Made by a program: the position numbers and the translations under genes. Positions 1 to 64,000 of a DNA stretch of 64,000 nt are shown one piece after another. The stretch comes from Eledone cirrhosa. Taxonomy: Eukaryota. Location of the stretch: contig OZ024762.1 of assembly GCA_964016885.1 (NCBI GenBank), forward strand, positions 16,616,001 to 16,680,000, read 5' to 3'. Position 1 is the stretch's first letter. Every line of letters starts with the position of its first letter. A model generated the notes under the pieces. It was not told the DNA's origin, made no database searches, and saw only the letters and a list, made by a program, of their open reading frames with translations.

Positions 1-499
1 TAAATATATACAATATAATATATATGAAAATAATATGCATATATATATATATAATATATACACATATATAATATATATTGGACGTCACTATATAGTGACG
101 TCCTATGAACTGAGTACTCTTACCAAACTTTTACTACAGTATATTAAATATATGATATCATATACTAGATAGATACACATATGTATGAGCGCATAAACAT
201 GTACGAAGTTGTTGTACATGTATTTTGAATAACAATTATTATTACTGGGTTTAATAAATGTATCCTGCGTTTGTAATGAAATTTCCACCTTTCAAACCCC
301 ACAAAATACTTTCAATATGGTTTTCATCCATAGCAAGTGTTGTGAAATCATTTTTGCACCCATTTTTGCGATTAAGTAAAGACAGAGTTATCGTTCTTGA
401 GATTTCCCCTTGGTGAAATTTAAGGAACTGATGTCGCTAAAGCGTCAACTTATTTACCCTCACTGTTGCATCATGGGAGTATTTACATACTGCCAATTG

Positions 500-1352
500 C
501 TCTTCCTTCTCTATGGTTTGAGGGATATTTAGCTGCTATTTCTAGCATTTTCTACAGTAGAAGAAGCTCTTATTTGAGGGCGATTTCGTTACTAATATTT
601 CTAGCATGTTACAAGATAAACAGGTCGTAACTTTTGGCTGCTATTTCTCGTATAAGGTAGCCATTTTGTTGGGTAGCACCGGCTAATAGTTTGAACGGAC
701 TACCTATTGGTTTTCACGTTGAACGGTAGTACTGGCTGGGTAGTTGAACGTTTCTTTAACTGGATGACAAAGGGAAGTAACTCTCTCACGACTAATTTCT
801 AAGAGTTCTTTCCTTTGGATCAAAATTTATAAAATTAGCCCCCCCCCCCCCAACACACACTCAGGCAATTTTATTTTTTAATAACTTCCTTAATAATGTA
901 TGTTTTTTAATGAAATTTTGTAGAGGTACGTATTAAGATGTGTAAATTGCAAATATTTAGATGAAATATACATTTAAAGGAAATTTCAACAAATAGACTA
1001 TATGTTTACAGGAAGAGTTGGCTACAATTTTTAGCATTTTCTAATACATTGAAATATATTGTGTGGAAATTTCGTTACTATTACTAGCATTTTCAAAGTC
1101 ACCAGAATACGTAATTTGACTGGTTTTCTAGCATTTTACAAGCCGTCAGCGTGTGATTTGAGAGGGACTTGGCTGCTGTTTCTTGCTTCTTCTAGGACAC
1201 TATGTCGCGTGATTTGAGGAATATTTTAGCTGCTATTTTTAGCAGTTTCTGCGGTAGTGAACTGTGTTATTTGAAGGCGGTTCAGTTGTTATTTGTAGTA
1301 AGATTTACGGCATCACGGTTTATGTTTTACCCGAGATTTGGCGGCTATTTCT
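500..1352. repeat. Degenerate array of about 60-65-bp units (tgatttgagg...gctgctatttctagcatttt)
   Basis: Motif recurs roughly ten times. Confidence 0.6.
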
Positions 1353-4300
1353 AACATTTTATGTGTGCGTGTGTTTATACTTGACTATGTGTATGATTTA
1401 TTAAATGTATGTGTGTGAGAGAGTGTAAAAGCTATACAGATATATAGAGAGAAGGTATATATTTGGATTTTGGTCTTCAAATTTGTTATTACTATATATA
1501 TAGAAATAATAAATTTGAAGACCAAAATCCAAATATATAGAGAGAGAGAGAGGCAAATCAGCGATGTTTACGATGAGAGAAGCTAATAAAATACATGGTA
1601 AACTTCTTTATTAGTTTAGATAAGTTTATAAAGAATGTGTTAAGATAGACAAGACAAAGTAATAGTATTTGTAAGGACATTATGCGATTTATTTATATTT
1701 TAATGTTTTATTCATCGTCTGCCGCCATTAACAACAGAGGTAAAGAGAGGAGTGGTGGGAGGTAGTCATAACAACCGTGGTAGTAGAACTGTTTTCAAAG
1801 AGACGATATGCACCAAATTTTATTTACTAAAATTAGTGACAAATTAAAATATTACGAATGTTTAAAACTAATTATTTCTTGATTTTTAGAATGCTTAAAA
1901 TGTTTAGTAATTCATGTCTAAAGTTTTAATATTTTTAGATTCGCAGCAAACCTGAAACTCGTCGTATATATATATATATATATATATTTTAATCATTTGA
2001 CTTTTTATTTAACACTACTCCGGAGTAACAAAACCAACCTGCGCACTTCGTCGAGTGCTCCAGCCTGCATACTAAGGTGTTGGTATACAACCAACATAAA
2101 CTCAAAATCTCTCTCTATATATATATATATGAATGGAAAGGGACAAGGCTGTGTGATTACTAAGAACGCGTACACTTGTGTATGTGTATATATATATATA
2201 TTATAAACATGATCATCGTCGTCGTTTTCCCAGTTGGTTCTATATAGATCAAGTCAGTACTGTAGCGGGGGCTACTGATCTCAAGCCAGGGTGCTTCGTC
2301 CTGCTTATGTACGGTCTCACGTTCTATCGAATGCACTAGAAAGGTTGTCATGCCTTTGACACAACTGAAGGGTCCTCCCAACCCTTTATTCAGCAAGTTT
2401 TCTACGGCTAGATGCTCTTCCTATCACCAGTGTGTACTGGGCGTATTTATCATGTGGATCACCAAACACTAGGTATTGCTGTTATGTCCTTGACACAACT
2501 AAAGGGTCCTTCTAACCCTTTATTTGGCAAGCCCTCCATGGCTGGATGTCCTTCCCATTACCAACCACTTCACAAGGGGACAGCAGCTAGGAATGTGTAT
2601 GTAGTGATGTTGAGAATAGCTTTCAGTAAGTGCCAGTGGAAGGTAGGTAAGGTCACATTGTATGTTGCCAGTTAGGTTATCTTCAGCACCAGCCCTCGCA
2701 GTGTGTTAGTCATTTCTTTTGTGAGGTTCATGCTTGTGTGCGTGGGTTGGGTTGGCAAAGTGTATCAAGGGTCAAGGGGTTTGAGAGGAGTGTGGTCAAA
2801 TAAGCAAGTTCGACCTTGATGAGGTGCAGGGGACATTTAGCTAGTGAGGGTAGGGTATTAAAGTCCGAGAGAATGGATGGCTTGAGACAGTGGTGAGGCA
2901 TTGACGAAGTTTGAGCACCAGAGTTCAAATAAATAAACCACACGAGTTCTTTGATACTACAAGGAGAAATGACAACCATCCACTACATAGATTTAAAGAG
3001 GGAAGATACACTATCACACTTGCAAATAGCCAACTCTTTTCCTAACGAGTAAGGATGCGGTCCAAGGGTCCTCAGAATATATTTTGAAGAGGACTAATAA
3101 TAATAATTGTTTCTACTTTTGGCACAAGGCCAGCAATTACTGGTACTTTATTTTATCGACCCCCGTAAGGATGAAAGGCAAAGTTAACCTTGGCGGGATT
3201 TGAACTCAGAATGGCAAGAGCCGTAACTCTATGCTGCAAAGCATGGCGTCCGACCCTCTACTGATTCTGCCAATCTACCGCCCATTAGAACTATAAGGGG
3301 ACTAGAAATATAATATATATATATATACACACTTTACATATATATACATAGGTAAAATTCCGACCACTTGCCTCAGCAGTTCGGATCTTATAGATCTCTC
3401 GACATCTCCATATGCATTGAGTACTCCCATCATAAGTGGTCTTCCTGGTTTCAGCACCAGTCCCTGTATAAACATGTGTTTATACACATACATTTATATA
3501 TACAAACATATGATCTTTATCTATATACTTACATGTACATATTTCTTTTTCACCGTTCATTTAAACGATTTCAGTAGTCTGTTGGTAAACTATACAAATG
3601 GCTTTTATCCTTGTTCAATCTTCGTGAGATTCCCCCCACCCCCCTTTCTGTAAAAAAAGGAAACCGTAAACCCCATACACAGCTCTTTCCATTGCCAGAA
3701 AAACTAAGTTATAAGAGAGGCAACTGGGTATGATATAAAGTTGTTTTTATGGGAAGCAACTCCAATATGAATACAAACAACAAACAGTATATCTGGGATC
3801 ATGCAAAATATTCCAGCAATAACCGTAAGCTATTAATAACACACAGCCAGACAAAAAGAGGGACAAGCAGAGCGATGTCATGATTTTTATTCCTTAACAC
3901 GAGTTCAATTTTACAACTGTTCATTTCTTTAAATTTCTTTTCCTTAATCGATTTTCTAAAGTGGTTAGTGAAGAGCAGTAGTGGGATAAAGAACGTCAAG
4001 TGTTCCACTTTTTAAAAAATTTTATTTTGTTTTAAAATAGCCCAAGAGATTGATATTTCAAACCATCATACATTTAATAAAAGAAGAGATGAGAGTCGTT
4101 ATATGAATGAGAGTTTAGACAAATTTATATCCATACACACATAATACACTATGTGAACTCAGTATCCCAGCCCATTCATCAAGTCCCTTTTTAAAATTTA
4201 ATTTGTAAGAAATAGGGGATAAAAATTAACTCCCACATCAGTAGGGACCTAGAAAATGTTAAGACAAGTTACTGTTGTAAATATATCAGTCAATACATAA

Positions 4301-4489
4301 TGTAAGCCCCAACTTATCCAAATAGATTTGGCAGAAGAAAGAAGCACAACTGACAAATGTTTTAATGAGCTCCTAATTATCAATACATTAAACATAGGAA
4401 GTTCCTAATTATTTTATATCGACCCCATTCTAGAAATCTGAATGGAGGCAAAAAAAGTGAAAAATTTTAAATAAACCCCAATTAGAGAA

Positions 4490-4766
4490 CACTATTGCTC
4501 TGGTAGCAGAGATCTTGACATACTTGTACAATACTGATCTGGTAGCAGAGATCTTGACATTCTTGTACAATACTGCTCTGGTGGCAGAGATCTTGACATT
4601 CTTGTACAATACTGATCTGGTAGCAGAGATCTTGACATTCTTGTACAATACTGATCTGGTAGCAGAGATCTTGACATTCTTGTACAATACTGCTCTGGTG
4701 GCAGAGATCTTGACATTCTTGTACAATACTGCTCTGGTGGCAGAGATCTTGACATTCTTGTACAAT
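4490..4766. repeat. 39-bp minisatellite, about 7 copies
   Basis: actgctctggtggcagagatcttgacattcttgtacaat. Confidence 0.95.
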
Positions 4767-6477
4767 CATGATAGAAAGTAAGATATGGAACTTAAAAAAA
4801 AAGAAAAAGTCAAGTCTAATAAAACAAATTAGATATTTAAGAATGTAGCAACAAACAGGGAGAGGGAGGGTTTTAGAAGGAAGGAGAGAAAAGTTAAAAT
4901 AATCTAGAACTGAATATGTTTAAATATGTACCAGAAAATGACTAGAAAAAATAAGGGTTTAAAAAATGCAATGTGAGGGTCTTATAGTTTTTTCTTTAAA
5001 ATTATTTAAATTTCAAACAGATTACAAAAAAAAACCCTTTAATCAAAGAAATAGTGAGACAGGTTAAATCTATAAAAAAAAAAAAAAAAAAAAAAAGAAA
5101 TTTACAGCACACACTCAAGCTGGTCTCCTAGAAACTTTCAGTGTTTTAAGATGAAGCAAAGCAAATGAAATGGCCAGCCCTGCTAATATCAAAGTAAATA
5201 GACATAAAATAGGTCCCTAATAATTATACAGAATAGACAGACGTAAAATGGATCCCTAATAATCATATAAGGCATAAAATACCCTTAACGTAAAATACAA
5301 GCAAGGAAGAGGAAGAAAAGGAGACAGCATTAAAAAAAATTATACAAATAAAATAATCAAAAAGTTTTGGTTTTTTTTTGCAGTTTAAATACAAGTTATT
5401 TTTGTTGATTTTGTAAATTTTATTTTTCCCATTTTTGTAAGCTTTTTATTTTTTTAAATTATATTCTTATCTATTGTTACTTTTGTGGCTTTTAAATATC
5501 TTTGTTGTTTTTGTCTCTTGTTTACTTTTTCATTTTTTTTGTATTGTTTTGTTTTTGTTCAAAAAAAAAAATATATATAATCATAGCTCAGTACTACTAA
5601 ACAGACGTCCAATGTAGTTGGTGGCTCAATTGGTCTGAGTGTTTGGGGGAAGGGAAAGGGGGGAAAAAGGTTTGGAACTGTCCGACAGGGTTAGGTGGTG
5701 TTAATTTACTGCAAGGCAGCAGCAGCAGCCAAACATAGTGGCCGCGCACACAATAGAGAAGAGATAGAATCACATATTGGCTAGAAATCAAACAAACGAG
5801 ATAGTCCCTAGAGAAACAGAAGCAAAGACACAGAACAATATTACAATAAATAAATAAATAAAATAATAATTATTATTTTAGGCACAAGGCCAGCAATATG
5901 TAGGGAGGGGAAAGTCAACTATGTTGACCCTCCAGTGTATTACTGGTACTTTATTCTATCGACCCCGTAAGGATGAAAGGCAAAGTTAACCTCGGCGGGA
6001 TGTGAAATATATAATAATAATAATAATAATGATTTCTGATTTAGGCACAAGGCCAGCAATTTTAGAAGAGGGCGGAAAGTCGATTAAATCGATCCCAGTA
6101 CATTACTGGTACTTTATTTTTATCGATCACATAAGGATGAAAGGTAAAGTTGACCTCGGTGGGATTTGAAATATATAATAAGTATTAGTAGTAGTAAGAA
6201 CAATTTTTGTTGTATTTTTTTTTCTTGGTTTTTCTCTCCATATTTGAGGTTGTTTTTCAATTAAAGAATAAAAACCAAAACAAAAATAAAGAGAAACTAA
6301 AAAAGCTAAAAGTTAAGTGAAATTTAGAAACTGAATGTTGATCAGGGTCTACGTAAGGTAGGGGACAAGTTTTGTGAGTGTGAAATTTGAAATACAGGAA
6401 ACAACACACCAGTTCTGATTGCAGTGTATGTATGCATATGTATACACATATATATATACATATGTATGTATATACAC

Positions 6478-6521
<44 letters not shown>

Positions 6522-6896
6522 ATCCCATATCATCTTGTCACTTTTATCTCCGATGATGGAATTTTAAAAACAGCCATAATGCTTCTCTACCACACAGCCA
6601 ACAATGCGCACAAACACATAAACACACATACACACACACACACAAATATATATATATGCACACATACACATACATATACACACGTTGCCATTGGATTCCA
6701 CTAGGGGAAGGGAAAGGGAGAAGTGAGGGGGTGTTGTTTTTGTTGTCCAGTTTGGTAGTAGATGTGATAGTAGTAATAGTTGTAGTAGTAGTAGTAGTAG
6801 TAGTAGTAAGGAGGAGAGTGTCTTGAATAGAATTTATTTCTCTCAAGTCATCAGGTCAACTTAATTAATCAGCAGCTAATTCATGTCCATTCTGCT

Positions 6897-6962
6897 TTAA
6901 TCATCATCTTCGTCTTCAGATTCTTCTTCAGCCTGTTCCAACCATGTCAGCCACTGATTCAC
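6897..6962 (-). CDS. EIF4G2: eIF4G2 last coding exon
   Basis: VNQWLTWLEQAEEESEDEDDD-TAA. Confidence 0.96.
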   Translation of the reverse strand: MNQWLTWLEQAEEESEDEDDD

Positions 6963-9900
6963 CTACAACACACAAAAAATAATTTAATGAAATAAAAGTT
7001 TTTAAGTAAGTTTCATTTGAAACAACGAGCAAAGTAGAAATAAACTTTTGCTGTATTTTTGACTAAAGAAATTAGCCTGATAGTGAGGTTTAAAACCTTC
7101 TAAAATGGAGAAAAAAAAAATGAGTATTAACGTCAATACTCATCCTTTGCCATTTTAGGTCCTTAACCTCACTATCAGGCTAATTTCTTTAGTAAAAAAT
7201 ACGGCAAAAGCTTATTTCTACTAAATTACAAAGTTTTTATTTTTACTAAGTTGAAACCACCCAAAACTACCTTAGAAATAGATACTGATCTGTCTTTTGA
7301 AGTGTTTATATTTATCTAAAAACTTCCATATCACTCTGACCAATTGACAAGATCTCAGACTTCATTCGCTTACCGAGTAGGGTGAACCATGTCAAATTGG
7401 ACCAAGGAAACTGTTTCCATTCGTCTTTCCATTGCTGATACTATCTACCAGACACATCTCCCGGCAGAAGGAGCAATGTGAAATAAGGTGTCTTGCTCAA
7501 GAACACAACACAAAACCAGTCCAGGAATCGAACCCATGGCATTAGGATCATAAGTCCAACACCCTTACCACAAGGCCACGAGCTTCCACCAAAATAGAAA
7601 ACCAGCCACCGAATGCCGAAACTCGGGACCTTTAAATCTTCAGTCTAACATTCTCCCAACTGAGCTATTTCAGCTGGTTAACTCTTTACCATTTACATTA
7701 CTCTATATATACTATTGTATTTTCACGGTAAAGGCTTTACCTTACATAACATTTACATTACTCTGTATATACTATTGTATGTTCACGGTAAGGGCTTTAC
7801 TTTACATAACATCTTACATAACATTTACAGTACTCTATATATACTATTGTATTTTCACGGTAAAGGCTTTACCTTACATAACATTTACATTACTCTGTAT
7901 ATACTATTGTATGTTCACGGTAAAGGCTTTACCTTACATAATTATCTCACATAATATCGAAGCTATGAAATTTTGATATTTATTTTGAGGACAATCCTTA
8001 AACATCAGTATGAGTGGCATGTCACAGCCAGTTTGAACAGAAAGAGGCGAGAGAATTCTGGCTATATCTGGCCAGTCTAAATAGTAAAGATATATCAAAG
8101 AGAAATATTTAAGTACCTGAAAGAGTGCCTTTCCTTTGCCAGGGTATTCATCATTAATGTCTTCCTTCCATTTCAGGAATGCCTCTTCTTCAATAATCTC
8201 CATATCATAGAAATGCATAAAGAATCGTCGCAACATATCTACAGAACAGAAACAAATTGTAAACAATAGGTGCAGGCATATAGCAGGACATTCTTGTAGT
8301 ATGGAACCACAATAACAGGACATTCTTGTAATATAGAACAATAAGAGGACATTCTCATAGTATGGAACCACAATAGCAGGACACTCTCGTAGTATGGAAC
8401 CACAATAGCAGGACATTGTCGTAGTATGGAACCACAATAGCAGGACATTCTTGTAATATAGAACAATAGGAGGACATTCTCATAGTATGGAACCACAATA
8501 GCAGGACATTCTCATAGTATAGAACCACATTAACAGGACATTCTCGTAGTATGGAACCACAATAGCAGGACATTCTCATAGTATAGAACCACATTAACAG
8601 GACATTCTCGTAGTATGGAACCACAATAGCAGGACATTCTCATAGTATAGAACCACATTAACAGGACATTCTCGTAGTATGGAACCACAATAACAGGACA
8701 TTCTCGTAGTATGGAACCACAATAGCAGGACATTCTCGTATGGAACCACATTAACAGGACATTCTCGTAGTATGGAACCACAATAACAGGACATTCTCGT
8801 AGTATGGAACCACAATAGCAGGACATTCTCGTAGTATGGAACCACAATAGCAGGACATTGTCGTAGTATGGAACCACAATAGCAGGACACTCTCGTAGTA
8901 TGGAACCACAATAGCAGGACATTCTCGTAGTATGGAACCACAATAGCAGGACATTCTCGTAGTATGGAACCACAATAGCAGGACACTCTCGTAGTATGGA
9001 ACCACAATAGCAGGACATTCTCATAGTATAGAACCACAATAGCAGGACATTCTCGTAGTATGGAACCACAATAGCAGGACATTCTCGAAGTATGGAACCA
9101 CAATAACAGGACATTCTCGAAGTATAGAACAGCAGATTGTATCATGTCTGTGGCTATGTTCTGGAATTCAGTGACCTCACACAAGGAAGTACCAGAAGTC
9201 AATATGATTGACTAAATAACTTCAGGAGGGTGTCCCCTACATAGTCACAGTGATGCCACCGCATCATTGCAGGTCCAATGACTGACACCAGTAAAAAAGT
9301 TCTGAGGTCCATGTGATTGACGAGATCCTTTCAAGGCAGTGCCCCAGCATGGCCACAGTCTACAGACTGAAACCAATAAAAAAAAGTACTGGTGTCAATA
9401 TGATAAACTGAATCCTTTCAAAGCAGTGCCCCAGCATTACCTCAATACAATGACTGAAACCAATAAAAGAGTACTGGGGTCAATACAATTGACCTAAATC
9501 CTTTCAAGAAGGTGCCCTAAATATGCCGAGAATTACTTACTTTTGGGGAACTGGTTGTTATAACAAAACACCTGAGATGCATATAATGCAACAACTTGAA
9601 GGTCTGTGTGGTCATGAAGAAATTGCTGAAGGACAACCTATAAAAAAAAAGACAAGTGATTAACATACACAACTTAATAAGGTTGCAGTAAAATTAACTA
9701 TATAGTACCGCCGTGTTCCTGCCATAGCTATAACTTAAACATAATCTCTACCAGATTCCCATTAACCCAAGTATGAGAGGGTCAACTTTAGAGACAGAGA
9801 CCCGAGTATGAGAGGGTCAACTTTAGAGACAGAGACCCAAGTATGAGAGGGTCAACTTTAGAGACAGAGACCCAAGTATGAGAGGGTCAACTTTAGAGAC

Positions 9901-12900
9901 AGAGACCCAAGTATGAGAGGGTCAAATTTAGAGACAAAGACCCAAGTATAAGAGGGTCAACTTTAGAGACAGAGACCCAAGTATGAGAGGGTTAAGTTTA
10001 GAAACAGAGGCCCAAGTATGAGAGGGTTAAGTTTAAAGACAGAGACCCAAGTATGAGAGGGTTAAGTTTAGAGACAGAAGCCCAAGTATGAGAGGGTCAA
10101 CTTTAGAGAGACCCAAGTATGAGAGGGTTAAGTTTAGAGACAGAGACCCAAGTATGAGAGGGTTAAGTTTAGGGACAGGGGCCCCAAGTATGAAAGGTTA
10201 AGTTTAGAGACAAAGAATAAATAATTTATTGCTTGGTCCTAGAATATTTTGGAACTAATTTTATCTATCTTGATAGGATTTGAAATCAAAAACTATAATT
10301 AATACATTGTCTCCACTGCTGTCACCATCATCACCATTATTATGTCCTTTTCCATGCTGGCGTGGGTTTGACAAAACCTTTAGAGGCAGTATTTCTATGG
10401 CCAGATACCCTTCCTGATACTAACAATTACTTTATTAACATATAGTTAATTGGATAAACTAAAACATTTACACCTTGAATAGGATATCTTAGTTTATACA
10501 ACACAATACCATTGAAGAAAGGATATCTTGGTTTATAAAACACAATACCATTGAAGAAAGGATATCTTGGTTTATACAACACAATACCATTGAAGAAAGG
10601 ATATCTTGGTTTATACAACACAATACCATTGAAGAAAGGATATCTTAGTTTATACAACACAATACCATTGAAGAAACAATATCTTGGTTTATACAACACA
10701 ATACCATTGAAGAAAGGATATCTTGGTTTATACAACACAACACCATTGAAGAAAGGATATCTTACTTTTAGTTTATCCAACATATCTTTCTCTTTCTCAA
10801 CCAAATGTTTCTCTGGTGGTATACTGGGGTCGCAGTTTTCCAATAAAGTTGATGCCTTTGTAATATATTTTAAAATGCTGAAGAGGAAATAAAGGTAAAA
10901 CTTAAAGACAGATCTGGAACCAGGTGAAATGGTAGTAAAATAACATTACAAAACAGAATAAGATTTTAATATTCTTCATTAGAGAATTTGAAATAATGAT
11001 TTTTAATTTTGGAACCAGAAAGCCAGAAATGTCTTTTGGGAGGTAGAAAAAGTCGATTGTATCAGCCCCCAGTTTTTGACTGGTACTTCATTATTTTAAC
11101 TCCAGAAGAACGAAAGACAAAATTGACCCCAGCGGGAATTAAACTCTGAATGTAATACATTATACTTGACGCTCTAATGTGATTTTGTCAACCCTCAGTC
11201 CTAGCGGGAAGTGAATAATAATAATAATAATAATAATCAATCCGTTTTATAGTAAACCACCCCTGGTTCTAGGATACATGGCAGTTTATATTTTTAAAAT
11301 CATCCATTGTAATTTCATGTAAGAACATTTCTAAAATAATGTTCCTAACACCAATTTAGTAACAAAGTTATGTTACTAGATCCCATCAAATACTAAATTG
11401 TTTTAGAATCATAGGCTGTGGCTTTCATTGAAGATATTGTACAAGTCATTGCACATTGCCAAATCACTGTTTAACGTCCATTTTTCTACCAAACTAGCAT
11501 GGGTTAGATGAGTTGCCCTGTTGTGAGACAAGCCAGACCTGATGACTGTCTTGCTCATACAGAACTGTTTCTGGCTTGGCCTCTACAGCTGGATACCCTT
11601 CCTAATACCAACCACATTTATAGTGTGGGCTGGGCGGTTTTTGTCATGACACCTACACAACCACTTTATAGTGTGGGTTGGGCGGTTTTGTCATGACACC
11701 TACACGACCACTTTATAGTGTGGGCTGGGCGGTTTTTGTCATGACACCTACACAACCACTTTATAGTGTGGGTTGGGCGGTTTTGTCATGACGCCTACAC
11801 GACCACTTTATAGTGTGGGTTGGGCGGTTTTGTCATGACGCCTACACGACCACTTTATAGTGTTTAGAGAAGTCCTCGTGTTCATGCCTAACTCTCACTA
11901 AGGACCTCTCATGGTGAATGCACATCCCCCCCCAACAACCGACATTCTACAAAGCTAAGGTAACACCAAAAATGGAGTACTCTTCTCAAATCTAGACTGT
12001 ATCCAGGAAAAAAAAGCCATTTATCTGATTGGCAGAAAGTGAATGTTAGACACACTCCAGCCTTTGACCCACATTCCTACCACAACTACAATAGTAACTG
12101 CTCCTCAATGTTGGTCATGACATCTACACGACCACTTTATAGTGTGGGCTAGGTGGTTTTTGTCATCACACCTACACGACCACTTTACAGTTTTCATTAT
12201 CATCATCATCATCAATATTATAACAAAGAAAAGTATCTTTTCTAACCTTGTGGTAAGAATATTAATAAAACCAGGGCTTTGATGCAGGTCATTCTGTACT
12301 TTGTCCTTGATCCATTTAAATATTGCTGTGGCACTAGGGTCAGTCTGAATTTGTTTCCAAAGTTCAGATTGAATACGGAGAAGAGGAAATAGAAAACTAA
12401 GACTCCTGTCTTCCAAAATCTCCATCATTTTCTCTTTACTCTGGTCACATTCTGGGTGGAAAAAATAAAAATAAATATAACTGGTGTCAAAACCACACAT
12501 ATCTCTCTCTCAATGTCCTGTACCACACGAAACCACATTAACAATACATTTTTTTAAAAGAACAAAACAATCACTTTGACTGTATCACATTAAACACTAA
12601 AGTCTTTATTTAGTTTACTACAGGTTTTCACACAATGATCTGTCAACTAGTAAAGATACTATAAACATTTGAAATTACAAGCCTCATTAGCAAGACAGTC
12701 TTGAAAAGTATAAAACAACACTATAACTGATTAACATTAAAAATTTAAGTTTTTACTAATACTGCAAATTTTCCTAATAATCTGTCCACTAGTAAAGACA
12801 CTGCAAACATTTGAAATAAACTTGTTTGAGATATTTTGTTAAATCATTTCAGAATGTAAAGAGAGACACAACACCACAAGTGTTCTAACATCTTCATGGC

Positions 12901-15876
12901 CACATTTCTAATGCAACACAACACCCTCTATTTCAATTAGTTAATGAAGAATTTTGAGGGATTTACTAAAATTATCAATCATTTCATTACTAAGATAGTA
13001 ACTTAATGAAGGTTCTTGTATAAAAATATGTTGGAAGATTTTAATTTAGAATTGGAAACCTTTAAAATGAGTGCTTTTATTTCAAAGAATCGGGGCCAAT
13101 TTTGGCTGGGTTGGTAATGAAAGGGTTAAGGCCACCTTCCTTTAGACCCTTTAACAAATATATCATACCCATTATAGTCGTTTTGACCTTAGTGCTTGAT
13201 TGGTACCTTATCGACCCCAAAAGGGAGCAAGGCAAAGTTAGCCTCCATGGGATTTCAACTGAGAATACAGAGAGCCGAATTGAATATCCCCAAAACTTTC
13301 TACCCAACGCTGTAAAGCCTCAACCAGTACCAATAGAAATATTAAATGACAGTCACTTGTCACAACTTAGAAATAGAAATCTGCTTTAGAAAAAGGCTGC
13401 GATGAATTTTATTTCTAATTTTTTAATTTAAAAAAATTATTTTTAGAAGAAATAATAAAAAGTTAACAAATACATTATTTAAATGTGAAAATATGAGCTC
13501 TTACCAGGTAACATGTCTTGCAGGTTTATCTTACTTTCATTAAAGACATTCACTAGCCATTCCTTGTCCTTCTGTTTGTGCATTTGTTGTAGAGAAATAA
13601 GGAAGAGTGGATAGTGGGCTCCTTTATCCAAAACCTCTGCAAGATCTGACAGGCTGATAACATTCCCTCCTACTCCATGTGCCGCATAACTGGCCACATA
13701 TGATTTAATCAATGGAACATCAGTCTCCAGGTCTGCTAGTTTTTCAAGCACACTACGGTAAGCCTGCAACAGAAACACAGAAATATTATAGTACAACAAA
13801 TGTTTTAACCCTTTAGCATTTAAACCAGCCATATCTGGCTAGAACTCGCCTCCTTCTGTTCAAAATGGCTGCTCATACCTACATTAACCCTTTAGCATTT
13901 AAACCAGCCATATCTGGCTAGAACTCACCTCCTTCTGTTCAAAATGGCCGCTCATACCTACATTAACCCTTTAGCATTTAAACCAGCCGTATCCGGCTAG
14001 AACTCACCTCCTTCTGTTCAAAATGGCCGCTCATACCTACATTAACCCTTTAGCATTTAAACCAGCCGTATCCGGCTAGAACTCACCTCCTTCTGTTCAA
14101 AATGGCCGCTCATACCAACATTAACCCTTTAGCATTTAAACTGCTATTTAAAAACCAAGATACAGCAGTAATGACATGTCAGTTGTATGATACAGTATGA
14201 TACATCATATATGACATCTACTGAAGTACTAAGACAGCAGTAACGACACATCATATAAGACATCAACTGAAGTACTAAGACAGCAGTAACGACACATCAT
14301 ATAAGACATCAACTGAAGTACTAAGACAGCAGTAACAACACATCATAGATGACAGCTATAGAAATACTAAGAGGCAAGCAGTAAACTTTACTTACTCCCA
14401 TAAAAGTTTCTGATGTTATGAGGTTTTCTGGTTTCATACCAACTATAAGATTCATGACTTTCTCTCTTTCAGTATCTGTAAAGAAAAACAAACAATGAAA
14501 CAGTTGTAACCCTGTAGGAGTCATTTCTATAATCATATTAACATAGGAATCAGATGCAGTGGGCAGGAGAGGAGATTGCATTGGTATCGACATGTGCTGT
14601 GTATGAAGGATGACAGCTGTATAAAAAGGTGCAGAGCACTCAAAGATGATGGAAGCCATGGAGTGGAGAGACCCAAGAAGACTTGGGATGGGGTGATAAA
14701 AGCTGACCGTGTACAATTGAACCCCTCAAAGGTGATGACACAGGACCAAAATCTCTGGTGTTACGCAATACAGAAGACCTAACTTTCCATTGGCACAGGC
14801 CAAAGCTGAACCATCCATATATACAGTATGCACCACCCCACCCACTCCCATGAGGACAAGTTGAAGTATACATCCAGTGAAGCCTCCAGCCCACACTGTA
14901 AAGTGGTTGTGTAGGTGTCATGACAATAAACACCCAGCCCACACTGTAAAGTGGTTGTGTAGGTGCCACGACAAAAAACATCTAGGCCACACTGTAAAGT
15001 GGTTGTGTAGGTGTCATGACAATAAACACCCAGTCCACACTGTAAAGTGGTTGTGTAGGTGTCACGACAAAGCACCCAGCCCACACTGTAAAGTGGTCAT
15101 GTAGGTGTCACGACAAAAAGCACCCAGCCCACACTGTAAAGTGGTCATGTAGGTGTCACAACAAAAAGCACCCAGCCCACACTGTAAAGTGGTTGTGTAG
15201 GTGCCACGACAAAAAACATCTAGGCCACACTGTAAAGTGGTTGTGTAGGTGTCACGACAAAAAGCACCCAGCCCACACTGTAAAGTGGTTGTGTAGGTGT
15301 CATGACAAAAAACATCTAGGCCACACTGTAAAGTGGTTGTGTAGGTGTCATGACAAAAAGCACCCAGGCCACACTGTAAAGTGGTCATGTAGGTGTCACG
15401 ACAAAAAGCACCCAGTCCACACTGTAAAGAGGTCATTAGGTGTCACAACAAAAAGCACCCAGCCCACACTGTAAAGTGGTTGTGTAGGTGCCACGACAAA
15501 AAACATCTAGGCCACACTGTAAAGTGGTTGTGTAGGTGCCACGACAAAAAACATCTAGGCCACACTGTAAAGTGGTTGTGTAGGTGTCACGACAAAAAGC
15601 ACCCAGCCCACACTGTAAAGTGGTTGTGTAGGTGTCATGACAAAAAGCACCAAGTCCACACTGTAAAGTGGTTGGCGCTAGGAAAGGCATCCAGCAGTAG
15701 AAATCAGGCCAGAATCAGTTCCCGTTCCACCCTTGCAAGCAGGGAAAAGCGGACGTAAAATGAAATGATGATGATGATGATGATAGAGTGAAACAAAATT
15801 CACGGTGATTGAAAAAAATTTTGTTATACTGAAAAATTTGTTATAATGGTATTTGTTATAACGGAATTTTACCTGC

Positions 15877-15911
<35 letters not shown>

Positions 15912-16403
15912 TAAATTAGTGAGAATCGTATTTTGGCTTAGGAATTAACGAAAAACAACTTCCGAGATGTGTGGCAAGCGCTCAATGATTCAGATGAACC
16001 AGAGCTACAAAATACGCTAAAGGCCAAACACACCGAGACGATGGTTAAACAATCATCCGCACAACCATAAAAACGACCAAGTAATTCGGGTCAAACAAAT
16101 AAAAATATATGTGATTGAAATTATTAGAAATGTAAGCTATCGCCATATTTTGATAATGGACACTAAATTTTGACTAAAGAAATTAAAGAAATTATTTAGC
16201 CTCATAGTGGGGTTAAGAACCCTCGGAGAAATGGAAAAAGATGAGTATTGACGTACATGGGAATCGAACCCACATCTTTGGTTATCCGGGCCACTGTGCT
16301 ACCATTTACACCAACACCCTCGGAGAAATGGAAAAGGAATTCTTAACCCCACTATCAGGCTAAATAATTTCTTTAATTTCTTTAGTCAAAATACGGCGAT
16401 AGC

Positions 16404-16446
<43 letters not shown>

Positions 16447-19400
16447 ATATATATACTCACCGGTTTTGTCCACATTGTTTATCATCATTTTGTAAATGCT
16501 ATCGGCAATAAATCTGAAATTAAATTATTCATAAACTTAGTTTTCTTTTAAGAAACAAAGACTCGGAGACTCAGAGTTATAATCAACAGTTTTGGGAACA
16601 AGTTTCAAATTTTCCATGAAACAACTACAAGAGAAATTCCTAATTAGAATCAACTACCTTTATCAGTGTTGCCTTCTTTAACTTTGTATTGCGCTGGCTC
16701 CAGCCCGTAGCCTGCTGATGACTTTAAGCTATAGACCACAGTGTGTTGTTAACCCTTTAGCATTTAAACCGGCCAGAATTCTCTCACCTCTTTCTGTTCA
16801 AACCAGCTATAACTGGCCACTCATACTGATGTTAAGGTATTGTTCTCATAGATTCAATATTATGTGCGATAAAGCCTTTACCGTGAAAATGCAATAGTAA
16901 ATTTAGAATAATGTAAATATTAAAAGGGTTAAGCAATTCAAACTATGTTATAATCATACAACTTTTTGTGTTGCTTTTCACTGTGCATTGTGCTGGCTCC
17001 AGCCCACAGCCTGCTGATGACTTTGTAAGCTGTAGATCACAGTGTGTTGTTAAACAGTCCACACTATATAAACATGAGGTCTTACAGTGCAGCACATTCA
17101 GCAATTATCTCTACTATAGCCTCAACTTGACCAATGCCTTGTCAGTGAATTTGGAACCTCACTTTATAAGTCTAGCTAAGTAAATAAAAAACCCAACATA
17201 AAAACAATGATGAAATACACCCAGTACACTCTGTAAAGTGGTAGTGTTGGTGTCATGATATAATACGCCCAGTACACTCTGTAAAGTGGTAGTGTTGGTG
17301 TCATGATAAAATACACTCAGTACACTCTGTAAAGTGGTAGTGTTGGTGTCATGATAAAATACACCCAGTACACTCTGTACAGTGGTAGTGTTGGTGTCAT
17401 GATATAATACGCCCAGTACACTCTGTAAAGTGGTAGTGTTGGTGTCATGATAAAACACACTCAGTACACTCTGTAAAGTGGTAGTGTTGGTGTCATGATA
17501 AAATACACCCAGTACACTCTGTACAGTGGTAGTGTTGGTGTCATGATATAATACGCCCAGTACACTCTGTAAAGTGGTAGTGTTGGTGTCATGATAAAAT
17601 ACACTCAGTACACTCTGTAAAGTGGTAGTGTTGGTGTCATGATATAATACACCTAGTACACTCTGTAAAGTGGTAGTGTTGGTGTCATGATATAATACAC
17701 CTAGTACACTCTGTAAAGTGGTAGTGTTGGTGTCATGATAAAATACACTCAGTACACTCTGTAAAATGGTAGTGTTGGTGTCATGATATAATACACCCAG
17801 TACACTCTGTACAGTGGTAGTGTTGGTTGTCCCACCATGACAAAGTAATAATGGACACTAAATTACACAGTTATCTTCAAAGAAAATGAAATAAAGAAAT
17901 GGAATAGAATATACTTACTTATTTGGAGCATTCAAATCTTTAACTGCACTGGTTGCCGCTTGGACATCTCCAGAGTTAAAGTAATCATCAAGTAAGGAAG
18001 TCTAAAGATAGAAGAAACAGGTCAAGAATTAATGGCCTGCACCAGATGAAACCACATTAACAAGACATTCGGAAGTACAAAACAGCACCGTGGTTGTGTC
18101 ACATTAACTATTAACCCTTTAGCATTTTAACCAGCCATCATATCTGGCTAGAAGTCTCTCACCTCTTTCTATTCAAACCGGTTGTAACCAGCCACTCATA
18201 CTGATGTTAAAAGTATTGTTCTCAAAATAAAGATCATCAACATCCCATAGATTCGATATTATATGAGATAAAGCCTTTACCACAAAGATACAATAGTAAA
18301 TATAGAGTAATGCAAATGCTAAAAGGTTAGTCTTTATTCTAATACTGAACATTTTCACAACCACCTGTCCACCAGTAAAGAAACGATATAGATTTGAATA
18401 AACAAATCACATTATTGATTTCCTAAAATAGGCACACAGAAAGGTCAATTCTACAAATTGGAAAAGAAATTTTAATAAGAATAAATTTACCAAATTTCAT
18501 GATATATAGGAACCCCTTCCCATTTCTACAGGGAATATTAAAGTTTTAAAAAAAAAGCCTCCTACCTCCTACTTTACATATAAAATTTGGGCAATATTTT
18601 TTTAAGGGGGTGAAATAATAGTTGTGTATACCATCAAATATGATCTACCAAATATCAACCAGAAATTCAAAATATAATCTAAAAAAGACTAAACATTAAA
18701 ACCATTTGATTCAGTTCTTACCATGCTGTTTTCAAGCTCTTTTTTGGTAAGAGGAGCTTTTTTGACTGCCTTGGATTTTTCTGGATTGGCCTGTTTGATG
18801 GTAATTTGAGGCTGTAAAGAAATTAAATAATTTAAATATATTTAAATAATTGTTTCTATTTTTTGGCACAAGGCCAGAAATTATCCCAGAGCATTGCCAA
18901 TAATGTTTTGGGGAATGGTGAAAGTTGATTAAATTGACCCCAGTGCATCACTGGTACTTTATTTTATCAACCCTGTAAGGATGAAAAGCAAAGCTAACCA
19001 CACACCTATATATATATTTAAATAATTGTTTCTACTTTTGGCACAAGGCCAGCAATTATCCTAGTGTATTACTGGTACTTTATTTTATAGACGGCGTAAG
19101 GATGAAAGGCAAAGTTAACCTCGGCGGGATTTGAATTCAGAATAGAAAATGCCGTAACTGTTTTCTGAAAAGCTTGTGGTTAGGCTGTTGGGTTCACAAT
19201 TGTAAGGCTACGAGTTCAATTCCAAATCCAACTGGTGTTTGTTCTTGAGCAAGACTTTATTTAACGTTGCACCAGTCCACTCAGCTGGAACAATTGTGTC
19301 AAGCTCTATCGGCTTTTGCCTTCCCCTAGGACAAAATCGATGGCTTGAAGATGGTATGCATGGGCGATTGCTGGTTTTTCCACAAAATAACTTGACCAGG

Positions 19401-22400
19401 CTTGCACCTTCGAGTGGTCAGTCATGTATGAAGGGAGCCTTGTATATATAAGCATGTAGGAAAATGGATGTTAAATGATGATATATATAATAAAATGTTG
19501 TAGTTTGCTTGAAGCATTATATATAATATATAATGTGGAAAGTGATAGAAGGCTAAACAATGCAAACTGGACAGTAAGATGAAGATGAATAAAAAGTTAC
19601 CTGGTAATCTTTTTTTTTAATGAGTGTGCATATATATATATATGTTTCGGCCACGGATGGCTAACAACATCCAGGCCGAAACAAATGAGGTCGTGTAGGT
19701 GTCACGACAAAAAAACACACAGTCCACGCTGTAATGTGGCCGTGTAGGCAACACGGTAAAAACCTCCCAGTCCCACACTGTAAATGTGGTTGGTGTTAGG
19801 AAGGGCATCCAGCTGTAGAAAACCTGCCAGACAGTCCACGCTGTAATGTGGCCGTGTAGGCAACACGGTAAAAACCTCCCAGCCCCACACTGTAAATGTG
19901 GTTGGTGTTAGGAAGGGCATCCAGCTGTAGAAAACCCGCCAGACAGTCCTATGCGAGCAAGACAACCACTCTTGCCTCAAGTGGGAAAACCCCCGTCCAA
20001 ACCCATGCAAGCGTGGAACACGGACGTTAAACGTTGATGATGATGATGATGATATATACATATATACACCTGAATAAAACAAATACTAACCTGCTTATTT
20101 ATCAAATGTGGATTTGGGTTGGATCCCATGTCATATAATGGAGGTTGGAAATTTGTTTGAGGCGTCCCAATCAATGGGCGAACCGGCTTAGACAACATGT
20201 TTGGTACTGATGGACGTAACATGTTAAATGGTTTGTATGGTCGAAGGTTTATGTCTTCAGGTCCTGAGTTTGGTTTCTCCTGTACAACTGGTGGCTGCAT
20301 GTTCATTCTCATAAATCTTTGAGGCAAATCTCTTCCAGGTGCTGGAAAGGCTGTTTAAAGAAAATCAAAGATTCAAGCATCAGAAAATGTTGTAATCAAG
20401 GAATTATAAAAATTCTTATTTTTACTTTTTTATTTTTTTTTTTTACTATAAACCTAGTCATTTTTGACAGGTACTATGTTAGAGACAAACTCCTTACATA
20501 AAATTATAATGGACGGTTCCAATAAGTTTCGTATCATAGAAATGGGATGGGTTCAGATGGTTTGAAATCAAAAGAGTTAAGGGGAGGCTTTGATTGATAG
20601 AACCAGAGCTGGTTGGGAGCTGATTGGTATAAAAAAGGTTACACAAACACACAAGTTATAGTTAATATAAATACAGTGTTTCCCCTATTATTATAAGACC
20701 TACTCTGAAAATAAGTCCTAGCGCATTTTTGCAAGAAAAATTAATATAAAAAATATAAAACGCAAGATTTCCAGAATTTTGCCGATTACTAGCATATATC
20801 TTTTAATATTGTTTTTAACTCTATAACATATATCTTTCAATGATATTAACTCTATAATTATATCCTTTATTTTTGACATCGGTATAACAATATTTTTATC
20901 AAAACTCTTGCGCTGTTATTTTTTGTGTAAAAAACATAAACCCTACCCCGAAAATATACCCTAATGCCTTTTTTTTTTAGGGAAAAATAATATAAGCCCT
21001 GTCTTATAATAGGGGAAACACAGTAAGTAGAACAACTGCCCTTTATCTCACCTTGTGTCCTCTGCACAGAACTTAAAGGTGGCTGTGCCAATAACGGTGA
21101 TTGCATTGGTGCCAATGGAAGAGATTGATGGTTCTGCGGATTTTGAAACATAGGTGGCGCTGATGTTTGTTGTGGGTTAACTCGTCTGGCAGATCTGGGG
21201 CTGGTACCTGTACCAACAACCCCCATTCCAAACCCAATACTGTTCCCAACTGGGCCTCCACCACTGTTGTCTTGCATCCGTCTATTGTTGAACTGATTGG
21301 AAAAATTACCTGCAAGTGAAATTAAGAGAAAAACAAAAATGTCCATTATTGTAAGGGGTCACACGAGAGATGATAAAGGACCAGAACAAGTAGAAGGATG
21401 CTGTGCTAGAAAAGACCCATCTAACCCATGCAAACATGGATAAGTAGATGTAAAACAAAGATGTTTTTTTACAAGATATTTATCTTTGTATTCAATGGAT
21501 AAGATGCCTTTCTTAATCTCAGAATCATTATAATTTTATGTCAGTTTTTCTCATCCTAGTGAATATTAGATATGTCATTACAAGACCAATTAGCATGGTT
21601 AACATATTTCCAACGACATTTACTATATTTAAAATAATTAAGAACTTTGAGGAGTTTATTAAAATCATTAATTAGTTTAACCCTTTAGTATTTAAACTGG
21701 CCATAATTCTCTCAGCTCTTTCTGTTCAAACCAGCTTTAACTGGCCACTCATAATTATGTTAAGGTATTGTTCCCAAAATAAATATCAAAATCTCATAGA
21801 TTCGATATTATATGAGATAATTATGTAAGTTTTGGAAAAGGAAAATCAAATTACCTGGTGTTGGCTGACTGCCTCTCCTGCCCATATTCATTGAATAACC
21901 TGACAAAAAGCCATCTGCTTGAATTACACCTGGCCCAGTACCAATGTTATCTACAAGAGAAAACATCTCTGAAATGAGTAAATGTGTGTAAGAGTTAAAG
22001 AAACCAAGTGAAAAAAAATACAAAAATACAAAAATACGAGAGAGAGGGGGGATAAGAGAGAAAGAGATATAGAGGGGATAAGAGAGAAAGAGATATAGAG
22101 AGGAGAGAGAAAGAGATATAGAGGAGAGAGAGAGAGATAGAATAGAGAGAGGAGAAAGATAGAGAGAGGAGAAAGAGAGAGAGAAAGAGAGAGAGAGAAG
22201 AGAAAGAGAGAGAGAAGAGAAAGAGAGAGAGAGAGAAGAGAAAGAGAGAAAAAGGATAGAAGAGAGAGGAGCATAAAAAGTCAACAAGATACAGTGTCTA
22301 AAAGTTAAGAACAAGATCTGGGAACAAGATCTAAAAGTTAAGAACAAGATCTGGGAACAAGATCTAAAAGTTAAGAACAAGATCTGGGAACAAGATCTAA

Positions 22401-25400
22401 AAGTTAAGAACAAGATCTGGAAACAAGATCTAAAAGTTAAGAACAAGATCTGGGAACAAGATCTAAAAGTTAAGAACAAGATCTGGGAACAAGATCTAAA
22501 AGTTAAGAACAAGATCTGGGAACAAGATCTAAAAGTTAAGAACAAGATCTGGAAACAAGATCTAAAAGTTAAGAACAAGATCTGGGAACAAGATCTAAAA
22601 GTTAAGAACAAGATCTGGAAACAAGATCTAAAAGTTAAGAACAAGATCTGGGAACAAGATCTAAAAGTTAAGAACAAGATCTGGGAACAAGATCTAAAAG
22701 TTAAGAACAAGATCTGGAAACAAGATCTAAAAGTTAAGAACAAGATCTAAAAGTTAAGAACAAGATCTGGAAACAAGATCTAAAAGTTAAGAACAAGATC
22801 TGGGAACAAGATCTAAAAGTTAAGAACAAGATCTGGAAGTTAACAACATAGTGTTTATAAAATGACCTTAAAATTGTAGTTCTTTATTAAGATATCTTTA
22901 TTAAATGAAAGAAATACAAAGACATCAATTATACTTACTAAGCAATCCAGTAGGGGCAGCACTAAATATGTCTGCCAACCCCCCTCTGTGGCATGGTCCC
23001 ATATTTCCGTTCATCATGCGTGATCCAAACAAACTGCCGGCAGGTCCACCGCTACGCCCCGATCCATCCGGAAGACCAAGGTATATTCCAAACTCCTGAG
23101 GACAAAAGAAAAAAATTAAGTAGACAAAGTTGAAGCTTAAAATAAAAATAAAATATATATATTTCAGTATTTGTGCTAATCCTAACCTATGGCATGAATC
23201 TTGAGTAATGACCGAAGGAATACGATTGTGAATACAAGCAGCCGAAATGGGATTCCTCTAAAGGGTCTTTGGTGTAACGATACTCAATAGAGTGAATAGC
23301 TTGGAGATCAGAGAGTCACTCCAGGTAGAGCTGCTACTTCTTCGAATTGAGAGATCACAGCTCTGATACTATGGACATGTGGTTAGAATGTCTCAGGAAA
23401 GAATCACTGGACAGATTTGTAGCTCAGAGATCAGAGAGTCACTCCAGGTAGAGCTGCTACTTCTCCGAATTGAGAGATCACAGCTCTGATACTATGGACA
23501 TGTGGTTAGAATGTCTCAGGAAAGAATCACTGGACAGATTTGTAGCTCAGAGATCAGAGAGTCACTCCAGGTAGAGCTGCTACTTCTCCGAATTGAAGGA
23601 TCACAGCTCTGATACTATGGACATGTGGCTAGAATGTCTCAGGAAAGAATCACTGGACAGATTTGTAGCTCAGAGATCAGAGAGTCACTCCAGGTAGAGC
23701 TGCTACTTCTTCGAATTGAGAGATCACAGCTCTGATACTATGGACATGTGGTTAGAATGTCTCAGGAAAGAATCACTGGACAGATTTGTAGCTCAGAGAT
23801 CAGAGAGTCACTCCAGGTAGAGCTGCTACTTCTCCGAATTGAGAGATCACAGCTCTGGTAGTATGGACATGTGGTTAGAATGTCTCAGGAAAGAATCGCT
23901 GGACAGATTTTACGGACAAAACCAACTGGCAGAAGACCCACCGTGAGCCAGATGGTTGGATAACATCCACAAGCTCAACTGGTCTCACTTGGAGACGGTT
24001 GCTTCTGACAGGACCTGCTGGATGACATGCTTGAGGACTCTGCCCCAACGAAACTTTCCAAGAATAAGTGGGAGAAGAAGAAGCAGGGTTAAGATGGTGC
24101 CCCAACATGGCTCAGTCTAATGATTTAAACCAGTAAAAGAATAAAATGACAGCAAATACTTACATCTGCAGCTTCTTGTCGTATTTGGGATATTGTCTTT
24201 GGTCCATGATCACTAAGCACCTTCCGTGGTACCCACTAGAAAATATATAAGACATTGTCATATTAAAAAGAAATTGTCTTGCTACAGAAAATAACAGGTA
24301 TGTTAAGTCTCTACATACTGTGGTAAGACATTCTACAACACTTAGTAAGACATTCTTGAAAAGTACAAAACATTATGACTACACCACGTTATAAATTTTA
24401 AGTCTATTTTAATACTGAACATTTTTACAATCTGCTCTGCTCACTAGTAAAGATACTATAAACATTTGAATTAACAAACCACATGACGTTCTTAAAAAGT
24501 ACAAAACATTAACCCTTTAGCATTTAAACCGGCCATTCATACTGACATTAAGGTATTGTTCTCAAAATAAATAATATCAAAATCTCATAGATTCAATATT
24601 ATGTGAGATAAAGTGTTTACCATGAAAATATAATAGTAAATATAGAGTAGTGTAAATGCTAAAGGGTTAAAATTTAAAGTCTAGTTTACTGGCAAATCTT
24701 CACAACAATCTGTCCACTAATAAAGATGCTACAAACATTTAAATTAACAAACCTGATTCTAGATAACTTCTAAATCGTTACAGGGTGTTAAGAGTTAATG
24801 ACTAAAATGTGTAAAGTTGTACAAATCTCTCAAAGCATTTACAGTTTACAATAAGACATGATAAAATGTATATAGTTACCTTGTTGGCCCGTAATTCAAC
24901 AACATCTTGAAGCATGAAGCGAATTCGTGAGGGCAAATCTGAATTAGAAGCGAAGTTCTTAATTCGCTCAAAGTACTTATCCATCCAGGCCTGAAAAATT
25001 AACAATTTATAAGTTTTAAACAGTTCACTTTCCAGGAGAAAAAAAATAAAGAAATTTGAACATTGACAAATTTTTTTTTAAAATTAACCCTTTTGATACC
25101 AAACAACCTAAAACCAGTCCTGGGTCTACAATAAAAAGCTGTTTATTTTTTATCTAAAAACCTTCAGATTCTTTATTTTCAAAATTATAGGCAGTGTATT
25201 TCATTAGAAATATGGTAACAAAAGGGTTTAACTATAATTATATACAAATCAAACAATGACACTAAAGCTGGGAGCATCTACATGGATGATCAAAGTGTTA
25301 AAAACAGCAGCCAAGTCATCCCCAAACTGCTAGAAACAGCAACCAAATCTTCCTACTATCTTTAGAAAAAAAAAGGCCCCATTAAATAATGTAGTGCTAG

Positions 25401-28400
25401 ACAAACTATCCCTGAAAATAGGATGAGATGACATAGGTGGATATATTTTGTTTCATCACAGGTATACTTAAATAGAACTGACCTAGGCTAAACAGAAAAT
25501 ACATTGACATCAGTCATATATTATGTTGACATCAGTCATATTATTATGTTGACATCAGTCATACACTATGTTGACATCAGTCATACTATGTTGACATCAG
25601 TCATACACTATGTTGACATCAGTCATATTATGTTGGCATCAGTCATATTATGTTGGCATCAGTCATACTATGTTGACATCAGTCATACACTACTGGGACA
25701 TTAGCCACACATCATCATCATAGTTTAATGTCCATATTTCCACGCTAGTATGGGTTAAACTACACACTACACAGATACCAGTCATATATAAAAACAAAAG
25801 AAAAATCACCCACCTTAGCCTCAAGTGAGTCAAGGCGCCGGCCTACGGTACGGATTATCTGGCACAAACACTCCAAGTCCTCAGCCATATCTTTAACGGG
25901 AAGGTTTTTCTTCTTTTCCAATAGCTGCTTGATGCATTTGTGCAAAATACCCTCGTGCAGCATTTCCAGTTTGCCAAGTTCACCTGCAATTAAATTAAGA
26001 CATCCTTAATTACAAACATAATTGAATAGGAAGAAAAAAAAAATTAAATCTCACACCTATGTAGGTCTACCTGGAGTGACTCTGATCGCCGAGTTTCACA
26101 CTTTCCAAATTGAGAGATCACAGTGTCGGAGAGGAGGGAGGGAGGGAAGGGGATAGGAAAATGTGTTTAAGGTTTTTCCCAAGATTTCTCCCAGGCCAAA
26201 TAGAATAATCATGTCATGTTTGGAGATTTTTATATATTTGTACTGTTTTTTATTGTTATTAAAGAATCACTGGACAGATTTTACGGGCAAAACCAACTGA
26301 CACGAAACCCAGAGGTAGACCCCGAGCAAGATGGTTGGATAACATCCATGAGCTTGGCTGGTCTCGCCGCTTGGGGATCCAGCTGGATCAGCTGCTTCTG
26401 AGAGGACCTGCTGGAGGGAGTGTTTGAGGACTCTTTCCCCACGACCCTCTTAGGAATGGGTGGGCGAAGAAGAAGACCTATGCAGGTTTAGCTAGCCTCC
26501 TCATTGGTTTCTTGTGTGTTTTATGACAGGGGTTCCAGTTTTATAATACTATTGTTGTTACACCTCATAATTATATGTTTAGCTGGCTGCCTATATGGTT
26601 GCATTGCATTGGAGGTTTCTTGGGTGTTTTAATGATAGGGACCCAAGCCCTATCAACACTACATGTTACAGCTCACACTACTGTAGGTTTAGCTGGACTC
26701 ATACAAGGCTATATCTGATTGAAGGCTTCTTTGATGTTTTAATAATAGGGTCCCCAGTCTTATGTTGTTACAGCTGTGAAGGTTTAGTTGGCGGCTGGCT
26801 TCCTATGAAGTTGTACCTGGTAGATCTCTTTCTTCTTTTTTTTTTTTGGAAGGTGTTCTAATGGAGGGGGGGGGGGGGCAGTTGTATCATGAAAAGCAAC
26901 GTGGAATAAAGCATCTCGCTCAAGAACACAAAGTCAGCACTTATAGGACACATGCCTAAGTACTCAGTCGAGGACTCAAACCCCAAACTCTAAGAGGCCA
27001 ACACTAACCACTAGGGCACATGCCTAAGTACCCAGTCCAGGATTCAAACCCCAAACCTTATTAGCTTATGACCAAGATCTCACCACTAACCACTAAGGAC
27101 ACATGCCTAACAGAATGACAGAAGTTAGATTACCAATCACAAAACAAAAATATACAACAGTAAACAATAAAATCTCAACTGACCAATAAATTTGATGTTG
27201 CCCAGCATTTTCTGTTTAGCCAGATGGTATTGCTCTGCTTCATCATCATTGAGGGGGCCATCTTTCTTATCAAATGCTGCAACAAAATAAACAACAATAT
27301 ATCATCATTTAACATCTACTTTCCATTCTCACATGGGTTAACCCTTTAGCATTTACATTACTCTATACATACTATTGTATTTTCACAGGAAAGGCTTTAT
27401 AGCATTTACATCACAATATATATACTATTATATTTTCATGGTAAACACTTTATCTTACGTAATTATCTCACAATATGGAACCTATGAGATTTTCATATTA
27501 TTTATTTTGAGAACAAAACCTTAACATCAGAATGAGCGGCTGGTTACAGCCGGTTTGAACAGAAAGGGGCCAGTTTACAGCCAGTTTAAATGCTAATGGG
27601 TTCAAGGACACACACATACAATATGTATAATATGAAGAGAACTTGTTTACCTTCGGTAGCACGGGATCGGTTTTCAAATTCATCCTGGCACTTATTTAAG
27701 AGTAGACGTCGAAAAGTCTGAAACATTAAATGATTAAAAAATTACAGGAGTTAAACTTTAACAGACTTTGGTCATAACTATAGGAGTTAAAATATAACAG
27801 ACTTTGGTCATAACTATAGGAGTTAAAATATAACAGACTTTGGTCATAACTATAGGAGTTAAAATATAACAGACTTTGGTCATAACTATAGGAGTTAAAA
27901 TATAACAGACTTTGGTCATAACTGTAGGAGTTAAAATATAACTGACAGTCATAACTATAGAAGGTAGACTATAACATGACTTTGGTCATAACTACAGGAG
28001 TTAAACTATAACTGACAGTCATAACTATAGGAGGTAGACTATAACATGACATTAGTCATAACTAGAGGAGTTAAACTATAACATGACATTAGTCATAACT
28101 ATAGGAGTTAAACTATAAGACTTTGGTCATAACTACAGGAGTTAAAATATAACTGGCAGTCATAACTATAGGAGGTAGACTATAACATGACTACAAGAGT
28201 TAAACTATAACATGACATCAGTCATAACTACAGGAGTTAAACTATAACTGACATTAGTCATAACTGTATGGCATGGACCCGTATCTCCTGAGTTGTAGAG
28301 GTGCCATATTGACATACAGAATTTCTTAGTGCATTTTAAAATCTGGAGAAGCCCCCATCTCCAATTCAAGGTCTGAGTACAGCAGATTTCTTCCAGAGGA

Positions 28401-31400
28401 CAGAGAGTGGGAGACTGGTAGTGAGAAAGAAAAAGAGATACAGAGGAAGGATTGACCCCAGTACTTGACTGGTATTTTTTATTTATTGACCTTGAATGGA
28501 TGAAAGGCAAAGTTGACCTTCACAGGAATTGAGCTGAGAGAGAAGAGAGCCAGAATGAATACCTCAAAACTCTCCGACAATCTAACAACTCTACAACAGG
28601 AGTTATAAAATATTTTGATATATTCTAAATATATAAAAGAAATTTATTTAAAACCAATGATTTTTTAACACACACGCACGTTTGAAAATACACACATAGA
28701 AAATTTGAAAATATATTCACCAAAATACAGGTAACTATAAATAATAGTTCAATAGATCAGGTAAAGTACTCCAGTCCACTATACACCTTTTTTGCACCTC
28801 CAAGAGTACTTTATCCAATATCCTCAGCTATTATTTATAGCTATCAACTATTTTTATAGTTTATCTACATTGTCAAACACACACATGAAACCCGACTGAA
28901 ATAGGATAAAAAAAATAAAATAACTTACAATAGTTTTAGTGGAAGAGTGATCAAAATTTGGAGCGTCCTTACAGAGACGGTGACATAGCTGTGCATAAAG
29001 TGAACTATATTTTGGCTCATCTAAGGCTTTTTCGAAGATCTGCAAATAAATTGAAGAGAAATATTTTAAAATTGATCACATGTAACAACAAAAAGTTAAT
29101 AAAAATTTTTTTTTATTAGGCTGCCTGAAACCATACCTGGTTTTACACGCACACACACATCATTTTAGCGTCAATCTTTCCATGCTTGCATGGGTTAGCC
29201 ATGTTGCACCTTCCTCCGGCGAGGACTGTAAATTCGGCTGGGTATTTTACAGTTGGATGCCCTTCCTAACACCAACCACATTTACAGTTTTATATATATA
29301 ATGTTGATTGCTACTTTTAGTCAGAAAAGTACCACCATTTCATTGAACATTGTACGGAGGTGACTTTTCAGACCCGCTTTTGTTTTGCAGGTACATTCAC
29401 AGATGTGACACTTGAGCTGTCTGTCTCCTCTTAAAACAAGCTCCGTGGTTAGTTTGACACTAGGATGGGGAACTTAACATCTCCCTTGAACTACAATCTC
29501 TTCTTTAACCCTTTAGCATTCACATTGAATTGTCAAATGTCATGTTCATCTATTCGCATTATTTTCACTTAATTATACTCAAGAGGGTTATCAATTTTAT
29601 TTGTTTGTAATTACTTTAATTTTCTATGTGCAGACTTGAAATTTTGTCAGTAGATGTTTAAATAACTATAATTTACAATTATATATTTTTACCTGATTTT
29701 TTTTGTTAAATTTGACTTTTATGGGCAAGTGAAATTAATTAACAGGTGTAAAAGTAATAACTTTATGGATAAACACAAAAATTTAAACTTTATCTGCCTT
29801 ATCTGTTAGATTTGTTGCAAAAAAATCCAATAATGATCTAGATGCTGATTTCCATCAATTCTAGCAGTTTTCTGAACAGGTGAATTAATTAAAAATGCAG
29901 GTGTAATCAGTACACGGTTTTAGTCTTTCTCTACATTCCAGGCAAATATTTTCATTGAAAAAAATGTATAAAACCTTTTCACCGGTCAAAATAATATTGG
30001 CAATGTACTCTGTAAATGTACGGTGTAAAATTACATAATAGAAAGTTCCCAATATATAAGTTTATACACACTTTTAAATTTTTCTGACAATATTTCAATT
30101 AATGGTCGTACTTTGTACAATGGGTCGTAATTTGATTCATTTCTACCAGGGGCATTTGAAGTATCAACTAGATGCAAATACTGGTTTAATTTAATGAATC
30201 TCGTTTTTGCCATAATACTAGATATATAAGGGTCACCAAACCTTATATCAGTACTCCAATAATTCCACAGTCGTGGAAATTGTTTAATACCAAACATAAT
30301 ATTTATGGTAAAAAACGCTTTCATTTCGGCAGAATCTGTCGGACAACATAACAGATCGGGTTTTCCGATATTAGAAATTTGTTGTTGTGCATAGCGATTT
30401 GCCACAACTTCGAAGAAAGATTGTGGTAAAAATAAAAAATAATAATCCAGTGCTTTAGCATCGGGTGGTAATGTGTGTTGTGGTCCAATATTTTCAGTAA
30501 AATCCGAAACATGTATCGATGTTGTTTCTTTCAACCACGTTGCTATTTTTTCAATGGTGTCAGTCAAATCTTCTCTTTCACTTTCAAAGTAACTATCATC
30601 ATTATCAGATATATCAGAAATAAATATATCTGATTCGTTTGAAGATAAATCACTGATATTATCTTCTGTTTCTTTTTGATCTCGAATGTCGTCGGACGTA
30701 AAACCTTCAAATTCGTTGTCGCTACTTTCGGAAGCCATGTTACACTTTCAACGTTAAAAACACGTGTTATCGCAAGTTCTTTAACTATACTAAGAGTTAA
30801 TTTTCGCGCGTAAGGGCTTTATCTCGCAGTAATCTCGAATTGACGAGATTTCGATGATGTCAATGTTTATTTTTAGAAGGAAATCTCCGTGTGGTATTAA
30901 ATGTCGGTTTTTGTCGGTTTGAATAAATGAAAGGGGACATAATTTTGTCGGTTTTTGTCGCTTTGAACGCTAAAGGGTTAAGTGTCAACCTATATCAGCT
31001 AGTATTGACCATAGTTTTTCAATCATTGGTAAAATACTAAAAGACAAGAGTTTTTCTCCTGAGAACTTGGAATTTTATATTGCAGCAATGTATAATATAT
31101 AAATAGTTTTGATTTTATCATTTGTTATTTTTTTTTAATGAATAATAAAGATTTTGAGTTTTTTTTCTAATTTCTTTAGGTCTCCATAAAGTCTAAAAAC
31201 AAAAAAAAATTATGGTTTAAAAAAAAAAATAGCCCTAATAATTACAAAAGAACAAGAATCCTTACCAGAAGAATAATTCCCTTAAGGATGAGCTGGGAGT
31301 CAATACCAACATTTAGAAGCTCCAAACTTAACTTATCAAACTTCTCCGGAGTAAGTTTATTGAGAATTCTAGAAAATAAAGAAATCATATTGTAAAATTA

Positions 31401-34399
31401 CAATTCAATATTCTCCAATCAATATTTAGAATGGTTCAATAATAAGATTTAAAAAGGTTTAACAATCAATACTAATTTAAAGATCTAAAATCATCAGCAG
31501 ATTGACAATTTTTACTGCATATCTTGTGTGTATATATATAACTCCTGAGGGAGTCAGAGGGATGCCATAGTGACATGCACTATGTCTTGGGCACATGAAC
31601 CCATTACCATTTACATTACTTTATATTTACTATTGTTTTTTGTTTTTTTATGGTAAACACTTTATCTCACATAATATTGAAGCTAATAGATTTTGATATT
31701 ATTTATTTCGAGAACGGTGGATTGGCAGTATCGGTAGAGAGTCAGACGCCATGCTTTCCAGCATAGTTACGTCCCTTTACGGTCTGAGTTCAAATCTCGT
31801 CGAGGTTAACTTTGCCTTTCATCCTTACGGGGTCGATAAAATAAAGTACCAGTAATGTACTGGGTAATTGCTGGCCTTGTGCCTAAAGTAGAAACAATTA
31901 TTTATTTCGAGAACAATACCTTAACATCAGTATGAGTGGCCAGTTATGGCAAGTTTGAACAAAAAGAAGTGAGAGAATTCTGGCCAGATGTAACCGATTT
32001 AAATGCTAAAGGGTTAAATCTGGCAGAGTCCATCTCTTCTGCAGATCTTAACATAACAGGTTCCTTCCAGAGACTGAGAGACAAGAAGTGATAAAGAAGA
32101 AAGAGATATATAGAGGAAGAATCGGCCCCAGTACGTGACTGGTACTTTTATTTATCAATCTCAAAAGGATAGAAAGCAACATTGATTATGGCAGGATTTG
32201 AATTCAGGACTCAGCAAGCCAGAATGAAAACTGAAGCATGTTGTTTGGAACTCTGATATCGCCAACCCACAGCAGGTTTTGAATTCAGAGCACAGAAAAC
32301 CGGAACATATACTGCAAAGCATGTTGTCTCATGCTCTACCAATACTGCCAATTCACCACCCAACTGCTAAAAATAACAACCTAAACTATAATAAAGGAAG
32401 GTCTGCGGGACTGCGTACGGTTTAATATTTTTTATCCCGTTAGTAAAATAAGTTGGATTACTTTGAAAAAATAATGAATGAATATTACATAATTTATCTA
32501 CTAAATTTCGTTATTCTTGATTAAATATAAATAATTATGTTGCTTATTTAAAGATTCACTTCTTTAAAATTTTCAAATGTCAACACTTCTGGTCAGCAAT
32601 CATTTAAATAAACATTCATATATTTCTGTCACTAATTTTTTCCTAATGCAGTTTATATATAATATCGTCTTTTTTTAATGTATCATGGATTACGTTACTG
32701 ATTAAATAAGACAGTGTAACGCAGTCTTCGTTTAATTTCTGTGTATATTGTCAATTACGATTTTATTTGATGTATCATATCTACATGTATATATACTTGC
32801 GTATAATATCAATATACACACTACACATGTTAGCAGAAAAACCGCCTGAAGGGTGGTTATTCTGCTAGTAATAATAATAATAAAAGTGTCAGAAAACATA
32901 CCCTCTGGCCTTACGGAATATCAGATCATTTTTCTCATCAACTGAAAGACCATCTCGTTGTTTACTAGGTGGATTCCATCTGAAAAAGTCGAAAGATTTA
33001 TTGTTTTAAAAAATCAAAAGCAAACAAAAAGGTAACAATCCAATTCAGTTATATTTTCTTAGGAAGCCTCTGAATTAAGCATGGGCACCTTTTGCAAGCA
33101 ATGAGCCACATGAGGCATGGCTCATAAGGTGACAGCACTATTAAAAAAAATTCAAGGTGTGCCAAAGCCAAATAAGCTACAGTTTACCTGCAACTGCTCT
33201 ATATGGTGTCCTCAATTTGCTAGAAACATCAGCCGAATGATCTCAAAATGACATCCTGTTTTATATTATTCATGTGGTATTTAGAACATGAAGCTCCTTA
33301 CATAAAATAATTGTTTCTACGTTTGGCACAAGGCCAGCAATTACTCAGTACATTACTGGTACTTTATTTTATCGACCCCATAAGGATGAAAGGCAAAATT
33401 AACCTCGACAAGATTTGAACTCAGACCATAAAGGGACGTAACTATGCTGGAAAGCATGGTGTCCGACCCTAATGATGGAAGAAGCTATTTAGATAAATAT
33501 AAACATTTTAACCCTTTTGTCACCATATTTCTAATAAAAAAATACTGCCTACTTCAATTAATTTTGAAAATAATCGACAATTAGAAGTCAGTCAGTAACA
33601 TAACTAATTATTTCATTTTTAATTATGTTTGAAACATAATTTAAACATTTTCATATAGCTATGGATGCAAGAGGTTATATTGTGTGTATCCCAGTTTTTA
33701 GAAAAGGTACACCATATCCCTGTGTATTGTGAGAGGCAACTAAAAGAGTTGACATCAGGAATGACATCTTAAACCATCCCAGCATGGAAATGTGGACAAA
33801 ACAAACTGCTTTGTATCATAAAAAACAGGGGTGGTTTCAGGCATTTTGGTATCAAAGGGTTAAGGTATTGCTGTAATATTACCTTTACTTAACTTCCCTC
33901 TCTCTCTCTCTCGCTCTCAAAAATGTGGCTAAAATAAACATAGTTGTTTTATTATGTATTACCATGGTTATTACGACCAGAATTGTCTCCAAGACAATTT
34001 GCTGATCATATAAACAGTATGAAGTGACCCGGTCCTATCACAAAAACAATGCCCCCATCAACGTTGTAGTACTACCTTTTATTTTAACCTTACGTTCACA
34101 AAATGTTAACCCTTTAGCATTCACATTACACTATATATACTATTGTATTTTCATGGTAAAGGCTTTACCTCACATAATATCAAATCTATGAGATTTTGAA
34201 AGTATTTTTTTGAGAACGATACCTTAACATCAGTTTGAGTGACCAGTTACAGCCAGTTTCCACAGAAAAAGGCAGAGAATTCTGGCCGGTTTTGAACATT
34301 AAAGGGTTAAAGTCACAATAAAACAGAGAGAAATGAGGGAAAAACTCACCGTCCTCCGGAGCGTCGGGAAACACCACCCTCTTCTTTATGTCCGTCCAG
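6897..34399 (-). CDS. EIF4G2: Eukaryotic translation initiation factor 4 gamma 2 (DAP5/NAT1/p97); whole spliced CDS, 23 coding exons, 2793 nt, 930 aa, inferred CUG start
   Basis: Exons join in phase at GT-AG sites. Diagnostic peptides: IFRKARGILNKLTPEKFDKL, IFEKALDEPKYSSLYAQLC, KMLGNIKFIGELGKL, SRIRFMLQDVVELR (MIF4G); IGTGPGVI; ETDVPLIKSY (MA3); EEEAFLKWKEDINDEYPGKGKALFQVNQWLTWLEQAEEESEDEDDD* (W2). No N-terminal eIF4E-binding extension. Confidence 0.96.
7614..7674 (-). pseudogene. tRNA-Phe(GAA) pseudogene lacking the T-loop
   Basis: GCTGAAATAGCTCAGTTGGGAGAATGTTAGACTGAAGATTTAAAGGTCCC|GAGTTTCGGCA; matches eukaryotic tRNA-Phe with about 12 nt deleted. Confidence 0.8.
8117..8238 (-). CDS. EIF4G2: eIF4G2 coding exon 22
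   Basis: MLRRFFMHFYDMEIIEEEAFLKWKEDINDEYPGKGKALFQ. Confidence 0.96.
8280..9130. repeat. 32-bp minisatellite, about 26 copies
   Basis: aatagcaggacattctcgtagtatggaaccac. Confidence 0.95.
9541..9637 (-). CDS. EIF4G2: eIF4G2 coding exon 21
   Basis: VVLQQFLHDHTDLQVVALYASQVFCYNNQFPK. Confidence 0.94.
9766..10212. repeat. 35-bp minisatellite
   Basis: cccaagtatgagagggtcaactttagagacagaga. Confidence 0.95.
10475..10764. repeat. 39-bp minisatellite abutting a splice donor
   Basis: aaggatatcttggtttatacaacacaataccattgaaga. Confidence 0.95.
10766..10877 (-). CDS. EIF4G2: eIF4G2 coding exon 20
   Basis: ILKYITKASTLLENCDPSIPPEKHLVEKEKDMLDKLK. Confidence 0.93.
11610..11862. repeat. 47-48-bp SINE-derived minisatellite
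   Basis: accactttatagtgtgggttgggcggttttgtcatgacacctacacg. Confidence 0.9.
12247..12451 (-). CDS. EIF4G2: eIF4G2 coding exon 19
   Basis: ECDQSKEKMMEILEDRSLSFLFPLLRIQSELWKQI...GFINILTT. Confidence 0.95.
13505..13763 (-). CDS. EIF4G2: eIF4G2 coding exon 18
   Basis: AYRSVLEKLADLETDVPLIKSYVA...GAHYPLFLISLQQ...SKINLQDMLP. Confidence 0.95.
13805..14141. repeat. 79-bp tandem repeat of the MITE left end, about 4 copies
   Basis: Unit starts ttaaccctttagcatttaaacc. Confidence 0.9.
14396..14475 (-). CDS. EIF4G2: eIF4G2 coding exon 17
   Basis: DTEREKVMNLIVGMKPENLITSETFMG. Confidence 0.9.
14885..15675. repeat. 48-bp SINE-derived minisatellite, about 16 copies
   Basis: cccagcccacactgtaaagtggttgtgtaggtgtcacgacaaaaagca. 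Confidence 0.95.
16461..16513 (-). CDS. EIF4G2: eIF4G2 coding exon 16
   Basis: FIADSIYKMMINNVDKT, phase 2-1. Confidence 0.88.
16753..16928. mobile_element. piggyBac-type MITE
   Basis: TTAA-CCCTTTAGCA...AAAGGG-TTAA. Confidence 0.8.
17043..17176 (-). ncRNA. Candidate intronic H/ACA-like RNA
   Basis: Two hairpins separated by AGATAA (ANANNA); second hairpin followed by ACA; sense to host gene; folded by eye only. Confidence 0.3.
17213..17826. repeat. 48-bp minisatellite, about 13 copies
   Basis: agtacactctgtaaagtggtagtgttggtgtcatgataaaatacaccc. Confidence 0.95.
17919..18001 (-). CDS. EIF4G2: eIF4G2 coding exon 15 (MA3 start)
   Basis: TSLLDDYFNSGDVQAATSAVKDLNAPN. Confidence 0.92.
18722..18811 (-). 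CDS. EIF4G2: eIF4G2 coding exon 14
   Basis: PQITIKQANPEKSKAVKKAPLTKKELENSM. Confidence 0.9.
20091..20350 (-). CDS. EIF4G2: eIF4G2 coding exon 13
   Basis: FPAPGRDLPQRFMRMN...EDINLRP...PHLINKQ. Confidence 0.9.
21052..21309 (-). CDS. EIF4G2: eIF4G2 coding exon 12 (low-complexity linker)
   Basis: NFSNQFNNRRMQDNSGGG...QPPLSSVQRTQ, cag/gtgag, phase 1-1. Confidence 0.88.
21855..21950 (-). CDS. EIF4G2: eIF4G2 coding exon 11
   Basis: NIGTGPGVIQADGFLSGYSMNMGRRGSQPTP. Confidence 0.92.
22038..22837. repeat. GA-rich tract followed by 33-bp minisatellite
   Basis: (GA)n at 22038-22270; aaagttaagaacaagatctgggaacaagatcta from 22298. Confidence 0.95.
22939..23095 (-). CDS. EIF4G2: eIF4G2 coding exon 10
   Basis: EFGIYLGLPDGSGRSGGPAGSLFGSRMMNG...GGLADIFSAAPTGLL, phase consistent. 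Confidence 0.9.
23305..23910 (+). repeat. 123-bp tandem repeat (5 copies) of a LINE ORF 3' segment
   Basis: Units start at 23305, 23428, 23551, 23674, 23797; contain the YGHVVRMSQERI-coding motif. Confidence 0.9.
24164..24235 (-). CDS. EIF4G2: eIF4G2 coding exon 9
   Basis: WVPRKVLSDHGPKTISQIRQEAAD. Confidence 0.94.
24513..24666. mobile_element. piggyBac-type MITE
   Basis: TTAA-CCCTTTAGCA...TGCTAAAGGG-TTAA. Confidence 0.8.
24880..24990 (-). CDS. EIF4G2: eIF4G2 coding exon 8
   Basis: AWMDKYFERIKNFASNSDLPSRIRFMLQDVVELRANK. Confidence 0.95.
25814..25983 (-). CDS. EIF4G2: eIF4G2 coding exon 7
   Basis: ELGKLEMLHEGILHKCIKQLLEKKK...DLECLCQIIRTVGRRLDSLEAK. Confidence 0.95.
27184..27276 (-). CDS. 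EIF4G2: eIF4G2 coding exon 6 (contains first in-frame ATG, codon 160)
   Basis: AFDKKDGPLNDDEAEQYHLAKQKMLGNIKFIG. Confidence 0.95.
27651..27717 (-). CDS. EIF4G2: eIF4G2 coding exon 5
   Basis: TFRRLLLNKCQDEFENRSRATE. Confidence 0.95.
27745..28265. repeat. Roughly 36-bp minisatellite
   Basis: aacagactttggtcataactataggagttaaaatat. Confidence 0.9.
28929..29039 (-). CDS. EIF4G2: eIF4G2 coding exon 4
   Basis: IFEKALDEPKYSSLYAQLCHRLCKDAPNFDHSSTKTI. Confidence 0.95.
29509..30977 (-). mobile_element. Internally deleted piggyBac transposon
   Basis: TTAA duplications at 29505-29508 and 30978-30981; TIRs CCCTTTAGCATTCA / TGAACGCTAAAGGG; contains the N-terminal half of a transposase ORF. Confidence 0.9.
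30031..30738 (-). pseudogene. Truncated piggyBac (PGBD4-like) transposase
   Basis: Acidic N-terminus, then EMKAFF..I.FGI...YWST...MAKTRF..L...LHL.D and DPLYKVRPLIE; stops before the DDD catalytic core. Confidence 0.88.
31266..31368 (-). CDS. EIF4G2: eIF4G2 coding exon 3
   Basis: ILNKLTPEKFDKLSLELLNVGIDSQLILKGIILL, tag/gtaag. Confidence 0.95.
31716..31896 (+). mobile_element. Full-length tRNA-derived SINE (about 180 bp) with target-site duplication. Other copies at about 3108-3283, 5876-6170, 18850-19160, 33310-33470, 35250-35680, 36317-36520, 39820-40050, 43650-43765, 61937-62123
   Basis: A/B-box-like head (ggcagtatcggtag...gagttcaaatc); 18-bp duplication attatttatttcgagaac on both sides; many dispersed copies. 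Confidence 0.85.
32902..32979 (-). CDS. EIF4G2: eIF4G2 coding exon 2
   Basis: WNPPSKQRDGLSVDEKNDLIFRKARG, cag/gtatg. Confidence 0.93.
34110..34306. mobile_element. piggyBac-type MITE. Further copies at about 7680-8075, 18115-18330, 21680-21830, 27340-27600, 31600-32012, 36635-36822
   Basis: TTAA-flanked, TIR CCCTTTAGCATTCA, shared internal sequence. Confidence 0.8.
34350..34399 (-). CDS. EIF4G2: eIF4G2 coding exon 1 (coding part of exon 34350-34465), CUG start
   Basis: Acceptor tttcag at 34466; in-frame TAA at 34450-34448; ataCTGG then DGHKEEGGVSRRSGG; donor CG|gtgagt in phase with the next exon. Confidence 0.82.
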
Positions 34400-34889
34400 T
34401 ATGCTGCTTGTTGTTGGAAGGAAACACCAACGTGCAGTTGTGATTATTTAAAAAAAAAATTTACCCTGAAAGAAAAAGACATTCGAAGAGAGATTTTAGC
34501 AATGTAAACTGACAAACTCATTTTACACAACATATATAAAATATGTGGGGCTTATTATGGTGGGTGCACATACATTTGGTAGGTCACATTGCAATAATCC
34601 TTCAATAAGTAACCCTTTTGATACCAAACTGTCTGAAACTGACCCTTCTTCCTGAGGGTGTCATGAGGGCAGAGTCCTCAAACACTCCTTCCAGCAGGTC
34701 CTGGCAGAAGTAACAATCTCCAACTGATCAGGCTGGAATCCCAAGCATGACCAGCCAAGCTCATGGATGTTATACCCTGTTCTGCGCTGTATAACTATGT
34801 CCTTTAAAGTGTTTATGGTTATCTAAGAACCTTCCTTCATAATTTTATGTAGGAACATTTGTTAAGCTGTGTTCCGAACACCAGCTGAA

Positions 34890-35130
34890 CAATACTGCAC
34901 TTCGGGCTGAGGAGGGTAAACTCTCTGCCAGGTTTGCAGTCGAGCCCGTACTAGTGGAGACTGCTGGTGTCCTTGGCCCTCGGGCTACCTCCCTACTCAC
35001 CACCATCAGCACAGTTGGCTACCTGCAGGTGTCAGCCTCACAAGCTGGAATGGCTCTTCCAGCGCATCTTCCTCACCATCCTCCCGGGAAACACCTTTTC
35101 TATTCTGTGCGCCGAGGTAGCCTGTGCGAA
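34890..35130 (+). mobile_element. Degenerate CRE/NeSL-like LINE C-terminal (RLE endonuclease region) fragment
   Basis: Frameshifted PVLVETAGVLGP and WLFQRIFLTILPGNTFSIL. Confidence 0.6.
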
Positions 35131-37581
35131 GGCTCCCATTTGCTCAAAATAGTGAGAGATGGAGGCAGTGATAGTGGGAGTTTGGTCCCATTGTGTTCGG
35201 ATCTGATGCATATATTTATTTACTACACCACATTATATTCACAGTTATATAAAAATAATTGTTTCTACTTTAGGCACAAGGCCAGCAATTACCCAGTACA
35301 TTACTGGCACTTTATTTTATCGGCCCCGTAAGGATGAAAGGCAAAGTTGACCTCAGCGGTTGTATAAAAATAATAATTGTTTCTACTTTAGGCACAAGGC
35401 CAGCAATTACCCAGTACATTACTGATACTTTATTTTATCGGCCCCGTAAGGATGAAAGGCACAAAGTTGACCTCAGCGGTTGTATAAAAATAATAATTGT
35501 TTCTACGTATGGCACAAGGCCAGCAATTACCCAGTGCATTACTGGTACTTTATTTTATCGACCCTGTAAGGATGAAAGGCAAAGTTAACCTCGGCGGGAT
35601 TTGAACTCAGAATGGCAAGGGCCGTAACTATGCGTCAAAGCATGGCGTCCGCCCCTCTACCGATACTGCCAATCCACCGTATTAAAATAATAATAATGGG
35701 AAAGTTATATCAGGAAATCCCTTCAAATTCTTAACGAATTATCACGCCATATATCACTAGGGAAACCCCCATGACTCAATCAAGAGATGAAGGTCCATGA
35801 AATAGCATATTTCATGCGGACAAACAAGATTTAAAAAACTGATCCGAGAGGATCTGAAGTCCAATAATCCATCTATAAAGAGGTTATCAAAGCCATGAGG
35901 AGTCACAAATTATTACTAGAAAACCCCTACGACTCAATCAGAGCTAAGGGTCCCTGGAACTGCATATTTTTGAGTACAGAAGGGATAAAAGCTGGCGCTG
36001 AAAGAATCTGATGGTTCTATAAGAAGGCTATCAAAGCCATGAACAGTGACAAATTATCACAATGGAAGCCCCTACAACTCAATCAGGAGTTAAGGGTCCA
36101 TGGACTGGTATATTTTATAAATACAGAAAGGGATAAAATCTGACCCCGAAAGGATCTGAAGTCCAATGTTCTATAATATTTGATGTGGGTCTGTACAACT
36201 AGACTCCAGAAACAGTTGCTAACACAACTGGATTAAACGTTTCTGCCAATTGCGCTATTATATATAGTGTGTGTGTGGACATGTTTAGACTTGCTACGAC
36301 TGCAATCATTCTATTATGGCAGTATCGGTAGAGCTTCGGACACCCTGCTTCACAGCAGAGAGTTACGGCCCTTTACACCGAGTTCAAATCCTGCCGAGGT
36401 TAGCTTTGTCTTTCATCCTTACAGGTTCGATAAAATAAAGTACCAGTAATGCATTGGCATCGATTTAATAGACTTTCCATTCTCCCCAAATTGCAGGCCT
36501 TGTGCTTTTAATAGAAATTATTTATATACATTATTTGATATGTATAAATTGCTAATTCTGTTTTTATATTTTCTATATTGGTGAGTCGATAATCCAGTTT
36601 ATTATGTTAGGATTTAGAGACAAATGGAATATAGGCATATCTGGCCAGAATTCCCTCACCTTTTCCTGTTCAAACCAACTGTAACTGGCTACCCATACTG
36701 ACGTTAAGGTATTGTTCTCAAAATAAATAATATCAAAATTTCATAGATTCGATATTATGTGAGATAAAGCCTTTACCATGAAAATATAATAGTATATATA
36801 GAGTAATGTAAATGGTAAAGGGTTAAGACATGCAGGGGTGTACTTATTCTAAACTAAACACAACACAGTTATAGGTTTCTCACATGTTTTAATGATAGGG
36901 ACCCCCTTGTCCTATCATGAAAAAAATGTCCCCCATCAGTGTTCTAGTTCTCCCTTTTATTTTAATATGTTTACCTTCACAAAACAATTCCTTACTTGAT
37001 GAATTTTTACATTTATTGCCTTAGTTAATCAAAACTTGTATTTAAAACCTTTTCGTATCAAACTGTCGGAAACTACACCTGGTTATATAACAAAATTGCT
37101 TTAAAATGTTTATATTTATCTAAAAACCTTCCATTGTAATTTTATGCAAGAACCTTTGCTAAATCATGTTCCAAACACGAGGTCAATAATTAGTTAGGTT
37201 ATATTACTGAAATCTCTCCAGATTCTTCATTTCAAAACCACAGCCAGATTTTATTACGAAGTATCTGTTTTTATATGAACACTTACGTAACGAAAGGATT
37301 ACCAGTAAAAATGAGAAAAATTGGACGCAAAAGAAAATGCGAAATAGATTTTATACACACACACACACATACAACATTGAAAATCAGACTAAATACTGCT
37401 AATTATATCATATTTTAATTAAACGCACTGTAAAAATTTCTTCACATACCTTGATGATCTGTCTTCGTATTTGAAAACGACTTATTCTAAATATATATAT
37501 ATATATATACACACGTATTTGAAAACGACTTATTCTAAATATATATATATATATACACACGTATTTAAAAACGACTTATTC

Positions 37582-37624
<43 letters not shown>

Positions 37625-37645
37625 GTATTTGAAAACGACTTATTC

Positions 37646-37710
<65 letters not shown>

Positions 37711-38345
37711 GGCAGAAATACGGATGTAAACAATATAAGTGACGTAAAAGATGTGTTATGTAAGAATATATTTTTACAAGGATTGGTTAGGAGAGACGAG
37801 CGCGGTGTGTGTGGTCAAAGGAAAAAGTGTTAAATTGAAAGTACTGCCCATAAATTCTCTACACTGACCCCTCCACTACAGAAGGGGGTGGCTGGGGGTA
37901 CATTGAGTGAATGAGGAAGAGAGAAAGAACGAGATCAGTAGTCGAATTATTCACTAAGAAGGCACGTGGTTTAGTTGTTTTAAATATATATATGTGTGTG
38001 TGTGTGTGTCTAAGTCTAAAAATTCCTCTTACATATTGAAAAATTATGACAGAGACGGAAGTGAATCAAGGAGTGTTTTCTCTCTCTCACCACAATAATA
38101 GTGGGAAGAAATTACAACGAAATTCACGAGGTATAAAAAAATTCGTTGTCACGAAAAATTCTTTATAACGAGATCGACCTAATACATCGAACGTATGGAT
38201 GGGGATTGAAAAAATATCGTTATAACGGAATTTTACCTGTATCTAGTTCTACAAAATCTCAGCCAGTATGTTTTTAAAATCAAACCCCAAAAATGATTTT
38301 TTAAAGTTTAACGTTACCTCTATTTACAAAGCTATATGTAATATA

Positions 38346-38448
38346 CAGGGTGTCCCCCAAAAAGGTATACACACAGTTCAACAGCAGTCTAATAAAAAAT
38401 TGCCTGTACTGGTAATCAAAGTGTGTATACATTTTTGGGGACACACTG
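38346..38448. mobile_element. Tc1/mariner-type MITE. Copies at about 41444-41517, 43780-43854, 50052-50140, 53480-53573, 54523-54626
   Basis: TA-flanked TIR CAGGGTGTCCC(C)CAAAA. Confidence 0.65.
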
Positions 38449-40676
38449 TATGTATAGAGAGAAAAATAAATTTTGTCATCTCGATAAAAAGATGGCTAAA
38501 AAGCCTGATGTAGATGGTCGCTCTCTCGTTCATATATATATATAAGTGTGTGTGTAACGAGAGTATACGAGTATATATGAATTTCAGAAATATTAGAATG
38601 TAATAAATTAAAACAGGCGGCCTCGATCCCCGTACTGCCGAGCTCCTCCACAAGATCGGAACTTCAGCAGTTCGTCAGAGGAAGGAGCTCCTCCGCGCCC
38701 TAGGCTCAGAGCCCATCACCCTCCGTTTCTCCTGTGACCCTAAAGTCATTGCTTTCCTCACATTTTCCTCTCATGGCCTTTTAAATTCATTTTCCTCTAC
38801 TTTCCCCATACAACCAGATCTGCCCTTCTTTACCCTTTTCCCATTCCTTAATTTATATTAAGTTGATTTTTATCAATATGTTCTTGAGATAAGAATAAAA
38901 TTTTAATAATAATTTATATTGGTATTTATTTTTTTAATTAGGATCTCGAAGTGTCAAGAGCATAACATCCATCTTATTCTGATGTTTGTAAACCGAATCG
39001 GAATTTTCAAATTATATATAATACAGAGCTGACACCATTCCTGGCGTTTCCAGACTTCAACAACTGTTATTTCACAATCAATTTAGGGATCTTTAACAAC
39101 TCTTGGAGACGACCAGGAGTAAAAAAAACAACTAAAAATAAGGAACATTCTTAAAAACCAAAGAAGAATTAATAGGAAAATTGTAAAAAACTAAAATAAA
39201 AAAAAAACTGCTGAGAATGAGACAGAAAAGAACCCCAAACCTAAAATCTTCAGCCACAGAATCGTATGACACCAACCGCTCCACTACTATCACACATCAC
39301 TGTTCATTTGAAAGTATTCAAGGTGCGTGGTTTGGTGGTGAGAGAATTGGATTATTCGGTACCTAACGATTGCGAGTTCGATTCTCGGACCGGGCGATGC
39401 GTTATGTCCTTGAACAAGACAATTAATTTCACTTTGTTCTTTCTGCCAAGAGTTGCAACCGGGAGATAGTATCAGCAATTGTTAAGATCAACGGAAACAT
39501 TGTTTCCTCGGTCCGATTTGACGAGCTCCACCCCACATGGTAAGCGAAAGAGCTCTAGGATCATGTCGCCCCCCCCCCCCCCCCATATCATGATTATATT
39601 AAAACATTCCGTCATAAATTTATATAATTTTTTACAACAGTAATTATTGTTCCAGGCACCAGATTAATGATAAAGGTCAGTTTACTTCACTAAAATTGCT
39701 CCAAATTTTATAATAACAATATTTTTTGTCGACTTAGATCAAACCATTGTTGGTTAACAAAGTTGACATTTATATACATATTTATTATTATTACTAATAT
39801 AAATAATAAAATTATTATGACGGAGGATTGGTAGAGCATCGGACATTTTACAGCACGTAGTTACGTCCCTTTACGTTCTGATTTCAAATCCCGCCGAAGT
39901 TAGCTTTGCCTTTCATCCTTTCGGGGGGGGGGGGGATATGTTCGATAAAAATAAGGTACCAGTAATGCACTGGGATGGGTTTAATCGACCCCACACCCCA
40001 CTCCGCTCCCCCCAAAATTGTTGACTTTGTGTCTAAAGTAGAAACAATTATTATCAGAATTAGTAGATAGTAAGGACATGTGGTTAGAATGTCCCAGGAA
40101 CGAATCGCTGGACAGAATTTTACGGGCAAAACCAACCTCCCGAGTAAGATGGTCGGATAACATCCGTGAGCTTGGCTGGTCTCGTTTGGAGGATCCAGCC
40201 GGATCAGTTGGAGATGGTTGCTTCTGGAAGGACGGATCCATTGGAAGGAGTGTTTGAGGACTCTGACCCCACGACCCTCTTAGGAATAAGTGGGCAAAGA
40301 AGAAGACTAGTATATCGTATGAAATGATTAGCAATGGAGGCCGTTCTGTCTTGAACACAACTGAAAGGTTCTATATATATAGTAATATATATATATATTG
40401 GAGCTTTAAGAAAACGAGTTTTTTTACGACGGTTTTTCGTAAAAAACAAATTTCACCTTCAAAATTCCAACCAAACCTATCAAATTTACCAACAAATATT
40501 TCGAAGAACTATGTTCCTTAAATAATCATAGCTTTAGAATTGCACTCATCTTTAAACACAGATGAAGCGATCCTATGTAAGATTGAAAGCTATATGGGCG
40601 ATCCCCTAAAGTGGGTTCTAAAAACCCCAGGGCTTCACGAAATAAGGTGACTTTCAATAAATAAATAAAAATAATA

Positions 40677-40712
<36 letters not shown>

Positions 40713-43700
40713 GTATTACTAATATTTTAATATAGTGATAATTATAATTGAGTACTGATCGTGAGTTATATAACAAAATAACTCTATACGTGACTCAATA
40801 CAGGTAGAAATGCCTTAATTCTTTGGTTTATTTAAACTATTAATGTGTGTGTGTGTTTATATATATATATAATATATTTATCACGGGTTCAATCGGGGTA
40901 ACCACAGTAAGTAAGGTACTCAATACATAGCAGAGTATGGGATTTCCCGATCCCGAATGAAACACATATTCTCTAAAAAAAAAAACTTCTTTTTTTCCGT
41001 TTATTAAAATGAAGTTGGGGTGAGATTGCTCGCAAAAAAAAAAAAAAAAAAAACTAATAAGATGTATTTTTAAGTTTCGCGATTTTTAAAGGGTTGTGAT
41101 CGTCGTATAGGGCGAATTTTCCATGTCTGAGAAACCACTAACTGTTCCTAAATGAGAACAAATAGTTTAAACTAGAGCAAGGGTTTAAGGATTAATACTT
41201 CCTGAAACAAGGTGCGTGTATGTGTGTATGTGTGATGTCGGAGGGGGTGAGGGAGAGAAGAATATAGGTCAGTGCTCCAACAATAAAAAATTTCCACCAG
41301 AACGATAAATCACGAATGATTAATTCTCGCAGTAAATGTTAAAAGGTTTATATTATTTTAATATACTAGTAGAACTACATTTTAAATCAATAATCTACTT
41401 ATATATATACTTGTAAATTCAGAAATCATATATATTCAATATGCAGGGTGTCCCCCAAAAATGTATACACACTTCAACAGCATTCTAATCAAAGTGTGTA
41501 TACATTAAGGGGACACTATATATTTATATAGTGTCCCCAAAAATGCATGATTAGAATGCTGATGGAGTGTGTGTATATATATAGAGGTTATATTTAATTT
41601 GTTGGGATTCAACAAGCTTAAACATTTTTATAACTGATATAAAGCACTCAACAGTTTAGTGATAAAATAAAATAAATATGATTTTATAAATATAGTTTCT
41701 ATTAATGAATATATATATATACATATATAACGAAGGAAATGTGATAAGGAACCAGATGGACCATAACGCACCAAAGTACTCAATACTTAGGGTAGTAGAG
41801 TGGGTAATAGGAACGAGTAGGACCCCGACGGCTGAACTCAAGCCGTTTCGACTACGGCTTGAGCTCAGCCGTCGGTGTCTTACTTGTTCCTATATACATA
41901 TATAAAGACGCGTGGCTGAGTGGTTAGAGAATTGAATTCGTAATCGTGAGTTCGATTCCTGGACCGGGCGATGTGTTATGTCCTTCAGCAAGACACTTTA
42001 TTTCACGTTGTTCCTTCTACCTGGACCAATAGAGAGTAGTAGCAATAGGAAAGAGCAACGGAAACATTGTTTCTTCGGTCCGATTTTACAAAATGGTTTT
42101 CCGAAGTTAAGGTACTTCACATTAGTAGAGAAGATACATATATATATATTTCATATAGAAATCGCCTTTGCTGGTGATTTCAAACAAATGAAACAATCCT
42201 AGTTCTGTAGAAGTAATTTCTAATATATCACTGATTAGTGAAATTTCTGGCTCCACGAGACAAGAATCTCTCTAAGTCTTTGGTTAAAAAGATATGAAAC
42301 ATAGTGAAGTGTTGAAATAGTTGTTTTAGTCTGTCAGAAAAAGCAGCAACCACCATAGAGAGACTAATACACACACACTATAATATTTAAGTGACTGAAG
42401 AAGCACTAATTCCTTTGACTACTAAACACTTCTCTCTCTCCTCTTAAATAAAAAAGCACTCTAAAACTATATTAGTGCCAACTTTCCCACGTCTTTTTTA
42501 CTTTGAAGCTCAGCCACATAACATACATAGATTTCCAATTTGTTCCTTAATAAACCGGTTTTCCATTTCGTAATTAAACACATACATATACAATAGACAT
42601 GGAGATAGTATCATTAGAAGTGGCTACGTTCTTAACGTTTTAATTAATTTTAACAATCTAGAAATATATATGGAATTTAAAATATCATTACATTTTTTAA
42701 GATGAAATTAAAACCAAATCAACGAATATTACATACATTTCTGATATATTTCTTAAAACGTTTTAAATTGTAATTAGTAATTAAAACAATCACACATACA
42801 CATACATACACGGAGATTGTGTCGTTAGAAGCAATTATAGTCTTTTAATTTTTATTTGAGAATTTCAGAACAATATACAACGAAATAAAAAAAATATGTA
42901 GGTCCATCTATGGAAGATATTAGATCAAATGGTCTTTTTTACTTTGCTTTCAATGTGGGCCGCTTTCATTTTACAGATCCTTGTGAAACGTATAATTACA
43001 ATCTACATAAAATAATACTTAAATCGGAGTGTAAGAGGCAAAGGATAGAATCGAGAAAAAATAAGGATCTATAAAGGACAGAAAGAGTATTAAATATATA
43101 TATAGAGAGAGAGATAGATATAAATATATAGTGTTATATGTGGAAAGCAACCAGCAGCTAGAAGGAGGATGGAAGCCGTTAGCAGTCGCCATAGTCTTTC
43201 TCTCTCTTTCTCTTACATACCTACTACAGCTTGCTTTATCTAGGAATTAATATTTTAAAATAATCGCCGGGTTATTTTGGCTTTGTTATAATATTCCCCG
43301 GCCAGCCCTCCGACTTAAAGCCATTTATTTCTACCACTTTTATCTGGATGATAGCCACCAAATATTGTTTGATAAGAAAGGAAAAAATAAAACAGAATAA
43401 TCATCGCAATATATGCCTGGCTTGTGTGGAAATCGAGAGAAATTAATACTTTCAGGTCACAGACGGCAATCCCACTCTCGCTCTTTATATATATTTTATC
43501 TATATATATATCTTCATCTATCGGCTTTTTACCCATCTCAAACATATCAATCGTTATATCTACCTCCACCCCTTTTCGTTATAGTTCTACATCCACCACC
43601 AACACCTTCTTCGTTATACCTATGTCAATTTCTATATATTTATCATTATCTGAGTTCAAATCCCGCTGAGGTTAACTTTGCCTTTCATCCTTACGGGGTC

Positions 43701-44479
43701 GATAAAATAAAGTACCAGTAATGCACTGGGTTTTTGCTGGCCTTGTACCTAACGTAGAAACAATTATATATTTTATATACAGGGTGTCCCTCCCAAAAAT
43801 ATATACACTTATTAGAATACTGTTGAAGTGTGTATACATTTTTGGGGGACACTGTACACATATATATATATGTTCCCCTCCTATACAAAGATCTTTATAA
43901 ATCTATCCCTCTCTCTCTCACAAGACACACGTGACTTCAGTGACCAAACTTTCCTCTCCAGTTCCATTTCAATTTTATTCTCACCACCATTAATAAACCG
44001 AACCAAATATTGCAATAGATGTACATATAAATCTTTCAATATCTTCCTAAAATTATTATATATATATATATATTAAACATGCATATTTGCTTCAGATAAT
44101 ATCTCAAAATTGTGAGGGAGGGGTTATATACGGCGAAACCGAGGTACGATGATAATGAAGGGAACAGATTTTAAATATTTAAACAGATTAAGATTCTGCT
44201 GTGTAATATACTTAAAATAAAATAAAAATGCCTACTTAATACTCCATCAAATATAAAAAAAAAAATACATGTAAAAAGATTGCGACTACAAAGTAGATTA
44301 TCTCATGTGAAAGCCGGAATATATATATATATAGAGAGATGTATTTTATATATATATATATTTCAATGGCCTGGTTACGTAAGATCCTGGCGACATCATC
44401 AGGTGTAGATCGCATTAGTTAATCAATAAATGAATATATATACTTACACACAAATATACATATATATATATACGCATTC

Positions 44480-44510
<31 letters not shown>

Positions 44511-44903
44511 CACATATATCTTAAGTATTGTTATTTGGTACCCGGTATGATAGAGATGATCCTCTTCTGAGTATCGATCAGCACTTGGTATCGATTACTC
44601 CTATATATATATATTATTAAATTCAAGTGAGAAAAAAAATATTTATTGGAGTTCAAACCAGATAGACAAATTAACTAGATAAACCTTTAATTAATATATA
44701 TACATACATATTATATATACATGACTTCTACAGGACGAGAACTGTTTCATTCGGAGGAAATGATCAGGAAAGGCTTTCTTGATGATTTCCTTCGAATGAA
44801 ACAGTTCTAGTCCTGTAGAAGACATTTCTATATTAAATATTGTATATACTCTACTAATGTATTGAGTACCTTACTGTGGTTACCCCCGATTGAACCCGGG
44901 ACT

Positions 44904-44935
<32 letters not shown>

Positions 44936-44978
44936 CACACACATACATATATATATACACACACATATATATACACAT

Positions 44979-45224
44979 ATATTGTTATATTTGGGGAGGG
45001 TCATATTTGCGTAATATTGCCAGAATTAATAACAGAACACACTCACTGTTTGGTTGGTTTTCGCTTCTCGCTGTCTTTTATATATATATATCTGCGATCT
45101 AACTTACTCATATATATATATATAAAAGACAGCGAGAAGCGAAAACCAACCAAACAGTGAGTGTGTTCTGTTATTAATTCTGGCAATATTACGCAAATAT
45201 GACCCTCCCCAAATATAACAATAT
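44979..45224. repeat. Essentially perfect inverted repeat, arms about 112 bp
   Basis: 44979-45091 is the reverse complement of 45110-45224. Confidence 0.95.
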
Positions 45225-45299
45225 CTGTTTCGACACACGATTTCATATAAAAAACCTCGCAAAACTAATTCATCGCCGCTATATACACATATATATATG

Positions 45300-45333
<34 letters not shown>

Positions 45334-45630
45334 GATATATATATAATATAATATAAAGATCGTGAATGATGATGGCGGCTAAAGTAAAATCTGAAAGAGT
45401 CTCAACTAGTGTCTTTCCTCATTTTTTAAAAATTAAAACATACCACCATCATCAGCTGAAATATTTTAAGGACATTATTAGCAACGAACGATCGGGGGAG
45501 AGAAATGAAACACATATTTCTTCATTTTCAAAGCAATCACAATTAACGATGTTTTAAAAAGACACAGAAACACACAGATCTATATATACATATATATTTT
45601 AAAAGATAATATAATTATAGGGGGGCTTAC

Positions 45631-45731
45631 CTTTAATTAAAAAAAAAAAAAGAATAATCAGTGCCCGTTATTAAATAATAATAATAATTAGTGTGGGGGT
45701 TTTTAAGCTGGCAAATCCATTATATCACTGC
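45631..45731 (-). other. EIF4G2: Probable non-coding first exon of eIF4G2 with short uORF (45720-45703)
   Basis: Strong donor AAG|GTAAG at 45631/45630, adjacent to the SBS-like motifs; the 5' end is approximate. Confidence 0.55.
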
Positions 45732-45732
45732 A

Positions 45733-45750
45733 GCAGAGCATCACGGGAGA
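45733..45750 (-). promoter_or_regulatory. Staf/ZNF143 binding site-like 18-mer, copy 1
   Basis: TCTCCCGTGATGCTCTGC, close to the SBS consensus YYWCCCRNMATSCMYYRC. Confidence 0.6.
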
Positions 45751-45953
45751 AGGAAAAAAGCTACGAAACGTCTTTCGACAAACATTATTTGCTATTCGTT
45801 ATTGTTTAACTAAAAATTATTTTTTTAAAATAATTTTCTCATATAATATTATGGAATCTATTTTAGTTTTTATTTAAATAAATTTTTCAAAAATATTAAC
45901 GATCTAAGAATCTCATGCTTTTTCTTATTTTTTCCAACTCTGAAATGATTCGT

Positions 45954-45971
45954 GCAAAGCATCACGGGAGA
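45954..45971 (-). promoter_or_regulatory. Staf/ZNF143 binding site-like 18-mer, copy 2
   Basis: TCTCCCGTGATGCTTTGC, 17/18 identical to copy 1. Confidence 0.6.
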
Positions 45972-46544
45972 CATGCCAACCGCTGTTTCCCCATCCAATT
46001 AAAAAAAATGTAATTTTAGTTTAAATTCTTCCATATTATCTTTTATTATTCAGTTTTTAAGGAAATAATATGAATTAATTACGCTACATTTCTCAAAATA
46101 CATAAATATAGATTTATCTTTTTGTTATTTTAAAAAAGAAATTAACAACGCCATGAAATTAACGAAGACAGTGAGAAGACTGGTATAAACTATTTCCAAA
46201 TAACTGTAGAAGAATATAAGAACCATCGAGAAGAATTTAGATAAATAATGAAAAGGTTTCGGAATAATGATAAAAATATATATTGATGGTGTAAATAATT
46301 ATTGTAAAAATATATTTTTAAAAATTCTGGTAAGTTGTCAGAAAAGGGAGGCAACTTTGCTGAGGAAGAGCAGTAAATAGTGAGAAAGACATGAATGAGA
46401 ACAGAGATATAAAGCTAAAGATGAAAAAAACATTTGTTATAAAAATAAAAATAACCGTATAAGATGAGTAAAAAGCCGGTTTCATTAGCGAAAATATTAA
46501 CTTACAAGCTTGGCTCATCAAAAGAGACAACAGGGAGATATTTG

Positions 46545-46716
46545 ATTGTGTAGTCCGGGCGTAAATATATCTCGGAAGGAGAGCCAGGCCCCCCGACTTG
46601 CCAGTAAAAATGGCTGGGCAGCTTCACTTAAGATGGCGGCCACGGGAAAGAGTCGGGGAAGGCGGCGATGGTGTACAGTAGGCGTACGACAAGGCAACTC
46701 CTACTTCTCTTTCAGG
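46545..46716 (+). promoter_or_regulatory. CpG-rich putative TSS/first exon of ZNF143 with YY1 motifs
   Basis: GC/CpG-rich patch in AT-rich DNA; AAGATGGCGGC at about 46630 and AAAATGGCTG at about 46607. Confidence 0.5.
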
Positions 46717-47683
46717 TTAAACGCATCCAAATTTTAGCATTCATTTTTTTAAATTAACTCACAAATAAATCCCTCATGAATAATAATTTAATATTAAAAA
46801 AACAGCAAACAAACAGATTTTTAAAAACAAATGATATCGCTAAAATATTTCATTCATACCAGAATTTATTTTACTTTCGGTCATTTTTTGCAAAAGATAT
46901 TTAGGAAAATATATTACAATATAATAATAATTTCTTCAGGAATACGCATTTCTAATAATATGTGTGTATATATGTATGTATGTTTGTGTGTACTTCACGT
47001 ATTGAAATGTGCGTAGTAATGAAAGAATGATAATTTCATATCCTTAACTTGTTCATAATTTTTAATATATATATATATGTCTGTGTGTCATTATCGTCAA
47101 CATTGATTTTCCATGGTTTTGATAGTTTATCACGTGCCGGGGCTAGATCAGTCAGGTGACCACATCCAGTTCATTATAAGCTTCATTATTGTCTGGTTTC
47201 TATAGCCGAATGCCCTTTCTAACGCCAACCACTTTATAGTGTGAAGCATTTATCATGAACCCAGTACCACTACCTTACATGATGAACTAGGTGCTTTTCG
47301 TTGGGGGACCAACACCAAGACCATACAGAGCTTACAGAGTGGACTGGGTGTTTTTCATTGTGGCACTGGCACTATAACTTTACAGGGTGAGCTGGGTACA
47401 TTTTATCCTGGCACCAGCACTACCTTATTACAATGCTAGGGTGTTTAGTATATCAGTGTCCTTGGTCTGACTGGAGAGGCCTTGATAGAGGTTTGGTGGG
47501 GTGTACAGACATACGACTGTGTGGGAGGAAATGAAGGGTGGCTGGTGTGACATATTGTGGAGTGTCCCATATTTGAGTGCTTTAATTGCTCTGGAGATCT
47601 CAGCCTTGGAGAGATTAGTTTTCACCTCTAGATGCACCTCATATACACCAGATGATATTGTGATCATATATATATATATATAT

Positions 47684-47870
47684 CCCGGGTTCAATCGGGG
47701 GTAACCACAGTAAGTAAGGTACTCAATACAAAGCAGAGTATATATATTTAATATAGAAAGGCTTCTATAAGACTAGAACTGTTTCATTCGGGAGAAATCA
47801 TCAGGGCTTCCTGATGATTTCTCCCGAATGAAACAGTTCTAGTCCTGTAGAAGCCTTTCTGTATTAAATA
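47684..47870. repeat. Dispersed palindromic repeat with CTGATGA...GAAAC core. Copies at about 44725-44900, 52777-52960, 53607-53790; 5' part at 40884-40938
   Basis: ttctacaggactagaactgtttcattc...gaatgaaacagttctagtcctgtagaa fold-back. Confidence 0.85.
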
Positions 47871-47879
47871 TATATATAT

Positions 47880-48276
47880 ATGGAGAGAAATGAGGCAAGC
47901 ATGCTCCGTTGGATGTGCAGTGTGAATGTGCGTGAACGACCCAGCATGAATGTGTTGAGAGAGAAACTGTGTCTGAGAGGGATAGAATGTAGTGTACGGG
48001 AGAGGAGACTGAGGTGGTATGGACATGTGATGCGCATGAGGATGACCGATGGGTGAAGAAGTGCCAGGAAATGCCAGTTGAAGGAAGACGTGGTAAAGGT
48101 AGACCACGAAAAACATGGGCGGAGGTGGTGAGAACAGACCTCAGATCGTTGAAGCTCACGGTGGAGATGACGAAGGACTGTGACAAGTGGAGAGATGCTG
48201 TGCTAAATAAGACCCGTCCCACCCTTGCAAGCAGGGAAGAGTGGACGTAAAATGATGATGATGATGATGATGATGA
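47880..48276 (+). mobile_element. RTE-clade LINE 3' fragment. Related pieces at about 14555-14780, 53905-54150, 55930-56115, 26260-26480, 40075-40305
   Basis: RLRWYGHVMR...GRRGKGRPRKTW C-terminal motif followed by a (GAT)n tail. Confidence 0.8.
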
Positions 48277-50219
48277 TCTATATTAAGTATATATATATAC
48301 ATTTATGTTTAGTGGTTCACCTGCATAGATCGTCTGCCAATTGCCAAGTCACCCATCTGTTTTTACACATGCCCTCCATACCACTCTATCGTCAGTATTT
48401 TGAGCTCTCCTCAACTATCCACCCCAGTGACTGTGTCCTATGCCAAATCACCAATCTGTTTTTACACATGCCCTCTATCCTCCATCAGTTTTCTGAGTAA
48501 TCCTAAACTATCTACTCCTTTATCTAGCTGTAAGCTATCAATGTACCTGCTTTTCCTTCTACTCCTGTTTGTTGTGTATCCATCTGATTGTTCCCACAGA
48601 ACATGATCACTTGCTGTCTCCATTCAGATATTCTCTGAATTAATCAATATTTGCTAACTCAGATCCAATAAGTTTTTCTTTATACTTTACTAATCTAAGC
48701 CTTGACCTTTCTATATAAGTGAACTGAAAAAAATGTAGCTGGATGTTAAAAGCATTTGTCTATGTCTGCAACAGGAGCAATTGTCCATTCCTCATATTGC
48801 TGTTGTTTAGCCCCATGTTAACACTGACTGTGCAAACCTAAAGCAAACATCCCATCTTTAGATCTATCCAGGAAATATATTGTCCAACATACCCTTCATT
48901 TTTAATGATGGCTGTGTGTGTGATTTGTAGATTTGACTGTGAGCTCTAGCAGGTCAAACAACTAAGTTATTGACTGGTAAACAGAAGGAGGCAATTTTTT
49001 TAAAATTTTTTGTTAACTTGTTCATACACTTCTGCCAGAAATTATAACCGACAGATAGTATCTTCAATGGAAAGACTAATGGCAACATTGTTTCCTTGGT
49101 CTGATCTGACAATCAGTTCATTTCTTATATCAGGAGTTGTGACTAACAGATAATATATTCAATGTAATGACTAATGGAAACATTGTTTTCTAGGTTTGAT
49201 CTGACAATCAACTCCTTTCTTTTGCTAGGAGTTGTGACTAACAGATAATATCAACAATGAAAAGACTAATGGAAACATTGTTTCCTTGGTCAGGTCTTTT
49301 TCTTTTTCATACCATGGATTGTTATTGGTTGTGCTAACTACTACAACAGGAGTCTGCAAACATTTTTGGAGGCAGGATAGATTGGAAATATTTTTGTTTT
49401 GCAAAGTGAATGGGATAGAGTGATTTGCAGTATTTGTTCTGATATTCTGTGCCTACTGAGTTCAACTATGTTTTACCCTTTCGAGGTTAATAGCACAAGT
49501 TCCAGTCCAGTATTGAATTATCACAATGAACCCTCTGGCAGAGTTCTTTTCTAGAAATCTGATGTGTATGGACGAGTTGCAAGACCAACGATGTTCTTGA
49601 AGATGACACTGGGTTAGATTCAGACAGCAATTCTGGACAGAGTAAGCTGGAGGAGAAAGTTTGTAATGGCACCAATAACAGATGTATCAAAGTAGAAGTA
49701 TTGAGGTCAATTCTTCCTCTATATCTCATTCTCAATTACGCCCCCCCCCCCTCTATCTTTCTCTGGGAGAAATCAGCTGTTCGGACCTGGAGATGAGATG
49801 GGCTCTGCCAGGTTTTAAATGCTCAAGACACATTGTATGTTTCTGGGACCCCACTACAACCCAATCACAAGTTATGGGTCTATACAGAAATGAGATGAGC
49901 TCTGCCAGGTTTTAAATGCTCAAGACACATTGTATGTTTATGGGACCCCTCTACACCCCCATCACAAGTTATGGGTCCATACATAAGTTATCTTGTCTTG
50001 GCAGGATATGAAATACAATAAAAACACAACTGGCTTATACAGATTTATATACAGGGTGTCCCCAAAAATGTATATATACTTCAACAGCATTCTAATAAAT
50101 ATTGCCTGTACAAGTAACCAAAGTGTGTATATATTTTTTGTTACATTATATATATATTAGTCTTTACTGTCTATTTTATTTATTTAATCAATATATCAAT
50201 AGGTCCCTCTTCTTCCTCA

Positions 50220-50870
50220 GATTCCCTTAACTCTGTCACCATCCAGTTCTACTGTAGGACCCTCTGTCACCATCCAATTCTACTGTAGGTCTCTCTTACA
50301 GATTCCCTTGACACCCTGTCACCACCCAGTTCTATTGTAGGTCCCTCTTACACAGATTCCCTTGACTCTTGTCACCAGCCAGTTCTATTGTAGGTCCCTC
50401 TTACACAGAATCCCTTGACACCCTGTCACCACCCAGTTCTATTGTAGGTCCCTCTTACACAGATTCCCTTGACTCTTGTCACCAGCCAGTTCTATTGTAG
50501 GTCCCTCTTACACAGAATCCCTTGACACCCTGTCACCACCCAGTTCTATTGTAGGTCCCTCTTACACAGATTCCCTTGACTCTTGTCACCAGCCAGTTCT
50601 ATTGTAGGTCCCTCTTACACAGAATCCCTTGACACCCTGTCACCACCCAGTTCTATTGTAGGTCCCTCTTACACAGATTCCCTTGACTCTTGTCACCAGC
50701 CAGTTCTATTGTAGGTCCCTCTTACACAGAATCCCTTGACACCCTGTCACCATCCAGTTCTATTGTAGGTCCCTCTAACACAAATTCCCTTGACTGTCAC
50801 CATCTAGTTCTATTGTAGGTCCCTCTTCTTCCACATATTCCCTTGACTATCTGTCCCCATCCAATACTAT
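50220..50870. repeat. 53/54-bp minisatellite with alternating dimer variants
   Basis: gtaggtccctcttacacaga(t/a)tcccttgac...cagttctatt. Confidence 0.92.
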
Positions 50871-50879
50871 TGTTCATCA

Positions 50880-51501
50880 TATTCGGCAGATCAGAGGAAT
50901 TGCAGTTTATGTCGTCACAAATCTGCTTGATATAGGTCTTGGCGTATCCTCTCTTAACTATTCCCTATGGCAATTAACAAGAGCCAGAGTCAAACATACG
51001 ATAAAGGGAGTCTGTTCCTCCCTGAGCTAGTATTTAGCCACGAGCAATTGTATGTCGCATTTTCAAGAGTTCGCAGACAGTCAGATGTAAAAATGAAAGT
51101 ATTGAACACTGATAAGCAAGGAAGGTGAGATAATAACAAAGAACATCGTAGGCAAACAGATATTAAGATAAATCTGATCCCAGTTGCAATAGAATTGAAA
51201 CTAATCATGCAAATAAAAAGATTGTGTATATTCTCTATATGGTTTTGTGTAAATTAATTGTATATAATATAAAGTAATTATGATAAAATATTGCGTAATA
51301 TGGAATATGTAATTGGTATCGTAGTTTCAATATAATTAAATACTAACGAATGCTATGTATATTAAGTATTGTATATTTTTGTATCATTTATTGAACAGGC
51401 AACAATAAGATTTATATGCATTTGAAATGAAAATTATCCTTTCTTTTTTAAATAGCTCCTCTTAATTTTTTCATCCGTGGAATTTCCACGGGTCCAGCTA
51501 G
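50880..51501 (+). mobile_element. Helitron remnant (helicase C-terminus plus 3' end)
   Basis: 50967-51128 translates [35 protein letters not shown] (PIF1-like motifs V/VI); hairpin ccgtgg-aattt-ccacgg then CTAG|T at 51498-51501. Confidence 0.8.
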
Positions 51502-53245
51502 TGTGTATATATATATACATACACACGCACACACATATGTATGTATATATATGTGTGTATGGATATATATATATATATACACACACGTGTGTACGTACGT
51601 AGGTACGTTACGTCAAGATTCTATTCTTAATTTTAAATGTGATGTCCATCAACTGGTTTAAAGAACATTGCGAGGTGTTTTTTTTTTTCAAAATAAATTA
51701 ATACAAACACTTTCACATTAAAAAATATTGTCAAATATTAAAAAGAATTTAATTGTTTGAAATGTATTTATTAGAACAGAGAATTAATATTACATGCAGC
51801 AGTAAATAGACGAGAAGTAAGCAGAAAATACTAAATGAAATATAAATATATAAAGAATATTAAATAATACTTTTAACTGTAATAAATATCAAAATCTTTT
51901 ATAATATAATACTTGAAAATAACCGAGTAATAAATAAGGAGGGAAATAAAAGAAAATATTTGTATGAAATAAAAATGTATGATCAATTGTGTTTACTCCG
52001 TCACTGCCATTAGTATGAAGGCTGCTGACGAGGCTCGGGAACGTGTATTATAAATGCAACCATTATAAGGAAATCAAACAGCAAACCTTCCAGTATATAT
52101 ATAAATTTATATATATATATATATAAATTTATCGAATTGAATATATATATATATATTTATATATAAAAATCTTCCCTTTGTTTATTATTTATATCTATCT
52201 TTTAGATAAATGATTTCATTAAACGAGATGTAAATCCGTATGTGGATATGACTAAAGGTTTATATAGAGATATAATATAGATATATATTTTTTTGGTTGT
52301 TAAATTGTTCAAGGTTTGACTTTAAAGTGGTCAAATTTTGAAGTTATTTCAAGTAATAAGATAACGTCTTCTTTATGCTGGTTCCGTGTCCGTATGGTGT
52401 GGAGGTTGCAGTGTTGCATGGCGGTCTAGGTGGGTGCCAGGATCTTTGGGTAAGTTTTTCCCAGTGTTCCATTCTCGACACTCTTCCTTGCTTAGTTCAC
52501 TTCTTCACATCTCAGCTACATGGCTGTCGCCCTCGCTTTATTATTATTATTATTTTATTGTCTTATCTCTCCTCCATAACCCTCCTCCAATAATATTTAT
52601 AACATTACATTATTACATCAGGCCATGTTACACACTAACACACACATATATATATATATATATATGTTATATATATATATATATGTTATATATATATATA
52701 TATAACATATATATGTATGTTATATATAACATATATATGTTATATATAATATATATATATATAATATTATGTGTACCCCGGGTTCAATCGGGGTTAACCA
52801 CAGTAAGGAAGGTACTCAATACATTAGTACGGTGTATATAACAAATTTAATATAGAAATGTCTTCTACAGGGCTAGAACTGTTTCATTCGAAGGAAATCA
52901 CCAGGAAAGTCCTAACTGATGATTTCCTCCGAATGAAACAGTTCTAGTCCTGTAGAAGCCATGTCTATATAAATATTGTATATATATATATCATCATCAT
53001 CATCGTTTAACGTCTATCTTCCACGCTAGCATGGGTTAGACGGGAATTGTACCACTTGAGGCAAGATTGGTCGGGTGACTATCTCGCTCGTATATAATAT
53101 ATATATATATATTATAAATTTCCTTCCACATGGCATAGGCATAGCCCCTGTCTGCTAATATTTTAATCAATTCCACACTGTCATCTTAACAGATTTGATC
53201 TCTGTCTTACTGAAAGCCTTCATATAAATACATATGTATACACCC

Positions 53246-53276
<31 letters not shown>

Positions 53277-55304
53277 TGTATAGATATAGATGTGTATAAC
53301 AAACAGGGTGTACATTAAAAGACCGTCTCTTTATAATACAGACACTCCGATTGATACCTTATAGATAACATTATAAGGAATACAATACGTGGAGTGCTTT
53401 ATGTTTGTTTACAACAAAATTCGATGGATTATCTGATAAACCAACTTTTCTAAATTGAATAACATATATGCATATATATAAGGTGTCCCCCGAAATGTGT
53501 ACACACTTTGATTACCAGTACAGGCAATATTTATTAGAATGTTGAAGTGTGTACACATTTTTTGGGGACACTGTGTGTGTGTGTATATATATATATATAT
53601 GTTATTCCGGGTTCAATCGGGGGTAGCCACAGTAAGTAAGGTACTTAATACATAGCAGAGTATAAATGTTTAATATAGAAAAGCTTCTACAGGACTAGAA
53701 CTGTTTCATTCGTGAGAAATCATCAGGAAGCTGCCTCCTGATGATTTCTCACGAATGAAACAGTTCTAGTACTGAAGAAGACATTTCTATATTAAATATA
53801 TATATATATATATATGCAAAACGTAAATGGAAACAACACTGCAATGGAGAAATACATATATATTTATATATAGTAATATACGCGAAAGGCAAAGCATAAA
53901 TGAATTGAGGAATCAAATGGTGTGTGCAGGAGAGGCGGTTGCGTTGGTATGGACATGTGATGCGTATGAAGGATGACAGCTGCATAAAAAGGTGCAGAGC
54001 ATTAGAAGTCGATGGAAACCGCATAGTGGGGAGACCCAAGAAGACCTGGGATGAGGTGATAAAAGCCGACCTTACCCAATTACACCTCTCAAAGGCGATG
54101 ACACACCACCGTGACCTCTGGCATCACGCAGTAATACAGAAGACCCGACCCCCCCCCCACGGGTACAAGCTGAAGCATATAGACAATATGCTCCCACACC
54201 CTCCCACTGCAAAAAAGCACCCAGTCCGCACTTTAAAGTGGACGTGTATGTAGGTGCCACGGAAATAAAGCACCCAGCACTCACTGTAAATGAGGTTGGT
54301 GTTAGGAAGGGCATCCAACTGTAGAAATCAAGCCAGAATCAGTTCCTGTATGAGCAAGACAAGGTCAGCCGACTGGACAGTGCCCACAACAGGACAACCC
54401 ATCTAACCTATGATAGCGTGGAAGAACAGATGTAAAACGATGATGATGATATTTCCTGTGTCTGCCCTAATAGTATATAACCCAGAGGAAGAAAAGAAAC
54501 GGTTTATATATATATATATATACAGGGTGTCCTCCAAAAATGTGTGCACACTTCAACAGCATTCTAATAAATATTGCCTGTACTGGTAATGAAAGTGTGT
54601 ATATATTTTGGGGGGAGACACCCTGTATGTGTATGTGTGTGTATATATATATATATATATATGTGTGTGTTCATCCAACAGGGATAATATATTTATGATA
54701 TTCCTGTCTAAATCTATACCAATATATGTACCAGTAATTCTAAACGGTATTTACTGAGCCACCACAAGGGGCCCAGTTTGGGAATATTTCAAGAAGCTTT
54801 TTATTTTCTAAATTTGCCCCCTTTCATCATTATCATCATCATTTTATGTCTGCTTTTCCCTGCTTGCAAGGGTGGGACAGGAACTGATTCTGGCTTGATT
54901 TCTACAGCTGGATGCCCTTCCTAACACCAACCTCATTTACAGTGAGTGCTGGGTGCTTTTTTTGCTGTGGCACCTCCACGACCACTTTGCCGTGGAATGA
55001 TAGGGACCCCAGTCCTATCATCTCATTTCTACAGCTGAGTAAACTGGACCAATGTGAAATAAAGTGTCTTGCTCAAGGAAACAACACATCACCCAGTCCG
55101 AGAATTGAACTCACAACCTTTTGATTGCAAGCCCAATGCTCTAACCACTAAGCCATGTGCCTCCTTTATAATTTTTAATTAATATATTTTACACGACAAA
55201 TGTTTTATTTTTATATTTGATGTGGTGGGGGACATCAACTGTCTGTGGTGTGGTGAGATGACAAGGTACTGAAGAAACACTGAAATATACTGATATATAT
55301 AGAT

Positions 55305-55697
55305 GGAGGCACATGGCTTAGTGGTTAGAGCATTGGGCTTGCAATTGAAAGGTTGTGAGTTCAATTCTCAGACCGGGTGATGTGTTGTTTCCTTGAGCAA
55401 GACACTTTATTTCATATTGCTCCAGTTTACTCAGCTGTAGAAATGAGATGATAAGGACCCCAGTCCTTATCATTCCACTGCAAAGTGGTCGTGGAGGTGA
55501 CACAGCAAAAAAGCACCCAGCACTCACTGTAAATGAGGTTGGCGTTAGAAAGGGTATCCAGCTGTAGAAATCAAGCCAGAATCAGTTCCCGTATGAGCAA
55601 GGCATGGTCAGCCGACCGGACACTGCCCACAACAGGACAACACATCTAACCCATGCTAGCGTGGAAGAACAGACGTAAGACGGTGATGATGATGATG
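55305..55697 (+). mobile_element. CORE-type tRNA-SINE with (GAT)n tail. Other copies at 54826-55164 (-), 59900-60305 (+); partial copies near 7470-7590, 19170-19300, 39320-39440, 41905-42015
   Basis: tRNA-like head ggcttagtggttagagc...gagttcaattc, CORE-like ccttgagcaagacactt, RTE-like tail. Confidence 0.8.
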
Positions 55698-56291
55698 ATA
55701 TACACACACACCCTTCTGGATGATAATGTTTAGCTTACTGATCTATTGAGTGCTTTGTGACTGCCTCAAACAACTCGATTAGTACCTGCTATATGGAAGC
55801 TACAACCCATTCCGGCTATATCAAGTGTTAACCTAATATATCCCTTCCATATACTGTACCGATTGTTTGTTATTTCTGTTTACCTTTTACATACATACAT
55901 ATATATATATATATATTAGTAATAATAATAAATGTGAAGAAGTGCCAAGAAATGTCAGTAGAAGGAAGACGTAGTAGAGGAAGACCACGAAAAACATGGG
56001 CGGAGGTGGTGATAGCAGACCTCAGATCACTGAAGTTCACGGTGGAGAGATGCTGTGTTGAATAGGACCCATCCCACCCTTGCAAGCAGGGAAAAGTGGA
56101 CGTAAAATGATGATGACTAAAATCCAAAGAGGCTCGATAAGGATAAATACATATCAAATATATAAGAACCCTAGAGCAAATATTTATTAAAATAACAGAT
56201 TAAAGTTTAAGCAAAGAATCGCTGCTTTCACCCTTAACGATGATCCCGTTAAGGGTGAAAGCAGCAATTCTTTGCTTAAACTTTAATCTGT

Positions 56292-56325
<34 letters not shown>

Positions 56326-57596
56326 GGTATATAAACTTAATGAAAATTTGACACCTCATTCATACTAATTATCAATACTACACTCTGCTTAGTACAACCC
56401 CAAAGTATAAACTGGAGACAACTATGAAGTGCTCAATTTAGTAAACCAACAGTAACGTGATGTAATAAAATGATGATTTATTCAGTTGTATAGAAAGAAA
56501 TATAATAATTGTTTACAATGCTTACAGAACAAAAGCACAAACAAATATAATATAACGGAAAGGGAAAAGAAAAGAAACAAGCAGGTAGCACACACATCTA
56601 GGACCAGATACAACAAAAGGCAGGCGAAAGGGGTGGACAACCGAGCCAGTACAAGAGTAAAAGATAACAGTATCGCAAGGAGCTCTGGGAAACCGCTCTA
56701 CTAATTTTGACGGCGAGGCTGATGCACTGGAACAACCAAGCTCCCTCACGAGCATCACCAGTTACCTCTGAGGCGAGCTGCCAGTGATGATAGGAATCTT
56801 GCAGTCAGTAGCCTGACTTCCCCAAAAGTCTTGAATGCCACAGACTGGAAAATGTAGTTGGCCGACAATCCATATATATATATATATATTATATTTAAAA
56901 TTATATGTCATGTTTGAGATAACCTCGAACATGCGCCTTATCACCTAAGAATAAGCTCAAAGAATAAATATATTTATTTATATATAAATTATATTCCTTT
57001 TAAAATTTTCAATAAAATCTAATAATGGCTTCTGTTTTAAGCAGAAAGCCAGCAATTTGAAGGGGCGGGGAAAGTCGATTAAATTGACTCAGTGCATTAC
57101 TGGTACTTTATTTTATATTATCGCAGGGATTATAATAAACCGTTTTAGCAGTACTTCTCTATATCACATCATTTTACTACACGTGTGATCATCATTTTCT
57201 TACAAAGTCTGAATTAAAAACGAATAGGCTATCTAGCCGGTAAACTCTAAAGGTACTAAACACACATTGCTATAGCGTTTCATCAGCCCCTTCCTTCTGT
57301 TATCTGTATCTGTTTATGTATTTATTTGTCTTAACTTGCGCTGCAACTCATAGTGTCTGACACTCTTACCGGCTACATAGCCTCTTCTAAATAAAATCTA
57401 CCTATCTCCTTCTTCCATTATTCTACAACTGATGGTAAAACTAACATGATCAATATTAATACCATCTCAATATGATCATGTTAGTTTTCTTAGGAAATCT
57501 TTCGTCTTAAGATCACAACTTCTGGTAATGTCTGTGGGTGAAGATGACGAATTGTAATCTATAAAGAAACATTTATCTGTAGTTATGTCGAGGCCT

Positions 57597-58323
57597 TTAA
57601 CCCTTTAGCATTCAAACAGGCCAGAATTCTCTCTCCTTTCTGTTCAAATCGGCTGTAACTTACCACTCATATTGATGTTAAGGTATTGTTCTCAAAATAA
57701 ATAATATCAAAATCTCATAAATTTGATATTATGTGAGATAAAACCATTACCATAAAAATACAATAGTAAATACAGAGTAATGTAAATGCTAAAAGGTTAA
57801 CCCATTAGCATTTAAACCAGCCATATCCGGCCAGAATTCTCTCACCTCTTTTTGTTCAAACTGGCCATAACTGGCTGCTCATACTTATGATAAGGTATTG
57901 TTCTCAAAACCTCGTAGATTCAATATTATGTGAGGTAATTATGTAAGATAAAGCCTTTACCATGAAAATACAATAGTATATATAGAGTAATGTAATTATG
58001 TAAGATAAAGCCTTTACCATGAAAATACAATAGTATATATAGAGTAATGTAAATAATATGTGAGGTAAAGTCTTTACCATAAAAATACAATAGTATATAT
58101 AGAGTAATGTATATAAGGGTTAACCCTTTAATGTTCAAACCGGCCAGAATTCTCTACCTCTTTCTCTTGAAACTGGCTGTAACTGGACACTAAACTGATG
58201 TTAAGGTATTGTTCTCAAAATAAATACTTTCAAAATCTCATAGATTCAATATTATGTGAGATAAAGTATTTACCATGAAAATATAATAGTATATATAGAG
58301 TAATGTGAATGCTAAAGGGTTAA
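57597..58323. mobile_element. Three head-to-tail piggyBac-type MITEs sharing TTAA sites
   Basis: TTAA at 57597, 57797, 58120 and 58320 separating units with the same TIRs. Confidence 0.8.
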
Positions 58324-58914
58324 ACAACATTTTCACTAAGCAACTCTTGGTTTGATGTGATTCTTCTGGCAAGTTCCATCATGTCTGTTAATCCTTGGAG
58401 GTTGAGAAACATGATGGAACCTGTAATAAATAATTATATTGTATAACACTAATGCCTTGTGTGTGTGAATTAATAGTGAAGTTTACATTGATTGTAATCT
58501 GTCTTAAAAGATAAGTTTTCCTGACAATATTTACATGCTTGCATTTTGTAATCAATTATTCCTCAAATTACAATTTTTTGTCTGTCTGTGAAATATATGC
58601 ATATACACCAGGTCTGAACACAAAAAACCAAACTCCCACTCTCCCCATCTCTCATATATACACCAGGTCCCAACACAAAACAACCAAACTCTCACTGTCT
58701 CTCCCGCTCTCCCCATCTCTCATATTATACACCAGGTCCCAACACAAAAGAACCAAACTGTCACTGCCTCCATCTCTCCTGCTTTCCCCATTTCTCTCAT
58801 ACACACCAGGTCCCAACACAAAACTTTCACTGTCACTGCTGCCATCTTTCCTCATCACTCACTATTATGAGCAAATGGGGGCCCATGTGTTGGCCGTTCC
58901 GGTGGAGTGGGTGC

Positions 58915-59442
58915 TTCTTTTGTGGCACCAGCACTACCACCATACTGAATAGAGGGTACTTCTTTTGTGGCACAAACACTACCACCATACTGAATAGAGG
59001 GTACTTCTTTTGTGGCACAAACACTACCACCTTACTGAATAGAGGGTACTTCTTTTGTGGCACAGACACTACCACCTTACTGAATAGAGGGTACTTCTTT
59101 TGTGGCACAAACACTACCACCTTACTGAATAGAGGGTACTTCTTTTGTGGCACAAACACTACCACCATACTGAATAGAGGGTACTTCTTTTGTGGCACAA
59201 ACACTACCACCTTACTGAATAGAGGGTACTTCTTTTGTGGCACAAACACTACCACCTTACTGAATAGAGGGTACTTATTTTGTGGCACAAACACTACCAC
59301 CATACTGAATAGAGGGTACTTCTTTTGTGGCACAAACACTACCACCTTACTGAATAGAGGGTACTTCTTTTGTGGCACAAACACTACCACCTTACTGAAT
59401 AGAGGGTACTTCTTTTGTGGCACAAACACTACCACCTTACTG
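58915..59442. repeat. 45-bp minisatellite
   Basis: gaatagagggtacttcttttgtggcacaaacactaccaccttact. Confidence 0.95.
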
Positions 59443-60605
59443 AGGGGATTGGGTGCTTTTTTTGACACCAGCACTACAGCCTTATAGTGCAGACTGGGTG
59501 CATTTTATCATGACATGTGCACTGGTGTGGCATTGGTTGGGAGTGGTAAGGCTTCATACCAGTGTGAGAAGAGAGAGAAAGTGTCAGGTTATAGAAGTGG
59601 CCAAGAGTGTGTGTGTGTGTGTGTGTGTGAAGGTAGATAAGGTTTTGTTTATGTATACCAGGAATGATTGCTTGAACAAGAAAACTGTTTACCAGAGTTT
59701 GACTTGGCAGTAGCCTTTGAATCATATTGCCTATGATTGAACAATATATATTAGTCAGCATATGCAGACAATTATAATAGGCAGAGAAACATATGTTATA
59801 GCAAATAAATTCCTAATCTCATTTCTCACCAATGTTTATATTTTTGTTGGTGCAATACTTGCTTATCATCATCATCATCGTTTTATATATATATGTGTGA
59901 AGGCGCATGGCTTAGTAGTTAGAGCATTGGGCCTGCAATCGAAAGGTTGTGAGTTCAATTCTCAGACCGGGTGATGTGTTGTTTCCTTGAGCAAGACACT
60001 TTATTTCACATTGCTCCAGATTACTCAGCTGTAGAAATGAGATGATAAGACTGGGGTCCCTATCATTCCACTGCAAGGTTGTACAGGTGTCACGGCAAAA
60101 AAAGCACCCAGCCCACACTGTAAAGTGGACGTGTAGGCGCCATGGAAAAAAAAGCACCCAGCACTCACTGTAAATGAGGTTGGTGTTAGGAAGGGCATCC
60201 AGCTGTAGAAATCAAGCCAGAATCAGTTCCCGTATGAGCAAGATAAGGTCAACCCGTCTAACCCATGCTAGCATGGAAGAACGGACGTAAAACGGTGGTG
60301 ATGATTTATATTTATATATATATATATAGTAATAATGATAAATGTGAAGATTAAAATCCAAAGAGGGCTCGATAAGGATAAATATATATCAAATAACAGA
60401 TTAAAGTTTAAGCAAAGAATCGCTGCTTTCGCCCTTAACGGGATCTTCTGAAACTAAAAAAATCAATCTGTAAATGCAGAAGTAAATATTTTAATAACCT
60501 TTGTGACATGTATGTGAAGTAGAAGTTTGTACCTACTCAACTAAGTTGTGTATTTACTATATTTCCAGTTGATAATTTTGTGAAAGGAATTTTGGATCTG
60601 AATTG

Positions 60606-61092
60606 ATGAAGATGGATGATGTGGACCATGTGTCTGATTCTGTTAACATAAAGAATGATTTACATACTCGAGAACTGGACCAGTCCCTTCAGGTGAACCC
60701 TCACACTTTTACTGCTGACGCTGCAGAACAGAAAGTTATAGGTCTTCTTCTTCATACTACTGAAGGAGACAGTGATGGAACAGTGAATCAAGCCCACCCT
60801 GTTACTGTTGTAACAGCAAATACTGACCACGCAGTACAAGCAGTTACACTAGCCGACGGCACAACGGCTTATTTACATCCTACAAAAGATGCCAAATTTT
60901 TCGATGGTACCACAGTAACGCTGGACGATGGCACAACCGCCATAATGCACACGGGTTTAACCGATAAAGCAGATATTGTTACGGAAACGGAGACTACAGC
61001 AACAACAACTACAACGACCACAAAATTTGCTGATGGTCAACCTGTACAGTTGGAAGATGGTAGCACTGCCTACCTTCATCACCATCACAAAG
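60606..61092 (+). CDS. ZNF143: ZNF143/ZNF76 (Staf) family zinc-finger transcription factor, first coding exon (N-terminal activation repeats)
   Basis: Acceptor ttccag at 60568, in-frame TAA at 60573, ATG 60606. Repeats QAVTLADGTTAYLH, TTVTLDDGTTAIMH and QPVQLEDGSTAYLH are typical of Staf/ZNF143. Donor G|gtagg. Confidence 0.88.
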
Positions 61093-61763
61093 GTAGGTTC
61101 AAACTCTTACATTCTGTTATTGGTTTCACTCATTAAACTGTGGCCATGCTGGGGTACTGCTTCGAAGGAAATAAGTCGATTAACTTTTAGAAGGTTTTTA
61201 GATAAATATTTTCATGCTTGCACACAAACTAGTAGCAATAATAATGATTGTTAATTTCATTAAAATGAAATATACTTATCCAAGTACTCTGGGCAATGTA
61301 GTTTCAGAATATATACATAAATAACATTACAAATGCTTAGATAACATTATAAATTGCTCACGATTCTTTCAGAAATATATATTCTTTTAATGTTGCAATA
61401 TTAAAGAAAATGTAAAGGGGTGAACAACTGAGCCAACACCAAAGCAAAAGACAGCAGCGAGGAGTACTGGGCAACCTCTCTAATGGTTTTTGAGGCAAGC
61501 CAGCACACTTGCAGCATTGCCTCGGGTGATGGCGAGGCTAATGCGCTGGAACAACCAAGCGCCCTTGCGAGATTCGGCAGTTACCTCTATTGAATATATA
61601 TGGTTAAGGTGCCTATCTCCAAAACCATAGGAGGAGTTTATGTACAAACAAACAGACAGGAACTACACCTTTATATATATAGATTAATATAATTCATTTA
61701 TGAATACAAACATGGTATTATTATGTATTGAGTATATATTTCCTCCTTGTTTGGTTTTTTCAG

Positions 61764-61897
61764 AGGGTCTTCAAGCAGTTCAGCTTGAAGATGGTACAAC
61801 AGCTTATATTGCACACTCTATACCTCAGGCATTGTTCAGTGACAGTGGCAGTCTAGATGATGGAGAAGGACTCAATTTAGACCATCTTAATTCACAC
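61764..61897 (+). CDS. ZNF143: ZNF143/ZNF76 second coding exon; gene continues beyond the window
   Basis: EGLQAVQLEDGTTAYIAHSIPQALFSDSGSLDDGEGLNLDHLNSH, tttcag/gtaagt, in phase with the previous exon. Confidence 0.88.
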
Positions 61898-62689
61898 GTA
61901 AGTATAGTACACAACATCATATTTACAGTCATTATTTGGTGATTTGGCAGTATCGGTAGAAGGTCGGACGCCATGCTTTCCAGCATAGCTACGTCCCTTT
62001 ATGGTCTGAGTTCAAATCCCGTCGAGGTTAACTTTGCCTTTCATCCTTACGGGGTCGATAAAATAAAGTACCAGTAATGCACTGGGTTATTGCTGGCCTT
62101 GTGCCAAAAGTAGAAACAATTATTTCAATTCCTGTGATCAGTTTAATGTAAATATACTATTGATTTTTGATTTCATCTACTTCATCTTCAGTCATCATTA
62201 GGGGCCCCTCTATATGTGTGTATGTATATATACATATATATGTCTGTGTATGTGAGGGTAGATAAGGTTTTGTTTATGTATATCAAGATTGAATGCTTAA
62301 ATAAGATAACTGCTTACCAAAGAATTTGTAGTCAGCATATGTAGACTATTATAATAGACGCAGAAACATATGTTAAAGCCAAAAAATTCCTACTCTCCTT
62401 TCTCGCCGAAGTCTATATTTTTCTTGGTGTAGTACTTGCTTATATTATAGTTAGAAGGAACAAAAGGCTGTGTGGTTACTAGATAAAGTGTATTTAGAAA
62501 TAAAAGGAAAGCACAAACAAGGGACAGTCCCCTCTTCAGTTGTCTGCTGGAGGTGAGACATTTCAACGCATTATGCATAATTTTATATCTGTTTTTCTAT
62601 GTTGGCATCATTATCATTTAACATTCTTTTTTCCTGCTTTATTAATTTAATTCTTCTGTAATTCTTTCAAGTATATATCCCATACACCC

Positions 62690-64000
62690 ATCTAGCAGTC
62701 CTTGAGATTATCTGTCACACCAAAGTATCATTTGCCCTAGTAGCAGTTCTTGAGGTTGACTGTCACCAAAGTATCATTTGCCCTAGTAGCAGTTCTTGAG
62801 GTTGACTGTCACCACAGTATCCTTTGCTCTAGTAGCAGTCCTTGAGGTTGTCTGTCATCAAAGTCTCCTTTGCCCTAGTAGCAGTTCTTGAGGTTGTCTC
62901 TCACCACAGTATCCTTTGCCCTAGTAGCAGTCCTTGAGGTTGTCTGTCACCAAAGTCTCCTTTGCCCTAGTAGCAGTCCTTGAGGTTGTCTGTCACACCA
63001 AAGTCTCCTTTGCCCTAGTAGCAGTCCTTGAGGTTGTCTGTCACCAAAGTCTCCTTTACCCTAGTAGCAGTCCTTGAGGTTGTCTGTCACCAAAGTCTCC
63101 TTTACCCTAGTAGCAGTCCTTGAGGTTGTCTGTCACCAAAGTCTCCTTTACCCTAGTAGCAGTCCTTGAGGTTGTCTGTCACCAAAGTCTCCTTTGCCCT
63201 AGTAGCAGTCCTTGAGGTTGTCTGTCACCAAAGTCTCCTTTGCCCTAGTAGCAGTCCTTGAGGTTGTCTGTCACCAAAGTCTCCTTTGCCCTAGTAGCAG
63301 TCCTTGAGGTTGTCTGTCACCAAAGTCTCCTTTGCCCTAGTAGCAGTCCTTGAGGTTGTCTGTCACCAAAGTCTCCTTTACCCTAGTAGCAGTCCTTGAG
63401 GTTGTCTGTCACCACGGTCTCCTTTGCCCTAGTAGCAGTCCTTGAGGTTGTCTGTCACCACAGTCTCCTTTGTCCTAGTAGCAGTCCTTGAGGTTGTCTG
63501 TCACCAAAGTCTCCTTTGCCCTAGTAGCAGTCCTTGAGGTTGTCTGTCACCACAGTCTCCTTTGTCCTAGTAGCAGTCCTTGAGGTTGTCTGTCACCAAA
63601 GTCTCCTTTGCCCTAGTAGCAGTCCTTGAGGTTGTCTGTCACCACAGTCTCCTTTGTCCTAGTAGCAGTCCTTGAGGTTGTCTGTCACCAAAGTCTCCTT
63701 TGCCCTAGTAGCAGTCCTTGAGGTTGTCTGTCACCAAAGTCTCCTTTGCCCTAGTAGCAGTCCTTGAGGTTGTCTGTCACCAAAGTCTCCTTTGCCCTAG
63801 TAGCAGTCCTTGAGGTTGTCTGTCACCAAAGTCTCCTTTACCCTAGTAGCAGTCCTTGAGGTTGTCTGTCACCACGGTCTCCTTTGCCCTAGTAGCAGTC
63901 CTTGAGGTTGTCTGTCACCACAGTCTCCTTTGTCCTAGTAGCAGTCCTTGAGGTTGTCTGTCACCACGGTCTCCTTTGCCCTAGTAGCAGTCCTTGAGGT
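62690..64000. repeat. 46-bp minisatellite running off the window end
   Basis: gtcaccaaagtctcctttgccctagtagcagtccttgaggttgtct. Confidence 0.97.

Follow-up and report, generated by a model that had tools for sequence, protein, structure and literature searches.

A CUG at a conserved position as the very likely start codon of octopus eIF4G2

The CUG at position 34399 is very likely the start of octopus eIF4G2 and homologous to the GUG of vertebrates, because a near-cognate codon with A at -3 and G at +4 is conserved at the homologous position in all relatives that could be anchored. A preliminary description of the same DNA had proposed this non-AUG start and its homology to the vertebrate GUG, and both a transcript contig and codon-level conservation speak for it. 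Non-AUG initiation of eIF4G2 is in itself already known. There is no known eIF4G2 mRNA that uses AUG, and the start in insects, molluscs and simple chordates is described as not unambiguously assignable (PMC6573783; Smirnova 2019). In the excerpts of the literature consulted, we found no assignment of a mollusc CUG or an arthropod ACG; Takahashi 2005 may bear on the fly and ascidian codons.

Results

Gene identity and structure

The window, i.e. the whole stretch of 64,000 nucleotides that was analysed, contains an intact octopodid eIF4G2 gene. Its model aligns without gaps to the O. sinensis model P0228, with 898 of 936 residues identical. Pfam, run on P0228 as a stand-in for the window's protein, finds the order MIF4G-MA3-W2, with MIF4G at model residues 63-285, equivalent to codons 39-261 of the window frame. 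The N-terminal third that binds eIF4E and PABP is absent, as a stop closes the frame 16 codons before the CTG and MIF4G begins near codon 39. Against the PDB, P0228 matches eIF4G2 chains at 6e-125 and 6e-104 and eIF4G1 at 3e-73. In a quick tree with weak deep support and approximate lineage labels, the window sequence nests among octopod eIF4G2. Sequence comparison thus places the gene as an eIF4G2/NAT1/DAP5 orthologue, nearer to eIF4G2 than to eIF4G1/3. The main parts of the model are:

6897..34399, minus strand: whole coding span, 23 exons, 936 codons, all introns GT-AG, boundaries fitted to the O. sinensis model
34350..34465, minus strand: start-codon exon, 66 nt of 5' leader and the first 50 coding nt, flanks AG/GT
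32902..32979, minus strand: second coding exon, 78 nt, similar to the second copy of an exon that is annotated as a tandem pair in cuttlefish
31266..31368, minus strand: MIF4G coding exon
28929..29039, minus strand: MIF4G coding exon
27651..27717, minus strand: MIF4G coding exon
27184..27276, minus strand: MIF4G coding exon with the first in-frame ATG (27208-27206, codon 160)
25814..25983, minus strand: MIF4G coding exon

The ancestral linker exon known from cuttlefish was not found in the intron 34349-32980. The start-codon exon and the 25981-25813 exon have one match each in the genome G000, which gives matches and not copy numbers.

The start region in DNA and transcript

Four elements define the start region:

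34448..34450, minus strand: in-frame TAA that closes the frame 16 codons ahead of the CTG, within an exon present in the spliced contig
34397..34399, minus strand: CTG, the predicted site of initiation, with A at -3, G at +4 and A at +5
34400..34402, minus strand: ATA, the codon preceding the CTG; its own context is A at -3 and C at +4, and it may serve as a minor start
32965..32979, minus strand: out-of-frame AUG mini-ORF of 4 codons and a stop, 50 nt 3' of the CUG; splicing gives its AUG an A at -3 and a G at +4

The preliminary description had located the TAA (34450-34448), the CTG with its A at -3 and G at +4, the ATG of the 4-codon ORF (32979) and the ATG of codon 160 (27208) correctly. 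This last is the first in-frame ATG, and 13 out-of-frame ATGs precede it. Neither the window model nor the spliced contig has an in-frame AUG able to yield the full protein, although minor isoforms could differ.

Transcript support comes from one contig of one run in one study, the kind of run not being on record. Contig 9 of run X4 (3119 nt, depth 173.9) is spliced. Its positions 128-243 equal exon 34465-34350 with 0 differences, and positions 698-866 equal 25981-25813. The 452 nt between these pieces are the exact sum of five predicted exons; the inner junctions between 34350 and 25981 follow by arithmetic from the two pieces of the contig that were seen. As exon 34465-34350 is unchanged in a spliced contig, the in-frame TAA is part of the mRNA. 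The contig uses the 34465 acceptor, and the 127 nt that precede it there point to a candidate first exon:

46506..46640, minus strand: candidate non-coding first exon, GT donor at 46505, a motif at 46639 that we take to be YY1-like

This motif is the sole one of its kind in 130 kb upstream. If the candidate exon is joined to 34465, AUG 46518 would begin a uORF of 5 codons, 79 nt ahead of the CUG. The fold of the start-codon exon is no better than that of shuffled sequences (z +1.62; 189/200 as good), and we do not claim a downstream hairpin near the CUG.

Conservation of the start codon

We fetched 75 related loci, 63 of which have the MIF4G start motif; 40 could be anchored at an N-terminal GG motif, and the other 23 of the 63 gave no anchor. 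The preliminary description had named a conserved near-cognate codon among orthologues as a check, and all 40 anchored loci have one. Together with the window, they carry ACG (35), CTG (4) or GTG (2) at the homologous codon, with A at -3 and G at +4 in 33/33 distinct contexts, including four CTG contexts (the window and three others). The codon tracks lineage: CUG is lophotrochozoan-like, GUG deuterostome-like, and ACG is found in arthropod-like transcripts. The encoded residue varies (L, V, T) while the codon is always near-cognate; in the same genes, near-cognate codons make up on average 21% of the codons for L, V and T. Judging by these alignments, evolution appears to conserve the strong context around a non-AUG codon rather than the identity of the codon.

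An unguided MAFFT alignment places the window CTG in one column with the vertebrate V/M, in agreement with the residue alignment of the preliminary description. Other codons occupy this column in 12/47 rows, all with unalignable N-termini and several with an upstream Met. Among 224 columns in 17 lineage representatives, none deviates more strongly at the third base than the start column (nominal 4e-13, against 1e-6 for the next). Since the anchor pattern was composed after viewing the sequences and the representatives were drawn from rows with a near-cognate codon, these nominal p-values are inflated; they also ignore kinship.

In-frame stops lie just 5 codons before the start codon in L002, L004 and L005, and the 9 nt preceding the CTG are identical in the gastropod-like L002 and the window. 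An alignment of 7 leaders at the DNA level revealed no common motif outside the start context. The human leader has an AUG uORF. Short uORFs are found 85-91 nt upstream in L003, L004 and L012, and are absent from most arthropod-like leaders. Between octopus and cuttlefish, the 16 codons from stop to CTG are nearly invariant; initiation further upstream could account for this as well. Of the 40 anchored loci, 3 have an in-frame Met ahead of MIF4G, in L021 50 codons upstream of its ACG. Database proteins (169 rows) have Met at the start position in 0/96 anchored rows; two further models have Met as first residue precisely there.

Out-of-frame AUGs downstream of the start

The 4-codon ORF had been proposed to absorb ribosomes that leak past the CUG. 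The ATG is present, and such a sink has already been described for human EIF4G2 in the available parts of PMC9082881 and PMC3105428. For this sink in particular, conservation is moderate. Among the 17 representatives, 14 have A as the last base of the codon preceding the conserved Trp (expected 6.4), as do 31/35 rows, and the column of this codon ranks 9th of 224 third-base columns; at control X-Trp junctions, 25/101 codons end in A (expected 32.8). Any out-of-frame AUG within 150 nt is found in 17/17, near expectation (joint p 0.065). Selection for the out-of-frame AUG specifically as a sink is plausible from these counts.

Alternative starts

It is unlikely that initiation occurs mainly at another near-cognate codon between stop and CTG, most plausibly AUA 34402, or else AUA 34447 or AUC 34444. 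Ile does precede Leu in all L-type database proteins (I-L-D in 33/33), upstream codons are nearly invariant among coleoids, FlyBase gives AUU for fly NAT1, and the available text of PMC9082881 describes a minor AUU start upstream in human EIF4G2. However, AUA 34402 has C at +4, and the codon at -1 is near-cognate in 22/33 contexts and not in the other 11, while the start codon itself is near-cognate in 33/33. The A at -3 is itself a base of the Ile codon, and L002 and L004, whose stops lie 5 codons upstream, exclude a common start further up. Initiation at the first in-frame AUG, with the upstream exons untranslated, is very hard to credit. This codon has A at -3 and some database models begin at it, but its product would miss about half of MIF4G, the upstream exons are open and highly conserved, and 13 AUGs come first.

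Several octopus models instead have an AUG-bearing first exon joined in frame, either to 32979 or to a site past the TAA, which we regard as quite improbable here. A homologous Met-first exon of 8 residues is common to the RefSeq models of O. bimaculoides and O. sinensis, and other Met-first exons occur in O. vulgaris and in eight UniRef O. bimaculoides models. Yet the three proposed exons are mutually unrelated, and a search of 130 kb upstream turned up none of them; the RefSeq join would need an AG that the window lacks at that place; the RefSeq-type pattern has 0 exact matches in G000, an incomplete genome in which absence is weak evidence; the Argonauta model is partial and without Met; and contig 9 uses the 34465 acceptor, although contigs drop minor isoforms. 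RNA editing is extensive in coleoids, and an in-frame AUA adjoins the CUG, so that A-to-I editing could turn AUA 34402 into AUI, read as AUG. That editing supplies the start is nevertheless most improbable: the exon in contig 9 has 0 differences (contigs drop rare variants, and minority editing is possible), L003 has AUU at the -1 codon, which cannot be edited to AUG, and the gastropod-like L002 has the same AUA-CUG.

Discussion

Together, our data suggest a model in which scanning ribosomes initiate at CUG 34399 and make a predicted MIF4G-MA3-W2 protein of 936 residues. Met-tRNAi would decode the CUG with partial efficiency; in the available sections of PMC5714202, no non-AUG start in human and fly cells is stronger than a CUG in Kozak context. 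Ribosomes leaking past the CUG would be absorbed by the 13 out-of-frame AUGs, the first at +50 and in good context, and therefore little product, lacking the first half of MIF4G, would arise from codon 160. By analogy with human cells, output may track start-codon stringency (eIF1, eIF5, 5MP).

We consider it reasonably probable that bilaterian eIF4G2 has a single ancestral start position that switches between the three strongest near-cognate codons (lophotrochozoan CUG, arthropod ACG and deuterostome GUG), almost never goes back to AUG, and has been kept tunably weak by selection since the bilaterian ancestor. If so, the making of eIF4G2 would have reported start-codon stringency since ancient times, the invertebrate start sites, undetermined according to reviews, would become assigned, and the fly's annotated AUU would be questioned. 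The comparison names one codon per lineage and is hence directly testable. It also suggests that present octopod protein records likely have false N-termini. Automated annotation had been expected to shorten the protein by about 159 residues; Haliotis, Lymnaea and Glandiceps models are indeed truncated at the Met of codon 160, but octopod models were given three unrelated AUG-bearing first exons or flagged as partial.

The closest known system is vertebrate EIF4G2/NAT1/DAP5, with GUG as its sole start. As far as the available portions of PMC3105428 and PMC9082881 go, octopus and vertebrates share an orthologous gene, the same aligned start position, A at -3 and G at +4, and out-of-frame AUGs in the interval from the start to the first in-frame AUG. 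They differ in that the window has CUG, not GUG with a GCC-rich extension, has a different stretch at -9 to -4 without the upstream GCCGCC of the NAT1 motif, defined as GCCGCC(A/G)NN in PMC13754004, and has a much shorter linker before MIF4G. Drosophila NAT1 likewise has no usable AUG and a near-cognate start. The preliminary description took its codon to be CUG, but a FlyBase table gives AUU and a 2023 review calls the fly start not precisely determined. Our comparison covered a dipteran-like transcript, L075, and other arthropod-like ones, in which the codon homologous to the octopus CUG is ACG. Mammalian GTF3A, R3HCC1 and BAG1L are also CUG-only, and, in the parts of PMC5714202 available, they resemble the octopus gene in having no downstream in-frame AUG and a short out-of-frame ORF proposed as a sink. 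GTF3A, by the same partial source, has AUG at the equivalent position outside mammals, whereas the non-AUG state of eIF4G2 spans bilaterians and it is the codon that changes.

Structure of the gene and its probable start exon

The eIF4G2 gene is encoded on the minus strand of the window (contig C23 of a 3.0 Gb genome), and one of its exons finds its best named matches in the eIF4G2 of Octopus and Argonauta (93-98% identity), a similarity that marks the organism as an octopodid. With exon boundaries fitted to the O. sinensis model, it comprises 23 coding exons, with GT-AG at every intron, and 936 codons from CTG 34399 to the stop at 6899-6897, which align without gaps to residues 25-960 of that model (898 identities). 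The model has MIF4G, MA3 and W2 domains and, among solved structures, matches eIF4G2 chains better than eIF4G1. One intron holds a partial transposase remnant (30031-30747, minus strand, Pfam DDE_Tnp_1_7, E 7e-22).

The preliminary description had placed initiation at this CTG, and all its coordinates for the stop, the CTG and the ATGs proved correct on re-reading. The frame is closed by TAA at 34450-34448, 16 codons 5' of the CTG, and the only other in-frame near-cognate codons in between are ATA 34447, ATC 34444 and ATA 34402. No in-frame ATG occurs before codon 160, at 27208, whereas 13 out-of-frame ATGs lie ahead of that codon, the earliest at 32979. Folding of the start exon gave no hairpin signal near the CUG. 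The 16 leader codons (34400-34447) translate almost identically in octopus, cuttlefish and argonaut, which suggests that coleoids strongly conserve an element of the leader.

RNA evidence

In sequencing run X4, a single 3119-nt contig contains the entire exon 34465-34350 with 0 differences, and also exon 25981-25813. The 452 nt separating them equal the sum of the five exons predicted between 34350 and 25981. Because exon content and spacing both match, the contig is spliced and the TAA is present in the transcript; this evidence consists of two displayed pieces of one contig from one run, and contigs lose rare forms. The contig extends 127 nt 5' of 34465, for which 46632-46506 is a candidate source, within the following feature:

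46506-46640, minus strand: candidate first exon that carries a YY1-like motif and whose inferred junction with 34465 would create a 5-codon uORF

Minimal AUG-stop uORFs occur at a similar distance in the relative loci L003, L004 and L012.

The probable start codon across relatives

Of the database proteins of at least 500 aa, 169 contain the MIF4G start motif, and anchoring at the N-terminal GG motif succeeded for 96 of these. Their residue at the start position is T (53), L (33), K (4), V (3), G (2) or Y (1), and Met in 0/96. I-L-D, seven residues before the GG motif, is kept in bivalves, gastropods, chiton, cephalopods, Lingula and further relatives. Judged from the protein alone, two further models, P0009 (Tegillarca granosa) and P0078 (vertebrate-type), open with Met exactly at the start position; in P0009 this reflects either a CTG that was annotated as the start or a genuine reversion to ATG.

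At the nucleotide level, 75 metagenome loci were fetched, of which 12 lacked the MIF4G start motif, 23 lacked the anchor and 40 were anchored. The predicted conservation of a near-cognate codon held in 40/40 anchored loci and the window (ACG 35, CTG 4, GTG 2), with A at -3 and G at +4 in 33/33 distinct start contexts. An unguided alignment recovered the same column and added the dipteran-like L075 (ACG); other codons appeared in 12/47 rows, every one with an unalignable N-terminus. In a quick tree with weak deep support, molluscs and an annelid are the neighbours of the CTG loci, a crinoid and vertebrates those of the GTG loci, and the ACG loci lie among arthropods. The start column is the strongest third-base outlier of 224 columns in 17 representatives; row selection and kinship inflate its figure, but the next column lies six orders of magnitude behind.

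Arthropod-like loci (L006-L075) carry ACG at the homologous position, and copepod-like transcripts a tandem ACG-ACG, parallel to the mollusc AUA-CUG. L075 has ACG at the conserved site (position 397), whereas FlyBase gives AUU for Drosophila NAT1; in the fly-like proteins P0208 and P0211 this Thr is retained and is preceded by a long annotated extension. Many hymenopteran models (P0154-P0177 in part) take as their start a Met that lies 42 residues upstream of MIF4G; in the genomic loci L048 (3004) and L076 (577), this ATG sits just 5' of an AG usable as acceptor. The Met is either a product of annotation or a genuine AUG start in this group.

Counting against the pattern, an in-frame AUG lies 50 codons 5' of the ACG in L021, Met before MIF4G is also found in L059 and L074, and several unanchored lineages may use an AUG start. 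Divergent, unalignable N-termini characterize the eIF4G2-like L011, L022, L038, L044, L032, L052, L055, L056, L060, L062, L064-L066 and L070, several with an in-frame Met before MIF4G; these are possibly lineages or paralogues that departed from the non-AUG state.

Annotated AUG exons in octopods

Octopod database records offer three mutually unrelated Met-first N-termini, or are partial. No such annotated exon was found within 130 kb upstream of the window gene, an exact search of the incomplete genome gave no hit for the RefSeq-type pattern, and the AG needed for the RefSeq-type join is absent from the window. We infer that gene finders supplied these exons to make up for a missing ATG. Since two RefSeq models share one Met-first exon, a small probability is retained for it in those species. 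CUG 34399 is very probably the main start of octopus eIF4G2.

In the cuttlefish proteins P0229 and P0233, a second copy, shorter than the first, follows the ancestral linker exon. In the window, where intron 32980-34349 was examined, only the second copy occurs (32902-32979), and the octopod N-terminus is therefore shorter than in other molluscs. The acceptor AG of this exon may once have belonged to an Arg codon.

Mechanism and comparison with known systems

The gene structure and conservation are consistent with a model in which scanning ribosomes would initiate at the CUG with Met-tRNAi. As stated in the available part of PMC5714202, no other non-AUG start is as strong as CUG in a Kozak context, in human as in fly cells, non-AUG initiation is raised by eIF5 and lowered by 5MP, and downstream out-of-frame ORFs are proposed to block in-frame starts further 3'; the available parts of PMC3105428 and PMC9082881 state the same logic for human EIF4G2. 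The first out-of-frame AUG downstream of the CUG arises at a conserved Arg-Trp junction and is seen in 14/17 representatives (6.4 expected), but other columns are as constrained as this one.

Within the literature searched, which left most subscription papers outside its coverage, neither the mollusc CUG nor the arthropod ACG assignment was found, so that the codon variant and the cross-phylum pattern, as read from sequence, appear not to be in print there. The accessible portions of PMC6817820 and PMC5666671 contribute nothing specific. The mammalian GCC-rich NAT1 motif, as described in the portion available of PMC13754004, is missing from the window leader. According to the sections available, vertebrate eIF4G2 starts at GUG, the site in insects, molluscs and simple chordates being called unassignable (PMC6573783); the fly NAT1 start is "not precisely determined" (PMC9945437) or listed as AUU in a FlyBase supplementary table (PMC4528330); and translation of the fly and ascidian orthologues begins at non-AUG codons (PMC9977666). 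The window observation is real, and in essence expected, as non-AUG initiation of eIF4G2 is already known.

What the first reader, a model, noticed from the sequence alone, without database searches (positions are those of the whole stretch)
45631..46716. Bidirectional eIF4G2/ZNF143 promoter carrying two Staf/ZNF143-like binding sites: possible autoregulatory coupling of a transcription factor and a translation factor
Seen: the genes diverge from a region about 1 kb wide. Two 18-mers (45733-45750, 45954-45971; TCTCCCGTGATGCTYTGC, 17/18 identical) sit in otherwise dissimilar AT-rich DNA. There is also a CTACATTTC motif (about 46084) resembling the ACTACA half of ZNF143 sites, and YY1 motifs at about 46607 and 46630. 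Established: ZNF143/Staf binds SBS 18-mers, is enriched at bidirectional promoters, and is reported to regulate its own gene in mammals. Inference: the ZNF143 encoded here could bind its own promoter and co-regulate eIF4G2. Both TSSs are inferred, not observed.
Basis: partly seen in the sequence, partly recalled or inferred. Interest (0 to 1): 0.72.

Follow-up and report, generated by a model that had tools for sequence, protein, structure and literature searches.

The report
Octopus copy of ZNF143 self-sensor
In an octopus genome, two near-identical motifs that fit the binding site of the gene regulator ZNF143 sit at the likely start of the neighbouring eIF4G2 gene, while 6.7 kb away a leader exon of ZNF143 carries two motifs resembling the human ZNF143 self-sensing switch, which suggests that this feedback switch is older than the split of molluscs and vertebrates.

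Summary
The two 18-mers are real (17/18 identical, no other copy within 4 mismatches in 64 kb) and fit the Staf/ZNF143 site (SBS). The flanking genes are eIF4G2 and ZNF143/76, and they look adjacent in several molluscs. The 1-kb bidirectional promoter is not supported. Cuttlefish-cluster ZNF143 proteins carry a leader that matches window 52399-52449, which ends at a strong splice donor 6.4 kb from the nearer site. The SBS pair instead sits at the inferred eIF4G2 5' end (45731), where a motif like the human 5' end occurs once. Around the 52449 donor lie matches to both human autoregulatory sites, SBS/B (13/18, exon) and SBS/C (12/18, intron), in the human order and strand. Given that donor, 1 of 5000 shuffles does as well; as a blind 64-kb scan it is not significant (42 of 300). 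Best reading: canonical-looking sites let ZNF143 regulate eIF4G2, and degenerate sites at its own leader exon act as the feedback sensor so far described only in vertebrates. The CTACATTTC motif is at chance level. No RNA, TSS or binding data were available, so all function is inferred.

The parts
45732..45750 (-). SBS-like site 1, abutting the inferred eIF4G2 5' end (about -19 to -1)
   Evidence: (3 mismatches to a recalled 19-nt consensus); CCCR at 3-6 and C at 12 as PMC3082894 requires
45953..45971 (-). SBS-like site 2, about -240 to -222 from the inferred eIF4G2 5' end
   Evidence: (2 mismatches, the best match in 64 kb)
45631..45731 (-). inferred eIF4G2 exon 1 (101 nt) with a 5-codon uORF (ATG at 45720) and a strong donor at 45631/45630
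   Evidence: single match to the human 5'-end plus uORF motif, 0.08 expected; human CAGE-based primer; donor 9.9 bits; not seen in RNA
34351..34465 (-). eIF4G2 exon 2, no ATG; CTG at 34399 in register with the vertebrate GUG start
6900..32981 (-). remaining eIF4G2 coding exons (MIF4G, MA3, W2 domains)
46546..46715 (+). GC/CpG-rich patch with two YY1-like motifs (46607, 46630); role open (divergent non-coding start, upstream ZNF143 exon, or eIF4G2 promoter module)
   Evidence: donor 4.2 bits; the same AG/GT scores 9.7 as an acceptor; no Pfam or Rfam support
47185..50873 (.). repeat-rich spacer (interspersed repeats and tandem arrays) between the two 5' ends
52399..52449 (+). conserved part of the ZNF143 non-coding leader exon, ending at a strong donor (52449/52450); 5' end inferred near 52330-52400
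   Evidence: 73.7% identity to the cuttlefish-cluster leader, E 4e-5; score 71, next best 36; donor 9.3 bits; best upstream AG 3.6 bits
52410..52427 (-). SBS/B-like degenerate site in the leader exon (13/18 to human SBS/B; holds an ATG at 52418 on the + strand)
   Evidence: zebrafish exon-1 guide in PMC6977252 shows the same core
52458..52475 (+). SBS/C-like degenerate site at the start of the intron (12/18 to human SBS/C; CCCA core and C12 kept), overlapping an Inr-type 7-mer at 52469-52475
   Evidence: Inr consensus from PMC1904299, read by eye
60569..61092 (+). first coding exon of ZNF143/76 (ATG at 60606); zinc fingers lie beyond the window

Best explanation
The locus likely holds two separate promoters about 6.7 kb apart, both predicted to be read by ZNF143: two canonical-looking sites at the inferred start of eIF4G2, and two degenerate sites around the splice donor of ZNF143's own leader exon that would act as a level sensor. 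Shown in the sequence or by search: the four motifs, the donor, the leader exon's match in cuttlefish-cluster proteins, and near-identical recognition helices in related species. Inferred: ZNF143 occupies the eIF4G2 sites at normal levels, the distal site (-240 to -222) activates, and the proximal site (-19 to -1) may set or block the start. As ZNF143 rises it would fill the weak SBS/B- and SBS/C-like sites, shut the main start upstream of the leader exon and favour a start at the Inr-like 7-mer in the intron, as shown for human ZNF143 (PMC3936768). The sensor is likely inherited from the bilaterian ancestor.
For: The leader exon was located without any human sequence. Three Logan-sourced proteins (92, 5 and 2 contigs) and one Sepia pharaonis model share an N-terminal extension that matches 52399-52449, and their variants diverge exactly at the donor. 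Around that donor the 18-nt cores defined in the paper match 13/18 and 12/18, in the human order and strand, one on each side of the donor. 1 of 5000 local dinucleotide shuffles reached both values and 3 of 5000 reached the sum; the site ranks first of 231 GTRAG sites. Both full probes have a top-scoring match here, tied with 7 and 1 others. In both lineages this is the non-coding exon before the first coding exon. Recognition helices: 47 of 49 residues as in primate ZNF143. eIF4G2 5' end: single match, 0.08 expected. Binding over a start site represses some human genes (bioRxiv 2024.05.13.594008).
Against: As a blind 64-kb scan the paired match is not significant: 42 of 300 shuffles reach 25. 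Three places match SBS/C better (14/18) than the proposed site, one inside ZNF143's coding exon. Spacing differs (48 nt start to start; 71 in human) and the human TATA-like box is missing. The human TATA mutant did not affect the switch. 16 window sites are within 3 mismatches of the recalled SBS consensus against 10.75 expected, so consensus fit alone is modest. No true weight matrix was run. The human 5'-end motif occurred in 8 of 100 shuffles. EIF4G2 is absent from 9 searched supplement files of human and mouse ZNF143 peak data, which do list BUB1B and ZNF143. A weak acceptor at 52412 (0.9 bits) falls within the low tail of this gene's acceptors, so the exon could be internal. The window's own fingers lie outside the window.
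Confidence: 0.55

Rival explanations
1. One reading: one bidirectional promoter of about 1 kb. ZNF143 starts near 46.55-46.6 kb, splices from 46715 to the 52.4-kb exon, and the two 18-mers drive both genes and mediate autoregulation.
For: GC/CpG-rich unique patch with two sense YY1-like motifs. The donor (4.2 bits) and the 52412 acceptor (0.9 bits) are weak but inside the leave-one-out range of the 22 eIF4G2 donors (2.2-9.8) and acceptors (-2.0 to 14.3). SBS drive bidirectional transcription in human pairs (PMC3082894). Gene adjacency is kept in several molluscs.
Against: None of the 8 cephalopod leader peptides scanned matches 46.5-46.7 kb. The junction scores much better as an acceptor (9.7) than as a donor (4.2). 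In human the sensor lies in the first exon, 63 nt after the start. Human autoregulation needs low-affinity sites, and canonical sites abolished it.
Confidence: 0.2
2. The 52.4-kb likeness to the human sensor is chance or convergence, or the block is conserved between octopus and cuttlefish as an RNA or uORF element around the ATG at 52418 and not as protein-binding DNA.
For: The blind-scan p is about 0.14. The SBS/B core contains an ATG, and several vertebrate models start a leader peptide there. Octopus-cuttlefish conservation is seen only through translated leaders.
Against: The conditioned test gives 1 of 5000. The SBS/C-like site is intronic, so a mature-RNA role does not explain it. The core positions CCCA and C12 are kept. 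The ATG opens a 3-codon frame here against an extended frame in vertebrate models.
Confidence: 0.17
3. eIF4G2 starts in the 46.5-46.7 kb patch on the minus strand and splices from 46506 to about 45727, so site 1 is part of a 3' splice region and both 18-mers are intragenic roadblock sites or are read by another factor.
For: Minus-strand donor at 46506/46505 scores 8.2 bits; the patch is the most GC-rich bin (57%) of 45.3-52.7 kb.
Against: The needed acceptor scores -0.7 bits. The human 5'-end motif begins at 45731. A splice signal would not explain a second 17/18 copy 221 nt away.
Confidence: 0.08

Closest known systems
Human ZNF143 'sensor platform' (SBS/B and SBS/C, TSS1-to-TSS2 switch; Ngondo and Carbon, PMC3936768)
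   Same: Two degenerate SBS, one in the non-coding exon on the opposite strand and one just inside the intron, followed by an Inr-type motif; 13/18 and 12/18 identity; the exon precedes the first coding exon.
   Different: Described as conserved in vertebrates only. Here the spacing is 48 nt against 71, there is no TATA-like box, and neither binding nor a second start has been shown.
SBS1-type Staf/ZNF143 sites in Pol II promoters (PMC3627581, PMC3082894, PMC1904299)
   Same: 18-bp sites with CCCR at 3-6 and C at 12, in a same-direction pair (221 nt apart; about 50 nt at BUB1B), no ACTACA extension.
   Different: Protostome genome. One site touches the inferred start. EIF4G2 is not in the human or mouse peak tables searched.
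ZNF143-driven bidirectional promoters (Anno et al., PMC3082894)
   Same: Divergent gene pair with SBS between the genes.
   Different: The best-supported 5' ends are about 6.6 kb apart, against the definition of under 1 kb. The human ZNF143 promoter is paired with LOC644656, and human EIF4G2 lies about 1.35 Mb away on chr11.
Vertebrate EIF4G2/DAP5/NAT1 leader (PMC9945437, PMC6573783)
   Same: Non-AUG start in good context, a uORF, and a similar 5'-end motif.
   Different: CUG instead of GUG, a 5-codon uORF, and no long CU tract (only T runs).

Membership tests
Staf/ZNF143 binding site (SBS1), sites 45732-45750 and 45953-45971 | CCCR at positions 3-6 and C at position 12 of an 18-bp site | tested here: met
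Staf/ZNF143 binding site (SBS1), sites 45732-45750 and 45953-45971 | score above threshold with the published weight matrix | not tested
   no matrix at hand; consensus scan only: 3 and 2 mismatches of 19 to a recalled consensus, 16 hits against 10.75 expected
Staf/ZNF143 binding site (SBS1), sites 45732-45750 and 45953-45971 | cognate seven-finger protein with conserved recognition helices | tested here: met
   other cephalopods, abalone and mussel against primates; this species' fingers lie outside the window
Staf/ZNF143 binding site (SBS1), sites 45732-45750 and 45953-45971 | binding in vitro or in vivo | not testable with these tools
   needs a gel shift or ChIP
SBS2 / M4 (ACTACA-extended, THAP11-shared) site | ACTACAN directly upstream of the SBS | tested here: not met
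   flanks; the 46083 match is at chance level
Bidirectional promoter (starts under 1 kb apart) | two divergent start sites within 1 kb | tested here: inconclusive
   best-supported 5' exons are 6.6 kb apart; an exon at 46.6-46.7 kb is not excluded; no start site was observed
ZNF143 sensor platform | [quoted passage not shown] | tested here: met
ZNF143 sensor platform | sites are non-canonical (low affinity) | tested here: inconclusive
   neither is within 3 mismatches of the recalled consensus (absent); affinity not measured
ZNF143 sensor platform | TATA-like box and Inr for the second start | tested here: inconclusive
   Inr-type 7-mer at 52469-52475, no TATA-like box (by eye); the human TATA mutant did not affect the switch
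ZNF143 sensor platform | level-dependent switch of start site | not testable with these tools
   needs 5' mapping with ZNF143 raised or lowered
ZNF143/ZNF76/Staf gene | repeated activation motifs plus orthology to seven-finger Staf proteins | tested here: met
   88% to the O. sinensis protein, E 3e-86; all named zinc-finger hits are called ZNF143 or ZNF76
eIF4G2 (DAP5/NAT1) | MIF4G-MA3-W2 with a short N-terminus and a non-AUG start | tested here: met
   (start codon inferred by register)

The most novel reading that the evidence does not exclude
The ZNF143 self-sensing switch is a cis-regulatory element inherited from the last common ancestor of protostomes and deuterostomes and still alignable between human and octopus. 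In molluscs it is wired into a conserved neighbour pair: ZNF143 sets eIF4G2 transcription through sites at its start, and eIF4G2, which helps ribosomes past uORFs, feeds back on the uORF-bearing ZNF143 leader. That would be a two-gene transcription-translation homeostat.
Probability: 0.25. Interest if true: 0.8.

Novelty: new variant of a known kind. Interest (0 to 1): 0.58.

Why it matters
Non-coding regulatory elements that can still be aligned between protostomes and vertebrates are rare (own knowledge), and the ZNF143 sensor was described as a vertebrate element (PMC3936768). A mollusc version would date a specific autoregulatory mechanism to the bilaterian ancestor. It would also give a natural variant (shorter spacing, no TATA-like box) that tests which parts of the switch matter, and the prediction can be checked at once with public genomes and CAGE or long reads. 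The eIF4G2 sites point to ZNF143 control of a translation factor in molluscs. The CUG in register with the vertebrate GUG offers a start site where PMC6573783 says none could be assigned unambiguously in molluscs.

Tried and rejected
No whole genome is held, so no genome-wide motif count or footprint could be run. The run search listed no RNA holder; this is no evidence on expression. Three runs of one sample were laid as contigs: one contig covers both 18-mers with 2 other letters elsewhere (46200, 46750) and no joints; it is probably not independent. The metagenome scan with the ZNF143 alignment returned 80 loci, of which 1 (L001) is ZNF143, an intron-free contig with only about 50 nt of leader; no synteny information. 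phmmer with the 40-residue frame over the 52.4-kb exon found 0 hits in 1.84 billion proteins. Rfam finds no snRNA or snoRNA at gathering level in the window, only 2 weak tRNA-like hits, and only sub-threshold hairpin hits in 44.8-47.5 kb, so the sites are not snRNA distal elements. Pfam found nothing in 7 intergenic frames, so there is no sign of a third coding gene. The tandem-duplication origin of the 18-mers was rejected, as was the ACTACA half-site. Human SBS/A has no match near 52.4 kb among the top 10 hits. The N-terminal 9 residues of RefSeq octopus eIF4G2 models have no match in the window, so they are probably predictor additions. Of 153 ZNF143/76 proteins inspected, only the 4 cuttlefish-cluster ones show the leader peptide and no other invertebrate does; a non-coding exon is rarely in frame, so this tests little. 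An attempt to get SBS sequences for a matrix from PMC3082894 file 9 (parts 1 and 27 of 45) gave none. Earlier scan notes: nothing for this place; 3 ZNF143 notes from other genomes did not bear. Some named splice candidates were off by one base and were rescored; two there (45940, 52404) were again off register and are not used.

Full report
1. The observation. The two 18-mers are at the stated places on the minus strand and are 17/18 identical; nothing else in 64 kb is within 4 mismatches. In 2000 local shuffles of 45631-46716 no GC-rich pair exceeded 15/18. The flanks are unrelated, so only the motif is shared. Shifted by one base, both sites have CCCR at 3-6 and C at 12, the features that PMC3082894 names for the SBS (passages). 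Against a 19-letter consensus recalled from memory they have 3 and 2 mismatches. Site 2 is the best match in the window, but 16 places reach 3 mismatches against 10.75 expected. A relaxed pattern that I made after seeing the sites matches only these two exactly; that test is partly circular. The CTACATTTC motif is at chance level (17 matches, 21 expected). The YY1-like motifs are present (motif recalled).

2. The genes. The minus-strand gene is eIF4G2: MIF4G, MA3 and W2 exons, 98% to Octopus bimaculoides in the MIF4G exon searched, 23 exon blocks mapped. The plus-strand gene is ZNF143/76 (88% to O. sinensis over its first coding exon). The organism is an octopod. Its fingers lie beyond the window; in three other octopods and the cuttlefish cluster the seven recognition helices differ from primate ZNF143 at 2 of 49 residues, and the finger domain is 171/204 identical. 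The same DNA preference is therefore likely.

3. Where ZNF143's leader lies. In the cluster of the Sepia pharaonis protein, the Sepia model and three Logan-sourced proteins (92, 5 and 2 contigs) carry an in-frame extension. It matches window 52399-52449 on the plus strand (73.7%, E 4e-5; ungapped score 71 against 36 for the next best place in 30-61 kb). The window has a strong donor at 52449/52450 (9.3 bits; 19 GT sites in the window reach about this level), and the cuttlefish-cluster variants diverge at exactly that codon boundary. No good acceptor precedes it (best 3.6 bits; 0.9 at 52412), so it is probably a first exon, though the low tail of this gene's own acceptors reaches -2.0. The stretch 47.2-50.9 kb is mostly repeats.

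4. The sensor-like element. In human cells ZNF143 limits itself through two low-affinity sites, SBS/B in non-coding exon 1 and SBS/C at the start of intron 1. Filling them shifts initiation to a poorly translated second start, and canonical replacements abolish the response. The 98-bp block is described as conserved in vertebrates (PMC3936768: main text parts 3-6 of 8, supplement file 3 whole, file 2 part 1 of 2). With the paper's probes and its 18-bp boundaries, the window matches SBS/B 13/18 at 52410-52427 and SBS/C 12/18 at 52458-52475, in the same order and strand, on either side of the donor. The donor was fixed from cuttlefish data, so the fair test is local: 83 of 5000 shuffles reach 13 for B, 105 of 5000 reach 12 for C, 1 reaches both and 3 reach the sum. 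The site ranks first of 231 GTRAG sites and first in a sample of 1910 GT sites. Against this: in a blind scan 42 of 300 shuffled windows reach the same joint score, and three places match SBS/C at 14/18. The 12-nt SBS/B core shared by human and zebrafish (guide sequence in PMC6977252, passages) has its only 1-mismatch match at 52415. The SBS/C-like site keeps the CCCA core whose mutation abolishes binding and overlaps an Inr-type 7-mer (by eye). By eye, 52377-52398 also resembles the human stretch just 5' of SBS/B shown; this was not computed. The spacing is 48 nt against 71, and there is no TATA-like box.

5. What the 18-mers most likely serve. The CAGE-based 5' end of human eIF4G2 mRNA (primer in PMC6573783, section 13) starts with a 7-nt motif followed by a uORF ATG. 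That pattern occurs once in the window, at 45731-45716 on the minus strand (0.08 expected; 8 of 100 shuffles had one), 101 nt before a 9.9-bit donor, with a 5-codon uORF. Site 1 then ends 1 nt before the start and site 2 lies 222 nt upstream, while the ZNF143 leader is 6.4 kb from site 2. In human cells 96% of genes that need ZNF143 have a site within 500 bases, and binding over a start represses a few (bioRxiv 10.1101/2024.05.13.594008, parts 1-3 of 8). So eIF4G2 is the likely target, and the sign of the proximal site's effect is open. Human EIF4G2 was not found by name or RefSeq id in 9 supplement files of PMC3627581 (file 1 not searched; BUB1B and ZNF143 were found), nor in the one supplement file of PMC11754675, so this link may be a mollusc feature.

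6. Gene neighbourhood. For 14 species I had accessions of both proteins. In 14 of 14 they lie on a contig of the same length. In 5 of 14 the accessions are consecutive (O. vulgaris, O. bimaculoides, Argonauta on two scaffolds, Haliotis asinina, Mytilus californianus). In Sepia they are 3 apart on a 1.4-Mb scaffold. In 8 of 14 they are about 235-1360 apart (O. sinensis, Pinctada, Solemya, Mactra, Gigantopelta, Littorina, Tubulanus, Owenia). Aplysia, Saccoglossus and Priapulus had them on scaffolds of different length. Accession order is a proxy: it shows neither orientation nor distance, and RefSeq numbering is not strictly positional (own knowledge). In human the genes are about 1.35 Mb apart on chr11, and the ZNF143 promoter is paired with LOC644656. 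Adjacency likely goes back to early molluscs and was lost several times, which argues against a strict need for a shared promoter.

7. Mechanism and odds. Best model (0.55): two promoters; canonical-looking SBS at eIF4G2; a degenerate, human-like sensor at ZNF143's leader exon. Every functional step is inferred. The leader holds ATGs at 52375, 52394 and 52418, and eIF4G2 is reported to promote leaky scanning past uORFs (abstract starts; PMC9945437 passages and section 9). A return loop through translation is therefore possible but untested.

8. Is it in print? Searches of the held library found no paper on this in their listings: ZNF143 + EIF4G2 (5 papers), ZNF143 + mollus (5), ZNF143 + cephalopod (0), and broader searches (listings and abstract starts only). 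Subscription journals are largely missing, and figures such as the vertebrate alignment in PMC3936768 Fig. 2C could not be seen. Also read as passages only: PMC3627581, PMC1904299, PMC7154149, PMC6817820 (reference list hits only). Takahashi et al. 2005 on non-AUG starts was not read.

9. Verdict. The motifs are real and probably ZNF143 sites, but they most likely belong to eIF4G2. The mechanism is known, the lineage and wiring are new, and the statistical support is good only when conditioned on the independently located exon. Interest 0.58.

Noticed in passing
window 34397-34399 (minus), eIF4G2 exon 2: No ATG in exon 2 and an in-frame stop at 34450. A CTG in strong context (A at -3, G at +4) is in register with the vertebrate GUG start. 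Leu stands at that place in 21 of 26 distinct N-termini, Met in 2 (one bivalve, one vertebrate-type), Val in 1 and other residues in 2. PMC6573783 says no start could be assigned unambiguously in molluscs.
   Followed up: partly
window 34400-34447 (minus): The 16 codons upstream of the CTG are nearly identical in Octopus, Argonauta and Sepia models: a conserved leader element or an upstream near-cognate start in cephalopods.
   Followed up: no
P0165, P0169 against window 32901-34351: Cuttlefish-cluster eIF4G2 has two tandem copies of the segment before MIF4G plus a linker found in other molluscs; octopod models and this window show one copy and no linker.
   Followed up: no
window 46329/46330 (+): The highest-scoring donor among those tested (11.6 bits) lies in AT-rich DNA between the SBS pair and the GC patch; it could end a short divergent non-coding exon or be chance.
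   Followed up: no
window 44975-45228: Inverted repeat with 120-nt arms, 98% complementary, in eIF4G2 intron 1; probably a small transposon. Rfam miRNA hits there are below threshold.
   Followed up: no
window 44708-44838 and 47739-47876 (also about 52850-52970 and 53680-53790 by eye): A family of palindromic repeats of about 130 nt occurs several times.
   Followed up: no
window 30031-30747 (minus): Remnant of a DDE_Tnp_1_7 (piggyBac-type, label recalled) transposase inside an eIF4G2 intron (E 7e-22).
   Followed up: no
window 50870-51200 (+): Broken frame that resembles the end of a Helitron-type helicase (likeness recalled; Pfam found nothing), about 1.2 kb upstream of the ZNF143 leader exon.
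   Followed up: partly
window 60941-60958 (minus): A 14/18 match to human SBS/C inside the first coding exon of ZNF143, with the core shifted; probably chance.
   Followed up: no
ZNF143 in O. sinensis, two abalones, four scallops and two mussels has several RefSeq accessions for one identical protein, which implies alternative untranslated exons; a cuttlefish-cluster protein (P0003) has a different leader joined to the same coding exon.
   Followed up: no
window 55094-55157 and 7614-7674 (minus): Weak tRNA-like Rfam hits (31 and 30 bits), probably tRNA-derived SINE heads.
   Followed up: no
L001 1-1908: An intron-free ZNF143 coding sequence (82% in the finger domain) in a metagenome contig.
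   Followed up: partly
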